Shown here in pieces: positions 1 to 59,424 of a stretch of DNA of 59,424 nt. Numbering within the stretch: the stretch's first letter is position 1; each line of letters begins with the position of its first letter. Location of the stretch: positions 1 to 59,424 of the forward strand of contig JAVKIP010000019.1 of assembly GCA_031459385.1 (NCBI GenBank), given 5' to 3'. Made by a program: the position numbers and the translations under genes. This DNA is from Candidatus Fervidifonticultor secundus (GTDB taxonomy: Bacteria; Sysuimicrobiota; Sysuimicrobiia; Sysuimicrobiales; Humicultoraceae). The notes beneath the pieces were generated by a model. The model was not told the DNA's origin. It saw nothing but the letters and a program-made list of their open reading frames with translations, and did no database searches.

Positions 1-294
1 CCGGACCGCCACCACGTCGGCCGTGGGCGGCTCGCCCAACAGTACCGAGACCTCGCCGAAGAAGTCCCCGCGCCGCAGCACCGCGCGCTGCACCCCGTCG
101 ATGCGCACGGCCGCCTCGCCGTCGAGGATGACGTAGAAGTTGGCGCCGGAAAACCCCTGGCGGAGAATGCGCTGGCCCTCGGTGAACCACTCTTCTTCGA
201 AGGTGTGGGCCACGGCTTCCAGTTCCGGACGCGACAGGTCGGCGAACAGCGCTAGCCCGGCCAGGACATCGACGACTTCGTTCCGATCCGTCAT
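1..294 (-). CDS. Cyclic nucleotide-binding (cNMP/CAP_ED) domain protein, 3' end runs off window
   Basis: Manual translation from ATG at 294 (GGAGG RBS at 301-305): MTDRNEVVDVLAGLALFADLSRPELEAVAHTFEEEWFTEGQRILRQGFSGANFYVILDGEAAVRIDG...LRRGDFFGEVSVLLGEPPTADVVAVR; typical LF.DL, FYVILDG and GDFFGE motifs. Not in ORF track. Confidence 0.9.
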   Translation of the reverse strand, partial: MTDRNEVVDVLAGLALFADLSRPELEAVAHTFEEEWFTEGQRILRQGFSGANFYVILDGEAAVRIDGVQRAVLRRGDFFGEVSVLLGEPPTADVVAVR

Positions 295-466
295 GGGGCT
301 CCTCCGACCCTCGCCTCTCGGGGAACGCATGCGCGGGCCGCGCGGCGGGGCGCGCGCCCTGACCGGCAGCAGATCACTTTGGCTTCCAGCAGCGCAACTC
401 CTGCCGGCCGCACCCCGGATGTGCGCGAACTCGCGACGCTGCGCCGGGCACCTGCAGCCCAGGCTC

Positions 467-3400
467 TCAGGCGCCGGCGCGGACCTCCTCCATGCGACGG
501 CGCGCGTGCTGGCTGTCCCACGCGGCGCCCAGACGGTCGAACGCCGTCCGGGCTATCTCCCAGACCGCCAGCGCGTCATCCCGCTGGCCGGCCGCCAGCA
601 TCGCTTCACCGAGCACCGCCTGCGCCTGCGCCACCTCGTAGGGCCGGGGGACCGCCAGCGCGGCCAGCCGGGCCAGCGCGGCGTCCGCGGCCGCCCGGGC
701 GCTGGCGGCGTCGCCAGCCCGGAGCGCTAGGCGGGCCTGCGCGCGGTCCACCCGCACCCGCGTCACCACGTGCCGGAGGCGCGCGGCACCTTCGGCGGCC
801 AGGCGCGCGGCGGCGGTCGCCGCGTCCGTCTGGCCGATCGCAGCGAAGAACTCCGCGGCGATGCCGTTCGCCTGGCACCCGCACACGATGCACCGCAGCC
901 GGTCCCGGGCCTCCAGCGCGCGGGCCATGGCGTCGCGCGCTGCATCGAGGTCCCCCAGCCGCAGGTGCGCCACGGCCAGGTCGTGGTTCAGCCAGATCGG
1001 CGCGTGGAAGCGCGGTTTGACGAGCGCCTGCGCGAAGATCGCGCGGGCCTCCTCCAGCTGCCCCCGGGCCAGGGCCAGATTGCCGCAGAAGTACGGCAGC
1101 ATGATCAGCGTGCCGAACTCGTGGATCTGGCCACCGGCCGCCTCGACCAGGCCGCGCGCGCGTTCCAGGTGCACCTGGGCCTCGTGCCACTGACCCCGGA
1201 GGAACTCGATCCACCCCAGCAGAGTGCGCAGGCGGGCCTCGTCGCTGGTGGCCTCGGCCTGCTCTGCGTGCTGCAGCGCCTGATACCCCAGCCGGATCAT
1301 CTCCTCGTCCACCTGGCTCCGCGTCCAGGCGTCGCTCAGCAGGGCTAGCGTGGCGTCACCCAGCAGCGGCTCGTCGCCTGACTGCGCGACCTGGCGCACC
1401 CACGCCCGGACCAGCACCGGGCCTTCGTCGCCCAGCAGCGGCAGCAGCGCCGGATGCGACAGCTGGCCATACGCCAGGTTGCGCTCCCGCCGGCCGCCCA
1501 CGCGCTCGGCGATCTCCACCGCCCGCCGCGCCGCGGCCAGCGCGTCCTCGTAGCGGACCTGTGGCGGCAGCATGAGCACCCGGGAGCGCACGCGGTGGTA
1601 CGCGCTCCACAGCGGGTGGTCGGCCGGCAGCAACGGTTCGGCGCGCGCCAGCAGCGCCTGCGCCTCGTCCGGCGCGTTCAGCAGCACCCTGGCATCGGCC
1701 GCTTCGACGAGCGCGCGGGCCGCACGCGCGGGCTCCTTTGCGGGGTCGACGTGGTCGATCACGGCCTGCCAGACCGCCAGGCGTTCCTGCGCGCTCCGTC
1801 CCTGCACGTGCGGGTACAGCTCGCCCAGCACCTCGCAGATCGCCGCGCGCCGGGCCCCGTCGCCCAGCTCGGCCGCGACCGTACAGGCCTGCTCCAGCAG
1901 GCCCACCGCCTCGCCCACGGCGTACCGGTCCGCGGCCAGACTGCCCGCGCGGTGCAGATACGGTAGCGCGCGGTCCGGTGCGCCGCCTCGCAGGAAGTGG
2001 GTCCCGATGGGCTTGGCCATCGCGTCGGCGCCATCACCGGCCAGGCGCTCCAGGGCCTCGGCGATCCGCAGGTGCAGACTCCCCTGGTGGCGCGTGAGCA
2101 GGCTCGCGTACGCCACGTCCCGCACCAGCGGATGGGTGAACTGATACGTAGGATCGGGCGCCAGGGGGTCCGGGCAGGCCAGCAGGTCGGCCGCCTCCAG
2201 CGCCGCCAGCGCATCCGACGTCGCTGCACCGGTGCCGGGTCCCACCGCCTCCAGCAGCGAGCGCGTAATCGACGTGCCCGCCACGGCAGCCACCTGGAGG
2301 AGCTCTCGTACGGGAGCCGGCAGCCGGTCCAAGCGCGCGAGCACCGCGGCGTGGATGGTGTCGGGCAGCACGCCCTCCACGGTCCCCCGCACCTCCACCT
2401 GGCCGCGCTCGTCGGCGACGATGATGGCGGTGTGCCGCAGGGTGGCGACCAGCTCGTTCAGATAGAACGGATTGCCGCCGGCGCGGTCGACGATGGCGCG
2501 CGCCACCGGCGGCGGCAGGACGCCGCCGGCGAGGGCCTGCAGGAGCCGCAGGCCGTCGGCCTCGCCCAGTGGCTCCAGCTGGAGCACGTGGGTCGCCGTG
2601 CGGCGGCCCCAGTGTGGCGGTTCCTCCCCTGCCCGCAGCGTGCCCACGACGAGCAGCGGCGTGGCTACGAGCCGCTCTACGATGAAGGGGAGCACCTCGC
2701 GGGTGCCGGCATCGGCCCAGTGGAGGTCCTCGATCCAGACCACGGTGGGGTGCACCAGCATGCGTCGAATCGCTTCCGCGGCCAGCAGCAGCGCGGTCTC
2801 ACGACTCACCGCGTCATCGGGGGGCACCTCGGCCAGGCCGAACAGCCGGCTGAGGACCACCGCCGCCTCCCCCGAACGTTCGCCCAGGGGGATGCGGGCC
2901 GCCACGTCCTGCACCGTCACCTGCGCCGGCAGGCCCGCGAACTGCCGGAACAGGTCGGCGAGCGGCGCCAGGCTCTGCCCGCCGTAGGGAGGGCAGGCCG
3001 TGCGCAGCAGCACCGTGCCCTCCGGGAGCGTCGCGACGAACTCCTCCACCAGCCGCGTCTTGCCAACGCCCGGGTCGCCCACCACCATGGCCACCTGGGC
3101 CCGGCCGCGCACCGCGCGCGCACACAGGTCCCCCAGCACAGCAAGGTCCGGCTCGCGATCGACGAACGGCGGCCGTGCCACGGGCTCGACGTCGAGGCCC
3201 TCGGCGATCACCTCGTACACCGTGACCGGCTCGGCCTTGCCGCGCACCTCGATGCCCCCGAGCGGGCGGCACTGGAACGCCCCTCGCACCTGGCGGTAGG
3301 CGGCCTCGGAGATCAGCACCCCGCCCTCGGGGGCCGCGCGCTGCAGCCGCGATGCCAGGTTCACCGCGTCGCCCATCACGGTCCACTGCATCCCGCCCGC

Positions 3401-3784
3401 GGGGCCCACCTGACCCCACACGACCGGCCCCGTGTGCAGGCCGATGCGCAGCCGTACCGGCTGCCCCAGCTGCCGCGCCAGCGCATCGCCCCGGGCTGCC
3501 ACGGCCCGCTGCATCGCCAGGGCGGCGCGCACGGCGCGGTGGGGGTCATCCTCGTGGGCCACGGGCGCACCGAATACGGCCATCAGACTGTCGCCGATGA
3601 CCTTGTCCACGTGCCCGCCGACCGCCGCGACCTCGGCCCCGAGGAGGGCGAAGACGTCGTTCATGGCATCGGTCACGACCTCGGGGTCCAGCCGCTCCGC
3701 GATGGCCGTGAAGCCGACCACGTCCGCGAACAGGACCGTGACGACGCGACGCTGGCTGCCCATCTCGGGGCGCGGGACGGCCAT
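467..3784 (-). CDS. Class III adenylate/guanylate cyclase - STAND/AAA ATPase - TPR-like protein
   Basis: VLFADVVGFT, DKVIGDSLMAVFG, GDAVNLASRLQ (cyclase); GDPGVGKTRL Walker A; WIEDLHWAD Walker B; GGNPFYL; helical C-terminus. Start taken at ATG 3784, just after upstream stop at 3790. Confidence 0.9.
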   Translation of the reverse strand: MAVPRPEMGSQRRVVTVLFADVVGFTAIAERLDPEVVTDAMNDVFALLGAEVAAVGGHVDKVIGDSLMAVFGAPVAHEDDPHRAVRAALAMQRAVAARGDALARQLGQPVRLRIGLHTGPVVWGQVGPAGGMQWTVMGDAVNLASRLQRAAPEGGVLISEAAYRQVRGAFQCRPLGGIEVRGKAEPVTVYEVIAEGLDVEPVARPPFVDREPDLAVLGDLCARAVRGRAQVAMVVGDPGVGKTRLVEEFVATLPEGTVLLRTACPPYGGQSLAPLADLFRQFAGLPAQVTVQDVAARIPLGERSGEAAVVLSRLFGLAEVPPDDAVSRETALLLAAEAIRRMLVHPTVVWIEDLHWADAGTREVLPFIVERLVATPLLVVGTLRAGEEPPHWGRRTATHVLQLEPLGEADGLRLLQALAGGVLPPPVARAIVDRAGGNPFYLNELVATLRHTAIIVADERGQVEVRGTVEGVLPDTIHAAVLARLDRLPAPVRELLQVAAVAGTSITRSLLEAVGPGTGAATSDALAALEAADLLACPDPLAPDPTYQFTHPLVRDVAYASLLTRHQGSLHLRIAEALERLAGDGADAMAKPIGTHFLRGGAPDRALPYLHRAGSLAADRYAVGEAVGLLEQACTVAAELGDGARRAAICEVLGELYPHVQGRSAQERLAVWQAVIDHVDPAKEPARAARALVEAADARVLLNAPDEAQALLARAEPLLPADHPLWSAYHRVRSRVLMLPPQVRYEDALAAARRAVEIAERVGGRRERNLAYGQLSHPALLPLLGDEGPVLVRAWVRQVAQSGDEPLLGDATLALLSDAWTRSQVDEEMIRLGYQALQHAEQAEATSDEARLRTLLGWIEFLRGQWHEAQVHLERARGLVEAAGGQIHEFGTLIMLPYFCGNLALARGQLEEARAIFAQALVKPRFHAPIWLNHDLAVAHLRLGDLDAARDAMARALEARDRLRCIVCGCQANGIAAEFFAAIGQTDAATAAARLAAEGAARLRHVVTRVRVDRAQARLALRAGDAASARAAADAALARLAALAVPRPYEVAQAQAVLGEAMLAAGQRDDALAVWEIARTAFDRLGAAWDSQHARRRMEEVRAGA

Positions 3785-3789
3785 CGCAG

Positions 3790-4467
3790 CTACCGGAACA
3801 GCAACCCCAGGCCCAGGGCGAGCCCGTACCCGGTCGCCGCTTCGAGCCACGGGCCGGGCTCCTGGCCGTCGGCGAGCGCGCGCACCACGAAGGGTACCGC
3901 GCCCAGCACCCACAGCGCCGGCGAGGCGAACAGCACGAACGACAGGGCCAGGCCCCGCGCCACCAGCCCCTCGACGCGGCGGCGCGGCAGCAGCCACTGC
4001 ACGGGGTCGCCCCGAGTGCCAAACGCCGCGGCCACCTGGTACAGCAGGACCGCGCCCGCGAACGTGGCGGCGACGTAGGGCACGGCGTAGTAGAGCACCC
4101 CGGTGACCGCCAGCGACCCGTACGTAACCTCACCCCGCAGCGACAGCCCGGCGCCCACCACGACCAGGCCCAGCACCGCCACGTGCAGGAGCTGGTCCGC
4201 CAGGAAGAAGACGAGGGACGCCGGGCCGCGGGAGGGACTGGCGGCGACCTTCCACCAGTCGATGAGGTAGTGCGCGACGGCCAGCACGGCAATCACCACC
4301 GGCCACCCGGGCAGAAAGGGCGCGACCAGCACCGTGGCGATTGCGGCGTGGATCACCGAATGGATCACCAGCCCCACCGGCCGCCGCTTCAGTTCCACCA
4401 GTTCGTAGGGTTGCAGGACGAAGTCAGCGATGAGGTGCGCGAGCACCAAGTACAGCCAGGCTGACAG
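3790..4467 (-). CDS. DUF3307-like membrane protein
   Basis: C-terminal part of ORF 3790..6045: AHLIADFVLQP, HSVIH, HYLIDWWK, ADQLLH motifs plus several TM helices. Start uncertain (CTG at 4467 after GAGGTG). Confidence 0.75.
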   Translation of the reverse strand: MSAWLYLVLAHLIADFVLQPYELVELKRRPVGLVIHSVIHAAIATVLVAPFLPGWPVVIAVLAVAHYLIDWWKVAASPSRGPASLVFFLADQLLHVAVLGLVVVGAGLSLRGEVTYGSLAVTGVLYYAVPYVAATFAGAVLLYQVAAAFGTRGDPVQWLLPRRRVEGLVARGLALSFVLFASPALWVLGAVPFVVRALADGQEPGPWLEAATGYGLALGLGLLFR

Positions 4468-4767
4468 GCCAGCACCTCGACGGGCGCGTCGTCGTGCCCC
4501 TAATGATGCGCCGCCGCCCGCGGAATGTCCTGCCGGCGCGCAGCGCCAGCAGGCGGGCTGCCGGCAGACGGCGCCCGCCGGTTGCGCGACAACCAAGGGA
4601 CGCCCGGCCCCGGCCCCGAATTCCCCAGCAAACCGGCCCGTTGGGGGGATACCGTGCCGCTGGCGCAGATCGCGCAGGTTGCCCGGTGATGGCCGACATC
4701 TCGGGGCGGCACCAGCGGCGGGACCTGTGGCCCGCGCTGCGGGCGCAGGGGACGTCGGTTGCCGTTG

Positions 4768-7700
4768 ATGCCCACTGAGACGGTCACCTGTTGGAACTGC
4801 GGCGCGGCCAACGCGCCCGAGGCCCGCTTCTGCGCGATGTGCGGCAAACCCCAGGGCCGCACCTGCCCCGAGCGCGGCACGCGGGTGGACGAGAGCGCGC
4901 GATTCTGCCCCACGTGCGGTATTCCCCTGCAGACCGCGACCGCCAGCACTGGCCCAGCCGTCGCGCTGGGAGAAGCGCGCAAGATCGTCACCGTGCTCTT
5001 CGCCGACCTGGTGGGCTCCACAGGGCTGACGGAGGCGCTCGATCCCGAAGAGGCCCGCGACGTCGTCGGCACGTTCTACCGCGTCGCCGAGCACGCCATT
5101 GAGCGGTTCGGCGGCCGCGTGGCCAACCTGCTGGGCGACGCCGTGCTGGCCGTCTTCGGTCTGCCGGTGGCGCACGAAGACGACCCCGAGCGGGCGGTGC
5201 GCGCGGGCCTCGCCATGCGCGATGCGATGCCCGGCCTGAACGAGCACCTGCAGGCGGCGCACGGCCTGCGCCTCGAGATCCGCGTCGGCATCACCACGGG
5301 CGAGGTGGTGGCGGCATCTGGATCCACCTTCGAGCGCGACTTCCTCATCTCCGACGCGGTCACCACCGCCGCGCGCCTGCAGCAGACGGCGGCGCCGGGC
5401 GCCGTGCTGGTGACCGACCGCACGTACCGGCTGGCGGCGGGCGCTATCGAGTTCCGACCGCTGCCGCCGCTGCCCGTGAAGGGCAAGGCGGCGCCGCTGA
5501 CCGTCTGGGAGGCCGTGACCACACGGCCGGAGCCAGCCGAGGTCCCACGCCTGGCCGCGCCGCTGGTCGGCCGGCATGCCGAGCTGGGTCTGCTGCGCCA
5601 CATCTACGAGCGCACCAGGGACGACGGCGCGATCCACCTCGTGACGGTCGTCGGCCAGCCCGGCGTGGGGAAGAGCCGGCTCCTGCGCGAGTTCCTGGCC
5701 GAAGTGCGCGACGGTGCGCCCCCGCCGCTGGTGCTGCGCGGGCGCGGCACACCGTTCGGCGGCCAGGTCGGCTACCATGCGCTGCTCGACGTCCTCAAGG
5801 GGCAGGCCGGGATTCTCGACACCGACGCGCCGCCGACGGTGCGGGCGAAGCTCGACGCCTGGCTGCGCGCCCAGGGTTCCCAGATGCCTGACCTGCTCCC
5901 TGGCCTGCTGCTGACGTTCGGCGTCGAGGACGGGCCGGTCGCCGATCCGGCGGCGCTGCGCGAGCGGCTGTTCGAGACCTGGACGACGTTGCTGCTGGGT
6001 CTGGGCGGCGACCGGCCGGTGGTCGTCGCTCTGGAGGACATGCACTGGGCCGATGACGGCACGCTGGACCTGGTGGAGCGTCTGGCCGAACGGGGCGAGA
6101 CGGCGGCGCTGTTCCTGATCTGCCTGGCGCGACCGGAACTGCTCGAGCGGCGGGCCACGTGGGGCAGCAAGGCGCGCAACGGCACGCGCATCGACCTGCG
6201 GCCGCTGCGCCCCAGCGAGTCAGAAGAGTTGGCTGTGGCGCTCAGCAGCCAGGGCCTGTCGCCCGCGGTGCGTCGGGCTGTCGCCGAGCGCGCCCAGGGG
6301 AACCCGCTGTTCGTCGAGGAACTGGTCCGGATGCTGCTGGAGGGGAGTACGCCGGGCGCGGGCATCCCCGACACTGTACAGGCAGTGCTCACCGCGCGCG
6401 TCGACCGCCTGCCGCCGGCCGAGCGCCGCGCCCTGCAGGCAGCCGCGGTCGTGGGTCGCGCCTTCTGGCCGTCCGCGGTCGCCCAGCTCACCGGGCTCAC
6501 CTCCGACGAGACCGCCACGGCGCTGCGTGGGCTCGCGGGCAAGGACCTGATCGGGCGTCGGAACACCTCCTCGATCGCCGGCGAGGCGGAGTACAGCTTC
6601 CGGCACATCCTGATCCGCGACGTGGCCTACGGCATGCTGCCCCGCGCGCAGCGCCAGCGCGCCCACGCGGAGGCCGCCCGCTGGATCGAGGCCCGCGTGG
6701 GAGAGCGCGTCGAGGAGGTCGTCCAGCTCCTGGCTGAGCACCTGACCGAGTCGGGCGACGATGCCAGGGCCGTGGGGTACCTCCAGCGCGCCGCGGCCAA
6801 GGCCTTGCGGCTCTACGAGAAGGACCGGGCGGTGGGGCTCTACACGCAGGCCCTCGACGCGGCCGCCCGCGCGCGGACCGCGCCGGCGGAGGTGGCCGCG
6901 CTCTATCTGGGCCGCGGCGACGCCCACGAACTCGACGGGCGCTATGCGGCCGCCGCGGAGGACTACGCGCGGGGCCTGGACGCAGCACGGCGGGCAGGCG
7001 CGACCCGGCTCGAAGCCATCCTGGAGACCAGGCTGGGCCTGGCCTACCATCGGCGCGCCCAGGTGGACGAGGCCGCCACACACTACGGGCGCGCGGTAGG
7101 GCTGGCCAGGGCGGCGGGCGATGCCATCACGCAGGCCCGCGCGACGGTCGACCTGGTCAACATCGCCTGGGACCGCGGCGAGGTCCGGGGCGTTCCGGGG
7201 GAACTCCTGGAGGCCATCGCGGCGCTGCGCGAGGCCGGCGAGCCTTCCGGCCTGGCCCGCGCCCTGAACCTGCTGGCCATGGTCCGGTTCTCTGGGGGCG
7301 ACGCAACGGGCGGATTGGCGGCCGCAGGCGAGGCGCTGGCGGTGGCGCGCCAGTCCGGCGACCGGCAGCGGGAGGCGACGAGCCTGAGCTACCAGAGCGT
7401 GATCAACACCTTCTGGGGGCGGTATGCCGAGGGCGTCCGGCTGGGACGCGCCGCCAACGTCCTGGCCGAGGAGATCAAGGACCCCCGCCGCGTGGCGTTC
7501 ACCACGAACTTCGTCGCGCGCGGGCTGATCGGGCTGGGCGAGTGGGGCGAGGCGCTGCGCATCCTGGAAGGGAGTCTGCCGTTGGTGCGCGACGTGGCCC
7601 CCATCCACGTGCCGTGGTCGCTCTTCTATCTGAGTATGCTGTGCTACGAGCTGGGTGACCCCGCGCGGGCTCGGCAGGCCCTGGCCGTCGCGCCGGTCAC

Positions 7701-8235
7701 CGCCCCGCGGCACCCGTCCTGGCGCGAGGCCGAACTCCTCTGCCACCTGTACATCGCCCGCGGCGAGCGAGACCGCGCCGCCCTCGATCGTGTGCTCGAC
7801 GAGCTCGTGGGACTGCCCTCGGGCATCTTCGTGCCCGATGACGCCGAGGCGATCCTCCCGGTGGGCGAGGGACTGCTGGAAGCGGGTCGGCGCGACGACC
7901 TCACGCAGTATCTGGAGCGCCGGCGCGTGTCGGTGGAGACGTTCGGAGCACCAGCGCACGTCGCCGGCCTCGCCATCGTCGATGCCCGCCTGGCCGACGC
8001 GGCGGGACGCACCGGAGCAGCGCTCGACCTCCTGGAGCAGGCGCTCGGGCATAGCCACAGCGTCGGCGACGTCGTCTCCGCCCGGCACGCCTACGCGCTG
8101 CGCCTGGCCCTGCGCCCCAGCGACGACGACCGGACGGCGCTGCGCAACCTGCTCCTGCGCGTGGCCTCGACGCTGCCCGACGGCGTGCGGGAGTCGTTCG
8201 TGCAGGCCCCGGACGTCGCGCCCCTGCTGTCGTGA
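4768..8235 (+). CDS. Double zinc ribbon - class III cyclase - STAND/AAA ATPase - TPR protein
   Basis: CWNC/CAMC/CPER/CPTC N-terminus; VLFADLVGST, GDAVLAVFG, AHEDDPERAVRA; GQPGVGKSRL; LEDMHWAD; GNPLFVEE; TPR-like C-terminus. Confidence 0.9.
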   Translation: MPTETVTCWNCGAANAPEARFCAMCGKPQGRTCPERGTRVDESARFCPTCGIPLQTATASTGPAVALGEARKIVTVLFADLVGSTGLTEALDPEEARDVVGTFYRVAEHAIERFGGRVANLLGDAVLAVFGLPVAHEDDPERAVRAGLAMRDAMPGLNEHLQAAHGLRLEIRVGITTGEVVAASGSTFERDFLISDAVTTAARLQQTAAPGAVLVTDRTYRLAAGAIEFRPLPPLPVKGKAAPLTVWEAVTTRPEPAEVPRLAAPLVGRHAELGLLRHIYERTRDDGAIHLVTVVGQPGVGKSRLLREFLAEVRDGAPPPLVLRGRGTPFGGQVGYHALLDVLKGQAGILDTDAPPTVRAKLDAWLRAQGSQMPDLLPGLLLTFGVEDGPVADPAALRERLFETWTTLLLGLGGDRPVVVALEDMHWADDGTLDLVERLAERGETAALFLICLARPELLERRATWGSKARNGTRIDLRPLRPSESEELAVALSSQGLSPAVRRAVAERAQGNPLFVEELVRMLLEGSTPGAGIPDTVQAVLTARVDRLPPAERRALQAAAVVGRAFWPSAVAQLTGLTSDETATALRGLAGKDLIGRRNTSSIAGEAEYSFRHILIRDVAYGMLPRAQRQRAHAEAARWIEARVGERVEEVVQLLAEHLTESGDDARAVGYLQRAAAKALRLYEKDRAVGLYTQALDAAARARTAPAEVAALYLGRGDAHELDGRYAAAAEDYARGLDAARRAGATRLEAILETRLGLAYHRRAQVDEAATHYGRAVGLARAAGDAITQARATVDLVNIAWDRGEVRGVPGELLEAIAALREAGEPSGLARALNLLAMVRFSGGDATGGLAAAGEALAVARQSGDRQREATSLSYQSVINTFWGRYAEGVRLGRAANVLAEEIKDPRRVAFTTNFVARGLIGLGEWGEALRILEGSLPLVRDVAPIHVPWSLFYLSMLCYELGDPARARQALAVAPVTAPRHPSWREAELLCHLYIARGERDRAALDRVLDELVGLPSGIFVPDDAEAILPVGEGLLEAGRRDDLTQYLERRRVSVETFGAPAHVAGLAIVDARLADAAGRTGAALDLLEQALGHSHSVGDVVSARHAYALRLALRPSDDDRTALRNLLLRVASTLPDGVRESFVQAPDVAPLLS

Positions 8236-8238
8236 CCT

Positions 8239-9120
8239 TCATCCCCACAGGATCATGACCGTCCCGGCCAGGGCCAGGAGCGTCCCCAGCACCAGCCCCG
8301 GCGTGATCCGCTCCTGCCCGGGTAGCACCAGCGGGCTGGCCATGATCACCACCAGCGCCTGCAGGTTGTAGAGCGCCGCCACCGTGGCGGCCGGCGCGCG
8401 GCTCAGCCCCACGTAGAGCAGCAGCAGCGCCGCGGTGTTGCACACCGCACTGCCCAACAGGTCGGCCCGGCCCAGCGAGGCGGCCGGCCACCGCGCCGAG
8501 TGCCGGCGGGTCGACCACAGCAGGTGCGCCGCCAGCGCCGAGGATGCGCCGATCGCCGCACCGAGAACCGGCGCCGGGGTCAGGACCAGTGCCAGCCGGC
8601 GCATCGTGTCCCCCAGGGCGAACGACGCCGCGCTGATGATCGCCAGCGCCAGCCCCGAGAGGCTCGCCGGGGAGCGACCCGCTCCGGTGGCCGGCGCCGG
8701 GGCCCACAGCGTGAGCCACAACCCGACCGTCACCACGACGATGCCGCCGGTCTGCCACGGGCGCGGGAGTTCCCCGAGGATCACCAGCCCAAACGCCAGG
8801 GTGAAGACGCTGTTGGTCAACCTGACCGCGCTCGACAGCGACGGCCCCAGGCGCTCCACGCTCATGTAGGAGAGGTTCCGTCCCACCAGCGTGCCGGCCA
8901 GCCCGCCGGCGATGAACAACGCGACGGATCCCGCGTGCACCGGCGGCAGCGCGCCCCGCCAGGCAGCCAGCGCGGCCAGGATCGAGAAGACCACGACGTT
9001 CATGGCGATGCTGACCAGCGCGCCGGCTTCGGGCGGGACCGCCACCATGAAGCGGCGGGCCAGGATCGTGCTCATCCCGAAGGCCAGGGCCGCGCCCAGG
9101 CCCGCGGTCTCACCGATCAT
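8239..9120 (-). CDS. DMT/EamA family transporter
   Basis: About 10 TM segments in two repeats (LVILGE, LVLPGQERIT); start at ATG 9120 (MIGETAGLG). Confidence 0.8.
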   Translation of the reverse strand: MIGETAGLGAALAFGMSTILARRFMVAVPPEAGALVSIAMNVVVFSILAALAAWRGALPPVHAGSVALFIAGGLAGTLVGRNLSYMSVERLGPSLSSAVRLTNSVFTLAFGLVILGELPRPWQTGGIVVVTVGLWLTLWAPAPATGAGRSPASLSGLALAIISAASFALGDTMRRLALVLTPAPVLGAAIGASSALAAHLLWSTRRHSARWPAASLGRADLLGSAVCNTAALLLLYVGLSRAPAATVAALYNLQALVVIMASPLVLPGQERITPGLVLGTLLALAGTVMILWG

Positions 9121-9215
9121 GGATCGCGCCCGCACGGCGGCCGCCCGGCGGCCGATGGTACGGGTGGGCGTGCCGCGCCGGCACGACGTGTCCATGGGGG
9201 TGCGAGAGCCAGGCC

Positions 9216-9914
9216 ATGCGTCACCACAGTCGCCCACCGGCCGGCTGCGCGGCGCCTCCTGCGGGGCGGCCAGCCGGCCTGACGCTACTGGAAGTCGTGC
9301 TGGCCCTGGGTCTGGCCGCCCTGGCCGCTGCGGCCTGGACCGGCGTCCTCGTGGCCGTGCTGCGCTCTGGCGTGGCCCTGGAGCACCGGCTCGACGCGCA
9401 GTACCACGCGCGGCGCGCGCTTGAACGCATCACGGAAGAGGCGCGGTGGGCCGAGGCGGTCGTCGCCGATCCCGGCTGCCCGCCCGCGGGCCTGTGCGCC
9501 GACCGTCTCACGCTTCGCGTGCCGGCGGGCAATCCCTACCGCGGCCTCGAGGCCTACGAGGTACGCTTCCAGCACAACGCCCCACGGCAGGAGGTCGAGC
9601 GCCGCGTGGGCGGCGGCACCAACAACCTGGCCGGTGCCATCGCAGGCCTCACTGTGACGTACCTCGACGCCGACGGTCTCCCGGCCGGCGAGCCGGCGAC
9701 GGTGACCCGGGTCCGCGTCGCCCTCACGGCGGCCCGCCGCGGCGCGCCACCGCTCGTCGCGGAGAGCGACGTCCTGCTGCGCAACCGACGCCCGCCGCCT
9801 TCGCCGGCGCCGACGCCGATCGGCCCGCGCCCATCGCCTCGGGCGCCAGGTGCGCCGCTGGACGCCGATCGCTGGACGCCGCCCGGCGCACCCCGTCCCG
9901 TGCAGCCCCGGTGA
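9216..9914 (+). CDS. Prepilin-type N-terminal cleavage/methylation protein (minor pilin/pseudopilin)
   Basis: AG|LTLLEVVLALGL class III signal with E+5, hydrophobic helix, Pro-rich C-tail. Confidence 0.8.
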   Translation: MRHHSRPPAGCAAPPAGRPAGLTLLEVVLALGLAALAAAAWTGVLVAVLRSGVALEHRLDAQYHARRALERITEEARWAEAVVADPGCPPAGLCADRLTLRVPAGNPYRGLEAYEVRFQHNAPRQEVERRVGGGTNNLAGAIAGLTVTYLDADGLPAGEPATVTRVRVALTAARRGAPPLVAESDVLLRNRRPPPSPAPTPIGPRPSPRAPGAPLDADRWTPPGAPRPVQPR

Positions 9915-9999
9915 CCGCCCCAGCCGGCGCACGGCGCAGCCGCTCTGCCCGCCGGGACGCCCGACCCGCCGCCGTGGCGGGAGCGGCAGCCCGCGCCCC

Positions 10000-10950
10000 T
10001 CACAGCCGCATGCGGGGATCGAGCACATCGCGCAGCCCGTCGCCGAACAGGTTCAACCCGAGGATCGTCAGGCTCAGCGTCAGGCTGGGAAGGATGATCA
10101 TCCAGGGCGCATCGCGCATCACCGGCCGGGCATCTGCCAGGATGTTGCCCAGGCTGGGCGTCGGGGGCACCGCGCCCAGGCCCACGAAGCTCAAGGCGGC
10201 CTCGCCGAGGATCGCATACCCGAACGTGAAGGTGCCCTGCACGATGAGCGGCGCCAGGGCGTTGGGCACGATGTGGAGGCGCACGATGCGCCACGGCGGC
10301 GCGCCCAGGGCGCGGGCCGCCTCGATGTACTCGCGCGAGCGCACCGTGAGCACCGAGGCCCGCGCCAGCCGGGCCATGCGCGGCGCGTAGGCGATACCCA
10401 GCGCCACCACGACGTTGGCGGTGGCCGGGCCAGCCACTGCCATCACCGCCAGCGCCAGCAGGATGGCAGGGAAAGCCATGAGCGCGTCCATCGCCCGCAT
10501 GATGACGGCGTCGGCGGCGGCGGTGACGCCGGCCAGGACGCCGGAGAACCCGCCCAGCAGCAGCGTCACTACCAGCACGCTGACGCCCACCACCAATGAG
10601 AGGCGCGTGCCGTAGATAACCCGAGCCAGCAGGTCCCGGCCGAAGTCATCGGTGCCGAACCAGTGGAGACGCGACGGGCGCGCCAGAATCTGGTCGACGT
10701 CGATCGCCGTGGGATCAGCCGCCACCAGGGCGGGGGCCAGGATCGCCAGGGCACCAACCGCCAACACGATCAGCCCGCCGGCCACCGCCAGGCGGTGCCG
10801 CCGCAGGCGCCGCCACAGGAGACCGCCGGGGACGGCCGGCGCCGCAGCCCCACCCGCCGGCCCGACGCCGGCGGGGGCGGCGCGCTCCACCGCCTGGACC
10901 CGCTCGTCGAGGCCCTCTCCGGCCCCCAGCCGCGGCGCGCCCGGCCTCAT
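10000..10950 (-). CDS. Peptide/nickel ABC permease (DppC/OppC-like)
   Basis: HWFGTDDFGRDLLARV, EYIEAARALGA EAA loop, NLFGDGLRDVLDPR. Confidence 0.93.
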   Translation of the reverse strand: MRPGAPRLGAGEGLDERVQAVERAAPAGVGPAGGAAAPAVPGGLLWRRLRRHRLAVAGGLIVLAVGALAILAPALVAADPTAIDVDQILARPSRLHWFGTDDFGRDLLARVIYGTRLSLVVGVSVLVVTLLLGGFSGVLAGVTAAADAVIMRAMDALMAFPAILLALAVMAVAGPATANVVVALGIAYAPRMARLARASVLTVRSREYIEAARALGAPPWRIVRLHIVPNALAPLIVQGTFTFGYAILGEAALSFVGLGAVPPTPSLGNILADARPVMRDAPWMIILPSLTLSLTILGLNLFGDGLRDVLDPRMRL

Positions 10951-10981
10951 GGGTCCGCTCCGGCCCCGGGCCTGCGCTGCG

Positions 10982-11926
10982 TCACTGGTAGCGCACCTGC
11001 GGGTCGACAGACGCGTACAGGACGTCCACGACCAGGTTGACGACGATCACGACGGTGGCGATCAGCAGGATGCAGCCCTGCACCAGCGGGTAGTCGCGCC
11101 GCTTCACGGCCATGACCACCAGGTTGCCCACGCCGGGCAGGTTGAACACCGTCTCGATCACGAACGCCCCTCCCAGGAGCACCACAGCGGCGTTGCCGAC
11201 GACGGTGAGCACCTGGATCAAGGCGTTGCGGAAGGCGTGACGCCCCATGACGGCGGCCTCGGCCAGGCCTTTCGCCCGCGCCGTGCGGATGTAGTCGGTC
11301 GCCAGGATCTCCAGCAGGCTGCTGCGGGTGATCCGCGCCACCAGCGCGCCCTGCACCAGGCCCAGCGCCAGGGCCGGCATGAGCAGGTGCAGCACCCACC
11401 CGACGGCGTCCGCCGTGAGCGCCACGTAGCCGCTGATGGGTAGCCACCGCAGCGTGACGCCGAACAGCAGCATCAGCCCCAGCCCCATGGCGAAGTCGGG
11501 CACGGAGAGGCCCAGCACGGCCAGGCCCATGACCGCCAGGTCGGTGCTCGAGTTGGGCCGGCGTGCCGCGTGCATCCCGGCGGGAATGCCCAGCAGCACC
11601 GCCACCAGCAGCGCCAGGCCGGCCAGGCTGAGGGTCACGGGCAGCCGGGCGACGATGGCCTGGAGCACCGGCTCTCCCAGGAAGAACGACCGCCCCAGCT
11701 CCCCCTGGACGACCTGCCCCAGCCAGATGCCGAACTGCACCGGGAGCGGCTCGTTGAGGCCGAGCCGCTCCCGCAACCGCTCCACGGCCTCGGGCGTGGC
11801 TTCCATCCCGAGGAGCACGGCCGCCGGATCGCCCGGGACCAGCCGGATGAGGGCGAAGGCGATCACGCCCATCAGCAGCCAAGCCGGCGCCAGCAGCACC
11901 AGGCGCCGCGCGATGTACCGGCCCAC
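10982..11926 (-). CDS. Peptide/nickel ABC permease (DppB/OppB-like)
   Basis: LVPGDPA, DYIRTARAKGL, ETVFNLPGVG, RDYPLVQG, DVLYASVDP. Confidence 0.93.
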   Translation of the reverse strand: MGRYIARRLVLLAPAWLLMGVIAFALIRLVPGDPAAVLLGMEATPEAVERLRERLGLNEPLPVQFGIWLGQVVQGELGRSFFLGEPVLQAIVARLPVTLSLAGLALLVAVLLGIPAGMHAARRPNSSTDLAVMGLAVLGLSVPDFAMGLGLMLLFGVTLRWLPISGYVALTADAVGWVLHLLMPALALGLVQGALVARITRSSLLEILATDYIRTARAKGLAEAAVMGRHAFRNALIQVLTVVGNAAVVLLGGAFVIETVFNLPGVGNLVVMAVKRRDYPLVQGCILLIATVVIVVNLVVDVLYASVDPQVRYQ

Positions 11927-11951
11927 GGCGACCGATGTACGGCGGCGCGCG

Positions 11952-13493
11952 CTACTTCGTCACATTCCAGTAGCGCCGCAGGAAGTAGATCTTGTACCCC
12001 TTGAGCGCCCTGGTGGCGCCGTCCAGCGAGAACATGTCGCCCACCTTCACGAACGGCACGCTCTCGTAGAACTGCCGCTGGGCCATGGCATAGGCCTGGG
12101 CCCGGCGCTCGGGGTCGCGCACCCGTAGCCCGACGATCAGCCACTTGTCCATCTCGGGGTCGCAGTACCCGTAGGTCTCGTACGACGCCCCGCACTGGAA
12201 CAGGTAGTTGAACCCGGTGGGTTCCGGCCGCGTGCTGACGCCGTTGGTGGCCATGTCGAAGTTGCCCTCGCGCTGCTGCGCGATCTGCCCGGGCCAGTCG
12301 CGCACGACGAGATCCACGCGGAACCCGATCGCCTCCAGCTGGGGCTTGACCGGCACGGCGGCGCGGAACAGCCACTCGATGTCCCGATTGGTCACGAAGG
12401 TGATGGGGCGGCCATCATACCCCGACTCCCGCAGCAACCGACGGGCTAGGTCGAGGTTCTTGCCGTTGTAGACCGCGGCGCCTTCGGTGTTGTGCCAGAC
12501 CCGCTGCTCGGGGAAAAAGAAGCTCGGCTGCAGCCGATAGAACGCGGGCTGGTTGCCCGTCACGGCCCGCATGATCGCCTCCATGTCGAGGCCCCGCGAG
12601 ACGGCCTGCCGCGCCTTGACGTTATTGAAGGGCGGCCGGTTGGCGTTGAGCTGGAGGATCACCTGCGTGAAGGGCTTGATGACGATGGCGTCCAGGACCG
12701 GTGAGGTCCGGAGCCGGTCGTAGGCCGCGGGCGCCACCGACTGGGCGTAGTCGACGTCGCCGCGCTCCAGGGCCGCCAGCCGCGTCGCGCTCTCCAGGAT
12801 CGAGATGATGTGGATCTCGTCTACCAGCGCCTGGCGGTCGCCGCCCAGACCTGAGGCCGGCATGCGCCGGTCGCGGGCGTAGTCGGGGAACCGCCGCAGG
12901 GTGATCTGCCGGTCCCGCGCCCACTCGGCCAGGCGGAAGGGACCGGTGCCGATCAGGTTGGGGGGCTGGATCGGGTCCCTGGCGCCCTCCACGACCTCCC
13001 GGGGCATGATGCCCAGCAGGCTCACCGGGTTGGCCAGCGCGCCGATGAACGACCCCTGCGGCTCCTTGAGGGTGATGCGCACCGTGAGCGGATCCACGAC
13101 GGTGACGCTCCCGACCGCGGCGACATCGCCGCGGCGCGCCGAGTATTGCACGAACCGCTCGACCGACGCCTTGACGTCCTCGGCGCCCAGCGTCTTTCCG
13201 TTGTGGAACTTCACGCCAGCCCGCAGCCGGAACGTGTAGTGCAGCCCGTCGGCGCTGACGGTCCAGCTCTCGGCGAGCTGGGGGATGACGCCATAGTCCT
13301 CACCGATAGTCACCAAGCCCTCGAAGACATGGGCCGACAGCTCTCGCAGCGTGAACGCCGTGCCCATGTGCGGGTCGAGCCAGGGCAGGTTCGTGTCGGT
13401 CGCGACCCGCAGCACCTTCGGCGCCTGGGCCAGGGCGGGCCCGGACGCCACCAGCGCAATGCAGAGCAGTGCTGCCGCCACCCACCGTTGCAC
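11952..13493 (-). CDS. Peptide ABC substrate-binding protein (SBP family 5)
   Basis: Signal peptide; LAESWTVSADGLHYTFRLRAGVKFHNG; GTGPFRL. Confidence 0.92.
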   Translation of the reverse strand: MQRWVAAALLCIALVASGPALAQAPKVLRVATDTNLPWLDPHMGTAFTLRELSAHVFEGLVTIGEDYGVIPQLAESWTVSADGLHYTFRLRAGVKFHNGKTLGAEDVKASVERFVQYSARRGDVAAVGSVTVVDPLTVRITLKEPQGSFIGALANPVSLLGIMPREVVEGARDPIQPPNLIGTGPFRLAEWARDRQITLRRFPDYARDRRMPASGLGGDRQALVDEIHIISILESATRLAALERGDVDYAQSVAPAAYDRLRTSPVLDAIVIKPFTQVILQLNANRPPFNNVKARQAVSRGLDMEAIMRAVTGNQPAFYRLQPSFFFPEQRVWHNTEGAAVYNGKNLDLARRLLRESGYDGRPITFVTNRDIEWLFRAAVPVKPQLEAIGFRVDLVVRDWPGQIAQQREGNFDMATNGVSTRPEPTGFNYLFQCGASYETYGYCDPEMDKWLIVGLRVRDPERRAQAYAMAQRQFYESVPFVKVGDMFSLDGATRALKGYKIYFLRRYWNVTK

Positions 13494-13524
13494 CTTGATC
13501 CCCCCTCCTCCGGAACTCCCGACG

Positions 13525-14475
13525 CTACAGCGTCCGGGGTGACTCGTCGGCCGCCGGCACCTGGGCGCCCCCGGATCCCGCCCGTGCCCCCAGCCCCGCG
13601 ATGAGTTGCCAGTCGGCGAACGAGACGAGCAGTTCGGTCAGGCGCTCCACCGCGGCCTCGAAGAACCGGCGCCCCTTCTCCGGCGAGGCCAGCGTCGGGT
13701 CACCCACGACCCCGCGCCGCGTCAGGTCCTCGAAGCGCGTCCCCACCTTTACCGGGCCGCCGGGCATCGTCATGTCGATCGCGAACCAGCCGGGGATGGT
13801 GGGCGGGTACTCGGCGGCGATCCGGTCGCGACGGACCAGGTGCGGTTCCAGGTGCCAGACGCCCGAGGTCTCCCACTCGCAGGCGTGGCCCATGCCGCCG
13901 GGGCCCGAGTCCCGAATGCGGTCGAATTCGTCGCGCGCGACGTCCCAGTAGTCGACCGTGGCCACCAACACCCGGTGCCGGTCGCGGAGGCGCGTGACGG
14001 CCAGCCGCAGCGGATCGCTGTTGCCCCCGTGGCCATTGACGAACAGCAGACGCTGGAACCCGACCCGTATCAGGCTCTCGGCCAGCTCCACCAGCACGCG
14101 CTGGTAGGTGTCGAACGTCACCGTCAGACTGAAGAACGCCGCGTGGTGGGTGGACAGCCCCAGCCACAAGGTGGGGGCGAGGTAGACGGGTACCCGCGCG
14201 GCGGCCCGTCGCACGGCTTCGGCGGTCACGGCCGTCACCAGGAGCGTGTCGGTCTTGACCGGCAGGTGCGGCCCATGCTGCTCGATCGAGCCGGTCGGGA
14301 GCACAATTACGGCGTCGCGGGCCGCCGCTCCCCGCACTTCCTCCCAGGTCAGCTCGGCCAGGTGCACCGTCTCCGCCGGCGGCGCTACCACCGTGCCGCC
14401 GGGATGGTCCGTCTCCGGCACGACCGCACCCCGCTTCCGCCCACCTGGTGTCCGCGCCTCCCGCCCGGTGGCCAC
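13525..14475 (-). CDS. Creatininase/creatinine amidohydrolase family protein
   Basis: PTGSIEQHGPHLPVKTD, NGHGGN, GHACEWETS, GVVGDPTLASPEKG. True start may be downstream. Confidence 0.88.
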   Translation of the reverse strand: MATGREARTPGGRKRGAVVPETDHPGGTVVAPPAETVHLAELTWEEVRGAAARDAVIVLPTGSIEQHGPHLPVKTDTLLVTAVTAEAVRRAAARVPVYLAPTLWLGLSTHHAAFFSLTVTFDTYQRVLVELAESLIRVGFQRLLFVNGHGGNSDPLRLAVTRLRDRHRVLVATVDYWDVARDEFDRIRDSGPGGMGHACEWETSGVWHLEPHLVRRDRIAAEYPPTIPGWFAIDMTMPGGPVKVGTRFEDLTRRGVVGDPTLASPEKGRRFFEAAVERLTELLVSFADWQLIAGLGARAGSGGAQVPAADESPRTL

Positions 14476-14502
14476 CTGCGGGCCACAGGGCGCCCGGTAG
14501 GC

Positions 14503-14519
14503 GTTTCAATGTATGAAAT
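14503..14519. promoter_or_regulatory. Palindromic operator TTTCA-N5-TGAAA (candidate IclR site 1)
   Basis: gTTTCAatgtaTGAAAt, AT-rich inverted repeat in the divergent intergenic region. Confidence 0.6.
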
Positions 14520-14618
14520 CAACTCCCGGACGTTGTTACGTCCTTCATACCACACCCGCCGACGTCGGCGCAACGGCTGCCGATCTGCCTGGCACTGGCC
14601 GCGCCATCACTCGCATCC

Positions 14619-14648
14619 TTGACAGTCCGGACGGGAGCAGCGTAACAT
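14619..14648 (+). promoter_or_regulatory. Sigma70-type promoter for aminotransferase operon
   Basis: TTGACA (14619-24), 18 bp, TAACAT (14643-48). Confidence 0.65.
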
Positions 14649-14668
14649 CATTTCACCGTGAGTTGCTG

Positions 14669-14683
14669 TCTCATACCATGAAA
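14669..14683. promoter_or_regulatory. Second operator copy TCTCA-N5-TGAAA overlapping start codon
   Basis: TCTCAtaccaTGAAA, one mismatch to the arms of site 1. Confidence 0.55.
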
Positions 14684-15994
14684 TACGATCCCACGGCGTT
14701 TCGCACGTCCCGGCAGTGGTGGGAGCGCGCGCGCCAGGTGCTGGCAGGAGGCGTCAGCAGCAGCATCCGGCTCGCCGAGCTCCCGCACCCGCTCTTCTTC
14801 ACCCGTGCCCAGGGTGCGGTCGTCGAGACCGTCGACGGGCACCGGCTCATCGACTACGTCTGCGGGTACGGGCCCATCATCCTGGGACATGCCGACGCAC
14901 GGGTCACCGACCCGGTGGCGGCATCGCTGGCCCGAGGGCAGGCCTACGGTGGGCAGCACGTCCTCGAAGTCGAGGTCGCCGAGCGCATCCGGGCCGCGGT
15001 GCCGACCATGGAGACGATGCGGTTCTCCTCGTCGGGATCGGAGGCCGTCCACGCCGCGATACGCATCGCCCGGGCCGCCACCGGCCGCTGGGGCGTGGTC
15101 CGGTTCGACGGCCACTACCACGGCTGGCTCGACACCATCCATGCCGAGGCGCTGGAACCCGGGGAGGCAGGCGGGCGGGCCCGCCCGGCCAGCCTCGGGC
15201 AGCCCGCGGACGCGCTCCGGCACGTCACCACCCTGCCCTGGAACGACCGGGAGGCACTGGACGCCGCAGCGCGCCGGTTGCGCGGCACGCTGGCCGCGGT
15301 CGTCCTCGAGCCGATCCTCTGCAACACCGGGGTGATCCCGCCGCGCCCGGGATTCCTGGAGGCCGTGCGGTCCTGGTGCGACCGAGAGGGCGCAGTGCTG
15401 ATCTTCGACGAGGTCATCACGGGGTTCCGCGTGGGGCCAGGCGGCGCCCAGGGGCTGCTGGGTGTACGGCCCGACCTGAGCGTGTTCGGCAAGGCCATCG
15501 CCAACGGCTTTCCCCTGAGCGTTGTCGGCGGGCGCCGGGACCTGCTCGAGTCCGTGGCTGCCGGTCAGGTGCTGCACGCCGGCACCTTCAACGGGCACGT
15601 GACAACCCTGGTCGCGGCCCGCGCGACCCTTGACGTGCTCGCGGCAAACGGCGGCGCGGTCTACCACGAGCTCACCACGCGCGGGCGCGCGTTGATGCAG
15701 GGTCTGCGCGACGCCGCCCACGCCGCGGGGATTCCGGTGCTCGTCCAGGGCCCGGGGCCGGTCTTCCACCTGTGGATCACCGATCTGCGCGAAGTGACCG
15801 ATGCCCGGGTCGCGCGCGCGGCGGGCACCGAGGCCTATGCCCGGTTCGCGCTGGCGATGCTGCGCCACGGGGTGCGCCTCATCCCGGGCGGCCGGTGGTA
15901 CCTCTGCGCGGCCCATACCGACGAGCACATCGCGCAGACGGTGGCGGCCGCGCGCGACGCCTTCGCCGAGCTGGCCGTCGCCGTGGCGCGCTGA
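14678..15994 (+). CDS. Class III PLP aminotransferase (glutamate-1-semialdehyde aminomutase-like)
   Basis: GGVSSSIR, DYVCGYGPIILGH, SSSGSEA, FDGHYHG, LIFDEVITGFR, FGKAIANG, HAGTFNG. Confidence 0.9.
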   Translation: MKYDPTAFRTSRQWWERARQVLAGGVSSSIRLAELPHPLFFTRAQGAVVETVDGHRLIDYVCGYGPIILGHADARVTDPVAASLARGQAYGGQHVLEVEVAERIRAAVPTMETMRFSSSGSEAVHAAIRIARAATGRWGVVRFDGHYHGWLDTIHAEALEPGEAGGRARPASLGQPADALRHVTTLPWNDREALDAAARRLRGTLAAVVLEPILCNTGVIPPRPGFLEAVRSWCDREGAVLIFDEVITGFRVGPGGAQGLLGVRPDLSVFGKAIANGFPLSVVGGRRDLLESVAAGQVLHAGTFNGHVTTLVAARATLDVLAANGGAVYHELTTRGRALMQGLRDAAHAAGIPVLVQGPGPVFHLWITDLREVTDARVARAAGTEAYARFALAMLRHGVRLIPGGRWYLCAAHTDEHIAQTVAAARDAFAELAVAVAR

Positions 15995-16042
15995 CCCGGC
16001 GCACGCCGATGCGGGCGGGGGCGCCGGAACCCCTCTCACGAG

Positions 16043-17509
16043 GTGAGCACGGTGCGCATCGCCGTGGGCGGGCTCTGGCACGAGACCAACACGTTCGCCG
16101 CTGGCCGTACCGGCCTCGAGGCCTTCCATGTCGTCGAAGGCGCGGCCATGCTTTCCGAACTCGCCGGCACCCGGACCCCGCTGGGCGGGTTCCTGGACGC
16201 CGCCGCCGGTCGGGGCATCGAGATCGTCCCGACGCTCTTCGCGTGGGCGCTGCCCTCCGCCCTGGTGAGCGCCCAGGCGCACCGCGCGCTGGCCGGACGT
16301 CTGCTCGACCGTTTGGTCGCCGCGCGGCCCGGCGCGGTGTTCCTGGACCTGCACGGCGCCATGGCCGCCGAGGACAGCGACGACGTCGAAGGCGCGCTGC
16401 TGGAGGGCCTGCGGGCCCGCCTGGGCACGGTGCCCACTGGCGTCGTCTTCGACTACCACGCCAACACCACGGCGCGCTTCGCCGAACTGGTCGACGTCTT
16501 CGCCGGCTACGAGACCTACCCGCATACCGACCCTTACGACCGCGGCCGCGAGGTGTACGCGCTGCTGGAACGCTTGCTGGCCGGCGAGGTCCGGCCGCTG
16601 CGGGCGCATGCACAGCCGCCGCTGCTGCTGCCGCCGCAGGTCCAGGCGACGGCTGAGCCGCCGATGCGGGAGGTCCTGGAGCGGGCGCAGGCGGCCCGGC
16701 AGCGCCAGGGCGTGCTGGCCCTCACCGTGGCGGCAGGATTCCCGTACGCCGATGTACCCCAGGCCGGCCCGAGCGTCGTGGTCACGGCCGATCGCGATGG
16801 CGCGGTGGCCCGGGTGGTGGCCGATGACCTGGCCCGCGCGCTGTGGGATGCCCGCGACCGCTTCCGCGCCCACAGCCTCCCACCCGATGAGGCTGTGGCG
16901 CGGGCGCTGGCCAGGGGCGACGGCCCGGTGGTCCTGGTGGACTCGGCCGACAACGTCGGCGGTGGCGCGCCGGGCGATGGCACCGTGGTGTTGGACGCCC
17001 TGCTGCGCGCCGGGGCGCGTGGCGCCGTGGTGGCCATCGCCGATCCCGAGGTGGTCGCGGCCGCGCGCGCGGCGGGAGAGGGCGCGTGGCTGGACGCCGA
17101 GGTCGGGGGCAAGACCGACGCCCGGCACGGGGCGCCGGTGCCCGTGCGCGCCCGCGTCGTCCGCTTGGCGCCGACCGCGTTCACCTACCGCGGCTCCTAC
17201 ATGACGGGGCGCCGCGTGACGGCCGGCTGGACCGCGATCCTCGACGCCGGTGGCGTGCACATCGTGGTCCGGGAGCGCAAGGTCATGCCGTTCGATGCCG
17301 AGGAGCTGCGCACGCTGGGCCTGGATCCCGCGGCGTACCGGATCATCGTAGTGAAGTCGGCGATCGCCTGGCGCGCGGCCTACGGCGCCATCACCCGCGA
17401 GGTGATCGAGGTGGACACGCCCGGCGTGTGTACTGCGAACCTCCAGGCGCTTCCGTACCGAAAGGTCAGGCGCCCCGTGGTCCCGCTCGACCCGGAGGTC
17501 GCCTGGTGA
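16043..17509 (+). CDS. M81 family metallopeptidase (MlrC-like)
   Basis: HETNTF, LDLHGAM, DYHAN, YPHTD, DSADNVGGGAPGD, VVKSAIAWRA. Confidence 0.9.
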   Translation: MSTVRIAVGGLWHETNTFAAGRTGLEAFHVVEGAAMLSELAGTRTPLGGFLDAAAGRGIEIVPTLFAWALPSALVSAQAHRALAGRLLDRLVAARPGAVFLDLHGAMAAEDSDDVEGALLEGLRARLGTVPTGVVFDYHANTTARFAELVDVFAGYETYPHTDPYDRGREVYALLERLLAGEVRPLRAHAQPPLLLPPQVQATAEPPMREVLERAQAARQRQGVLALTVAAGFPYADVPQAGPSVVVTADRDGAVARVVADDLARALWDARDRFRAHSLPPDEAVARALARGDGPVVLVDSADNVGGGAPGDGTVVLDALLRAGARGAVVAIADPEVVAAARAAGEGAWLDAEVGGKTDARHGAPVPVRARVVRLAPTAFTYRGSYMTGRRVTAGWTAILDAGGVHIVVRERKVMPFDAEELRTLGLDPAAYRIIVVKSAIAWRAAYGAITREVIEVDTPGVCTANLQALPYRKVRRPVVPLDPEVAW

Positions 17510-18321
17510 GGCACACGCGGCGGTACGCGGTAGCGGCGCTGGAGCGCGGGCTGGTGATCCTGCAGACCCTCGCGGCCAGCGAGCAGCCGCTGGGGTTGGG
17601 CGAGGTTGCCGTGCGGGCCCGCATCCCGAAGGCGACGACGTTCCGCCTCCTTGCGACGCTGGTCGGTCAGGACTTTGTGGAGCGCACGTCCGCGGGCGCG
17701 TATCGCCTGGGCCTGCGCGCGGTGCAGCTGGCTGCAGCAGCCGCGGAGGGGCTGGCACTGCGGCGAGCAGCCCAACCGGTCCTGCAGCGCCTCCATCTTC
17801 TGTCACACGACACGGTGAACCTGGGGCAGTGGCACAACGGCGCCGTGGTCTACGTCGAGGTCCTGCCGAGCCCGCAGCCGTTGCGGTTCGTCGAGACCCC
17901 GGGGAGCGTGGCCCCCCTTCACTCCACGGCGCTCGGCAAAGCAGTCGCCGCCTACCTGCCTCAGGATCTGGTGGGCGTCGCCGTCCGCAACGCTGGCCTG
18001 TCGCGGTTCACGCCCCATACACTCACCAGCCTGCCGCGACTGCTAGAAGAGCTCCGGCGGGTCCGCGCTCGCGGCTACGCTATCGATCGCCGCGAGACCG
18101 ACGCCAACGCGGCCTGCGTCGCCGCGCCGGTCTTCGATGCGCAAGGCGTGGTCGGCGCCATCAGCATCTCGGGGCCGGCCTCGCGCATGAACAGCGCCCA
18201 CATCGCCCGTCTGGTGCCGGCGCTGCGCGCGGCCTGCGCCGAGGTGTCGCGCCGCTTGGGAGCCCGCCGGGGCGGTGACGCGGCGGAGGGAGCCGCGGTA
18301 CTCGAGGACGATCGCCCCTGA
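17506..18321 (+). CDS. IclR family transcriptional regulator
   Basis: GTG overlapping MlrC stop; ALERGLVIL, PKATTFRLLATL HTH; LHSTALGKA; RGYAID; CVAAPVFD; AISISGP. Confidence 0.92.
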   Translation: MRHTRRYAVAALERGLVILQTLAASEQPLGLGEVAVRARIPKATTFRLLATLVGQDFVERTSAGAYRLGLRAVQLAAAAAEGLALRRAAQPVLQRLHLLSHDTVNLGQWHNGAVVYVEVLPSPQPLRFVETPGSVAPLHSTALGKAVAAYLPQDLVGVAVRNAGLSRFTPHTLTSLPRLLEELRRVRARGYAIDRRETDANAACVAAPVFDAQGVVGAISISGPASRMNSAHIARLVPALRAACAEVSRRLGARRGGDAAEGAAVLEDDRP

Positions 18322-18500
18322 GCCGCGCGCTGCAGCGCCTGCGGTGGGGCGCTCGCGGCGATCGCGAGCGTCTGTGCCCTGGAAGCGGCTGTCCGGCCAG
18401 CCGTGCTCTGGGTCGATGACCTCGCCGGGCTCGCTGCCCTGGCCGCCCGCCTCGTCGACCGGGCGGACAGCGCGGCCGGTGTCGGGGAAGGAGCGGTGTC

Positions 18501-19523
18501 GTGATGTCGAGCCAGGTCACGGTGCACACGCCAGAGGTGCTTCCCATCAGCGCGTTCGACGTCACCGCCCTGCCCGCGCCCGGCAAGCGCCGCTACGAGC
18601 TGGTCATCGACAGCCTCCCCGATGGACAGCACCTGGCGTGCCCGGCTGTGGTCGTGAAGGGTGCCCGCGCCGGCAAGACGCTGCTGGTCTGCGGCGCGGT
18701 GCACGGCGACGAGTACGAAGGGACGGTGGCGATCCAGGACGTCTTCGACGCCCTCGACCCGGCCGCGCTGCGTGGCGCATTCGTGGGCATCCCCGTGATG
18801 AACGGGCCGGCCTTCGCGGCGGCACGACGCGAAGGACCCTGGGACGGGCTCAACCTGGCGCGGGTTTTCCCCGGCGATGCCCGCGGCAGCCCCACCCAGC
18901 GCATCGCCCACGCCTTCCAGGCGCACGTGCTGCCGCAGGCCGACCTGCTGGTAGACGTCCACAGCGGTGGCAACGCCTACGCCATCTACCACCTTGCCGG
19001 CTACCAGCTCCGCGAGGGCGAGGTCGGCCGCATCCAGCGGGAGGCGGCGATCGCCTTCGGCGCCCCGCTGGTCTGGGGGACGGCCGGCCTGCCCGGCCGC
19101 ACGCTCTCGGCCGCGGGTGAGATGGGCGTCCCGGCCATTTACGCGGAGATGCGCGGCGAGGGTCGGTGCCGGCCCGCGGATCGCGCGCGGGCGGGTGAGG
19201 GCCTGCGAGGGGTCATGGCCTACCTGGGCATGATCGAGGGGCCCTACCCTACCCGGTCCCCGCAGTACTTCGTGGAAGATCCCCGGCCGGGTTCGGGCCA
19301 CCTGCAGGTCGACCATCCGAGCCCCACCGGCGGGCTCTTCCTCCCGCACGTCGAGGTGTGGGACGCCGTCAGGGCCGGCCAGCTCCTGGGAGAAGTGCGG
19401 CACCCCGACGGCACGGTGCTGGCGGCGATCCGCGCAGCGCGCGCCGGGCGCGTGCTGTTCCTGCGGACACTCCCGCGGGTGTTCGCCGGGGACGCGCTGG
19501 CGTTCGTGCTGGCGGTCACTTGA
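18501..19523 (+). CDS. Succinylglutamate desuccinylase/aspartoacylase (AstE/AspA, M14-like) protein
   Basis: VHGDEYEG, NLARVFPG, DVHSGG, C-terminal barrel-sandwich segment. Confidence 0.88.
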   Translation: MMSSQVTVHTPEVLPISAFDVTALPAPGKRRYELVIDSLPDGQHLACPAVVVKGARAGKTLLVCGAVHGDEYEGTVAIQDVFDALDPAALRGAFVGIPVMNGPAFAAARREGPWDGLNLARVFPGDARGSPTQRIAHAFQAHVLPQADLLVDVHSGGNAYAIYHLAGYQLREGEVGRIQREAAIAFGAPLVWGTAGLPGRTLSAAGEMGVPAIYAEMRGEGRCRPADRARAGEGLRGVMAYLGMIEGPYPTRSPQYFVEDPRPGSGHLQVDHPSPTGGLFLPHVEVWDAVRAGQLLGEVRHPDGTVLAAIRAARAGRVLFLRTLPRVFAGDALAFVLAVT

Positions 19524-19549
19524 CGGGCCAGGAGGATCGATGCTAAGGT
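19520..19549 (+). promoter_or_regulatory. Sigma70-type promoter
   Basis: TTGACG, 18 bp, TGcTAAGGT extended -10. Confidence 0.5.
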
Positions 19550-19605
19550 CTGCTTAACACTCACTCCTTTAAGGGCCGCCCTGCGAGGCGGACAAGGAGG
19601 GTCCC

Positions 19606-19731
19606 ATGACGCACGCTGACTTGCGGCGCCCGCCCGTGCGGCGGGCGTTTCGTGTTGAGCGCGCCCGCGCCGCCCTGCACGTCACCGACCGCGCCCGTCG
19701 CCGCCGCCCCGTCCACGGAGACCGGGCATGA
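19606..19731 (+). CDS. Putative 41-aa Arg-rich leader/small ORF
   Basis: Strong AAGGAGG RBS then ATG: MTHADLRRPPVRRAFRVERARAALHVTDRARRRRPVHGDRA*; stop overlaps next ATG (ATGA). Confidence 0.45.
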   Translation: MTHADLRRPPVRRAFRVERARAALHVTDRARRRRPVHGDRA

Positions 19732-20909
19732 TCCCGCCGGGACGCGTGGGTGCCTGGGAGCAGGCCGTGGAGCAGATGGTGCGCGCGATGGGCGGGTGGT
19801 TCAACGCCCACACGCACCTCGACCGTGCGAATACTTTCGCCCCGGAGTTCCTCCAGCACGCCAACATCGACCCCATGGGCGCCGCGGGCCTATCACTGCC
19901 GGTCAAGCAGATCCTGGTCGGCGAACTGCACAAGGGGCTGGCGTACCGCCCCGACAGCCTCTACGCGCGGATGCGAACCGAGCTGGAGCGCATGGCGGCC
20001 ACCGGAGTCCGCGAGGTGATCTCGTTCATCGACGCGACCCCGGACATCGGCCTGGTGGCCATCGAGCAGGCCGCGCGCCTGCGCGACGAGTTCCGGGGCC
20101 GGCTCGTCTTCAAGATCGCGGTCTCGCCCATCTTCGGCTTCAAGAACCCCGCCCTCAACCCGGACCGCTGGGAGACGTACCGCCAGGCGGCCGAGGTCGC
20201 CGACGTGCTGGGCGGTCTGCCGGTGAAAGACCGCGCCGAGGGCCGCGTCGGGTTCGACGGCCACGTCCGCATGATTCTCGAACTCGCCCACCGGCTACGC
20301 AAGCCCGTGCACTTCCAGGTGGACCAGGACAACGACCCCCGCGAGGACGAGACCGAGCAGCTTGTGCAGGCGGTTCGCTGGCTCGGGGCGCCGGAGGTGC
20401 CCGACGAGGTGGGCCCCACGGTGTGGGCCGTCCACGCCATCTCGCCGTCTTGCTACGACGAGGAGCGCTTCCAGCGCCTGGTCGAGCACCTGGTGCGGTA
20501 CAACGTGGGCGTTATCTGCTGCCCGACCGCGGCGCTCTCCATGTTCCAGTTGCGGCCGCTGCCCGCGCCCGTGCACAACTCCATCGCCCGCATCCTCGAG
20601 ATGCTGGTGGCGGGCGTGACGGTGCGCATCGGCACTGACAACATCGGCGACATCTTCCTCCCCAACGGCGACGGGAGCGTGCGCAGCGAGGTCTGGGTCG
20701 CCGCCACCGCCCTCCGTTTCTACCACACCATGGTCTGGGCCAAGCTGGGCGCCGGCGTGCCGTTGAACGAGGGCGACAAGGAGTGGATCCGCCAGGCCCT
20801 GCAGCGCGCGCGCGACGCGTGGGCCGCGCTGCAGGCCCACCTGGCGGCCGACCGTCCGCTGCGCGCGGTGCCCGTGCGCGACGGCGGCGTCGTGGCCGCG
20901 GGGCGCTGA
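19728..20909 (+). CDS. Metal-dependent amidohydrolase (cytosine deaminase-like)
   Basis: NAHTHLDRA HxH motif, HFQVDQ, VHAIS, IGTDNIGD. Confidence 0.8.
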   Translation: MIPPGRVGAWEQAVEQMVRAMGGWFNAHTHLDRANTFAPEFLQHANIDPMGAAGLSLPVKQILVGELHKGLAYRPDSLYARMRTELERMAATGVREVISFIDATPDIGLVAIEQAARLRDEFRGRLVFKIAVSPIFGFKNPALNPDRWETYRQAAEVADVLGGLPVKDRAEGRVGFDGHVRMILELAHRLRKPVHFQVDQDNDPREDETEQLVQAVRWLGAPEVPDEVGPTVWAVHAISPSCYDEERFQRLVEHLVRYNVGVICCPTAALSMFQLRPLPAPVHNSIARILEMLVAGVTVRIGTDNIGDIFLPNGDGSVRSEVWVAATALRFYHTMVWAKLGAGVPLNEGDKEWIRQALQRARDAWAALQAHLAADRPLRAVPVRDGGVVAAGR

Positions 20910-20992
20910 GCGCGCCCCGGCGCAGGGCAGGAACGGGGCGCCGCCCGCGCCAATTGAGCCTCGGCGGGCCTGTGGGTCCGCCGGCCGGCCCC

Positions 20993-21475
20993 ATGCCTGA
21001 GGCGATCGCGCGCGCCCGCACGCCCCGCTCCCGGCTCGACTTCGGCCGGGCTGTGGAGACGCTGCGCACCTCGCGGGCGCTCTCCCGCGACGACCTGGCG
21101 CGGATCGCACGCATCTCGCGCTCGTACGTGCAGGACGTCGAGCGGGGCCGCAAGCGCCCCTCGGCGGACATCGTCGCCCGCATCGCCCGGGCGCTCGGGC
21201 TCAGCGTCGCCGCGTTCATGCAGTACGTGGAGGAGATCTCGGCCCCGCCTGCCGACGAGGACCGGCCTGTCGCGGTCCAGCTCCCGCTGCGCCGCGGCCG
21301 CGGCCTGCCGTTGTTCGAGGCCGATGCGCCTGCGCCGGCCGCCGCGCGCGCCGCCCCGCCCCTCGACCGCAACGCGCTGGCCGTAGCCGAGCTGCAGGTG
21401 ATCGTGCGCCGGCTCACCCCCGCCGACCGGAGCATCCTGCTGCAGCTCGCCCGCTACCTGCTCTCCTGCCGGTAG
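20993..21475 (+). CDS. XRE family HTH transcriptional regulator
   Basis: LRTSRALSRDDLARIARISRSYVQDVERGRKRPS...IARALGLS. Confidence 0.85.
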   Translation: MPEAIARARTPRSRLDFGRAVETLRTSRALSRDDLARIARISRSYVQDVERGRKRPSADIVARIARALGLSVAAFMQYVEEISAPPADEDRPVAVQLPLRRGRGLPLFEADAPAPAAARAAPPLDRNALAVAELQVIVRRLTPADRSILLQLARYLLSCR

Positions 21476-21480
21476 CCGGG

Positions 21481-22572
21481 CTACGTGCGTCCCAGGCTGC
21501 GCCAGACGTCCAGCTTCACCCGGAGCCGGCGGATGACGTCGTCCGTGAACTCCGTGGTGGTGGCATCGCCGCCCAGATCCACCGTGCGCACCCCGGCCTG
21601 CACGGCCTCGAAGGTGGCTTCGTAGAGCGCCCGCGAGACCGCTGCGGCGCGGGCGTCGGGCAGATGGGCCAGCAGGGCCGCGCCCGCCAGGATCATCGCC
21701 ATGGGGTTGGCGATGTTGCGCCCGGCCAGCCGCGGCGCCGTGCCGTGCGGCGCTTCGGCCAGCACCACCTGGGCCTGGAGGTGCTCGTCCACGCTGAGCA
21801 CCAGCGACTCGGCGCTGGCGATGCTGCCGAACAGTTGCAGGACGAAATCGCTGAGCACGTCGCCGTCGCGGTTGAGCGCCGGAATCACCAGCCCCTCGCC
21901 GGAGGCCTGCAGCAGCAGCGCGAAGACCGAGTCGATGAGCTGCGGGTCGTACGGCACATCGGGGTGGCGCCGGGCCGCCGCGTCCATCTCCTCTTTGAGC
22001 ATGCCCTCGTAGAGCGGACTGACGGTGTACTTCGGCCCCCCGAAAACCTTGGCCGACAGCTGCCGCGCATGCCGGAAAGCGAACTCCGCCACCGCCCGGC
22101 AGTGCCGCCGCGTGATGCGCGTTGTGCGGTAGGCGACCTCGCCGCCGTCCTCCAGCGCCCGCCACTCCCGGGCATTGTACGCGTCGCCCACCGCCATCCG
22201 GACCACCGCGACGGGGGCCACGACGCCGGTCACCGGGCGCGTCCCGGGAATGCGCCGCCCGGTCCGGAGGATGACCGTGGCATCGATCCACTCGCGTAGC
22301 AGGGCGTTCGGGCTGCCCACGTCGTCGGGCCCCTCGGGAGTGATGGTGGCTGCCTTGAGCCCGAAGCGGTGGCGGCGGAGGGCCTCGGCGGCGTCGCGCA
22401 CCACGGCGTTCCGCGTACGCCGGCGGTGGGCCAGGCTGAGGTCGTATCGCTCGAACACCAGCGGCAGACCCACGACCTCGGGGTCGAGCACCCGGAGGGC
22501 CTCCACCAGCAGCTCCTGGCCGGTCTGGTCTCCTTCGAGCACGACGATCCGCATCGGCGCCGTCCGCGTCAC
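21481..22572 (-). CDS. Isocitrate/isopropylmalate dehydrogenase family protein
   Basis: EGDQTGQE, LKAATITP, SPNALLR, NRDGDVLSD, AEAPHGTAP, NIANPMAMIL, RTVDLGG; GTG start overlaps upstream stop. Confidence 0.88.
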   Translation of the reverse strand: MTRTAPMRIVVLEGDQTGQELLVEALRVLDPEVVGLPLVFERYDLSLAHRRRTRNAVVRDAAEALRRHRFGLKAATITPEGPDDVGSPNALLREWIDATVILRTGRRIPGTRPVTGVVAPVAVVRMAVGDAYNAREWRALEDGGEVAYRTTRITRRHCRAVAEFAFRHARQLSAKVFGGPKYTVSPLYEGMLKEEMDAAARRHPDVPYDPQLIDSVFALLLQASGEGLVIPALNRDGDVLSDFVLQLFGSIASAESLVLSVDEHLQAQVVLAEAPHGTAPRLAGRNIANPMAMILAGAALLAHLPDARAAAVSRALYEATFEAVQAGVRTVDLGGDATTTEFTDDVIRRLRVKLDVWRSLGRT

Positions 22573-23003
22573 GTGACCCAGTCGTTCGCCCGCGGCCGCG
22601 CGACGCCCAGCGCCACGACGCTCAACGCCGACAGCACGCTCTGCGCAGCGCGGTCGCCGAACACCAGGTAGAGGACCAGCCCCAGCACCGCTGGCGTGAC
22701 TGACACGGCGACGCCGGTGATGGTCGGTCCCAGCAGGCGCCGCAGGCGCGCAGCCGGCTCCTCGCGCGGGCCCGGCGCCGCTGCTGCCCGCAGACGCATG
22801 CCCCAGACCACCGCGATGTCCACCACGCCGACCGCGTAGAAGATCAGCGCCAGCCCGGGCATCGGGCGCGCCCGCCCCGGTGGCAGCTCCAGCGGCACCA
22901 GCAGCCACAGCGCCAGCACCACGCCCCATTGGATCCACCAGAGCTTGCGGATGAGCTCGTAGCTCTGGCGCAGATCGACGCCGGGCGTGCGGTCGTGTGG
23001 CAT
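22569..23003 (-). CDS. Hypothetical membrane protein (about 4 TM)
   Basis: Hydrophobic 144-aa ORF translationally coupled to the dehydrogenase. Confidence 0.6.
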   Translation of the reverse strand: MPHDRTPGVDLRQSYELIRKLWWIQWGVVLALWLLVPLELPPGRARPMPGLALIFYAVGVVDIAVVWGMRLRAAAAPGPREEPAARLRRLLGPTITGVAVSVTPAVLGLVLYLVFGDRAAQSVLSALSVVALGVARPRANDWVT

Positions 23004-23158
23004 CGTCGGCGGCTCCCGTTCCCGATCGGCGCGCGTACCGCGCCGCCGCCATCCTACCGCGCTCCGGCGCGCGGCTTCAATGCCTGCAGGGGAGGCTCGA
23101 GAGGGCGCGGAAAAGTTCCCCGATGGCTCCGGCCGTCGCCGTCAAGGAGGAGACCTCG

Positions 23159-24160
23159 ATGCGCCGCGCGTCTACTCCAGGGGTGCTGGCGATCGTGGCC
23201 GTGCTGGCCGTCGCGGGGCTGCCTGGCCGCGCGCAGGCGCCCGCGGCCGCTTCGGGCACGGTGGTCCTCTACACCTCGGTGCCGCAGGAACTCGCCACCG
23301 AGTTCGGCCGCGCGTTCATGCGCGCGTACCCGCAGATCAAGCTGGAGATCCTCCGCTCGGGCAGCACCGAGATCGAGAAGCGGCTCTTCGCCGAGATCGA
23401 GACCGGCGGGATCCGGGCCGACCTGCTGTGGCTCGCAGACGCGCCGATCTTCATCACGCTGCGCGACCGTGGCCACCTGCTGCCGTACCGCTCACCCGAA
23501 GCGCAGCACATCCCGGCTCACCTGCGCGATCCCCGCGACCACTTCGTCGCTGGCCGGCTCATCAACATGATCATGGCCGTGAACACCACCCTCATCCCGA
23601 CCCACGCCGCGCCCCGGCGGTGGGCCGACTTCCCCCGCTACGGCAAGACCGCGGCGATGCCCAACCCGTTCTTCTCCGGGTCGGTCTTCGTCACGATCGC
23701 CACCTTCGTCCGGCAGTACGGCTGGGCGTGGTTCGAGCGCGCCCGCAGGGAGAACATCCAGGTCCTGCGCGGCAACTCCGAGGTGGCGCGGGCGCTGGCC
23801 GGCCGCGAGGTGGGCGTGGGCATGACGCTGGACTTCATCGTCTACGGCTACATCCGGGACGGCGCGCCGCTGGCGATCATCTGGCCTGAGGAAGGCGCGG
23901 TGTCCGTCCCGAGCCCGGTGGCGATTACCCGGGCCAGCCGCAACCCGGAAGCGGCCCGGCGGTTCGTGGACTACGTGCTCAGCGTCGAGGGACAGCGGTT
24001 CCTGGCCACGCAGGGCGTCGTCCCGGTGCGCGCGGACGTCGAGCCGCCGCGGGGTCAGCCCCGGGCGTCGGAGATCAAGGCGCTGCCGATCCCGTTCGAA
24101 TGGGCCGCAGCCAACGCCGCCGAGATCCGCTCGCGGTTCGAAGCGATCATGCTGCGCTAG
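23159..24160 (+). CDS. Fe(III)/polyamine-type ABC substrate-binding protein
   Basis: AAGGAGG RBS; signal peptide; VVLYTSVP, ADLLWLAD, MPNPFFSGS, IWPEEG, ARRFVDYVLS. Confidence 0.88.
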   Translation: MRRASTPGVLAIVAVLAVAGLPGRAQAPAAASGTVVLYTSVPQELATEFGRAFMRAYPQIKLEILRSGSTEIEKRLFAEIETGGIRADLLWLADAPIFITLRDRGHLLPYRSPEAQHIPAHLRDPRDHFVAGRLINMIMAVNTTLIPTHAAPRRWADFPRYGKTAAMPNPFFSGSVFVTIATFVRQYGWAWFERARRENIQVLRGNSEVARALAGREVGVGMTLDFIVYGYIRDGAPLAIIWPEEGAVSVPSPVAITRASRNPEAARRFVDYVLSVEGQRFLATQGVVPVRADVEPPRGQPRASEIKALPIPFEWAAANAAEIRSRFEAIMLR

Positions 24161-24178
24161 CCGCCGTCCCCGCCGGTC

Positions 24179-25876
24179 ATGCCCGAGGTCGTCGTGCTTC
24201 CCACAGCGGAGCCGCAGGCGCTCGCCCGGGTCCACGACAGCCGCAGCGTGGTCCTGGTCGCGGTGGCGATCCTGCTGGTCGCCGTGGTGGTCTGGCCCGT
24301 GGTGCAGCTCGTGTACCGCAGCGTGGTCACCGACGCGGGCATCGGCCTGGCGCACTACCGGCGGGCGCTCACCCAGCCGGGCCAGGTGCGCGCGCTGCTC
24401 AACACGGTGTCAGTCGGCGTTGGTGCCGCGGCTGCCGCTGTGGCGGTGGGGGCGAGCCTGGCCTTCCTGCTGGTCCGGACCGACGTGCCCGGCAGGACGT
24501 GGCTGCGGACGTTGCTGGTGCTCCCGTACGCGATTCCGCCCTTCTTCGGCGCCATGGCCTGGGCACAGCTCCTCGGGCCCGAGGGCTACCTCACCCGGCC
24601 GATCCTGGCGCTGCTGGGCCTGGCCGAGGCGCCCTGGTCGATCTACAGCGCGGGCGGGATCATCTTCGTGATGGCCATCCACTTCTTCCCGTTCGTCTTC
24701 CTGACCACGGCCGGGGCGCTGGAACGCATGGACGCCAGCCTGGAGGAGGCCGCCCGCGCCAGCGGCGCCGGCACCCTGCAGATCATGCGCGACATCACCC
24801 TGCCGCTGGTGCTGCCGGCGGTGGCGGCCGGCGGTGTGCTGGCCTTCATCGGCGCCATCGCCAACTTCGGCATCCCGGCGCTGCTGGGCCTGCGCGCCCG
24901 CTACTACGTTCTCACCACCAGCGTCTACGCCGCGCTCCACCTCCCCGACTTCGCGCTGGCCACCGCCACCTCGATGCTCCTGGTGGGCGTGGCGACGGTC
25001 GCGCTGCTAGCGCAGTGGCGCCTGCAGCGCGGGGAGCAGCGGTTCGCGGTCATCGCGGGCAAGAGCGTGCGCCCCCAGACGCTGCGCCTGGGCCGTCTGC
25101 GCGCCCCGGCGACCGGCCTGACCGTGGCGCTGGCCGTCGTCATCGCGGTCCTCCCACTGACCGCGCTGCTGGTCACGGCGCTGCTGCGGTACTATGGCGC
25201 GCCCCTGACGGCGTCCAGCTTCAGCCTGCGCCACTTCGCCTACGTGGTGACCCAGGAGTCGATTCGGCGGGCGGCCTGGAACAGCACGGTCCTGGCCATG
25301 GGCACCGCCACCATCGCCCTCCTGGCCGCCACGGTGGTCAGCTACGCGCGGCGGGCGGGGCTGCGTGGCGCGGCGGCCCTGGACACGCTGGGCATGCTGC
25401 CCTACGCGCTGCCGCACACGGTGATCGGCATCGCCATGATCCTGGCTTGGACGCGGCCGCCGGTGATGCTCTACGGCACGCTCACCATCCTGCTCGTCGC
25501 GTATCTGGTGGCGTACCTGCCGTACGCTCTACGGACCACCGCCGCCACCCTGGCCCAGGTCCACGGCTCGCTGGAGGAGGCGGCCCGGGTCGCCGGCGCC
25601 GGGCCGTTCCAGGCCGTGCGCGACATCGTGGCCCCGCTGATCCGGCCCGGGCTCGTGGCGGGGTGGATCCTGATCTTCCTGCCGGCCTTCCGGGAACTGA
25701 CGATGTCGATCCTGCTGTTCGGGCTCCGGACCGAGACGATCGGAGTCGTGATCTTCAACCTGCAGGATTCGGGCTACACGCAGATCGCCGCCGCGCTGTC
25801 GGTCCTGGTCCTCGCGGCCATCCTCGCGGGTGGCCTCGCGGTCCGGGCCGCGACGCGCGGCCAGTTGGGCTTCTAG
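24179..25876 (+). CDS. Fe(III)-type ABC permease (FbpB-like, two-domain)
   Basis: Two LEEAAR EAA loops, NFGIPALLG, FRELTMSILL. Confidence 0.9.
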   Translation: MPEVVVLPTAEPQALARVHDSRSVVLVAVAILLVAVVVWPVVQLVYRSVVTDAGIGLAHYRRALTQPGQVRALLNTVSVGVGAAAAAVAVGASLAFLLVRTDVPGRTWLRTLLVLPYAIPPFFGAMAWAQLLGPEGYLTRPILALLGLAEAPWSIYSAGGIIFVMAIHFFPFVFLTTAGALERMDASLEEAARASGAGTLQIMRDITLPLVLPAVAAGGVLAFIGAIANFGIPALLGLRARYYVLTTSVYAALHLPDFALATATSMLLVGVATVALLAQWRLQRGEQRFAVIAGKSVRPQTLRLGRLRAPATGLTVALAVVIAVLPLTALLVTALLRYYGAPLTASSFSLRHFAYVVTQESIRRAAWNSTVLAMGTATIALLAATVVSYARRAGLRGAAALDTLGMLPYALPHTVIGIAMILAWTRPPVMLYGTLTILLVAYLVAYLPYALRTTAATLAQVHGSLEEAARVAGAGPFQAVRDIVAPLIRPGLVAGWILIFLPAFRELTMSILLFGLRTETIGVVIFNLQDSGYTQIAAALSVLVLAAILAGGLAVRAATRGQLGF

Positions 25877-25905
25877 CGCGGGCGACAGGGGGCATGGGAG
25901 GAACG

Positions 25906-26982
25906 ATGGACGCCGTCAGGGTCTCCGATCTCTGGAAGCGGTTCGACGGGGTGGTGGCGGTGCGGGCCGTCTCGTTCGCCATCGGCCCCGAGGAGTTCTT
26001 CACCTTGCTGGGGCCCTCGGGGTGCGGCAAGACCACGACGCTGCGGTGCGTCGCAGGGCTGGAACAGCCGTCGCGGGGCGAGATCGCCATCAACGGCCGG
26101 CTGGTGAGCGGCCCCGACGTCTTCGTGCCGCCCGAGCGCCGGCGCCTGGGCATGGTGTTCCAGAACTACGCAGTCTGGCCCCACATGACGGTCTTCGACA
26201 ACATCGCCTACCCGCTGCGCATCGCGGGCCGGTCGAAGGCCGCCATCGCGAGCCGCGTGGCCGAGATCATGGAGCTGGTGGCCCTGCGGGGGCTGGAGCG
26301 GCGCTACCCGCACCAGCTCTCGGGCGGGCAGCAACAGCGCGTGGCCCTGGGCCGGGCGCTGGCCGGCCAGCCCGACCTCCTGCTGCTGGACGAGCCGCTG
26401 TCGAACCTCGATGCCAAGCTGCGCGAGCAGATGCGCTTCGAGCTCAAGGAGCTGCAGCGCCGGATGAGGATCCCCGTGCTGTACGTGACCCACGATCAGG
26501 CCGAGGCCATGGCCCTCTCCGACCGGCTGGCCGTGATGGCCGAGGGGCGCATCGTGCAGGTGGGACGGCCCGCCGACATCTACCGGCAGCCGGCCACCCG
26601 GTTCGTGGCCGACTTCATCGGGCAGATGAACTTCCTGTCGGCGCAGGTGCACGCCAGCGAGGCGGGCGCCGCACGGGTTATCGTCAACGGCTACGAGTGC
26701 CGCGCCGAGAACCCGGCAGGGCTCTCCGGAGCCGTGACCCTGGCCGTGCGTCCCGAAGACCTCGACCTTGAGGCCGGCGAGGGGCTGGCAGGGCGCGTCG
26801 AGGTGCGGAACTTCCTGGGGAACCTGGTCGAGTTCAAAGTCCGGCTGGCCGGGGGGACGCCGCTGCGGGTTCAGGCCCCGCCGTCGGCGCCGTACGACGA
26901 GGGCGCGGCCGTCACCGTGGGCATCCGCCGGGGCATCGTCTTCGAGGGCGGCCCGGACGCGCCGGGGGAGGGCGGCGCGTGA
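25906..26982 (+). CDS. ABC ATP-binding protein (FbpC/PotA-like)
   Basis: GPSGCGKTT, LSGGQQQRVA, LLLDEPLSNLD, VTHDQ, TOBE-like tail. Confidence 0.93.
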   Translation: MDAVRVSDLWKRFDGVVAVRAVSFAIGPEEFFTLLGPSGCGKTTTLRCVAGLEQPSRGEIAINGRLVSGPDVFVPPERRRLGMVFQNYAVWPHMTVFDNIAYPLRIAGRSKAAIASRVAEIMELVALRGLERRYPHQLSGGQQQRVALGRALAGQPDLLLLDEPLSNLDAKLREQMRFELKELQRRMRIPVLYVTHDQAEAMALSDRLAVMAEGRIVQVGRPADIYRQPATRFVADFIGQMNFLSAQVHASEAGAARVIVNGYECRAENPAGLSGAVTLAVRPEDLDLEAGEGLAGRVEVRNFLGNLVEFKVRLAGGTPLRVQAPPSAPYDEGAAVTVGIRRGIVFEGGPDAPGEGGA

Positions 26983-27791
26983 AGATCGCCGCGTCCACGA
27001 CCACGACGCGCGACCTGCCGCTGGCAGATGCGGTCCGCCTGGCCGGGGATCTCGGCTACGACGCTCTCGAGGTCTGGGCCGAGCACGTCTGGGAGCAGGG
27101 TGTCGACCCGCGCCGGCTGGGCGCCGCTGCCACAGCCCGCGGGCTGGCCCTCTCCGTGCACGGCCCCATCCGCGATCTGAACGTCACGTCGTCCAACCCA
27201 GCGATCCGGGCCGAATCGCAGCGCCAGTACCTGGCCGGGCTGGAGACGGCACGCGAGCTCGGTGCCGCAGTGGTCGTCGTGCACCCCGGCGCCATGTCGT
27301 CGTCGGGCGACGCCCCCGAGGCGTACTGGCCGGCGCTCGAGGAGTTCTTCGGCCGGCTCGCCGACCGTGCCGGCGCGCTGGGCCTGCGGGCCGGCGTAGA
27401 GAACATGGAGCGCCGCCGACTGGAGATCGTCACGACCACCGGCCTCGCGCTCCGGCTGGTCCGCGCCGTGGATCGCCCCGCGCTGGGACTGGCCCTGGAC
27501 GTCGCCCACGTCCTCTACAACCGCGACCCGCTGGACGTGCCGGCGCTCCTCCCGCACATCTGCCACGTGCACCTGTCGGGATCGACGGCAACCGCGGTCC
27601 ACGTGCCCCTGGCCGACGGCGCCTACGATCTGGGCCCCGCGCTGCGTGCGCTGGAGAACACTTACGGCGGCATCGCCGCCATCGAAGACTACGTGCCAGG
27701 CCGGGCGCCGGAAGTGCTGGCCGCGAACCTGGAAGCCATGCGGGCCCTGCGGCGCCGCACCGGAGCGGCGCGATCGGACGCGGCGCGCTGA
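26979..27791 (+). CDS. Sugar phosphate isomerase/epimerase (xylose isomerase-like TIM barrel)
   Basis: GYDALEVW, VHPG, GVENM, LDVAH, HVHLS, AIE metal ligands. Confidence 0.82.
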   Translation: MKIAASTTTTRDLPLADAVRLAGDLGYDALEVWAEHVWEQGVDPRRLGAAATARGLALSVHGPIRDLNVTSSNPAIRAESQRQYLAGLETARELGAAVVVVHPGAMSSSGDAPEAYWPALEEFFGRLADRAGALGLRAGVENMERRRLEIVTTTGLALRLVRAVDRPALGLALDVAHVLYNRDPLDVPALLPHICHVHLSGSTATAVHVPLADGAYDLGPALRALENTYGGIAAIEDYVPGRAPEVLAANLEAMRALRRRTGAARSDAAR

Positions 27792-27855
27792 GCAGGACGT
27801 TGAGGGACCCGCCGGCGCGGCCGGGCCTCCGGCCCCGCCGGTCGGCCGCAAGGCT

Positions 27856-29043
27856 CTAAGCCCGGACCGTCGGCCGGTAGCGCGGCAGCGCTTCGCGCAG
27901 GCGGCGCATCCCCTCGCGAATGTTCTCCCGGCTGGTGGCGTAGGAGAACCGCAGGAAGCCCTCCCCGCCCGACCCGAACGACGTGCCCGCCAGGCAGGCG
28001 ACCCCGGCTTCCTCGAGCAGGAAGTCCGCCAGGCGCTTCGAGTCGGCGGCGATGGCCGAGACGTTGGGGAAGGCGTAGAAGGCCCCACCCGGCATGCGGC
28101 AGCGCACGCCCTCGAGGCTGTTGAGCGCGTCGACGATGAGCTGGCGCCGGGCCCGAAACTCGGCGATCATGGCCTCCACGGCGTCCTGCGGACCCTGCAG
28201 GGCTGCGATCGCGGCCATCTGGGAGAACGCCGCCGCGCAGGAGCTGGAGTTGATGAGGAGCTGAGCCATCCGCTCCACCAGCTCCGGGCGCATCACGCCG
28301 AACCCGACCCGCCACCCGGTCATGGCGTAGGTCTTGGAGAGCCCGTCCAGGATGATCGTGCGGTCCTGCATGCCCGGCAGCGACGCGATGCTGAACGCCC
28401 GGCCGTCGTAGGCGATGCGTCCGTAGATCTCGTCGGACAGCACCACCGCCCGGGTAGGCAGCACCGCCTCGGCCACCGCCTCCAGCGTCCGGCGGTCCAG
28501 CAGCGACCCGCACGGGTTGTGAGGCGAGTTCAGGACCACCATGCGCGTCCGGGGCGACAGCAGCGCCCGGAACTCGTCCAGGTCGAACGCGAAGTCGCGC
28601 TCCTCGCGGAGGCGGACGGGCCGCAGAGTGGCGCCCACGAACCGCGCCACCGACTCGTAGATCGGGTAGCCGGGGTCGGGGTAGATCACCTCGTCGCCCG
28701 GGTCCACGAGCGCCAGCATGGCGAACAGGAGCACGTTCTTGGAACCCGGCGTGACGACCACCTGCTCGGGCCGCACCGGAATCCCCCGCGTGCGCGCCAC
28801 GTAGTCGGCGATCGCTGCCCGCACCTCCCAGATGCCGGGGGCCGGCGTGTAGTGCGTGTACCCGTCGCGTAGAGCCTTGATCGCGGCCTCGACGATGTGC
28901 GGCGGGGTGTCGAAATCGGGTTCACCGATCTCCAGGTGGATGATCTGCCGGCCCTGGGCCTCCAGGCGCTTGGCGCGGGCCAGGACCTCGAAGGCGGTCT
29001 CCGTGCCCAGCGTGTTCATGCGTGCCGCCCACTCCAGTTCCAC
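27856..29043 (-). CDS. Class I/II PLP aminotransferase (aspartate aminotransferase-like)
   Basis: LEIGEPDF, NSPHNPCG, SDEIY, DGLSKTYAMTGWRVG, GAFYAFP; GTG start after GGAGGG. Confidence 0.92.
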   Translation of the reverse strand: MELEWAARMNTLGTETAFEVLARAKRLEAQGRQIIHLEIGEPDFDTPPHIVEAAIKALRDGYTHYTPAPGIWEVRAAIADYVARTRGIPVRPEQVVVTPGSKNVLLFAMLALVDPGDEVIYPDPGYPIYESVARFVGATLRPVRLREERDFAFDLDEFRALLSPRTRMVVLNSPHNPCGSLLDRRTLEAVAEAVLPTRAVVLSDEIYGRIAYDGRAFSIASLPGMQDRTIILDGLSKTYAMTGWRVGFGVMRPELVERMAQLLINSSSCAAAFSQMAAIAALQGPQDAVEAMIAEFRARRQLIVDALNSLEGVRCRMPGGAFYAFPNVSAIAADSKRLADFLLEEAGVACLAGTSFGSGGEGFLRFSYATSRENIREGMRRLREALPRYRPTVRA

Positions 29044-29084
29044 AGCATCCCCTCCCTGGCGCGGCCGTTCCGGCCGGGTCCGGC

Positions 29085-30029
29085 TCAGCCCGCCGAATCG
29101 GGTACGATCTGCGTGCCGGTCTCGCCCGCCAGCGCGCGGCCCAGCGCCCACGGGGCGGTGATAATCACGGCCTGACCGCCGGCTTCGAGGAACCGCACCG
29201 CCGCGGTGATCTTCGGGCCCATGCTGCCGGGCGGGAAGTGTCCCTCGGTCAGGTAGCGCCGGGCCTCGGCCAGCGTCACCCGGCCCAGCGGCTGCGCGCG
29301 CGGCGTGCCGTAGTACAGGGCCACGTGCTCGACCGCCGTGGAGATGACCAGCAACCGCGCCCCCAGAGTGCGCGCCAGCACCGCGGCCGCCAGGTCCTTG
29401 TCGATGACCCCCTCCACCCCGACGTACCCTCGTTCGCCCCGGACGACCGGAATGCCTCCACCGCCAGCGGCGATGACGGCCACGTCGCGTTCCACCAGCG
29501 CGCGGACCACGGGGCCCTCCACGATCTCCACCGGCTCCGGCGACGGGACGACGCGCCGCCAGCCCCGCCCGGCGTCCTCCACCATCACCCAACCCAGGCG
29601 CCGCCGTGCCTCGGCCTCCACGGGATGGTAGAAGGGGCCGATGGGCTTGGTCGGGTGCCGGAAGGCCGGGTCATCGGGATCCACGACCACTTGGGTGACC
29701 ACGGTGGCCACCGTCCGGCGCACGCCCCGAGCCGCCAGGGCCGCACCAAGCGCCTGCTGGAGCAGGTAGCCGATCGCACCCTGGGTCTCGGCGCCGAGCA
29801 CGTCCAGCGGCGGCCGGGGCGCCACCTGGGCGGCGGCCTCGGCGCGCAGCAGCCCGAACCCCACCTGCGGACCGTTGCCGTGGGTGATCACCAGCGCCCA
29901 GCCGTCGGCTGCCATCGCCGCCAGGGGCGCACACGTCTCCGCCAGCGCCTCGCGGGCGGCTTCAACCGAGGCGTCGTTGTCGCGGACCAGCGAGTTGCCG
30001 CCGACCGCTACTACGGCCAGGCCACGCAT
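29085..30029 (-). CDS. arcC: Carbamate kinase
   Basis: AVGGNSL, THGNGPQVG, ETQGAIGY, PTKPIGPFY, EDAGRGWRRVVPSPEP, VIDKD, GSMGPKI. Confidence 0.95.
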   Translation of the reverse strand: MRGLAVVAVGGNSLVRDNDASVEAAREALAETCAPLAAMAADGWALVITHGNGPQVGFGLLRAEAAAQVAPRPPLDVLGAETQGAIGYLLQQALGAALAARGVRRTVATVVTQVVVDPDDPAFRHPTKPIGPFYHPVEAEARRRLGWVMVEDAGRGWRRVVPSPEPVEIVEGPVVRALVERDVAVIAAGGGGIPVVRGERGYVGVEGVIDKDLAAAVLARTLGARLLVISTAVEHVALYYGTPRAQPLGRVTLAEARRYLTEGHFPPGSMGPKITAAVRFLEAGGQAVIITAPWALGRALAGETGTQIVPDSAG

Positions 30030-30056
30030 GCACGGAGGGCTTCTGCGACCGCGACC

Positions 30057-31451
30057 CTATCCCTCCGCACGGCGCGGCGGCGACGCCTCGCAGTGCGTCC
30101 CGCACGCTCCCGGCACCAGGATCAACCGGCGCGACGCCAGCAGGTCGTACAGCCGTTGCCCGGCGACGAACCGGCCCACCGCCAGCACCGGCACCGCCGG
30201 CCACAGCAGGGGCGCGCGCAGGGTCACCGCGAGCAGCGCATCGATGCCCTCTCGGCGCCGGCCCACGCTGTCGAGGCTCTGGATGCGCCGCGCGGCGCGG
30301 TCGGGGTCGAGCCCGTAGCGCTCGAGCACCCCCGGGGCGCGGAACGAGACCCACTGTGCCAGACCCAAAAGGTCGAGGCGCTCGAGCCACCGCGCGCTGC
30401 GCGTGCACCACGGGCACCACCCGTCGTAGAAGACCCGCAGCCCCCACCGGCGCCGCACCCAGGCAGCCAGACCCCGGTACTCGTCATCGGTCACCAGCAG
30501 CGGGTAGAGGCTCAACATGCTCCAGGCGAACGTGACCAGCCCCATAAGATAGGCGATCGCCGCATGGAAGCAGACCCCCGCGACGAGCACCGCATACCGC
30601 GTCCACCGGTTGGCCAGGCACGGCAAGAACATCAGCTCGAACAGCACGGTGCCGTAGGTGCCCAGCACGACCAGCGGGACGCTGCGGTAGACGATCTCGG
30701 CCCGGCCCGGCAACGAGAACTCGTCCACCCGCAGGATATAGTAGAGGGCCGTCCCCTGCTGCCACAACTCACCCATCGTCTTGTACAACCCGGTGCTCAG
30801 GTAGAGGAGGCCGAGTTGGGCGACGATGAGTGCCAGGCCGGCGTTGTGCGCGACGGCGCGGACGGCCCGGCCGGTAGCCGCCCAGCGCCCGAGCCAGGCG
30901 TGCAGGGCCCGGCCGGTCGCTGGCCACCGCCTGAGCCGATCACAGGACGCCAGGCGCGCACGTCCCCGGCGCTCCCACCCGTCCCCGCGCCCCGGCCGGG
31001 TCCCGCTGGCGTGCACGGCGCCGTATGCCGCCGTGTCCATGAGGCACAGGAACAGGAGCGCGATGCGCATGACGTTGTCGCCGCCGTCGGCGAGCAACGG
31101 GTTCCGCTCCTGGAGCGACCACAGCATCACCCAGTGGAGCAGCAGCGTGATGCGCGGCGCCACCCCGAGGGCCACCATCACGCCCAGCGCGAGCCCCCCT
31201 GCCATGAGCGCCTCAAAGACCACGGGCGAGCGACTCACCGCGAACACGTTCAGGCGCGCGCCGAGGTCGAGAAACGCCTCATAGGGGAAGATCCCATCAG
31301 GACCCCATAGCGTCCGCCGCAGGGGCCAGTGGAGCACGTAGAAGTACACAGCCCACGCGCCCAGGCTGACGCGCGCCAGGCTGGCGCCGATCAGTCCGTG
31401 CTCGCGGGTCACGCAGCGCTCGACGGTCTGCAGTGGGGCAGCGGGCGCCAT
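30057..31451 (-). CDS. SdpB-like HTTM membrane protein fused to C-terminal DCC (DUF393) thiol-disulfide oxidoreductase domain
   Basis: LQERNPLLADGGDN, YLSTGLYK..GELWQQGTALYY, FHAAIAYLMGLVTF (HTTM); VFYDGWCPWC (DxxCxxC), GIDALLAV, YDLLASRR (DCC). Confidence 0.82.
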   Translation of the reverse strand: MAPAAPLQTVERCVTREHGLIGASLARVSLGAWAVYFYVLHWPLRRTLWGPDGIFPYEAFLDLGARLNVFAVSRSPVVFEALMAGGLALGVMVALGVAPRITLLLHWVMLWSLQERNPLLADGGDNVMRIALLFLCLMDTAAYGAVHASGTRPGRGDGWERRGRARLASCDRLRRWPATGRALHAWLGRWAATGRAVRAVAHNAGLALIVAQLGLLYLSTGLYKTMGELWQQGTALYYILRVDEFSLPGRAEIVYRSVPLVVLGTYGTVLFELMFLPCLANRWTRYAVLVAGVCFHAAIAYLMGLVTFAWSMLSLYPLLVTDDEYRGLAAWVRRRWGLRVFYDGWCPWCTRSARWLERLDLLGLAQWVSFRAPGVLERYGLDPDRAARRIQSLDSVGRRREGIDALLAVTLRAPLLWPAVPVLAVGRFVAGQRLYDLLASRRLILVPGACGTHCEASPPRRAEG

Positions 31452-32095
31452 CAGCGCACGACCTCGTATGGCATCCACGGCAGCAGCACGTAGCGCGTGG
31501 TCCCCGCCTCCGCCGGCAGGTGCCGGCGGGACCACGGCGGCGGGTCGTGGATCAAAATGCGAGGCTGCACGGCGTCGGCCCGCACCGGCGTCACCAGGCG
31601 GTCGCACGCGGCGGACGCGAGGCGCCGCAGTACCCGGAGCCCCACCTGCCGCTGCCGCTGCATCCCGGGATCCGCCCCTCTGCACGCCGGGGCGTCGGGC
31701 ACCTTGCGGCAGAGCAGGTGCCGCCAGTCGTCGCTGGTGCGCCCCAGTACCATGAGCATGGCGTTCATGGGTAGGCGCAACAGCTTGCCCATGGGGGTGA
31801 ACCGGCTCCGGTGGTGCGCGGCCAGCCAGGACGTCATCGGATCGTACCACGGCGTGATGCGGTCACCTGCGCGACACCGCACCGTGAGGAGCACGTTGGA
31901 TCGGATCGGGCTCGGGGCGAACAGGTGCCAGTTCTGCGAGAACCACGGGTGCTGTACCGCTGTCACCACAGGGAGGAGACGGAGCGTCAGCGGGTTCGGC
32001 GGTGCCAGGTAGAGCGCGGTGTTCACGATGTACGCCGCGACCAGCGCGGTGAGACCCAGCACCGCCACCCGGACGATCGTGCGCTGCACAGACAT
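31451..32095 (-). CDS. SdpA-like (DUF5819) protein
   Basis: N-terminal [24 protein letters not shown]; stop overlaps start of the HTTM gene. Confidence 0.8.
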
Positions 32096-32107
32096 CACCT
32101 CGCGCCC

Positions 32108-32144
32108 AGCCGGCCGGGGAGGGTGGCATCCTCCCCGGCCGGCT
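32108..32144 (-). terminator. Perfect 15-bp stem hairpin (attenuator or mRNA stabiliser)
   Basis: AGCCGGCCGGGGAGG, 7-nt loop, CCTCCCCGGCCGGCT, 3 nt after the stop of the small secreted gene; no U-tract. Confidence 0.75.
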
Positions 32145-32147
32145 CGT

Positions 32148-32561
32148 TCACTGCGGGTCGAAGAGCCGTTCCGCGACCGGCAGTGGCGTCGGCATGGATC
32201 CACCGATGAGCCCCGCGTTGGTGGCCCAGTCGAATGCCCGTGTCGCGAATTCGACCAGCAGGGTCACAAGGTCGAACGCCTGCCGGGCACTGAGCCGATC
32301 GGGCTCCCCGTAGCCCGCACCGGCTTCGGCGGCATCGACGCCCGCGAGTGCTCCATAGTCGCCCCCGACGTCGAACCCGGGCCCCTCCTCCATCATGACC
32401 GAGAGGGGACCCTGGAGGGGCCGGCACTCCACCGAGCCTCTCCCCGCTGCGTGACACTGCAGCACCGCGCCGGGCTCGGCGATAGGGCGGGCCATCGAGC
32501 CGCGTATCGCCACGCCCGCCACCAGGAGCACCAGGATGACCACCGCAGTGACCGTTCGCAT
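32148..32561 (-). CDS. Small secreted protein, candidate peptide precursor
   Basis: GGAGG RBS, ATG 32561; [24 protein letters not shown] signal; two Cys; amphipathic C-terminal [27 protein letters not shown]. Confidence 0.7.
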
Positions 32562-32651
32562 GAGCGTTCCTCCCCCGGGCCGCGCCATATCGTCCGCGCT
32601 GCGCGCCCATCCAATCCATCGGATGGCTCGGAGGGGTTGGTCAGGGGGGAC

Positions 32652-33401
32652 TCAGCTGAACAGCCCGGGCAACAGCGGGTCCAGCACCAGTACCACCAGC
32701 GTCGCCACGGCGTTCGCCGCCATATGGGTGACCGTGGATGCCTGCGTGCCCCATCGGGCCCCGACGATCCCGAGCACGAACGCAACGACGGTGACCGTGA
32801 CGCTGCGGCTCAGTGTGACGTCCACGACGGCGTGCTTGGCCGCGAAGAGCAGCGCGGTCGCCACGATGCCCGTGGAAGAGCCCAGCGCCAGGATCATCCG
32901 CGTCTGGATGTACCCGCGCCAGGCGAACTCCTCGACCAGCGGTCCCAGGAGGCCGTTGACGGGCACGGCCAGGAGGCCGATCAGCGGCCCGGCCAGGCGG
33001 CGGCCCTCGTCCCACAGGTGCTGGCGCGCTGCATTCGGAAACAGCGCATCCTCCCACGGCTCGATGGCCAGCACGGTCCCGAGCGCCGCGGCCGCGGCGC
33101 CCGCGGCCGGCCACACGCCGACGCGCCAGGGCCGGTAGCCCAGGTCGGTCCAGGTCAGGCCGTCACGGCGGACGCGGCGCGCGACCAGCCAGGCCAGGAC
33201 CAAAAGGGGTGGGATCACCGCCACCACGTTGGCCCAGAAGAGGGTCCCGACCGTGACCGGTGCGCGCGCGGCGTCCCACCACAAGACGAGCCCCAGCCCT
33301 GTCCACCGGAGCCCCGCTTCGACTACCACCCACAAAAGTGCGGTGGAGAGGCCGGCGCGCAGGCACCGTCCCCGCGGCGATGGGGGTGTGTGCAGCGCCA
33401 C
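32652..33401 (-). CDS. CPBP (Abi/CAAX) family intramembrane metalloprotease
   Basis: [24 protein letters not shown] motifs. Confidence 0.88.
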
Positions 33402-33407
33402 GGTTGG

Positions 33408-34220
33408 TCAGCCTCCTCCCGGCGTGATCGCCACCGTGGTCCAGTGCGCCAGACGGGCCTCTCGGGGGTCTCGCACCTGCACGCGGAGCACGGCCCGGGC
33501 GAGCGTCATCACGTGCACCTGACGCGCGCCCGCCGCCCGCAGGGCCCGGGCACACGCCTCGGCGGTGGCGCCGGTCGAGAACACGTCGTCGACCAGCAGG
33601 ACCGTACCCCAGACGGCCTGGACGCCTGGCGCGAACGCGCCCTCGACATTGACGCGCCGCGCCACGGCGCTGGAGCGGGCCTGCGGGCTCTCCTGCCGGC
33701 AACGCTGCAGCGCCGCCGGCAGCCACGGGACCCGCAGCCGCCTGGCCACCGGGCGGGCCAGCAGTTCGGCCTGGTTGTAGCCGCGGTCGCGCAACCGGCT
33801 GGGGTGCAGCGGCACGGGGACGACCGCGGCCACCTCACGGGCCACCTCGGGAGGGACGCCCTCGGCCAGCAGCACGCCGAGCGTCTCGCCGAGGCGGCGG
33901 GCGCCCTGGTACTTGAGGGCATGAATTGCCTCACGCAGCGGGCCCTCGTAGACCGCCAGCGAGCGGGCGACGGCGAACGCTGGCGGCGCAACGGCGCAGG
34001 CCGCGCACACCGGGGCGGCGGTTGCCGGCGAGACGGCCACACCGACGTGCAGCCGAGTTTGCCCCGCGGCCAGGGGATCGCCGCAGTGCGCGCACAGGGG
34101 TGGCGCAATCCGCCGCAGACCGGCCCGGCACCGGCCGCAAAACTCCCCATCCCGCGCGCCACAGGCCGCGCAGCGCGGCGGAAAGAGCAGATCCCACAGC
34201 GCCGCCCACACCCGGTGCAT
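33408..34220 (-). CDS. comF: ComF family protein (zinc ribbon + PRTase)
   Basis: [43 protein letters not shown]. Confidence 0.9.
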
Positions 34221-34361
34221 CGGCCAGGGGCGGGCGGCTGTTCAGGGGCAGTCGGGTCCGGGGGAAGCGCTACGTACCGCTGGAACGCCAGTGAAGCCGG
34301 ACCTGCCGGGCCTGGGGTGGCGCGAACACGGCCAGGCGGTCGGCCGCGGACTGGCAGCCCG

Positions 34362-35648
34362 CTACGTGCCTTCCTTCCAGGACGCCAGGTAGGCGCGCTG
34401 CTCGTCGGTCAGGGTGTCGATAGCGACCCCCAGGGCGTCCAGCTTGAGGCGCGCCACCAACTCGTCGATCTCCGCGGGCACCCCGTAGACGGTGCGCTCC
34501 AGCTGTGGCGCGCGCGCCACCAGGTACGCAACTGCCAGCGCCTGGTTGGCGAAGGACATGTCCATGACCGCGGCCGGGTGCCCCTCGGCCGCCGCCAGGT
34601 TCAGCAGCCGCCCCTCGGCCAGCAGGTAGAGGCGCCGCCCGTCGCGCAGGGTGAACTCCTCGACGTGCTCGCGGACGCGCCGTCGCGCCGCCGCCATGGC
34701 GGCCAGCGCCGGGATATCGATCTCCACGTCGAAGTGGCCGCTGTTGGCCAGGATCGCGCCGTCGCGCATCGCCTCGAAGTGCTCGCCTCGCAGCACGCCG
34801 CGGTTGCCGGTGACCGTCACGAAGATCTCGCCGACGCGCGCGGCCTGGGCCAGCGGGAGCACCTGATAGCCTTCCATGACGGCCTCCAGCGCGTGCAGGG
34901 GCGAGACCTCGGTGACGACGACGCGGGCACCCATGCCGCGAGCCCGCATGGCCAGGCCCCGGCCGCACGACCCGTACCCGCAGACGACCAGCGTCTTGCC
35001 CGCCAGCAAGACGTTGGTGGCCCGCAGCAGCCCGTCGATCGTGGACTGCCCGGTGCCGTAGCGGTTGTCGAAGAGGTGTTTGGTCTTGGCGTCGTTCACG
35101 GCGATGATCGGGTAGCGCAGGGCACCGTCCCGGGCCATGGCCCGCAGCCGGAGTACCCCCGTCGTGGTCTCCTCGGTCCCGCCGCTGACGCCGGCCAGCA
35201 GGTCGCTGCGCTGGCCGTGCAGTGTCGAGACCAGGTCGGCGCCGTCGTCCATGGTGATCTGGGGGCCGTGGGCCAGCACCTCGTGGATGTGCCGGTAGTA
35301 GGTGTCGCGGTCCTCGCCGCGGATGGCGTAGACGGCGATGCCGTGCTCTGCGGCCAGGGCGGCGGCTACGTCGTCCTGGGTCGACAGCGGGTTGCTGGCG
35401 CACAGCCGGACGTCGGCGCCGCCGGCCCGCAGCGTCAGCATGAGGTTCGCGGTCTCGGTGGTGACGTGGAGGCAGGCCGCGATGCGCACGCCGCGCAGCG
35501 GCTGTTCCCGCGTGAAGCGGTCGCGGATCAGCCGCAGCACCGGCATCTCGCGCTCGGCCCAGGCGATGCGCCGCAGGCCCTCGGCGGCCAGGCCCAGGTC
35601 GCGCACGTCGTAGGCGGCCCGGTCGTCGGCGGTGCGCTGGGCCGTCAC
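34362..35648 (-). CDS. ahcY: S-adenosylhomocysteine hydrolase
   Basis: [62 protein letters not shown]. Confidence 0.97.
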
Positions 35649-35707
35649 GGCGCCCTCGTCGGGTGCATGCTGCGGGGTCTGCCCAAAACCGCCGTGAGCC
35701 ACCGGGC

Positions 35708-36838
35708 CTACTCGATGAAGTCTTTCAGCCGCTTGCTCCGGCTGGGGTGGCGCAGCTTGCGCAGGGCCTTGGCCTCGATCTGCCGGATGCGCTCGCGGGT
35801 GACGCCGAACTCGCGGCCGACTTCTTCGAGGGTCCGCGGCCGGCCGTCATCGAGCCCAAACCGCAGCTTGAGGACCTTGCGCTCGCGAGGCGACAGCGTC
35901 TCCAGCACGTTCTCCAGTTGTTCCTTCAACATCGTGAAGGACGCCGCCTCTGCCGGCGCCAGGGCATCGTGGTCCTCGATGAAGTCGCCCAGGTGGCTGT
36001 CTTCCTCCTCGCCGATGGGCGTCTCGAGCGAGATGGGCTCCTGGGCGATCTTGTTGATCTCGCGCACGCGCTCGACCGACATGCCCATGGCCTCGGCGAT
36101 CTCCTCGGCCGTGGGCTCCCGCCCCAGCTCCTGCAGCAGCTGGCGCGAGATGCGCACGAGCTTGTTGATGGTCTCCACCATGTGGACCGGGATGCGGATC
36201 GTCCGCGCCTGGTCCGCCAGCGCCCGCGTGATCGCCTGCCGGATCCACCAGGTGGCGTAGGTGCTGAACTTGTACCCCTTGCGCCAGTCGAACTTCTCCA
36301 CGGCGCGGATGAGGCCCAGGTTGCCCTCCTGGATCAGGTCGAGGAAGAGCATCCCGCGGCCGACGTACTTCTTGGCGATGGACACCACCAGACGGAGGTT
36401 GGCCTCGATGAGCTTGCGCTTGGCCTCCTCGTCGCCCTTCTCCATCCGCTGCGCCAGCGCCACCTCCTGCGCCTGGGTCAGCAGCGGCACCTTCCCGATC
36501 TCCTTGAGGTACATCCGGACGGGGTCGTCGATCGACACCCCCTCCGCCTCGGCGATCGCCTCCTCGTCCTCTTCCTTGCCCTTGGGCTCGACGTCCTTGG
36601 CGTCCTCGACGACCTCGATACCCTGCTCCGCGAGCACCGTGTAGAGCCGGTCGACCTGGTCGACGTTCTGCTCGATGTCGGGAAACTGCTCCAGGATGTC
36701 GTCGTGGGTCACGAACCCACGCTTCCGCCCCGCCTCGATCAGCGCGCGCAGTTCGGGCGTCAGCTCTTCGGGGGGGTGCGGCTGCGCCTGTGCCTTCTTC
36801 TTCGGCATCCGTCTGCTCGTCCTGGTGGGCGTCGCCAT
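35708..36838 (-). CDS. rpoD: Primary sigma factor RpoD/SigA
   Basis: [64 protein letters not shown]. Confidence 0.98.
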
Positions 36839-36839
36839 C

Positions 36840-38612
36840 TTACGGGCCGCGCTTCGACGCCACGATCAACTGGGCATACGCCGCCTGGAGGCGGCGCAGT
36901 TCCTCCTCGTTCCCGCTCCGCTGCGCGGCCTGCAGCGCCTCCCACAGCCGGCGGCGCTCGGCCGCTGCGGGTTCCACCTGGGCCAGGTAGCGCAGCGCGT
37001 CGGCGATCGCCCGCTCCTTGTCACGCTCGGTGACCGGAGGCGATGCCAGCGCCAAGCGCGCCAGCAGGGCCGCGGCCTCGTCGTCCAGCCCTTCCCGCAC
37101 TGTGCCCAGATCCGCCGCGGGCGACGCCAGCAGCGCCGCGGCCAGGGCTCGATGCGTGGGCGTGGCAAACGTCTCGGCGGTGAGGACCTCAGCCACGGCC
37201 GCCCGACGGCCCGGTTCCTGCACCATCACGTGCAGGAGCAGCCGTTCGGCCTCCTCGCGGGCCCGATCGCGCCGCGGGAGTACCTCTGCCCCTTCCCCGG
37301 CCGCCGCCGTGCGTCCGGGCCTTCCCCGCGCGCGCAGGCGCTGGCGCAACGCCTCTTCGGGTACGTCGAAACGCTCCGCCAGCGCGCGCAGGTACTCCGC
37401 TCTGCGGACAGGATTCGCCACAGTCTGAATAACAGTTAATAATTCGTCGGCCAGGGCGATCTTCCCTTCCCTGGTCCTCACGTCGTGACGGCGCTGCGCC
37501 AGCTCCACCCGGTACTCGAACATCGGCAGGGCATCCGCCAGCAGCCGGGCAAACGCCTCGGGGCCCGCGCGTCGGAGCAGGGAGTCTGGGTCCTCGCCCT
37601 CGGGCAGGACCGCGACCCGGACGCCCACCTCGGCTTCCTCGAAGAGCGCCAGTCCCCGCTCGGCTGCGGCCTCCCCGGCCTGGTCCGAGTCGTAGACCAG
37701 GACGACGCGGGAGGCAAACCGTCGGAGCAGGACGACCTGATCCGCCGTCAGCGCGGTTCCCAGCGACGCCACCGCGTGCCGGAACCCGAGCTGGTGGCAG
37801 GCCAGGGCGTCCATGTAGCCCTCCACGACCAGCGCCTCCCCGACCTCCCGGATCGCCTCCCGAGCCGCCGGCAGGGCGTAGAGCACCCGCCCCTTGGCAA
37901 ACACCGGGGTCTCGCGCGAGTTCAGGTAGACCGGCTGCCCCTCGTCGAGGGCGCGTCCGCCGAAGGCGACCGTGCGTTCCTGGAGGTCGGTGATCGGGAA
38001 GATGAGCCGGTCCCGGAAGATGTCGTAGTACCCGTCGCCGCTCCCCCTGGCCTGTACCAGGCCCGCCCGTTCCAGCACCGCGGCGGCATATCCCTTGCGG
38101 GACAACGCGTCCACCAGGCCTTCCCATCCCGGCGGCGCGTAGCCCAGCCGGAACTGCCCGGCGATCTCGGCGCTCACCCCGCGCCGCCGCAGGTAGGCCC
38201 GCGCCTTCTCCCCGGTCCTGCCCTGCAACTGGGCCTGGTAGTAGTCTCTGGCCGCGTCTAGGGCCCGGTAGAGCTGGTCGCGCTCGGACGCCTGCCGCGC
38301 GGCCTCGGGCGAGGTCTCCAGGGGCACCCCGGCCCGGCGGGCCAGCTCCTGGGCGGCCTCCATGAACGTCAGGCTGCCGGTGCGCATCACGAAGTCGAAC
38401 AGATCGCCGCCGGCGCCGCACCCGAAGCAGTGGAACAGCCCGCGGTCGGGGTCGACGTAGAACGACGGTGTCTTCTCCTGGTGGAACGGGCACAGCCCTT
38501 TGTAGTACCGCCCGGCCCGTTTCAGCGTGGCGTGCTGGGAGATCAGCGCGACGAGATCCACCCGCCGGCGGATCTCCTCCTTGACTTCTGGTGTCAGCAG
38601 GCCGCGGCCCAT
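36840..38612 (-). CDS. dnaG: DNA primase
   Basis: [15 protein letters not shown] zinc finger, [33 protein letters not shown]. Confidence 0.97.
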
Positions 38613-38645
38613 GGCACGCCCTGTAGAACCCCGCAGGAGGGCTTT

Positions 38646-40739
38646 CTATGCCCGGTGGCTCTCGGCCTCTTCCTTCTGCCGTCGGGCGTCGGCCGCCACG
38701 CGCTCGGCGATGTGGGCCGGGACCGGCTCGTAGTGCGAGAACGTCGCCGTGAACGCGCCGCGGCCGCCCGTGATCGAGCGCAGGTCGGAGGCGTAGCGCA
38801 GCACCTCGGCCTGCGGCACCTGGGCCTTGACGATCGTGGTCCCGTCTCCCTGGGGCTCCATGCCCAGGATGCGCGCGCGCTTGGCGTTCAGGTCGCCGAT
38901 GACCTCGCCCATCAGGTCCTCGGGCACCCGCACCGCCAGGTCGAGAATGGGCTCAAGGAGGATCAGGCCTGCCTGCGTCGCGGCCTCCTTGACCGCCAGG
39001 GCCCCGGCCAGCTGGAAGGCGATGTCTGACGAGTCCACGTCGTGGTACTTCCCGTCGAACAGCGTCACGCGCACGTCCACGACCGGGTAGCCCGCCAGGA
39101 TCCCCTCGTCCAGCGCCTTGCGCACGCCCTTCTCGACGCTAGGGATGAACTGGTTGGGGATCGCGCCGCCGAAGATCTTGTCCACGAACTCGAAGCCGGC
39201 ACCCCGAGGCAGCGGCTCGATCTCGACGAAGCAGACGCCGTACTGCCCGCGTCCGCCCGTCTGCTTGACGTAGCGCCCCTGGGCCTGGGCCTTGCCGCGG
39301 ATCGTCTCCCGGTAGGGCACCCGGGGCAGCCGTAGCAGAACGTCCACGCCGAACTTCCGGCGCAGGCGCTCGGCCATGATCTCCAGGTGCGACTCGCCCA
39401 TGCCGGAGACGACGGTCTGCTTGAGCTCGGCGTCGCGGCGCACGTGGAAGGTCGGGTCTTCTTCCGCCAGCCGGTGCAGCGCGGCGCCCATCTTGTCTTC
39501 ATCGGCTTTGCTCTTGGGCTCGATGGCCATGGAGATCGCGGGCGGGGGGAAGTCGATAGGCGCCAGGCGGACCGGGTGGTCGCGCGCGCACAGCGTGTCG
39601 CCGGTCATGGTCTCGGCCAGCTTGGCCACGGCACCGATGTCCCCGGCGGGCACCTGCGGGGTCGCCTCCTGGTGCTTGCCCCGCAGCACGTACAGTTGCC
39701 CCACGCGCTCCACCTTGTCGCGCGTGGCGTTGAGCACCTGGGAGTCGGACGCCAGCACCCCGCTGTACACCCGGAAATACGAGAGCCGCCCCACGTACGG
39801 ATCGGCCATGGTCTTGAAGACCAGCGCCGCCAGCGGCGCCTGCTCGTCGGCCTTGAGTACGACCTCGTCGCCGCTGCGGGGGTGCTGGCCCGACACGCGG
39901 GCCTCGGCCGCCGCCGGCAGCAGGCGCACCATGGCCGAGAGGAGCTGCGCGACCCCCAGCCGCCGGGCGCCAGACGCGGCCAGCACCGGCACGATCCTGC
40001 CGGCCTTCACACCCGCCAGCAGCCCCCGCGCCAGTTCCTCATCGGTCAGGGTGCCAGCCTCGAGGTACCGCTCCACCAGCGCGTCCTCGCTCTCGGCGGC
40101 GGCCTCGATCAGCGTCTCGCGGGCGCCCGCGGCCGCCTCGCGCAGCTCCGCCGGCACCTCGTCGACCTGCTCCTGCCCGTCGGCGACCATGTGGGCCTTC
40201 ATCGTGACCAGGTCGACCACGCCGCGCAGGGCGGCCTCCGCCCCCACCGGCAGCTGCACCGGCACGATGCGTGGCCCGAAGCGGGCCCGCAACCCCTCCA
40301 GGGTCCGCTCGAAGCTGGCGTTCTCGCGGTCCAGGCGGTTCACCACCACCAGCCGGGGCAGGCCCCGGCGCTCGGCCAGCGCCCAGCCCACCTCGGTCTG
40401 CACCTGCACCCCGGCCGAGGCGTCAACGACGACCAGCGCGGCGTCCGCGACGCGCAGGACGCCCACGACCTCGCCCATGAAGTCCGGATAGCCCGGGGCG
40501 TCCAGCAGGTTGAGCTTGCTCTCCGCCCACTCCAGGGGCGCGATGGCGGCGAAGATGGTGTGCTTACGCCGGATCTCCTCCGGATCGAAGTCCGTCGTGG
40601 TCGTGCCGTCGTCCACCCGGCCCATGCGGTCGATGGCCCTGGCCTGGTAGAGCATCGCCTCCACCAGGGTCGTTTTCCCCGTCCCGCCATGGCCGATGAC
40701 GGCCACCGTCCGAATGCGGTCAGCACTGTAGCGCCTCAA
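38646..40739 (-). CDS. fusA: Elongation factor G paralog (EF-G2/FusA2-like)
   Basis: GHGGTGKTT, DAPGYPDF, GMGESHL, KQTGGRGQYG, DGKYHDVDSS; GTPase motifs diverge from canonical EF-G. Confidence 0.9.
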   Translation of the reverse strand: MRRYSADRIRTVAVIGHGGTGKTTLVEAMLYQARAIDRMGRVDDGTTTTDFDPEEIRRKHTIFAAIAPLEWAESKLNLLDAPGYPDFMGEVVGVLRVADAALVVVDASAGVQVQTEVGWALAERRGLPRLVVVNRLDRENASFERTLEGLRARFGPRIVPVQLPVGAEAALRGVVDLVTMKAHMVADGQEQVDEVPAELREAAAGARETLIEAAAESEDALVERYLEAGTLTDEELARGLLAGVKAGRIVPVLAASGARRLGVAQLLSAMVRLLPAAAEARVSGQHPRSGDEVVLKADEQAPLAALVFKTMADPYVGRLSYFRVYSGVLASDSQVLNATRDKVERVGQLYVLRGKHQEATPQVPAGDIGAVAKLAETMTGDTLCARDHPVRLAPIDFPPPAISMAIEPKSKADEDKMGAALHRLAEEDPTFHVRRDAELKQTVVSGMGESHLEIMAERLRRKFGVDVLLRLPRVPYRETIRGKAQAQGRYVKQTGGRGQYGVCFVEIEPLPRGAGFEFVDKIFGGAIPNQFIPSVEKGVRKALDEGILAGYPVVDVRVTLFDGKYHDVDSSDIAFQLAGALAVKEAATQAGLILLEPILDLAVRVPEDLMGEVIGDLNAKRARILGMEPQGDGTTIVKAQVPQAEVLRYASDLRSITGGRGAFTATFSHYEPVPAHIAERVAADARRQKEEAESHRA

Positions 40740-40752
40740 CGATCGGCCCTCC

Positions 40753-41733
40753 TCAATATCCTCGCGCCGGATCCACCCGATTAACCAGCGGCGCGCCGGC
40801 CAGGTAGCGCCGCAGGTTGTCGCAGAACAAGGGGATCACGCGGTCGAAGTAGCCCGGCGAGGCGCCCGACACGTGGGGCGTGATCACCACGTTCTCCATG
40901 GTCCACAGCGGGCTGTCGGCCGGCAGCGGCTCGCGCTCGAAGACGTCCAGCGCCGCCCCCGCGATCCAGCCCTTGCGCAGCGCCTCGATCAACGCGGTCT
41001 CCTGCACGATCGGCCCGCGGCCTACGTTGACCAGCACCGCCGTGGGCTTCATTAGGCGCAGGCGCCGGGCGTCCATGAGCCCGCGCGTCTGCGGCGTCAG
41101 CGGCAGCAGGATCACCACGTAGTCGGCCGCCCGCAGGACCTCGTCGGTCGCCTCGGGACCGTAGACGCGCTCGACATCGGGCACCGGTATCGGTACCCGC
41201 TTCGTTCCGATAATGCGCATGCCGAACGCCGCCGCGCGGGCCGCCAGGGCCGACCCGATGGCACCCAGCCCCAGGATCCCTAGCACCCTGCCCGCCAGTT
41301 CCTCACCCAGCACCGCCTGGCGATCCCAGCGGCGCGCCTGCTGGTTGCGCAGGGCGACGTGCAGCCGCCGCGAGAACAGCAGGATCACGGCCATGACATG
41401 CTCCGGCAGCGCCACCGTGTGGGCGCCGACACTGCTGGTGAGCGCCACCTGTCCTGCCAGCACCTCGGGGAACAGGAGCGCGTCGACCCCGGCCGCCGCG
41501 GCGTGCACCCACCGCAATCGCCTGGCCTCGGCGCGCACCGGCTCGGGGATCTGCCAGCCCACGATGACCTCCGCCTGGGGCGCCAGCTGCCGCGCGCGCT
41601 CGCGGTCGGTGGTGCAGAGCACGCGCACACGCGGGTCCACCGCCTGGATCAGCCGCACGTGGCGCTCGGCGATGGGCACCAGCACCAGCACCACGACCTC
41701 ATCGCGCGGCCCGGCCGCGTGCGGGTCACCCAT
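40753..41733 (-). CDS. D-2-hydroxyacid dehydrogenase family protein
   Basis: GLGAIG, LPLTPQT, NVGRG, LDVFEREPL, TPHVSG. Confidence 0.92.
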   Translation of the reverse strand: MGDPHAAGPRDEVVVLVLVPIAERHVRLIQAVDPRVRVLCTTDRERARQLAPQAEVIVGWQIPEPVRAEARRLRWVHAAAAGVDALLFPEVLAGQVALTSSVGAHTVALPEHVMAVILLFSRRLHVALRNQQARRWDRQAVLGEELAGRVLGILGLGAIGSALAARAAAFGMRIIGTKRVPIPVPDVERVYGPEATDEVLRAADYVVILLPLTPQTRGLMDARRLRLMKPTAVLVNVGRGPIVQETALIEALRKGWIAGAALDVFEREPLPADSPLWTMENVVITPHVSGASPGYFDRVIPLFCDNLRRYLAGAPLVNRVDPARGY

Positions 41734-43306
41734 GCCGGTTCTCCACCTCGACGGCGCCGGCGGCCTCGCGCAGCCGCTGGACCACGAACGCCCGGTCCAG
41801 GGCCGCCAGGAACCACCCGGCCTGCGGCCCGGAATCCTTGCCCAGGAACGCCCGGTAGATGGCGCCGAACGCGGCCGTCGGCGCGAGCCCCATCGCCGCC
41901 TTCAGGGCGTGGATGGCCGCGTGCAGGGTCTCCCCGTCCTCCGCCTGCTCCACCTCCCGGACCAGCGCCGCCAGGAACCGGCGCTGCTCTTGGGACAGCT
42001 CGCGCGCCGCCGCAGGCAGCGTCGGCTGCACCTCGAACCGCTGGCTCTCCGGCGCGTACGTGCGCAGCCAGCGCCGGGCGTCAGCCAGGCGGAGGTCCAG
42101 TTCCCGGCGGTCGGCCTCCGAAAGGTCGCCGCCCTTTTCCCGCGCGATCTCCCCGACGATGTCGACTGCGGGCATCTGGCACAGGTGCACCACGCGCACG
42201 AACCGCGGCCGGTACGCGTCGGCCGGGGCGCCGCCTCCCACCTGCGCGTAATGGAACGACCGCGCCAGGTCCGGGTCGTCCAGCCGCCCGAAGTATGCCG
42301 CCGCCGCGCGGTCGAACTCGTCGTACAGGGCCGGGATCGTGTCGCCCCCAGGGTCGAAGTCTACGTGCTGCCGGTAGTGGGGACGCACGATAGCAAAGCG
42401 CGCCAGGTCCGGGCGCAGCAGGGTGGCGAACTCGGCCGCCGGCATCCCCACCCCCGCGCTCGACCGCATCTTCCTGCCGCCGACCAGGAAGAACTCGTAC
42501 CCGAACGCAAACGGTGGCCGGCCGCCATAGACCGCCTGCACGATGGCCGCGGCGCGGTCGTAACTTCCGCCGCGCGTCATGTGATCCTTGCCCGCGGCCT
42601 CCACGGTGACCCCCAGGACGACCCACTTGGCCGCCCATTCGGTGATGTACTGCAACTTGCTGCCTCCACCGAAGGGCGAGCGACGGCCCCGGTGCCCGCA
42701 GCCGGTGGCCCACGTGACCTTGTCCGACCGGCACTCGTAGGCGACTTCGCGGCCGTCCCACGCCACGACCACCGTGGTGCCGATGCGCCCGCAGGCCTGG
42801 CACACCACCTGGACCGGATGCCGTTCCGCCTTGCGGCTGCTGCTGATAGCCCGGTCGAGCTCGATGATCTCCTGGGCGCGGTCCAGTGCGGTGCGGATCG
42901 CCTGATCGAACGTCCCGGCGCGGTACATCTCGCTGGTCCAGTAGACGCGGGGCGTGGCGCCGAGCCGCGTGAAGGCCGCGGTGAACTCATCGGCGTAGTA
43001 GCGCGCGAAGTTCGGCGCCGCTGCCGGGTCGGGTGCCGGCACGTCGCACAGCGGCCGACCCAGGTAGGGGGCCAGCGCCTCCTGGCCCGCCGGCACGCCG
43101 TCCAGGGGGTCGTAGTCGTCGTAGCCGTAGAGGAACGTCACGTCCCGGCCGCGCTCGCGCAGCGCGCGGGCCAGGCAGTCGTGCAGGATCACACCGCGCA
43201 GCGACCCGACGTGGACGCGCCCCGACGGGCTCTTGGCGTCGTTCACGACATGCCGCGCCTCGGGCCGCGCCTTCAGGATCTCGTCGGCCAGCAGGTCAAC
43301 CCACAC
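41726..43306 (-). CDS. lysS: Class I lysyl-tRNA synthetase
   Basis: SPSGRVHVGSLRG (HIGH-like), DDYDPLD, AGKDH, KMRSSAG (KMSKS-like), GKDSGPQAG. Confidence 0.93.
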   Translation of the reverse strand: MWVDLLADEILKARPEARHVVNDAKSPSGRVHVGSLRGVILHDCLARALRERGRDVTFLYGYDDYDPLDGVPAGQEALAPYLGRPLCDVPAPDPAAAPNFARYYADEFTAAFTRLGATPRVYWTSEMYRAGTFDQAIRTALDRAQEIIELDRAISSSRKAERHPVQVVCQACGRIGTTVVVAWDGREVAYECRSDKVTWATGCGHRGRRSPFGGGSKLQYITEWAAKWVVLGVTVEAAGKDHMTRGGSYDRAAAIVQAVYGGRPPFAFGYEFFLVGGRKMRSSAGVGMPAAEFATLLRPDLARFAIVRPHYRQHVDFDPGGDTIPALYDEFDRAAAAYFGRLDDPDLARSFHYAQVGGGAPADAYRPRFVRVVHLCQMPAVDIVGEIAREKGGDLSEADRRELDLRLADARRWLRTYAPESQRFEVQPTLPAAARELSQEQRRFLAALVREVEQAEDGETLHAAIHALKAAMGLAPTAAFGAIYRAFLGKDSGPQAGWFLAALDRAFVVQRLREAAGAVEVENRHG

Positions 43307-43493
43307 CGCGCGCCTCTTCCTTCCCGGCGGCCAGCCGGGCCCGGTCGCACCCCATACCTGCGCAGGGGATGATGACGCTGGAGAAACGCCGGACGCCGGG
43401 ATACGGTGTTCGCGCCGCGCGCAGGCTCTTCCTCCACACGCGCGCCGCGGGCTCCGGCGGCCTGCCGCAGGGGAACCGTCCGGCGCGTGCCGG

Positions 43494-43769
43494 CTACCGG
43501 TTCACCGTGGCCTTCAGTTCCTTGCCCGGCGTGAACGCCGGCACTTTCCTGGCAGGGATCTTGATACGAGCGCCGGTCTGCGGGTTGCGGCCCTCGCGCG
43601 CCTTGCGCTTGCGCACCACGAACGTGCCGAAGCCGACCAGCGTGACCTTCTCCCCGCGTTTCAGCGCGGACGTCACGAAGTCGAACGCAGCATTGAGGAC
43701 AGCGGCGACGTCCTTCTTGGTGGCGCCGGTCTTCTCGGCCACGCGCTCGACCAGTTCCTCCTTGTTCAT
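43494..43769 (-). CDS. hup: DNA-binding protein HU
   Basis: MNKEELV, GFGTF, REGRNPQTG, PAFTPGKELK. Confidence 0.97.
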   Translation of the reverse strand: MNKEELVERVAEKTGATKKDVAAVLNAAFDFVTSALKRGEKVTLVGFGTFVVRKRKAREGRNPQTGARIKIPARKVPAFTPGKELKATVNR

Positions 43770-43979
43770 GCTGTCACCCCCGCACTGCGCCCCCGGACGA
43801 CGGCCCAACGGGCGCTTGGCTTCTCCGCGCTGCTGCCGACTCCTGCAGGCGCCCGCAGACCCGGCGGCGAAGAGAGCGTGTCACGCCCCGGGCGTAGACG
43901 CCGGATCGGGTGGGCATATTCACGAATGTGAGGACCGGTGAGGTCCTCGAGTCCGGTTCACGAGAAAGGGGGAGTGCCC

Positions 43980-44531
43980 ATGCGTCGTGCTCGTCTCGCG
44001 CTTCCGGTTCTGCTCCTGGCATTCCTCCTCGCGCCTGCGGTTGCGCAGCCGGTCAGCATCGTCCCGGGCAAGGCCATCGGCCCCATCGAGCTGGGGATGC
44101 CGCTGGAGCGCGCCCGCGAAATCATGGCCGGCTTCGGCATCGTCGAGGCCTACGAGGGCACCCTCGGCCGCGGGTTCTGCAATCCCGAGCGCGGGGTGGG
44201 AGTGTGCGTCTTCGACCGGTGGACCCGGCTGAACCTGAACTCCCCGGGCGTCGTGGTCTTCGCGCTCACCGACGACGCCCGCTTTACCACCGAGCCCGGC
44301 GGGCACAAGGTCGGCGGCGCGCTGCTCGGTATCCTCCGGACGTTTGGCCTCTACACAACGGGGATGCAGACCGAGCTGCTGTGGGATCCTCACGGCCTCT
44401 CGGTGGACATCCAGCCCACGGCCTCCGGGCTGGTGGCCGCGACGATCGGCATCTACGTGCCCCGCGCCTCGGCGCGTCCCGCGGCCCCCGCGCCGGCGGG
44501 TCCCCTGGCGCTCGGGCGCCCGGTGCCCTAG
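43980..44531 (+). CDS. Hypothetical exported protein
   Basis: Signal peptide (AVA-Q), IVPGKAIGPIELGM. Confidence 0.65.
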   Translation: MRRARLALPVLLLAFLLAPAVAQPVSIVPGKAIGPIELGMPLERAREIMAGFGIVEAYEGTLGRGFCNPERGVGVCVFDRWTRLNLNSPGVVVFALTDDARFTTEPGGHKVGGALLGILRTFGLYTTGMQTELLWDPHGLSVDIQPTASGLVAATIGIYVPRASARPAAPAPAGPLALGRPVP

Positions 44532-45753
44532 CGCGCCCCCGGTGCCCTCGCGGCAACTGCCACCGCCGCGCTGTCCTGGGGCACGGGGTTGCGAATCCCC
44601 ACGGCGCTGATCACGGCTCCGGCAGCCAGGAGGACCGCGCTGAACGCCATGGCCCGGCGGAACGCGGAGGCCGAGGCCTCCCGGGCGGCGGTCTGCACGA
44701 CGCCAAGCACGGCCGCGGCCGGGCGGTTGAGGGGCGCGAGGCTCGCGCGCACCCTGAGTGCGTGCACGTCAACCGCGGGCACCCGCCGGGCCACCCCGTC
44801 GTAGAACGCGGCGGTCACCAGCACGAAGACCATGGCGCCGGCGAACTGCGGTCCCACCCGGGAGATCGCGTTGTTCACCGCCGAGCCCACGCCGGCATGG
44901 CGGGCCGGCACGGCCTGCATGAGGCAGGTGGTCAGCGGCGCCACCATCAGCACGAGCCCGACCCCGAAGACGACGAGACCGGGGAGGAAGTCGACCAGGT
45001 AGCCGACCGACGGCACGAGGGTCTCCACCTGACCGGGGTCGAGCACCCAGGCAGCGCTGCCGGCACCCACGCGCGCGAACCACAGCGTGGCCAGGGCCAT
45101 GAGCGCGGGGCCGGCGGCCATGAACCCGCGCGGGCCACGCCGGGCAGCCGCCGCGCCTACCCTCGAGGAGAAGAGGACCAAAAACGCCGTGGCCGGCACG
45201 ATGGCGACGCCGGCCCCGGCGGCCGAGTACCCCAGCGTCCCCTGCATGAAGAGCGGCACGTAGTACAGGATGACGTAAGCGCCCCGTAGATGAGAAACGT
45301 GGCCAGGTTCACTATCGTGAAGGCGCGTGAGCGAAACAGCGCCGACGGCACCAGCGCGTGGGGCGTGCGGAGCATGGTGGCCCGGATGAGCGACAGCGAT
45401 CCCGGCACGAGGAGGGCCCCGGCGCCGCCCTGGAGGACGCGGAAGGCCACGAGCCACTCCATCGTCGGCGCCAGCCCGCACAGCACCGAGGTGAACCCAA
45501 ACCCGACCAGGCCCAGCGCAAAGGTCCGCCGGCGGCCGTAGGAGTCGGTCATGGCGCCGGCGGGGATCAGCAAGGCGCTCAGGGCGAGCAGGTACCCGGT
45601 GTAGATGTAGGACTGGCCCTCGAGCACCCCCAGGAGGTGCACCGGCAACGTCTCGCCGATGCGCGGCAGCGCCACCGCCACGACGCTGCTGTCGAGGAAG
45701 ACGATGCCCGAGCCCAGCACCGCCGCGGCGACAACCCACGCCCTGACGCCCAT
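44528..45753 (-). pseudogene. DHA2-type MFS transporter pseudogene (internal deletion + frameshift)
   Basis: N-part in one frame (FLDSSVVAVALP, DSYGRRR, RVLQGGAGA) and C-part in another (YVPLFMQGTLGYS, GSAVNNAISRVG); frame switch near 45277; SLSLIRAT joins directly to MLRTPHALVP, lacking the central TMs. Confidence 0.8.
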
Positions 45754-45933
45754 GTCGCTCTCTCAGGTTCGGCGCGGGGGGTCGGACGCCTGCGCGCGCT
45801 GCCAGGGCTTCCAGGTCGCCAGCGTCAACCGAACGAGGGCGTCGCAGGCCCACTCCAGCGCCGGCCGGGATTCAGCCGGCGTGCCGGACCGGTCCGCGAG
45901 GCCTTCTGGTGCCGGGTGTTCTCACGAGCGACG

Positions 45934-46007
<74 letters not shown>

Positions 46008-46021
46008 ACGGTAGGCAAGGC

Positions 46022-46108
46022 TGGTGGGCGGGGAAGGATTCGAACCTCCGAAGCGCGTCGCGCAGCTGATCTACAGTCAGCCCCCTTTGTCCACTTGGGT
46101 ACCCGCCC
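46022..46108 (-). tRNA. tRNA-Tyr(GTA)
   Basis: GGGCGGG acceptor, GCTGA-CT-GTA-GA-TCAGC, long variable arm, GGTTCGAATCC, CCA. Confidence 0.95.
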
Positions 46109-46120
46109 GCCTAATGTTTC

Positions 46121-46150
46121 ATTATAGAAACGGCGCACTTCGGGCGTCAA
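46121..46150 (-). promoter_or_regulatory. Sigma70 promoter of tRNA-Tyr-Gly
   Basis: TTGACG, 18 bp, TATAAT. Confidence 0.8.
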
Positions 46151-46207
46151 CGACCAGGCCGACCGCCTCCCTGAGCCGCAGGGGCTGGCCATGCGCGCGC
46201 CGAACAT

Positions 46208-46648
46208 GTGAACAATGTGGCGCGCAAGCGCCAGTCGTCTGGACGAGGTGTGGGTGTGACGCCTGCAACGACGTTGCTCGTGACCATCATCGCGGTGGCG
46301 GTCGGGCTGGCCGCCGTCCGGCGCTTCGCGCGGCCGACCTGGAACCGGGTCATGACCGTGGTGAACCGCATCCTCGATATCGAGATCGGCATCGCGCTGC
46401 CCCGCAGCATCCCGCCCGCGGAGCTCTACTACCAGCACTACCCCAGGCGGCTGCAGCTCAACATTCCGGCCCTGATCCTGGGGCCGATCTGGTACCTGCT
46501 GGCCGGTCTGTGGGTCCACGCGACCATCCTGCTGACCATCGCCTTCCTGAGCGGCGGCCTGCTGGCGCCCCTGGTGTGGCTCTACTGCGGGCTGAAGGCC
46601 AGTGAGGATCTCCTGGAGTTCCGCGTCGCACGGCACAACGTCTACTGA
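46208..46648 (+). CDS. Small hypothetical membrane protein (DUF2628-like)
   Basis: LNIPALILGPIWYLLAGLW motif, TM segments. Confidence 0.6.
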   Translation: MNNVARKRQSSGRGVGVTPATTLLVTIIAVAVGLAAVRRFARPTWNRVMTVVNRILDIEIGIALPRSIPPAELYYQHYPRRLQLNIPALILGPIWYLLAGLWVHATILLTIAFLSGGLLAPLVWLYCGLKASEDLLEFRVARHNVY

Positions 46649-46682
46649 CGCGCGTACCGTACGACGGCCCGTGCGCTCGCCG

Positions 46683-46691
46683 TGCTATAAT
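46683..46691 (+). promoter_or_regulatory. Extended -10 promoter of tRNA-Thr
   Basis: TGcTATAAT about 15 nt upstream of the tRNA. Confidence 0.7.
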
Positions 46692-46705
46692 CGACTCGTC
46701 ATCGG

Positions 46706-46782
46706 GCCGCCGTAGCTCAACCTGGCAGAGCACCGCACTTGTAATGCGGGGGTTGGGGGTTCGACTCCCCCCGGCGGCTCCA
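46706..46782 (+). tRNA. tRNA-Thr(TGT)
   Basis: GCCGCCG acceptor, CCGCA-CT-TGT-AA-TGCGG, GGTTCGACT, CCA. Confidence 0.96.
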
Positions 46783-46817
46783 GAACTGTCCTTCAGACAC
46801 GTTCCTCTGTGCCCATC

Positions 46818-48113
46818 CTACCGCGTTCTTTCGCTCCTCGGATGCCGGTAGCGGAACCGGTCCATCCTGATCAGGCGGTGATAGGAGCCAAACCGCTCCT
46901 CCGCGTCCGCGCCCACCAAGTCCAGCGGGTCTACAGGCTCATCGCGGCCGTCGAACAGCCGCCGGATCCCGTAGGTGGTGGTGCGCTCGGCCGGGATGCG
47001 GCCGGCGTCCCGGATCAGACGGCGGAACTCAGCGGGCCGGACCATCTGGCCGTAGCCGGCGCCGGCTGCCGTGGAGATGCTCTCGTTGATGAGCGTTCCG
47101 CCCATGTCGTTGACGCCGGCACCCAGCAGTGTTTGCGCTGCTCGCGGCCCCTCCTTCACCCAGGAGACCTGCAGATTGGGAATGGTGTTGTTCAGCATGA
47201 TGCGGGAGATGGCGTGGACCTTGAGCACCTCCACCCCCGTGGGGCCGGGCCGCACGCCGTCCACGACCCCGTGCCAAAACATCGGCGCCTCCGTGTGCAC
47301 AAAGCTGAGCGGCACGAACTCCGTGAACCCTCCCGTGGCCCGCTGCAGGTCCCGCAGAAGCGCCACATGGCGCACCTTGTCCGCATCCGTCTCCACGTGT
47401 CCGTACATCATCGTTGCGGTTGTGGGAATGCCCAGGTCGTGCGCGGTGGTGATCACCTCAATCCATTGCGCCGCCGTAATACGGCCGGGCGAGATGCGGT
47501 CCCGAAGGTCCTGGTCCAGGATCTCCGCCGCCGTGCCGGGCAGGCTGCCCACGCCTGCGGCCCTGAGTTCCTGCAGGTACTCCCGGATGGTGCAGCGCGA
47601 ACGGACGGCGCCGTATAGCACCTCCTCCGGGGAGAACCCGTGGATGTGCATCTCCGGGAGCAGTTCTTTGATCGCGCGTGTGAGCTTAATGTAGAACTCT
47701 CCCTCCATCTGCGGCGGCAGGCCTGCCTGGATACACACCTCCGTGGCGCCCAGAGCCCAGGCTTCCTTTGCCCGCCGCAGGATCTCTTCCAGGGGCAGGA
47801 AATAACCCTCTTCCTCTCGGTAGTCCCGACTGAAGGCACAGAAGCCACACCGCTTGATGCAGACATTCGTGAAGTTGATGTTGCGGTTCACCACGTAGGT
47901 GACCACATCACCCACCGCACGCCGGCGCAGTTCATCGGCCACCATGACCACGGCGTGCAGATCCAGACCGGTGGTCCCGTAAAGGACCAGAGCCTCGTCC
48001 ACGCTGATATCTCTACCGCACAGCGCCCGGTCCAGGATGGCGGCCACGTCGGGCGCGATGGCGCGGAGCACCTGTTCCAGGGAGGACGGTTCCATCTCGA
48101 CTTCAGGCTGCAT
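46818..48113 (-). CDS. cofH: FO synthase subunit CofH (radical SAM)
   Basis: VTYVVNRNINFTNVCIKRCGFCAF, GATEVCIQAG, PGTAAEIL, TMMYGHVE, EFVPLSF, QVSWVK, DMGGTLINESIS. Confidence 0.93.
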   Translation of the reverse strand: MQPEVEMEPSSLEQVLRAIAPDVAAILDRALCGRDISVDEALVLYGTTGLDLHAVVMVADELRRRAVGDVVTYVVNRNINFTNVCIKRCGFCAFSRDYREEEGYFLPLEEILRRAKEAWALGATEVCIQAGLPPQMEGEFYIKLTRAIKELLPEMHIHGFSPEEVLYGAVRSRCTIREYLQELRAAGVGSLPGTAAEILDQDLRDRISPGRITAAQWIEVITTAHDLGIPTTATMMYGHVETDADKVRHVALLRDLQRATGGFTEFVPLSFVHTEAPMFWHGVVDGVRPGPTGVEVLKVHAISRIMLNNTIPNLQVSWVKEGPRAAQTLLGAGVNDMGGTLINESISTAAGAGYGQMVRPAEFRRLIRDAGRIPAERTTTYGIRRLFDGRDEPVDPLDLVGADAEERFGSYHRLIRMDRFRYRHPRSERTR

Positions 48114-49260
48114 AGCGCTCCACCCCTCCGCGTACGTAGCCTTCTTCATCGCTCAGGGCATCGATGTGCGGCCGAAGCGGCTCCGGCACGAACTGCGGGC
48201 GGGCCCGCACGTACTCCGGGTAGATGGGCAGGCGCGGCACCAGCGTAAACCCCAGCCGCTCAGTCTCGCGGCGCAGTTCGGTGATCTGCGGCCAGGGCGC
48301 TTCCGGGTTGACGTAGTCGATAGTGAGCGGGGAGATGCCGCCCCAGTCGTTGATCCCGGCCAGGAGATAGATGGGATAGTCCCGCCAGGTGAGATTGGGC
48401 GGCACCTGGATGTTGGCCTCCGGCCCCAGCATGAGGCGGGCCACAGCAACCACACGCCGCATGACGTTGACGGTGGGCTCGGCGGCACCGGCCATGGGTG
48501 TACCGGGCTTGGCTCGAAAGTTCTGGATGATGACCTCCTGGATGTGGCCGTACCGCTCGTGCAGGTCCCGGATGACCACGAGGCTATCCACGATCTCCTC
48601 GGGGGTCTCGCCGATCCCGATCAGGAGGCCGGTGGTGAAGGCAATCTGCAGCTGCCCGGCGAGTTCCATCGTCCTCAGGCGCGCCCGGGGGTGCTTGCTG
48701 GGCGCGAACTCATGAGGGCCGCCCGGGCCGCACAGCCGCTCGCTGACGTTCTCCAGCATCAGGCCCATGGAAGCGCTGACCGGCCGCAGGCGCTCCATCT
48801 CCGCCCGCGTCATGTTCCCCGGGTTGACATGGGGCAGCAACGTCGTCTCGTTCAGCACGAGCGCGCACATCTCCCGCAGGTAGTCAAGGGTGGTGTGGTA
48901 CCCTCGCCGGGCCAGCCAGTCCCGCGCCTCCGGGTACCGTTGCTCCGGTCGCTCACCCAGCGTGAAGAGCGCCTCCGTGCAGCCCAGGCGCTCTCCGGCC
49001 TCAGCCACCGCCAGGACCTCTTCTGGCGTCATGTACAGCCGTTCGGCGCCGGGTGGATCCTGGCGGAAGGCGCAGTACCCGCAGACATCCCGGCACAAGC
49101 GCGTCAGCGGGATGAACACTTTTGGCGAGAAGCTGACGCGCCGGCCGCGGCCCCGGTCCCGTACCTCGTTCGCCCGTGCGCAGAGGTCATCGAGGGCGTC
49201 GTCAGAACAGCGGATGAGCCGGTAGGCCTCCCCCACGACGTGCGGCGCCTGGAGCTGCAT
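48103..49260 (-). CDS. cofG: FO synthase subunit CofG (radical SAM)
   Basis: SFSPKVFIPLTRLCRDVCGYC, GCTEALFTLGERPE, LPHVNPG, QEVIIQNFRAKPGT, QVPPNL, DWGGISPLT.DYVNPEAPWP. Confidence 0.95.
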   Translation of the reverse strand: MQLQAPHVVGEAYRLIRCSDDALDDLCARANEVRDRGRGRRVSFSPKVFIPLTRLCRDVCGYCAFRQDPPGAERLYMTPEEVLAVAEAGERLGCTEALFTLGERPEQRYPEARDWLARRGYHTTLDYLREMCALVLNETTLLPHVNPGNMTRAEMERLRPVSASMGLMLENVSERLCGPGGPHEFAPSKHPRARLRTMELAGQLQIAFTTGLLIGIGETPEEIVDSLVVIRDLHERYGHIQEVIIQNFRAKPGTPMAGAAEPTVNVMRRVVAVARLMLGPEANIQVPPNLTWRDYPIYLLAGINDWGGISPLTIDYVNPEAPWPQITELRRETERLGFTLVPRLPIYPEYVRARPQFVPEPLRPHIDALSDEEGYVRGGVERYAA

Positions 49261-49344
49261 GCCTCTGTGGTTTCGCTCGGCGACCTGCAGTTCCTGCGAT
49301 GCAGACTCAATTGGTCCGCGTGGGAGTCAGCATATGTCCTGTCC

Positions 49345-49373
49345 TTGACATGCTCGCTGCCACCGCGTAGTCT
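49345..49373 (+). promoter_or_regulatory. Sigma70 promoter for the hyp-fol-cof operon
   Basis: TTGACA, 17 bp, TAGTCT; about 310 nt upstream of the first start codon. Confidence 0.6.
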
Positions 49374-49689
49374 TCAGCTACGAGCCGAAGAATTTGGAGC
49401 CGTTGACCGTGGTACAACTGCACCGGTTGCCATCGGCAGTGAGGCTTGGCGCGCGACAGAGGCGCGCCCCGCGACAGTGCATCTGTACTCGGCGGAGGCA
49501 GAGCGCGCCTTCGCCGCCCTTCTGATCTGTCAGGCTTCCCGAAGGCATACGGCCTGTCTCCGCCAGCGGTCCGCCCACCCGACATGATGGTCGGGGAGGG
49601 AAGTTGTTATTTGCTGCCGGAGTGAATTCGCCCTTGCCTGCTCCGGCCTGTCTGGCATTGTGCACTACACTCCGAAGGAGGCAACAATC

Positions 49690-50229
49690 GTGAGTCAGGA
49701 CGGACGCCAGATAACGTACGACGCGGTGCTGTATGCGGTCGGGGCCGTGTTCGGCGATCTCTCTCGATCACCGATCGGCGCCCGGTTTGCTCAGGAACTC
49801 CACAAGGAGTTTGGGCGGTACCTGGCGGAGTATCTCCGGACGAAGAACGTTACCTACCAGATCGGCAGCACTCCTGACGAAACGGTGAGGAACGTGCTGA
49901 AGATGTTCCTGGAGCGTCTGGAGTTTGCACAGCTCGAGAAAGCGGAGCCGACTCCCGATCGGGGGACCCACGGCGTATGGAGAGACTTGCTGGGAATGGA
50001 GGCGTACGCAGCGCTCGCGGGCCGCTACGCCGATCCTTTCCTATCATGCCCTCTCAATGCGGTGATCCGCTATGAACTCGACAAGGTTGGCCATACGCTG
50101 AGAGTGCACGGTTGCTCGGCCGATGTGAGTGTTCGGCTGTTGGAGTCGTGGGAGGAAATCACCGAAGGGCGAAACTTCCTGACTGGGACAGCGATCAGCG
50201 CCGCGCAGCCGCCGTCGTCCTCCTCATGA
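49690..50229 (+). CDS. Hypothetical protein (possible V4R/ligand-binding-like fold)
   Basis: AAGGAGG RBS + GTG; helical N-half, SCPLNAVI motif; ATGA-coupled to folP. Confidence 0.7.
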   Translation: MSQDGRQITYDAVLYAVGAVFGDLSRSPIGARFAQELHKEFGRYLAEYLRTKNVTYQIGSTPDETVRNVLKMFLERLEFAQLEKAEPTPDRGTHGVWRDLLGMEAYAALAGRYADPFLSCPLNAVIRYELDKVGHTLRVHGCSADVSVRLLESWEEITEGRNFLTGTAISAAQPPSSSS

Positions 50230-51254
50230 CCGGGGAGATCCCGCCCTTATTCCAAGACGCACGCCGCGCTGCCCCCTGCAGTCCCGAGGAAGGTGCAGAT
50301 GCCGGTTCTGCACACCCGTCCGCCTATCGAGGCTGCCCGGGCTGCCCTCCTGAGGGCGGCCCGGGCCTTCGACTGCACCAGCTCCAAAGCGTAGCGCCAG
50401 TGCCGGCACCGCAGCAGATTCCGGCGCCGCTTTGGATCGGTCGGCTCCTCCTCGAGTTCCGCAGGCGCACCTACATCATGGGCATCCTCAACGTCACCCC
50501 CGACTCGTTCGCCGGTGACGGCGTGATGGATGTGGATGAGGCCGTGGCCAGGGGCCGTGCAATGCTGGCCGACGGCGCCGATTTCCTCGACGTAGGCGGC
50601 GAGTCGACGCGTCCCGGAGCGCGGCCCGTCCCGCTCGAGGAAGAACTGCGGCGGGTCGTGCCGGTGGTCGAACGGCTGGCCGGGGAACTGGGCGCACCCG
50701 TCTCGGTGGACACCAGGAAGGCGGACGTCGCGCGGCGGGCGCTGCGGGCCGGGGCCGGGATGATCAACGATGTCAGCGCTCTGCGCGCCGATCCCGAGAT
50801 GGCTGCGGTCGCGGCCGAGGCGCAGGTGCCGGTCGTGCTTATGCACATGGGGATGTCGGGAACGGGCCAGGGGGCCCCAAATCGCGACATCATCGCTGAG
50901 GTCGGGGAGTTCCTGGCCGAGCGGATCGAGGCCGCGGTCGGCGCAGGAATATTGCGCGATCGCATCCTGATCGATCCCGGCTTTGGGTTTGGGAAGACTG
51001 TCCAGCAAAACCTTGTACTGTTGCGCCGCCTCAGGGATCTGCGGGCGCTGGGACGGCCCGTCGTCATTGGCACGTCCAGGAAGGGAACGATCGGCAGGGT
51101 GCTGGGGGGGCTGCCGGTGGAGGAACGGCTCGAAGCGACGGCCGCGACGGTCGCGGTGGCCATTGCGCACGGCGCCGATATCGTCCGCGTCCACGATGTC
51201 AAGACCATGGTCCGGGTCGCCCGGATGGCCGACGCCATCGTGCGCGATGCATAA
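50226..51254 (+). CDS. folP: Dihydropteroate synthase
   Basis: MGILNVTPDSF, DVGGESTRPG, SVDT, INDVS, IDPGFGFGK, GTSRK, VRVHDV. Start uncertain. Confidence 0.92.
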   Translation: MTGEIPPLFQDARRAAPCSPEEGADAGSAHPSAYRGCPGCPPEGGPGLRLHQLQSVAPVPAPQQIPAPLWIGRLLLEFRRRTYIMGILNVTPDSFAGDGVMDVDEAVARGRAMLADGADFLDVGGESTRPGARPVPLEEELRRVVPVVERLAGELGAPVSVDTRKADVARRALRAGAGMINDVSALRADPEMAAVAAEAQVPVVLMHMGMSGTGQGAPNRDIIAEVGEFLAERIEAAVGAGILRDRILIDPGFGFGKTVQQNLVLLRRLRDLRALGRPVVIGTSRKGTIGRVLGGLPVEERLEATAATVAVAIAHGADIVRVHDVKTMVRVARMADAIVRDA

Positions 51255-51609
51255 GATCCTGTTGCACGGCATGAGGTTCATGGGCTGCCACGGCGTCGAC
51301 CCGGAGGAGCAGATCCGGCCCCAGGCATTCGTGGTCGACCTGGAGGTGGAGGGCGACTTCTCCGAAGCGGCGCTGCAAGATGAGCTTTCGCTCACGGTAG
51401 ACTACCGGGAGCTGTACGCTGTCTGCCGGCACACGGTGGAGGAGGAGCGTTTCCAGCTCCTGGAGGCGCTGAGCGAGGCCATTGCGGCAAAGATCCTGCG
51501 GCTCGCTCGGGTCGATGGAGTGACCGTCCGGGTCAGGAAGCCGCAGGTCCGACTCGGTGGCCCACTTGACGCTGCGGCAGTTGAGATCACCCGCCGGCGG
51601 AAAGGCTGA
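51247..51609 (+). CDS. folB: Dihydroneopterin aldolase
   Basis: GCHGVDPEE, QAFVVDL, TVDY, LLEALSE, VRVRKP. Confidence 0.92.
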   Translation: MHKILLHGMRFMGCHGVDPEEQIRPQAFVVDLEVEGDFSEAALQDELSLTVDYRELYAVCRHTVEEERFQLLEALSEAIAAKILRLARVDGVTVRVRKPQVRLGGPLDAAAVEITRRRKG

Positions 51610-51611
51610 GC

Positions 51612-52100
51612 ATGCCCCGCGCTTACATCAGCCTCGGGTCCAACCTGGGCGACCGCCTGGCCCTGCTGCGCGCAGCCGAGGCGCACCTGAGCAGGACGCC
51701 TGGCATCCAGGTTCGGGCGCGTTCCTCGATCTACGAGACCGAGCCCGTGGGTTTTCCCGACCAGCCCTGGTTCCTGAACCGGGTGCTGCAGATTGAGACC
51801 ACCCTCGACCCGCACGCCCTCCTGGATGCGGTCCAACAGGTCGAAGCGGCGCTTGGACGGACACGTGAGGCCCACTGGGGCCCCCGCACAATCGATATCG
51901 ACCTCTTGCTGTACAATGGCGACATTGTGGTATCGGAACGCCTGAGGATCCCCCACCCGGAACTGCCGCGCCGGCGCTTCGTCCTGAGGCCGCTGGCCGA
52001 GATCGATCCGCAGATGCGCCTGCCTGACGGCCGGGCTGTCGCCGACCTGCTGCGCGCGCTGGGGGACACGCAGAGGGTGCGGCGGATAGACGCGCCATGA
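51612..52100 (+). CDS. folK: 6-hydroxymethyl-7,8-dihydropterin pyrophosphokinase
   Basis: SLGSNLGDR, YETEPVG, WFLN, WGPRTIDIDLL, IPHP, RRFVLRPL. Confidence 0.95.
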   Translation: MPRAYISLGSNLGDRLALLRAAEAHLSRTPGIQVRARSSIYETEPVGFPDQPWFLNRVLQIETTLDPHALLDAVQQVEAALGRTREAHWGPRTIDIDLLLYNGDIVVSERLRIPHPELPRRRFVLRPLAEIDPQMRLPDGRAVADLLRALGDTQRVRRIDAP

Positions 52101-52140
52101 TGCAAAGGATCCGGGTACAGGCGAGGCGAACCGACGTACG

Positions 52141-52842
52141 ATGATCATTATTCCCGCTATCGACATTCACGCGGGCCGCTGTGTCAGGATGACCGAGGGT
52201 GGTGCGCGGCCTGAGACGGTGTACGCCGATGACCCGCTCACGGTGGCGCGGCGATGGTCACGCCAGGGAGCCCGGTGGCTCCACGTCATTGACTGCGACG
52301 GGCTTGCCGTCGGCCGTCCGGTGCAGCTCGCACTGGTGGGAGCGATCGCGGCCGTCGGGGTCCCTGTGCAGGTGGGAGGCGGGTTCCGCACCATGGAGGA
52401 CGTCGAGGCCGGATTCGCCTCGGGGGTGGCGCGCGTGCTCGTGGACTCCGACGCGGTGAACATCGCCGAAGCGGCCAGTCGCCGGTTCGGTGACAAGGTG
52501 GCCGCTCTGCTCGCCGTCCAGAGTGACCGCGTCGTGGCGAGCCACAAGGGAGGGAGGTCGCCTGACCCGATCGGTCTGGGGAAGGTCCTGGTGGCGCGCG
52601 GCATCCGTCGCATCATTTACACTGACCTGGCGCGCGACGGATCGCTCGCGGGCCCTGATCTGCCCTCACTTGAGGCCTTTGTGCGGACCGTAGGCGCGCC
52701 TGTCATTGCGGCTGGGGGCGTGGCCTCCCTGGATGACCTCGTGGCGCTGGAACGGCTCGGCGTGGAGGGCGTGGTCGTCGGCCGTGCGCTTTATGAAGGG
52801 CAGCTGGACTTGCTGGACCTGACAAGTCGACAGGGGGCCTAG
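52141..52842 (+). CDS. Divergent HisA/HisF-family TIM-barrel protein
   Basis: IPAID, LHVIDCDG, QVGGGFR, YTDLARDG, AAGGV, GRALYEG; several HisA motifs altered. Confidence 0.8.
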   Translation: MIIIPAIDIHAGRCVRMTEGGARPETVYADDPLTVARRWSRQGARWLHVIDCDGLAVGRPVQLALVGAIAAVGVPVQVGGGFRTMEDVEAGFASGVARVLVDSDAVNIAEAASRRFGDKVAALLAVQSDRVVASHKGGRSPDPIGLGKVLVARGIRRIIYTDLARDGSLAGPDLPSLEAFVRTVGAPVIAAGGVASLDDLVALERLGVEGVVVGRALYEGQLDLLDLTSRQGA

Positions 52843-52893
52843 AGAACCTACACAAGCGGAGACGAGGAACCCCCATCGGGGCCCTTGGACGCC

Positions 52894-53838
52894 ATGAGTA
52901 CCCATCTCTTGGTCCTGGCCGGCGGCGTCGGTGGTGCCAAGCTGGCTCTCGGCTTGACCCGCCTCTTCCCGCCGCCGGTGTTGACGATCGTCGTCAACAC
53001 CGGCGACGATGAGGTGTTCCACGGGCTCTACGTCTGTCCGGATCTGGACACGGTAATGTACACGCTGGCGGGCGTGGTCAACGAGGAAACCGGCTGGGGG
53101 GTGCACGGGGATACCTGGCGCGTGATGGAAGCGCTGGATCGTCTTGGCGGGGAGACATGGTTCCGGCTGGGCGACCGGGACCTGGCCACACATCTCCGGC
53201 GCACCGAGTTGCTGCATGCGGGCCTCACGCTGACCGAGGCCACCCGGTATCTGTGCGAGCGGTTTGGTGTACGGCACACTGTCGTCCCCATGAGCGACGA
53301 CCCGGTCCGGACCGTGGTGGAGACCGACATGGGAACCATGTCCTTCCAGGAGTACTTTGTCCGGCATCGTTACGTGCCGAGGGTCCAGCGCCTGCGGTTT
53401 GAGGGTGCAGAGAAGGCACAGCCGTCTCCTGCCTTCATCGACGCCCTGGCCCAGGCGGACGCGCTCATCGTATGCCCCTCCAACCCGCTGCTCAGCATTA
53501 CACCCATTCTCGCTATTCCTGGCGTGAGGGCGCGTCTCGCTGCGGTACCGGGTGTCCGTGTGGCCGTCAGCCCGATCATTGGGGGGCAGGCGGTGAAAGG
53601 CCCGGCGGCCAAACTGCTCGAGGAGGTCACGGGCGAACCCGCCAGCTGCGTGGGCGTTGCGCGCCTTTACGGCGATCTCTGCACCCACGTCGTGATCGAC
53701 CAGCAAGATGAAGAGCGGAGAGCGGCAGTCGAGGCCCTGGGGTATCGCGTGACCGTTGCCCAGACCCTCATGACGTCGGAGGAGGACAAGGTGGCCCTGG
53801 CACGTCTGGTGGGCCGGCTGTGCGGGGCCCTACCCTGA
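52894..53838 (+). CDS. cofD: 2-phospho-L-lactate transferase CofD/FbiA
   Basis: LAGGVGGAKL, VNTGDD, CPDLDTVMYTLAG, WFRLGDRDLATH, FQEYFV, PSNPLLSI, VKGPAAK. Confidence 0.95.
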   Translation: MSTHLLVLAGGVGGAKLALGLTRLFPPPVLTIVVNTGDDEVFHGLYVCPDLDTVMYTLAGVVNEETGWGVHGDTWRVMEALDRLGGETWFRLGDRDLATHLRRTELLHAGLTLTEATRYLCERFGVRHTVVPMSDDPVRTVVETDMGTMSFQEYFVRHRYVPRVQRLRFEGAEKAQPSPAFIDALAQADALIVCPSNPLLSITPILAIPGVRARLAAVPGVRVAVSPIIGGQAVKGPAAKLLEEVTGEPASCVGVARLYGDLCTHVVIDQQDEERRAAVEALGYRVTVAQTLMTSEEDKVALARLVGRLCGALP

Positions 53839-54527
53839 TGCCCGCACGAGTTCGGGCTGTCGTGCCAATCAAGCCGCTGGCGGCCAGCAAGACACGCCTT
53901 GCCCCGCGACTTCCCGAGGACCGCCGTAGCCGTCTTGTCATCGCCATGCTGTGCCATGTCCTGCAGGTCCTGCGCCGTGCTACCTGTATCGCCCAGGTTC
54001 GCGTCCTCGGAGGAGACGACACGGTCAGCACCATATGCCATCGGCTCCAGCTCCCCTGGGAGCCAGATCCTGCGCCAGGTCTCAACCAGTGCCTCCGGCA
54101 CGCCTTCCGGTCCGGCCAGCGGGACGGGTGGAGCGCCACGGTGTTTGTGCCAGCCGATCTGCCGGAACTCGGCCCAGACGACATGGCCCGCCTGGTGGAA
54201 CTCAGCCGAGGGGCTCGCCAGCTGGTCATCGCGCCAGACCGCTTCGAGACGGGGACCAACGCGCTACTGGTCCCCAGCGCCAGCGCCTTTCGGCCCATGC
54301 TGGGCGCACACAGCTTTCGCGCGCACCTAGCCCAGGCCAGAAATCTCCGCCTGCCGATGGAGGTGTGTCACAGCGAGGGGCTGCTCCTGGACGTTGATAC
54401 CCCAAGCGACCTGGATGTGCTCCTTCAACGCCGGCCCGGATGGTGGGACGAGGTCGACCAGACGATTCGCAGGCTGGCGCTGCCTGGCGAACCGGCAGGC
54501 TGGTCGTGGGCGACGGGAACGTCCTGA
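53838..54527 (+). CDS. cofC: 2-phospho-L-lactate/PEP guanylyltransferase CofC/FbiD
   Basis: VPIK..ASKTRL, GLN, PADLP, APDR..GTNAL, SFRAH, DVDTPSDL. Confidence 0.92.
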   Translation: MPARVRAVVPIKPLAASKTRLAPRLPEDRRSRLVIAMLCHVLQVLRRATCIAQVRVLGGDDTVSTICHRLQLPWEPDPAPGLNQCLRHAFRSGQRDGWSATVFVPADLPELGPDDMARLVELSRGARQLVIAPDRFETGTNALLVPSASAFRPMLGAHSFRAHLAQARNLRLPMEVCHSEGLLLDVDTPSDLDVLLQRRPGWWDEVDQTIRRLALPGEPAGWSWATGTS

Positions 54528-54528
54528 G

Positions 54529-55509
54529 ATGGCCCAGACCCCGAGAATCGGAGTTCTCCTGCCCACGCGGGGCGTCCTGCTGCAGGGACAACGTCCACCG
54601 CAGGTCGAGCCTGCGCTCATGGTCGCGCAGCGCGCGGAGGAAGTCGGATGCGACTCGGTGTGGGTGGGCGACAGCCTGATCGCCAAGCCCAGGCTCGAGC
54701 CGCTGTCAACCCTGGCGGCCGTGGCGGCCCGTACGCGTCGGATCAGGTTAGGCACAGCGGTGCTGCTGGCGGCTCTGCGCCACCCGGTGCTCCTGGCCCA
54801 GACCGCAGCCACCGTCGACCTGCTCTCGGGCGGGAGGTTGACGGTGGCTATGGGTGCGGGCGGGACATTCACGCCCGCCCAGCGTCTGGAGTGGCAGGCC
54901 GCAGGTGTGGACCAGCGACGGCGGGCCCGGCGGCTTGAAGAGGTCATCCAGATCGTGCGGCGCCTCTGGGGAGGGGAAACGGTGACCGTACGCACGGAGC
55001 ATTTCGCCCTCGAAGGGATCTCCTTGGGCTTCCGCCCCCATCAGCAACGTGGCATTCCCATCTTGCTGGCATGTCATAGCGGCAAGGCAAGAGATGCGCA
55101 ATGCCGGCGCGCGGCACGCCTGGCGGACGGGATCATCTCCATTACCGATCCCCCCGAGGAGTTTGCCCGGGTGCGTGAACAGACCCTGCGGGAGATGCAG
55201 GCGTTGGGCAGAGATCTGCAGCACTTCACGGCAGTATACTACATGACCGTGAACGTGCAGCACAATCCCGACGCGGCGCGCCGGGAGGCTGTCGCCTGGG
55301 TGACCCGCTACTACGGAGCAGACTACTGGGGGGACCGCTGGGGACCCTATGGTCCGCCCGAGACACTCGCGCAGCGTATCCATCAGTACGCCGCCGCGGG
55401 CGCGACGGAAGTCATCGTCCGCTTCGCCTCCGACGACCCCCTCGGCCAGCTTGACTGTTTTGCCCGCGAAGTCCTCCCGCTGCTGAAGGATCGCGCGCGG
55501 CTGCGGTAG
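54529..55509 (+). CDS. LLM class (luciferase-like), probably F420-dependent oxidoreductase
   Basis: DSVWVGDS, LAAVAARTRRIRLGTAVL, RHPVLLA, DLLSGGRL; last gene of the cof operon. Confidence 0.88.
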   Translation: MAQTPRIGVLLPTRGVLLQGQRPPQVEPALMVAQRAEEVGCDSVWVGDSLIAKPRLEPLSTLAAVAARTRRIRLGTAVLLAALRHPVLLAQTAATVDLLSGGRLTVAMGAGGTFTPAQRLEWQAAGVDQRRRARRLEEVIQIVRRLWGGETVTVRTEHFALEGISLGFRPHQQRGIPILLACHSGKARDAQCRRAARLADGIISITDPPEEFARVREQTLREMQALGRDLQHFTAVYYMTVNVQHNPDAARREAVAWVTRYYGADYWGDRWGPYGPPETLAQRIHQYAAAGATEVIVRFASDDPLGQLDCFAREVLPLLKDRARLR

Positions 55510-55644
55510 CTCACGGACGCGGCTTCTCCGGCCCCGTCCGCAGCCTGACCACAACCGCCCGCGGCGCGGGCACCCGGGAAGGGTTTCCGTCGCCCCCTGC
55601 CAATAACACCGGAAGATCGGACGACGCCTGGGAGGTGAGGAACG

Positions 55645-56475
55645 ATGTGCGCGCCCGTAGTCATGGACGCCGTGCGCCGCGAGATCCGCCGCCGGGAGCT
55701 CCTCCGCCTGGCCGGTGCTGCCACCGTCGCTGCGGCCGCTGCGCGCCTGGTCGGCGCGCCGGAGGTCCTGGCGGCTCCCATGCGGCGGGCCTCACGGGTG
55801 CAGGACCTGACGCACACGCTGAAGCCCACGTTCCCCTCGTTCTCGGGGCAGCCCGCCTTCAAGTCCGACGTGGCGGTCTCGTGGAAGAAAGACGGCTACT
55901 ACGCCCTCAACGTCTCCTACTTCGAGCACATCGGCACCCACATGGACGCGCCGGCGCACTTCGGCGAGAACGCCATGAAGGTGCACGAGCTCCCGGCCGC
56001 CACCCTGGTGGCGCCGGTCGCGGTGGTCCACATCCACGAGCGCGCGGCCCGGGACCCCGACGCGCGCCTGACGGCCGACGACATCCGGGCCTGGGAGCGC
56101 CGCTACGGCCGCCTGCCCCGGGGTGCCGCCGTGTTCATGCACAGCGGCTGGGAGAGTCGGGTGGGCAGCGTGCAGGCCTTCCGGAACCCGGACGCCTCGG
56201 GCGTGATGCACTTCCCCGGGTTCCATCCCGACGCCGTCGAGTTCCTCCTCGAGGAGCGCGACGCGATCGGCATCGGGGTGGACACGTTGAGCCTGGACCA
56301 CGGGCCGTCCAAGGACTTCAAGGTGCACACCACCTGGCTGCCGGCGAACCGGTGGGGCCTGGAGAACCTGGCCAACCTGGCGAAGATCCCGCCGGCCGGC
56401 GCCACGGTGTTCGTAGGCGCCCCGAAGGTCGCGGACGGCTCGGGTGGGCCCACCCGGGTGGTCGCGGTCTGGTAA
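55645..56475 (+). CDS. Cyclase family (kynurenine formamidase-like) metallohydrolase with Tat signal
   Basis: RRELLRL Tat-like motif; EHIGTHMDAPAHF; HFPGF; GVDTLSLD; LENLANL. Confidence 0.88.
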   Translation: MCAPVVMDAVRREIRRRELLRLAGAATVAAAAARLVGAPEVLAAPMRRASRVQDLTHTLKPTFPSFSGQPAFKSDVAVSWKKDGYYALNVSYFEHIGTHMDAPAHFGENAMKVHELPAATLVAPVAVVHIHERAARDPDARLTADDIRAWERRYGRLPRGAAVFMHSGWESRVGSVQAFRNPDASGVMHFPGFHPDAVEFLLEERDAIGIGVDTLSLDHGPSKDFKVHTTWLPANRWGLENLANLAKIPPAGATVFVGAPKVADGSGGPTRVVAVW

Positions 56476-56519
56476 CAGCGACTCGGGCCTGCCCCGTCTG
56501 TGATACGATGGGGGCGACC

Positions 56520-57497
56520 ATGCGCGACCAGTACGGGCGGCCTCTGACCGACCTCCGGCTGTCGCTGACGGACCGGTGCAACCTCCGGTGCGTCTACTGT
56601 ATGCCGGAGGATGGCATCGCCTTCCGTCCCCCGGCCGATCTCCTCCAGGACGACGAGGCGGTCCTGCTCGTCGAACTGGCCGCCGAGTTGGGCGTCCGCA
56701 AGATCCGCCTGACCGGCGGGGAACCCACCGTGCGCGCCGGCATCGTGCCGCTGGTGGCGCGCATTGCGCGCATCCCCGGCCTCACCGATATCGCCATGAC
56801 CACCAATGGAGTGCTTCTCGAGATGCTGGCCCGCCCGCTGGCGGAGGCCGGGCTGACGCGCGTCAACGTCAGCCTGGACACCCTGGACCCCGAGAAGTTC
56901 CGCCGCATTACGCGCGGCGGGCACGTCGACCGCGTGCTGGCCGGCATCGCGCAGGCCGAGGCGGCGGGGCTGCGCCCCATCAAGCTCAACGCGGTCGTGG
57001 TGCGCGGTTTCAACGATGACGACGTGGTGGCGCTGGCGGCGCTGACGCTGGAGCGACCCTGGGAAGTTCGCTTCATCGAGGTGATGCCCTTCGGGGAGGT
57101 GGCCGACGTCGCCGACGCCGGTATCGTCACCTCCGAGGAGACGATGGCGCGGATCGAAGCGGCGCTGGGGCCCTTGGAGCCCGTCGACCTGTCGGGCGCC
57201 AGCCCGGCCCGGACCTACCGGCTGCGCGGGGCGGCCGGCGACCTGGGCTTCATCAGCCCGGTCAGCCAGCCTTTCTGCGCCAGCTGCGGCAGGATCCGGC
57301 TCACGGCCGACGGCCGGCTGCGGCTCTGCCTGCTGCGCGATGACGAAGCCGACCTGCTGACGCCGCTGCGCGCGGGGGCCTCACGCGACCAGCTGAAGGC
57401 CATCTTCGCGGCGGCCGCGTACCGCCGGCCGTTCGGCCACGCCCTGGCCGAGAAGCGCTACCCCAAAGAGCGCGTCATGATCCAGATCGGCGGCTGA
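56520..57497 (+). CDS. moaA: GTP 3',8-cyclase MoaA
   Basis: LRLSLTDRCNLRCVYCMP, RLTGGEP, FCASCGRIRLTADG..RLCL, C-terminal IGG. Confidence 0.96.
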   Translation: MRDQYGRPLTDLRLSLTDRCNLRCVYCMPEDGIAFRPPADLLQDDEAVLLVELAAELGVRKIRLTGGEPTVRAGIVPLVARIARIPGLTDIAMTTNGVLLEMLARPLAEAGLTRVNVSLDTLDPEKFRRITRGGHVDRVLAGIAQAEAAGLRPIKLNAVVVRGFNDDDVVALAALTLERPWEVRFIEVMPFGEVADVADAGIVTSEETMARIEAALGPLEPVDLSGASPARTYRLRGAAGDLGFISPVSQPFCASCGRIRLTADGRLRLCLLRDDEADLLTPLRAGASRDQLKAIFAAAAYRRPFGHALAEKRYPKERVMIQIGG

Positions 57498-57532
57498 GGA
57501 CCCCACGCTCCGGCGATCCGCCGGGGCCGCCG

Positions 57533-57694
57533 CTATTCGTCCTCGGGATCCACCAGCTCCTCTTCGTCGGGCAGGACCCGCTCCCGGCACCGGGGACAGG
57601 TCACCAGCTCGTCCTCACCGAGGACGAGCAGCAGGAAGACGTGCGCGCAGCGCGGACAGACGACGCGGTAGACGTTACGGTTCCTCGCCCTCAA
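57533..57694 (-). CDS. Small Zn-ribbon protein (about 53 aa) with acidic tail
   Basis: Manual translation: MRARNRNVYRVVCPRCAHVFLLLVLGEDELVTCPRCRERVLPDEEELVDPEDE*; TTG start inside the end of sigH; below ORF-track cutoff. Confidence 0.65.
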   Translation of the reverse strand: MRARNRNVYRVVCPRCAHVFLLLVLGEDELVTCPRCRERVLPDEEELVDPEDE

Positions 57695-58313
57695 GGTTGC
57701 GCTCGAGCTTGCGCTTGACGCGCTGGAGGGCGTTGTCGATGGACTTGACGTGCCGGTTGAGCTCGTTGGCCATCTCCTGGTAGGACTTGCCCTCGAGATA
57801 GGCCGTCAGCACCTTGCACTCCAGCTCGCTGAGGTTCTTGCGGATCCGCTCCCGCATGGTCGCCGAGGCTTCCTGGTTGATGACCAGTTCCTCGGGGTCC
57901 GAGACCTTGATGCTGCTGATCACGTCCAGCAGCGTCCGGTCCGAGTCCTCGTCGTAGATGGGTTTGTTGAGCGAGATGTAGGAGTTCAGGGGGATGTGCT
58001 TCTGCCGAGTGGCCGTCTTGATAGCCGTGATGATCTGGCGGGTGATGCACAGCTCCGCGAACGCCCGGAACGACGACAGCTTGTCGCGACGGAAGTCGCG
58101 GATGGCCTTGTAGAGGCCGATCATCCCCTCCTGGATGATGTCCTCGCGGTCGGCGCCGATGAGGAAGTAGGCTTTGGCCTTGACGCGGACGAAGTTGCGG
58201 TACTTGCCGATCAGGAACTCGGCGGCGCGGTCGTCACCGCCCTTGGCATAGTCCACAAGATCCTCGTCTGCAAGCTCCTGGTAGGTCAGGGTTTCCCGTC
58301 GCGCGAGGGCCAC
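57675..58313 (-). CDS. sigH: RNA polymerase sigma factor SigH (Spo0H family)
   Basis: YFLIGADREDIIQEGMIGLYKAIRDF, SFRAFAELCITRQIITAIKTATRQKHIPLNSYISL, KSIDNALQRVKRKLE. Confidence 0.96.
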   Translation of the reverse strand: MALARRETLTYQELADEDLVDYAKGGDDRAAEFLIGKYRNFVRVKAKAYFLIGADREDIIQEGMIGLYKAIRDFRRDKLSSFRAFAELCITRQIITAIKTATRQKHIPLNSYISLNKPIYDEDSDRTLLDVISSIKVSDPEELVINQEASATMRERIRKNLSELECKVLTAYLEGKSYQEMANELNRHVKSIDNALQRVKRKLERNLEGEEP

Positions 58314-58401
58314 CGGCTACCCCCTCCGGTGGAACCCAGAAGGCGAAGTGGGCATCGTAGGTACGAACGAACCGCTTCGACCGCGCATCACGCTGGCCCT
58401 C

Positions 58402-58430
58402 ATTATAGAAACCGCCTCCGCGCGCGTCAA
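58402..58430 (-). promoter_or_regulatory. Sigma70 promoter of sigH
   Basis: TTGACG, 17 bp, TATAAT. Confidence 0.8.
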
Positions 58431-58551
58431 GCGCAACGGCCCCGCGCGCTCGGAGCGGGCGCCGCGACGATCGGCCCCCATCCGGGCACCGTGCCCGCCG
58501 GGGACGGCCGCCGGCCCGAGCCACCGCCGCTCTACACCCGGTGCCGCCCCG

Positions 58552-59331
58552 TCAGGGGGGTGCCGGTGCCGACCGCATCTGGCGCCGGACCTCGTAGAGC
58601 ACCAGCGCGGCGGCGACCGACACGTTCAGCGAGGCCACCCGCCCGTACATCGGAATCCGAACCAGCAAGTCGCAGCGGTCGCGGACCAGGCGCGACAGGC
58701 CCTGCCCTTCCCGCCCGACGACCACGGCGATCGGCGGCCGGAGCGTGGGCTCGTAGATCTCCTGTGCGGCCGCCGGATCGGCCCCGACGACCCAGAGCCC
58801 GGCCCGCTTGACCTGCTCGATGGCCTGGGGCAGGCTGGCGACCGAGGCCACGGCGACGTGCTCCACGGCGCCCGCCGATGCGGCGGCCACCGCCGGCGTC
58901 AGCCCCGCCGCCCGCCAGCGGGGAATCACCACGCCGTGGACGCCGGTAGCATCGGCCGAGCGCAGGATGGCCCCGAGGTTCCCCGGGTCTTCGATGCCGT
59001 CGAGGAAGAGCAGGAACGGCGCCTCGCCGCGCCGGCGCGCGGTGTCCAGCAGCGCGTCAACGTCCACCGTCGGGCGCACCGCCGCATAGGCGATCACCCC
59101 CTGCGGGGTGCGCGTGGTGGCCAGGCGGGCCAGCACCTCCGGGGCCACCTCGTGCACCGGGACGCCGTGCCGCCTGGCCTCGGCGATCACCAGGCGCAGC
59201 GCGCCGCTGCGGGCCGCAGCGCGCGAGACGACCAGTTTGCGCAGCGGCCGGCCGGCACGCAGCGCCTCCAGCACCGGGTGGCGGCCCTCGAGCTGCGCTA
59301 GGCGGGCTCCCGGCGCGCGGCCACCCGCCAC
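58552..59331 (-). CDS. rlmB: 23S rRNA Gm2251 methyltransferase (TrmH family)
   Basis: EGRHPVLEAL, DGIEDPGNLGAILRS, GREGQGL, IPMYGRVASLNVSVA. Confidence 0.93.
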   Translation of the reverse strand: MAGGRAPGARLAQLEGRHPVLEALRAGRPLRKLVVSRAAARSGALRLVIAEARRHGVPVHEVAPEVLARLATTRTPQGVIAYAAVRPTVDVDALLDTARRRGEAPFLLFLDGIEDPGNLGAILRSADATGVHGVVIPRWRAAGLTPAVAAASAGAVEHVAVASVASLPQAIEQVKRAGLWVVGADPAAAQEIYEPTLRPPIAVVVGREGQGLSRLVRDRCDLLVRIPMYGRVASLNVSVAAALVLYEVRRQMRSAPAPP

Positions 59332-59424
59332 CGTGCTCCCCCCGGCAGATCCTCCACGATGATACCCAGCTCGTTCATGCGCTGCCGGATGTCATCCGCC
59401 AGATCGAAGCGGCGCTGCTGGCGG
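59298..59424 (-). CDS. cysS: Cysteinyl-tRNA synthetase, C-terminal fragment
   Basis: RQQRRFDLADDIRQRMNELGIIVEDLPGGARW...*, typical CysRS anticodon-domain end; cysS-rlmB-sigH synteny. Confidence 0.85.
   Translation of the reverse strand, partial: RQQRRFDLADDIRQRMNELGIIVEDLPGGARWRVAARREPA

Follow-up and report, generated by a model that had tools for sequence, protein, structure and literature searches.

A folK-linked HisA paralogue as a candidate substitute for the missing FolE of folate synthesis in Candidatus Fervidifonticultor secundus

Introduction

The closest described parallel to the locus examined here is the folate pathway of Chlamydia trachomatis, in which, according to Adams et al. 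(2014, PMC4161248), TrpF (CT327/CTL0581) together with RibA bypasses FolE and FolQ by the same chemistry as is proposed below. A second parallel comes from experimental evolution: in Salmonella HisA, each of the changes D129A, D129G, D129P, D129Y and W145R abolishes HisA activity and confers TrpF activity, and such changes shift the substrate in experiments from ProFAR to the smaller PRA, as reported in PMC7591586 (both points) and PMC9088769 (the substrate shift).

We analysed a stretch of 59,424 nucleotides (contig JAVKIP010000019.1; hereafter the window) from Candidatus Fervidifonticultor secundus, and compared its host genome (G000) with the 93 others of a 94-genome phylum set. The window contains a block of F420 and folate genes together with a HisA paralogue, which probably substitutes for the absent enzyme of the initial step in folate synthesis.

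Results

The block begins right after a tRNA-Thr gene and has the following features.

46706-46782, + strand: tRNA-Thr (TGT), left edge of the insertion (ARAGORN, Rfam), where synteny with G002 stops
46784-55551, no strand: lower-GC insertion of 8,768 bp, missing at the same site in the same-genus genome G002
46818-48149, - strand: cofH, FO synthase subunit, sole genome copy (TIGR03551, 476.1 bits, cut-off 374.1; tblastn)
48103-49260, - strand: cofG, FO synthase subunit, sole genome copy (TIGR03550, 459 bits, cut-off 213.35)
49690-50229, + strand: hyp, a 179-aa conserved hypothetical protein whose predicted model weakly resembles the Bet3/V4R/H-NOX fold
50478-51254, + strand: folP, dihydropteroate synthase, sole genome copy (TIGR01496, 297.2 bits, cut-off 162.6)
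51247-51609, + strand: folB, dihydroneopterin aldolase, sole genome copy (TIGR00525, 86.7 bits, cut-off 72.15)
51612-52100, + strand: folK (HPPK), sole genome copy (TIGR01498, 154.3 bits, cut-off 54.1)
52141-52842, + strand: the HisA paralogue (PF00977, 188.7 bits; TIGR00007, 181.4 bits, below the cut-off of 228.95)
52894-53838, + strand: cofD, 2-phospho-L-lactate transferase, sole genome copy (TIGR01819, 323.1 bits, cut-off 257.45)
53838-54527, + strand: cofC, guanylyltransferase, sole genome copy (TIGR03552, 148.7 bits, cut-off 105)
54529-55509, + strand: LLM, luciferase-like oxidoreductase (PF00296, 175.5 bits)

Pfam and NCBIfam confirmed the gene content and order given in the original prediction, namely cofH-cofG divergent from hyp-folP-folB-folK, the paralogue gene and cofD-cofC-LLM. 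Its description of a tightly packed operon also holds, with overlaps or gaps of 1-8 nt between several gene pairs: folP runs 8 nt into folB, the last base of cofD is also the first of cofC (TGATG), and cofC-LLM and folB-folK are separated by 1 and 2 nt, respectively, with 40 nt between folK and the paralogue gene. The lower GC that it noted right after tRNA-Thr amounts to 0.666 in the block against 0.725 in the remainder of the window and coincides with the 8.8-kb insertion relative to G002. It was likewise right in calling the HisA non-canonical and tied to pterin genes, the protein being below the TIGR00007 cut-off and its gene linked to folK, and in reporting no folE, which turns out to extend to the whole host genome.

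The seven proteins CofG, CofH, CofD, CofC, FolB, FolK and FolP all exceed their NCBIfam equivalog cut-offs, and tblastn detected no second copies of their genes in G000 (the DHPS profile gave one match). Compared with the archaeal/cyanobacterial-type split CofG/CofH plus CofC/CofD set, the only oddity of the four block proteins is their arrival within an insertion. The FolB protein is 70% identical to that of G009 and 29% identical to the one in the folE cluster of G002. The LLM protein, whose best NCBIfam match (TIGR03619, 148.4 bits) is under the cut-off of 166.9, is probably F420-dependent; a conserved link between LLM and fol genes was rejected, the LLM beside folP-folK in G002 being just 29% identical to that of the block. 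The open reading frames of 380 aa ("folP"), 208 aa ("folB") and 620 aa (after LLM) were discarded as start-codon artefacts, and the region of the last is a cyclase (55645-56475) plus MoaA.

As for hyp, its GTG start at 49690 is preceded by the Shine-Dalgarno sequence AAGGAGG, and the protein has 69 homologues and no match in Pfam or NCBIfam. The AF2 model (pLDDT 92.8) gave Foldseek hits at E values of 1e-3 to 4e-2 and TM scores of 0.4-0.5. A role of hyp in the F420 or folate pathway was rejected: its homologues in the phylum are confined to G025 and G031 (74-76% identity), both without CofD, and the one in G031 adjoins sulfur-metabolism genes.

The block is a true insertion relative to G002, in which the syntenic flanks (window 40008-46783 and 55552-59297; 79-87% DNA identity) are separated by 1,425 bp. 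It thus shares the absence at the site in a sister genome and the deviant composition with tRNA-linked integrative genomic islands, but Pfam and NCBIfam searches found no integrase among the block's open reading frames, all of which were assigned, and no direct repeat derived from the 3' end of the tRNA gene was found at its boundaries. Rfam gave no RNA element at the gathering score or at E<=1 in either the divergent region (429 bp) or the gap between hyp and folP (248 bp), and a riboswitch in either was rejected. Among the runs found, only three contained the block, all of them metagenomes from a single hot-spring study and possibly the source of the block. A 5,463-nt Logan contig (runs X1 and X2) covers 50485-55947 and thereby bridges the right junction. 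The RNA run X4 had no cover across half of the bins.

Besides the paralogue, the host genome has a canonical hisA next to hisF on contig C12 (47% identity between the two proteins), a true trpF (PF00697; C1:77426-78013) and two matches to GTP cyclohydrolase II (PF00925; 253 and 251 bits). Likewise, G009 has a canonical hisA-hisF pair, trpF and one RibA (PF00925). Because canonical hisA, trpF and RibA are present, the alternative HisA or TrpF duties of the paralogue are already covered. Its gene is flanked by folK and cofD, not by hisF. In G009, a single 406-aa open reading frame downstream of folP-folB comprises HPPK (residues 5-133) and His_biosynth (residues 179-400); such fusions make up five 90%-identity clusters (406-415 aa), and in close relatives the two appear to be carried as separate genes. 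In the tree, all seven folK-linked sequences fall inside one 18-row clade (SH-aLRT 97), which includes none of the 32 hisF-adjacent HisAs and comprises at least 19 clusters at 90% identity; gene context was read for 7 of the 18 rows. Further folK-linked loci were found neither among the matches listed for genome contigs with the paralogue nor among those for metagenome contigs with the G009 fusion, most of these being canonical HisAs of 34-49% identity. The one close match, L154, was set aside, the gene halves lying on opposite strands. The paralogue shares the fold and the catalytic Asp pair with canonical HisA (TIGR00007) but falls below the equivalog cut-off, lacks D129 and W145, is not adjacent to hisF and branches apart.

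In terms of residues, the catalytic pair (D8/D166; D7/D176 in SeHisA) is kept in all 18 rows of the clade and in all 64 others. The position of SeHisA D129, in contrast, is Asp in 64/64 rows outside the clade and in 0/18 rows within it (Gly 9, Ala 5, Thr 2, Ser 1, Ile 1). Of 149 sequences representing 50%-identity clusters and aligned with MAFFT, 147 also have Asp in this column; MAFFT was used for these distant representatives as pairwise BLAST mapping was unreliable there (56 apparent non-Asp). The window protein has A125 for D129, G137 for W145 and also D102, with S103 retained. Across the clade, loop 1, G102 and S103 are altered, and W145 is absent in eight of the nine rows of the subclade of G000 and retained in the fusion subclade. 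The positions changed in the laboratory-evolved Salmonella enzymes (D129A/G, W145R) are thus changed here as well, together with loop 1 and G102, but in a natural and conserved clade that is folate-linked rather than trp-linked. PriA, which serves both His and Trp synthesis, differs in retaining D130 and W145. The open reading frame of the paralogue is intact, and 40-odd residues conserved at >=95% across the family are retained. So is R83, in 17 of the 18 clade members; this residue grips the distal phosphate of ProFAR, and its retention is unexpected for a substrate with a single phosphate, which, like the W145 kept in the fusion subclade, counts against our preferred reading.

Neither FolE (PF01227) nor FolE2 (PF02649) was matched in the G000 genome, which is 97.6% complete. 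Indeed, where G002 has SPW-folE-SDR-folB-folK-SBD_N-pdxA, the contiguous syntenic locus of G000 reads SPW-aldehyde dehydrogenase-SBD_N-pdxA, with the folE segment replaced. HPPK is present in 68 of the 94 phylum genomes and absent in 26, and 59 of the 68 have FolE or FolE2. Among the remaining nine, a folK-linked paralogue gene occurs only in G000 and G009, the two most complete (97.6% and 98%); G009 is also the sole other genome of the 94 with folP-folB-folK and the paralogue, and neither FolE nor FolE2 was matched in it either. The other seven (G029, G055, G057, G060, G080, G081 and G085), which have HPPK and none of FolE, FolE2 and the paralogue, are 72-94% complete, so that assembly gaps are likely. 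The same contrast is seen within genera (G000 versus G001 and G002; G009 versus G023): FolE-positive members keep only folP-folK and lack this folB and the paralogue. G000 and G009 belong to one family, and the pattern may therefore reflect only one or two evolutionary events.

Discussion

We infer both the substrate and the product of the paralogue and a route via RibA, the latter because GTP cyclohydrolase I (FolE/FolE2) was not matched anywhere in the genome. RibA (GTP cyclohydrolase II) would convert GTP to 2,5-diamino-6-ribosylamino-4(3H)-pyrimidinone 5'-phosphate, on which the paralogue would perform ribosyl ring opening and Amadori rearrangement, the chemistry known of HisA and TrpF enzymes. 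Ring closure would then give dihydroneopterin monophosphate, and a putative phosphatase followed by FolB, FolK and FolP would lead to dihydropteroate. By analogy with Chlamydia, we consider it reasonably probable that the paralogue converts the RibA product by isomerisation into dihydroneopterin phosphate as a HisA-derived counterpart of the TrpF bypass. We also lean towards regarding the paralogue and its clade as a new enzyme, a HisA-derived dihydroneopterin-phosphate synthase acting with GTP cyclohydrolase II, which would have neofunctionalised and joined the folate module.

Both this genome and C. trachomatis (PMC4161248) lack FolE and have folB, folK, folP and RibA, and in both the step from the GTP cyclohydrolase II product to dihydroneopterin phosphate has a (beta-alpha)8 Amadori isomerase as its candidate catalyst. 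Unlike Chlamydia TrpF (PRAI, PF00697), the isomerase here belongs to PF00977 and is encoded in a fol operon or fused to HPPK, its candidate activity being read from sequence, and its host is free-living with separate HisA and TrpF besides. A point against the proposed bypass is that the paralogue would act two or three steps ahead of HPPK, and the fusion therefore links non-consecutive steps.

Alternatively, the paralogue might have no folate role and be a duplicate under decay or relaxed constraint, or else a redundant PRA isomerase, simply carried along with the fol genes, with the pterin precursor supplied by an unrecognised enzyme or salvage. Changes of the D129A/G type do yield TrpF activity in the laboratory, the seven HPPK-positive genomes listed above lack both FolE/FolE2 and the paralogue, and folate synthesis is missing altogether in the 26 relatives without HPPK. 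We nonetheless regard this as unlikely, given the intact reading frame with both catalytic Asp and the 40-odd family residues, membership of a conserved clade (19 clusters or more) whose specific changes are common to its members and not random, in-frame HPPK fusion in five clusters, and TrpF already present in both host genomes. Still less probable is that the paralogue acts on a different N-ribosylamine from riboflavin, FO or pterin metabolism (e.g., a deaminated pyrimidine ribotide) and feeds FO/F420 or riboflavin. Its chemistry would fit any ribosylamino-pyrimidine, its gene lies between fol and cof genes in G000, and that genome has two RibA copies; however, G009 has the fusion and no CofD, the linkage is always to folK, and the absence pattern of FolE would be left unexplained.

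The original prediction had taken the whole operon as one dedicated pathway to a modified pterin, or to a methanopterin-like hybrid of deazaflavin and pterin, for LLM. This reading draws on the compactness of the operon, on a weak resemblance of LLM to models of methylene-H4MPT reductase (NF002619, 107.3 bits; cut-off, 276) and on a small RNA-library contig crossing the junction between the paralogue gene and cofD (52816-53019), but we find it quite improbable. The fol and cof genes are the sole copies in the genome and of equivalog level, and cofE and folC, missing from the window as predicted, are both present elsewhere in the genome. Also, beta-RFAP synthase (TIGR00144), a methanopterin marker, had no match in G000, whereas the control search was positive in four archaeal genomes. 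The modules are separate in relatives: G009 has folP-folB with a fusion of folK and the paralogue, and no CofD, and G046 has cofG divergent from cofD-cofC and no HPPK. The full gene order was found in none of the 93 other phylum genomes. As to separate canonical copies, a second folP or folK is absent, and only hisA has its canonical counterpart. The prediction itself had named sole fol copies and an unconserved order as evidence against it; by that standard most of its interpretation does not hold, and just the HisA paralogue stays unusual. We therefore think that the region probably consists of two separable housekeeping cofactor modules, F420 and a folate-pterin branch, on one insertion. 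In the former, CofH and CofG would make FO, CofD and CofC would add the phospholactyl arm, and LLM would be a client enzyme; CofD is missing from both sister genomes of the genus.

A metagenome-bin assembly chimera joined at the conserved tRNA gene is very improbable despite Logan contigs ending within tRNA-Thr, where depth is inflated, and an estimated contamination of 5.5% in the bin, since both flanks are collinear with G002, the single contig 50485-55947 crosses the right junction in two runs, depth is equal in flank and block (34.8 versus 30-33 in X1; 11.8 versus 12-15 in X2) and the block's proteins are also recorded on a 98,964-bp contig, although the runs are maybe from the source sample and hence not independent support.

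In conclusion, the F420 and folate genes of this locus are neighbours through the accident of a single insertion rather than as parts of a pathway, and where a gene annotated as "HisA" adjoins folK or is fused to that for HPPK, the annotation is probably wrong. If the proposed bypass is true, it would add to FolE, FolE2 and the TrpF bypass of Chlamydia a further, independently evolved entry to pterin synthesis, and would be the second RibA-coupled bypass of the first folate step, from a non-homologous family. It would also be a natural counterpart of the HisA-to-TrpF specificity switch known from experimental evolution: nature would have reused the switch of D129 to Ala or Gly, with some lineages fusing the enzyme to HPPK, and the gap of the missing FolE would be filled in a little-studied phylum.

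Gene content of the block and its insertion at tRNA-Thr

The window is the complete contig C11 of the present genome (G000; 3.30 Mb, 59 contigs, 97.6% complete and 5.5% estimated contamination), and all genes named in the original prediction were indeed found there by Pfam and NCBIfam searches. CofH, CofG, FolP, FolB, FolK, CofD and CofC each exceed the NCBIfam equivalog cut-off, and LLM is an F420-type luciferase-like oxidoreductase below every NCBIfam subfamily cut-off.

Features of the block and the adjoining tRNA
46706-46782, tRNA-Thr
46818-48149 (-), cofH
48103-49260 (-), cofG
49690-50229, hyp, a hypothetical protein
50478-51254, folP
51247-51609, folB
51612-52100, folK
52141-52842, HisA-like (HisA*)
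52894-53838, cofD
53838-54527, cofC
54529-55509, LLM

Start and stop codons of the block genes overlap or almost touch, and the GC content is 0.666 in 46784-55551 versus 0.725 in the remaining window. Over the whole window, an Rfam search found three tRNAs and nothing else. Beyond the block, an ORF of 620 aa (55635-57497) is in fact two genes, namely a putative cyclase (55645-56475, PF04199) and then MoaA, the domains of which start near residue 296 of the ORF; both are syntenic with G002, a genome of the same genus in 4 contigs. G002 is syntenic with the window over 40008-46783 and 55552-59297 at 79-87% DNA identity, and the distance from tRNA-Thr to cyclase-MoaA is 1,425 bp in G002 versus 8,768 bp in G000; relative to G002, the block is an insertion. 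Neither an integrase nor a tRNA-derived repeat was found bounding it.

The block is present at ~100% identity in three hot-spring metagenome runs, all from one study, which may represent the source sample and hence are not independent. One metagenome contig (50485-55947) bridges the right junction, and at the left junction contigs break within the tRNA, where coverage is inflated; flank and block show the same contig depth. From that study, an RNA library also yielded short contigs within cofH, cofG, cofD and LLM as well as one over 52816-53019, only a weak hint of expression.

Separability of the F420 and folate genes

It had been proposed that the block is a dedicated module making a modified pterin or hybrid cofactor for LLM. 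This reading is not supported, because the fol and cof genes are single-copy, cofE and folC lie elsewhere, beta-RFAP synthase was not found in G000, and the two modules occur apart. By tblastn against the whole genome, cofG, cofH, cofD, cofC, folP, folB, folK and hyp have one copy each, and cofE, folC and trpF are on contigs C23, C2 and C1, respectively. In the phylum set of 94 genomes (one class, one order), which includes the unpublished G019 (one canonical HisA row, with no claim made on it alone), CofD is above the cut-off in 29; within family f1 it occurs only in G000, G006, G011 and G046 and is absent from G001 and G002 (same genus as G000) and G009 (second genus of the family). Since G046 has cofG divergent from nitroreductase-cofD-cofC with no HPPK, and G009 has the fol block with no CofD, the F420 and fol modules are separable, and their adjacency is peculiar to G000. 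The F420 cluster of G046 (L235, G046:C47, 657-5102) has a fragment of a Mutator-family transposase at its end, hinting that these F420 genes are mobile within the phylum.

The hypothetical protein (179 aa; 69 homologues in bacteria and archaea) matches no Pfam or NCBIfam family. Its family is of 170-185 aa with 30 fully conserved alignment columns, among them a DPFLSCPLNA motif, and the predicted structure (pLDDT 92.8) has only weak fold matches, to Bet3/TRAPP, the PoxR/MopR sensor and H-NOX. Two homologues occur in the phylum, both in CofD-negative genomes; the one whose context was examined (G031; L240, G031:C21, 5676-6224) adjoins sulfur-metabolism genes of rhodanese and cysteine-synthase type.

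No match to FolE or FolE2

The window had been noted to lack folE, and in the whole of G000 neither FolE (PF01227) nor FolE2 (PF02649) was matched. G002 has the order SPW-folE-SDR-folB'-folK'-SBD_N-pdxA, and at the syntenic, contiguous locus of G000 the place of folE-SDR-folB'-folK' is taken by a gene for an aldehyde dehydrogenase. Among the 94 genomes, HPPK is found in 68, FolE above the cut-off in 60 and FolE2 in 4; 55 of the 68 HPPK-positive genomes have FolE, 4 have FolE2 and 9 have neither. These nine are G000 (97.6% complete), G009 (98%), G029 (72%), G055 (83%), G057 (93%), G060 (85%), G080 (94%), G081 (92%) and G085 (83%). A folK-linked hisA* is found only in G000 and G009, each of which also has trpF and RibA; the seven incomplete genomes have neither a FolE/FolE2 match nor hisA*. 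The FolE-positive congeners (G001 and G002; G023 for G009) retain just folP-folK of the block, with the folE cassette instead of block folB and hisA*.

This second pterin cassette, folE-SDR(-SDR)-folB'-folK', lies in relatives at L120 (G002:C1:1293000-1311000), 7968-10590, and at L248 (G018:C34), 2827-5729; its FolB is 29% identical to that of the island. At the syntenic G000 locus, the SDR that separates folE from folB in G002 and G018 is missing, and a search of G000 gave no DHFR (PF00186). LLM (54529-55509) is a candidate that may reduce dihydrofolate.

Two genes for GTP cyclohydrolase II are present in G000 (C8:12784-13272 and C46:627-1121; proteins 87% identical), one lying on a contig of 6.1 kb, and G001, G002 and G009 have one each. 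The second could be a duplication that supplies both flavin/F420 and the folate bypass proposed below, or strain or contaminant DNA.

HisA* belongs to a distinct clade with a residue signature

The predicted non-canonical nature of HisA* was borne out: it scores 181.4 bits on TIGR00007 (cut-off 228.95), and a canonical hisA, 47% identical, adjoins hisF on C12. Among 41 relatives, an extra HisA copy is found only in G009, where a single 406-aa ORF 3' of folP and folB comprises HPPK (residues 5-133) and His_biosynth (residues 179-400). The fol blocks of G000 and G009 are homologous gene for gene, with identities of 74% (FolP), 70% (FolB), 70% (FolK) and 59% (HisA*). HPPK-HisA fusions are on record in five 90%-identity clusters (406-415 aa, 71-97% identical), and the G009-like cluster also has 164-aa folK and 229-aa hisA* forms on contigs of matching size, which suggests a split form of the fused pair. 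P0220 (382 aa) is a HisA with a C-terminal NUDIX domain. On the metagenome contig L154 (5398 bp), at 591-1275, a HisA*-like gene with 85-95% identity to the G009 fusion is broken into two halves arranged head to head, one on each strand, probably an assembly artefact.

A quick IQ-TREE tree was made of 82 rows: 32 hisF-adjacent HisAs, 7 folK-linked and 43 in neither group (42 close database matches of unknown context and one hisA from a genome, L112, whose locus gave no hisF match). P0027, identical to the window protein, was left out, as was every row of at least 300 aa other than the fusions, which entered the tree as the HisA part alone. All seven folK-linked rows fall within one 18-row clade (SH-aLRT 97), the remaining 11 being of unknown context, and no hisF-adjacent HisA is inside; its sister is a single canonical HisA from the same family.

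Residues inside and outside the clade (mapped onto Salmonella HisA, SeHisA, via PDB alignment to 5g5i)
SeHisA D129: clade Asp 0/18 (G 9, A 5, T 2, S 1, I 1); outside Asp 64/64
Loop 1, L16: clade Leu 3/18; outside Leu 64/64
Loop 1, Q18: clade Gln 5/18; outside Gln 60/64
Window position 24: clade Pro 17/18; outside Arg 49/64
SeHisA G102: clade Gly 7/18; outside Gly 61/64
SeHisA S103: clade Ser/Thr 8/18; outside Ser/Thr 64/64

The clade retains D8 and D166 (SeHisA D7 and D176), R16, H48, D51 and R83, and W145 is missing in 8/9 rows of the G000 subclade. In a set of 119 HisA rows, Asp at the D129 column is missing in 19; it is kept in 147/149 representatives of 50%-identity HisA clusters. A D127V result has reportedly been obtained with Thermotoga HisA.

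A proposed bypass of FolE

In Salmonella HisA, HisA activity is lost and TrpF activity gained with each of the substitutions D129A, D129G, D129P, D129Y and W145R (PMC7591586, Table 1). W145 stacks against ProFAR, the distal phosphate of which is held by R83 and S103, and D129 keeps the smaller substrate away through its charge (PMC9088769). The retained R83 is a weak point of our proposal for HisA*, as are the confinement of the arrangement to two genomes of one family, the seven incomplete genomes that have no FolE/FolE2 match and no hisA* either, and the 11 clade rows of unknown context. In Chlamydia, FolE and FolQ are bypassed by TrpF together with RibA, which turn the product of GTP cyclohydrolase II into dihydroneopterin monophosphate; HisA is stated there to carry out the same ring-opening and Amadori steps (PMC4161248).

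In the proposed route, 2,5-diamino-6-ribosylamino-4(3H)-pyrimidinone 5'-phosphate made by RibA would be isomerised by HisA* and would, on ring closure, yield dihydroneopterin phosphate, from which a phosphatase, FolB, FolK and FolP would lead on to dihydropteroate. We infer the steps through HisA*, and the rest of the route is ordinary annotation. Neither a HisA-family FolE bypass nor a fusion of HPPK with HisA turned up in a full-text search covering few subscription journals, and an earlier description may exist. The HisA* route is proposed as a RibA-coupled FolE bypass of the known kind, here via a different enzyme family. The folK-hisA* arrangement is found in two genomes of one family among the 94 of the phylum, and the island fol block and the folE cassette appear to be alternatives in a single bacterial family.
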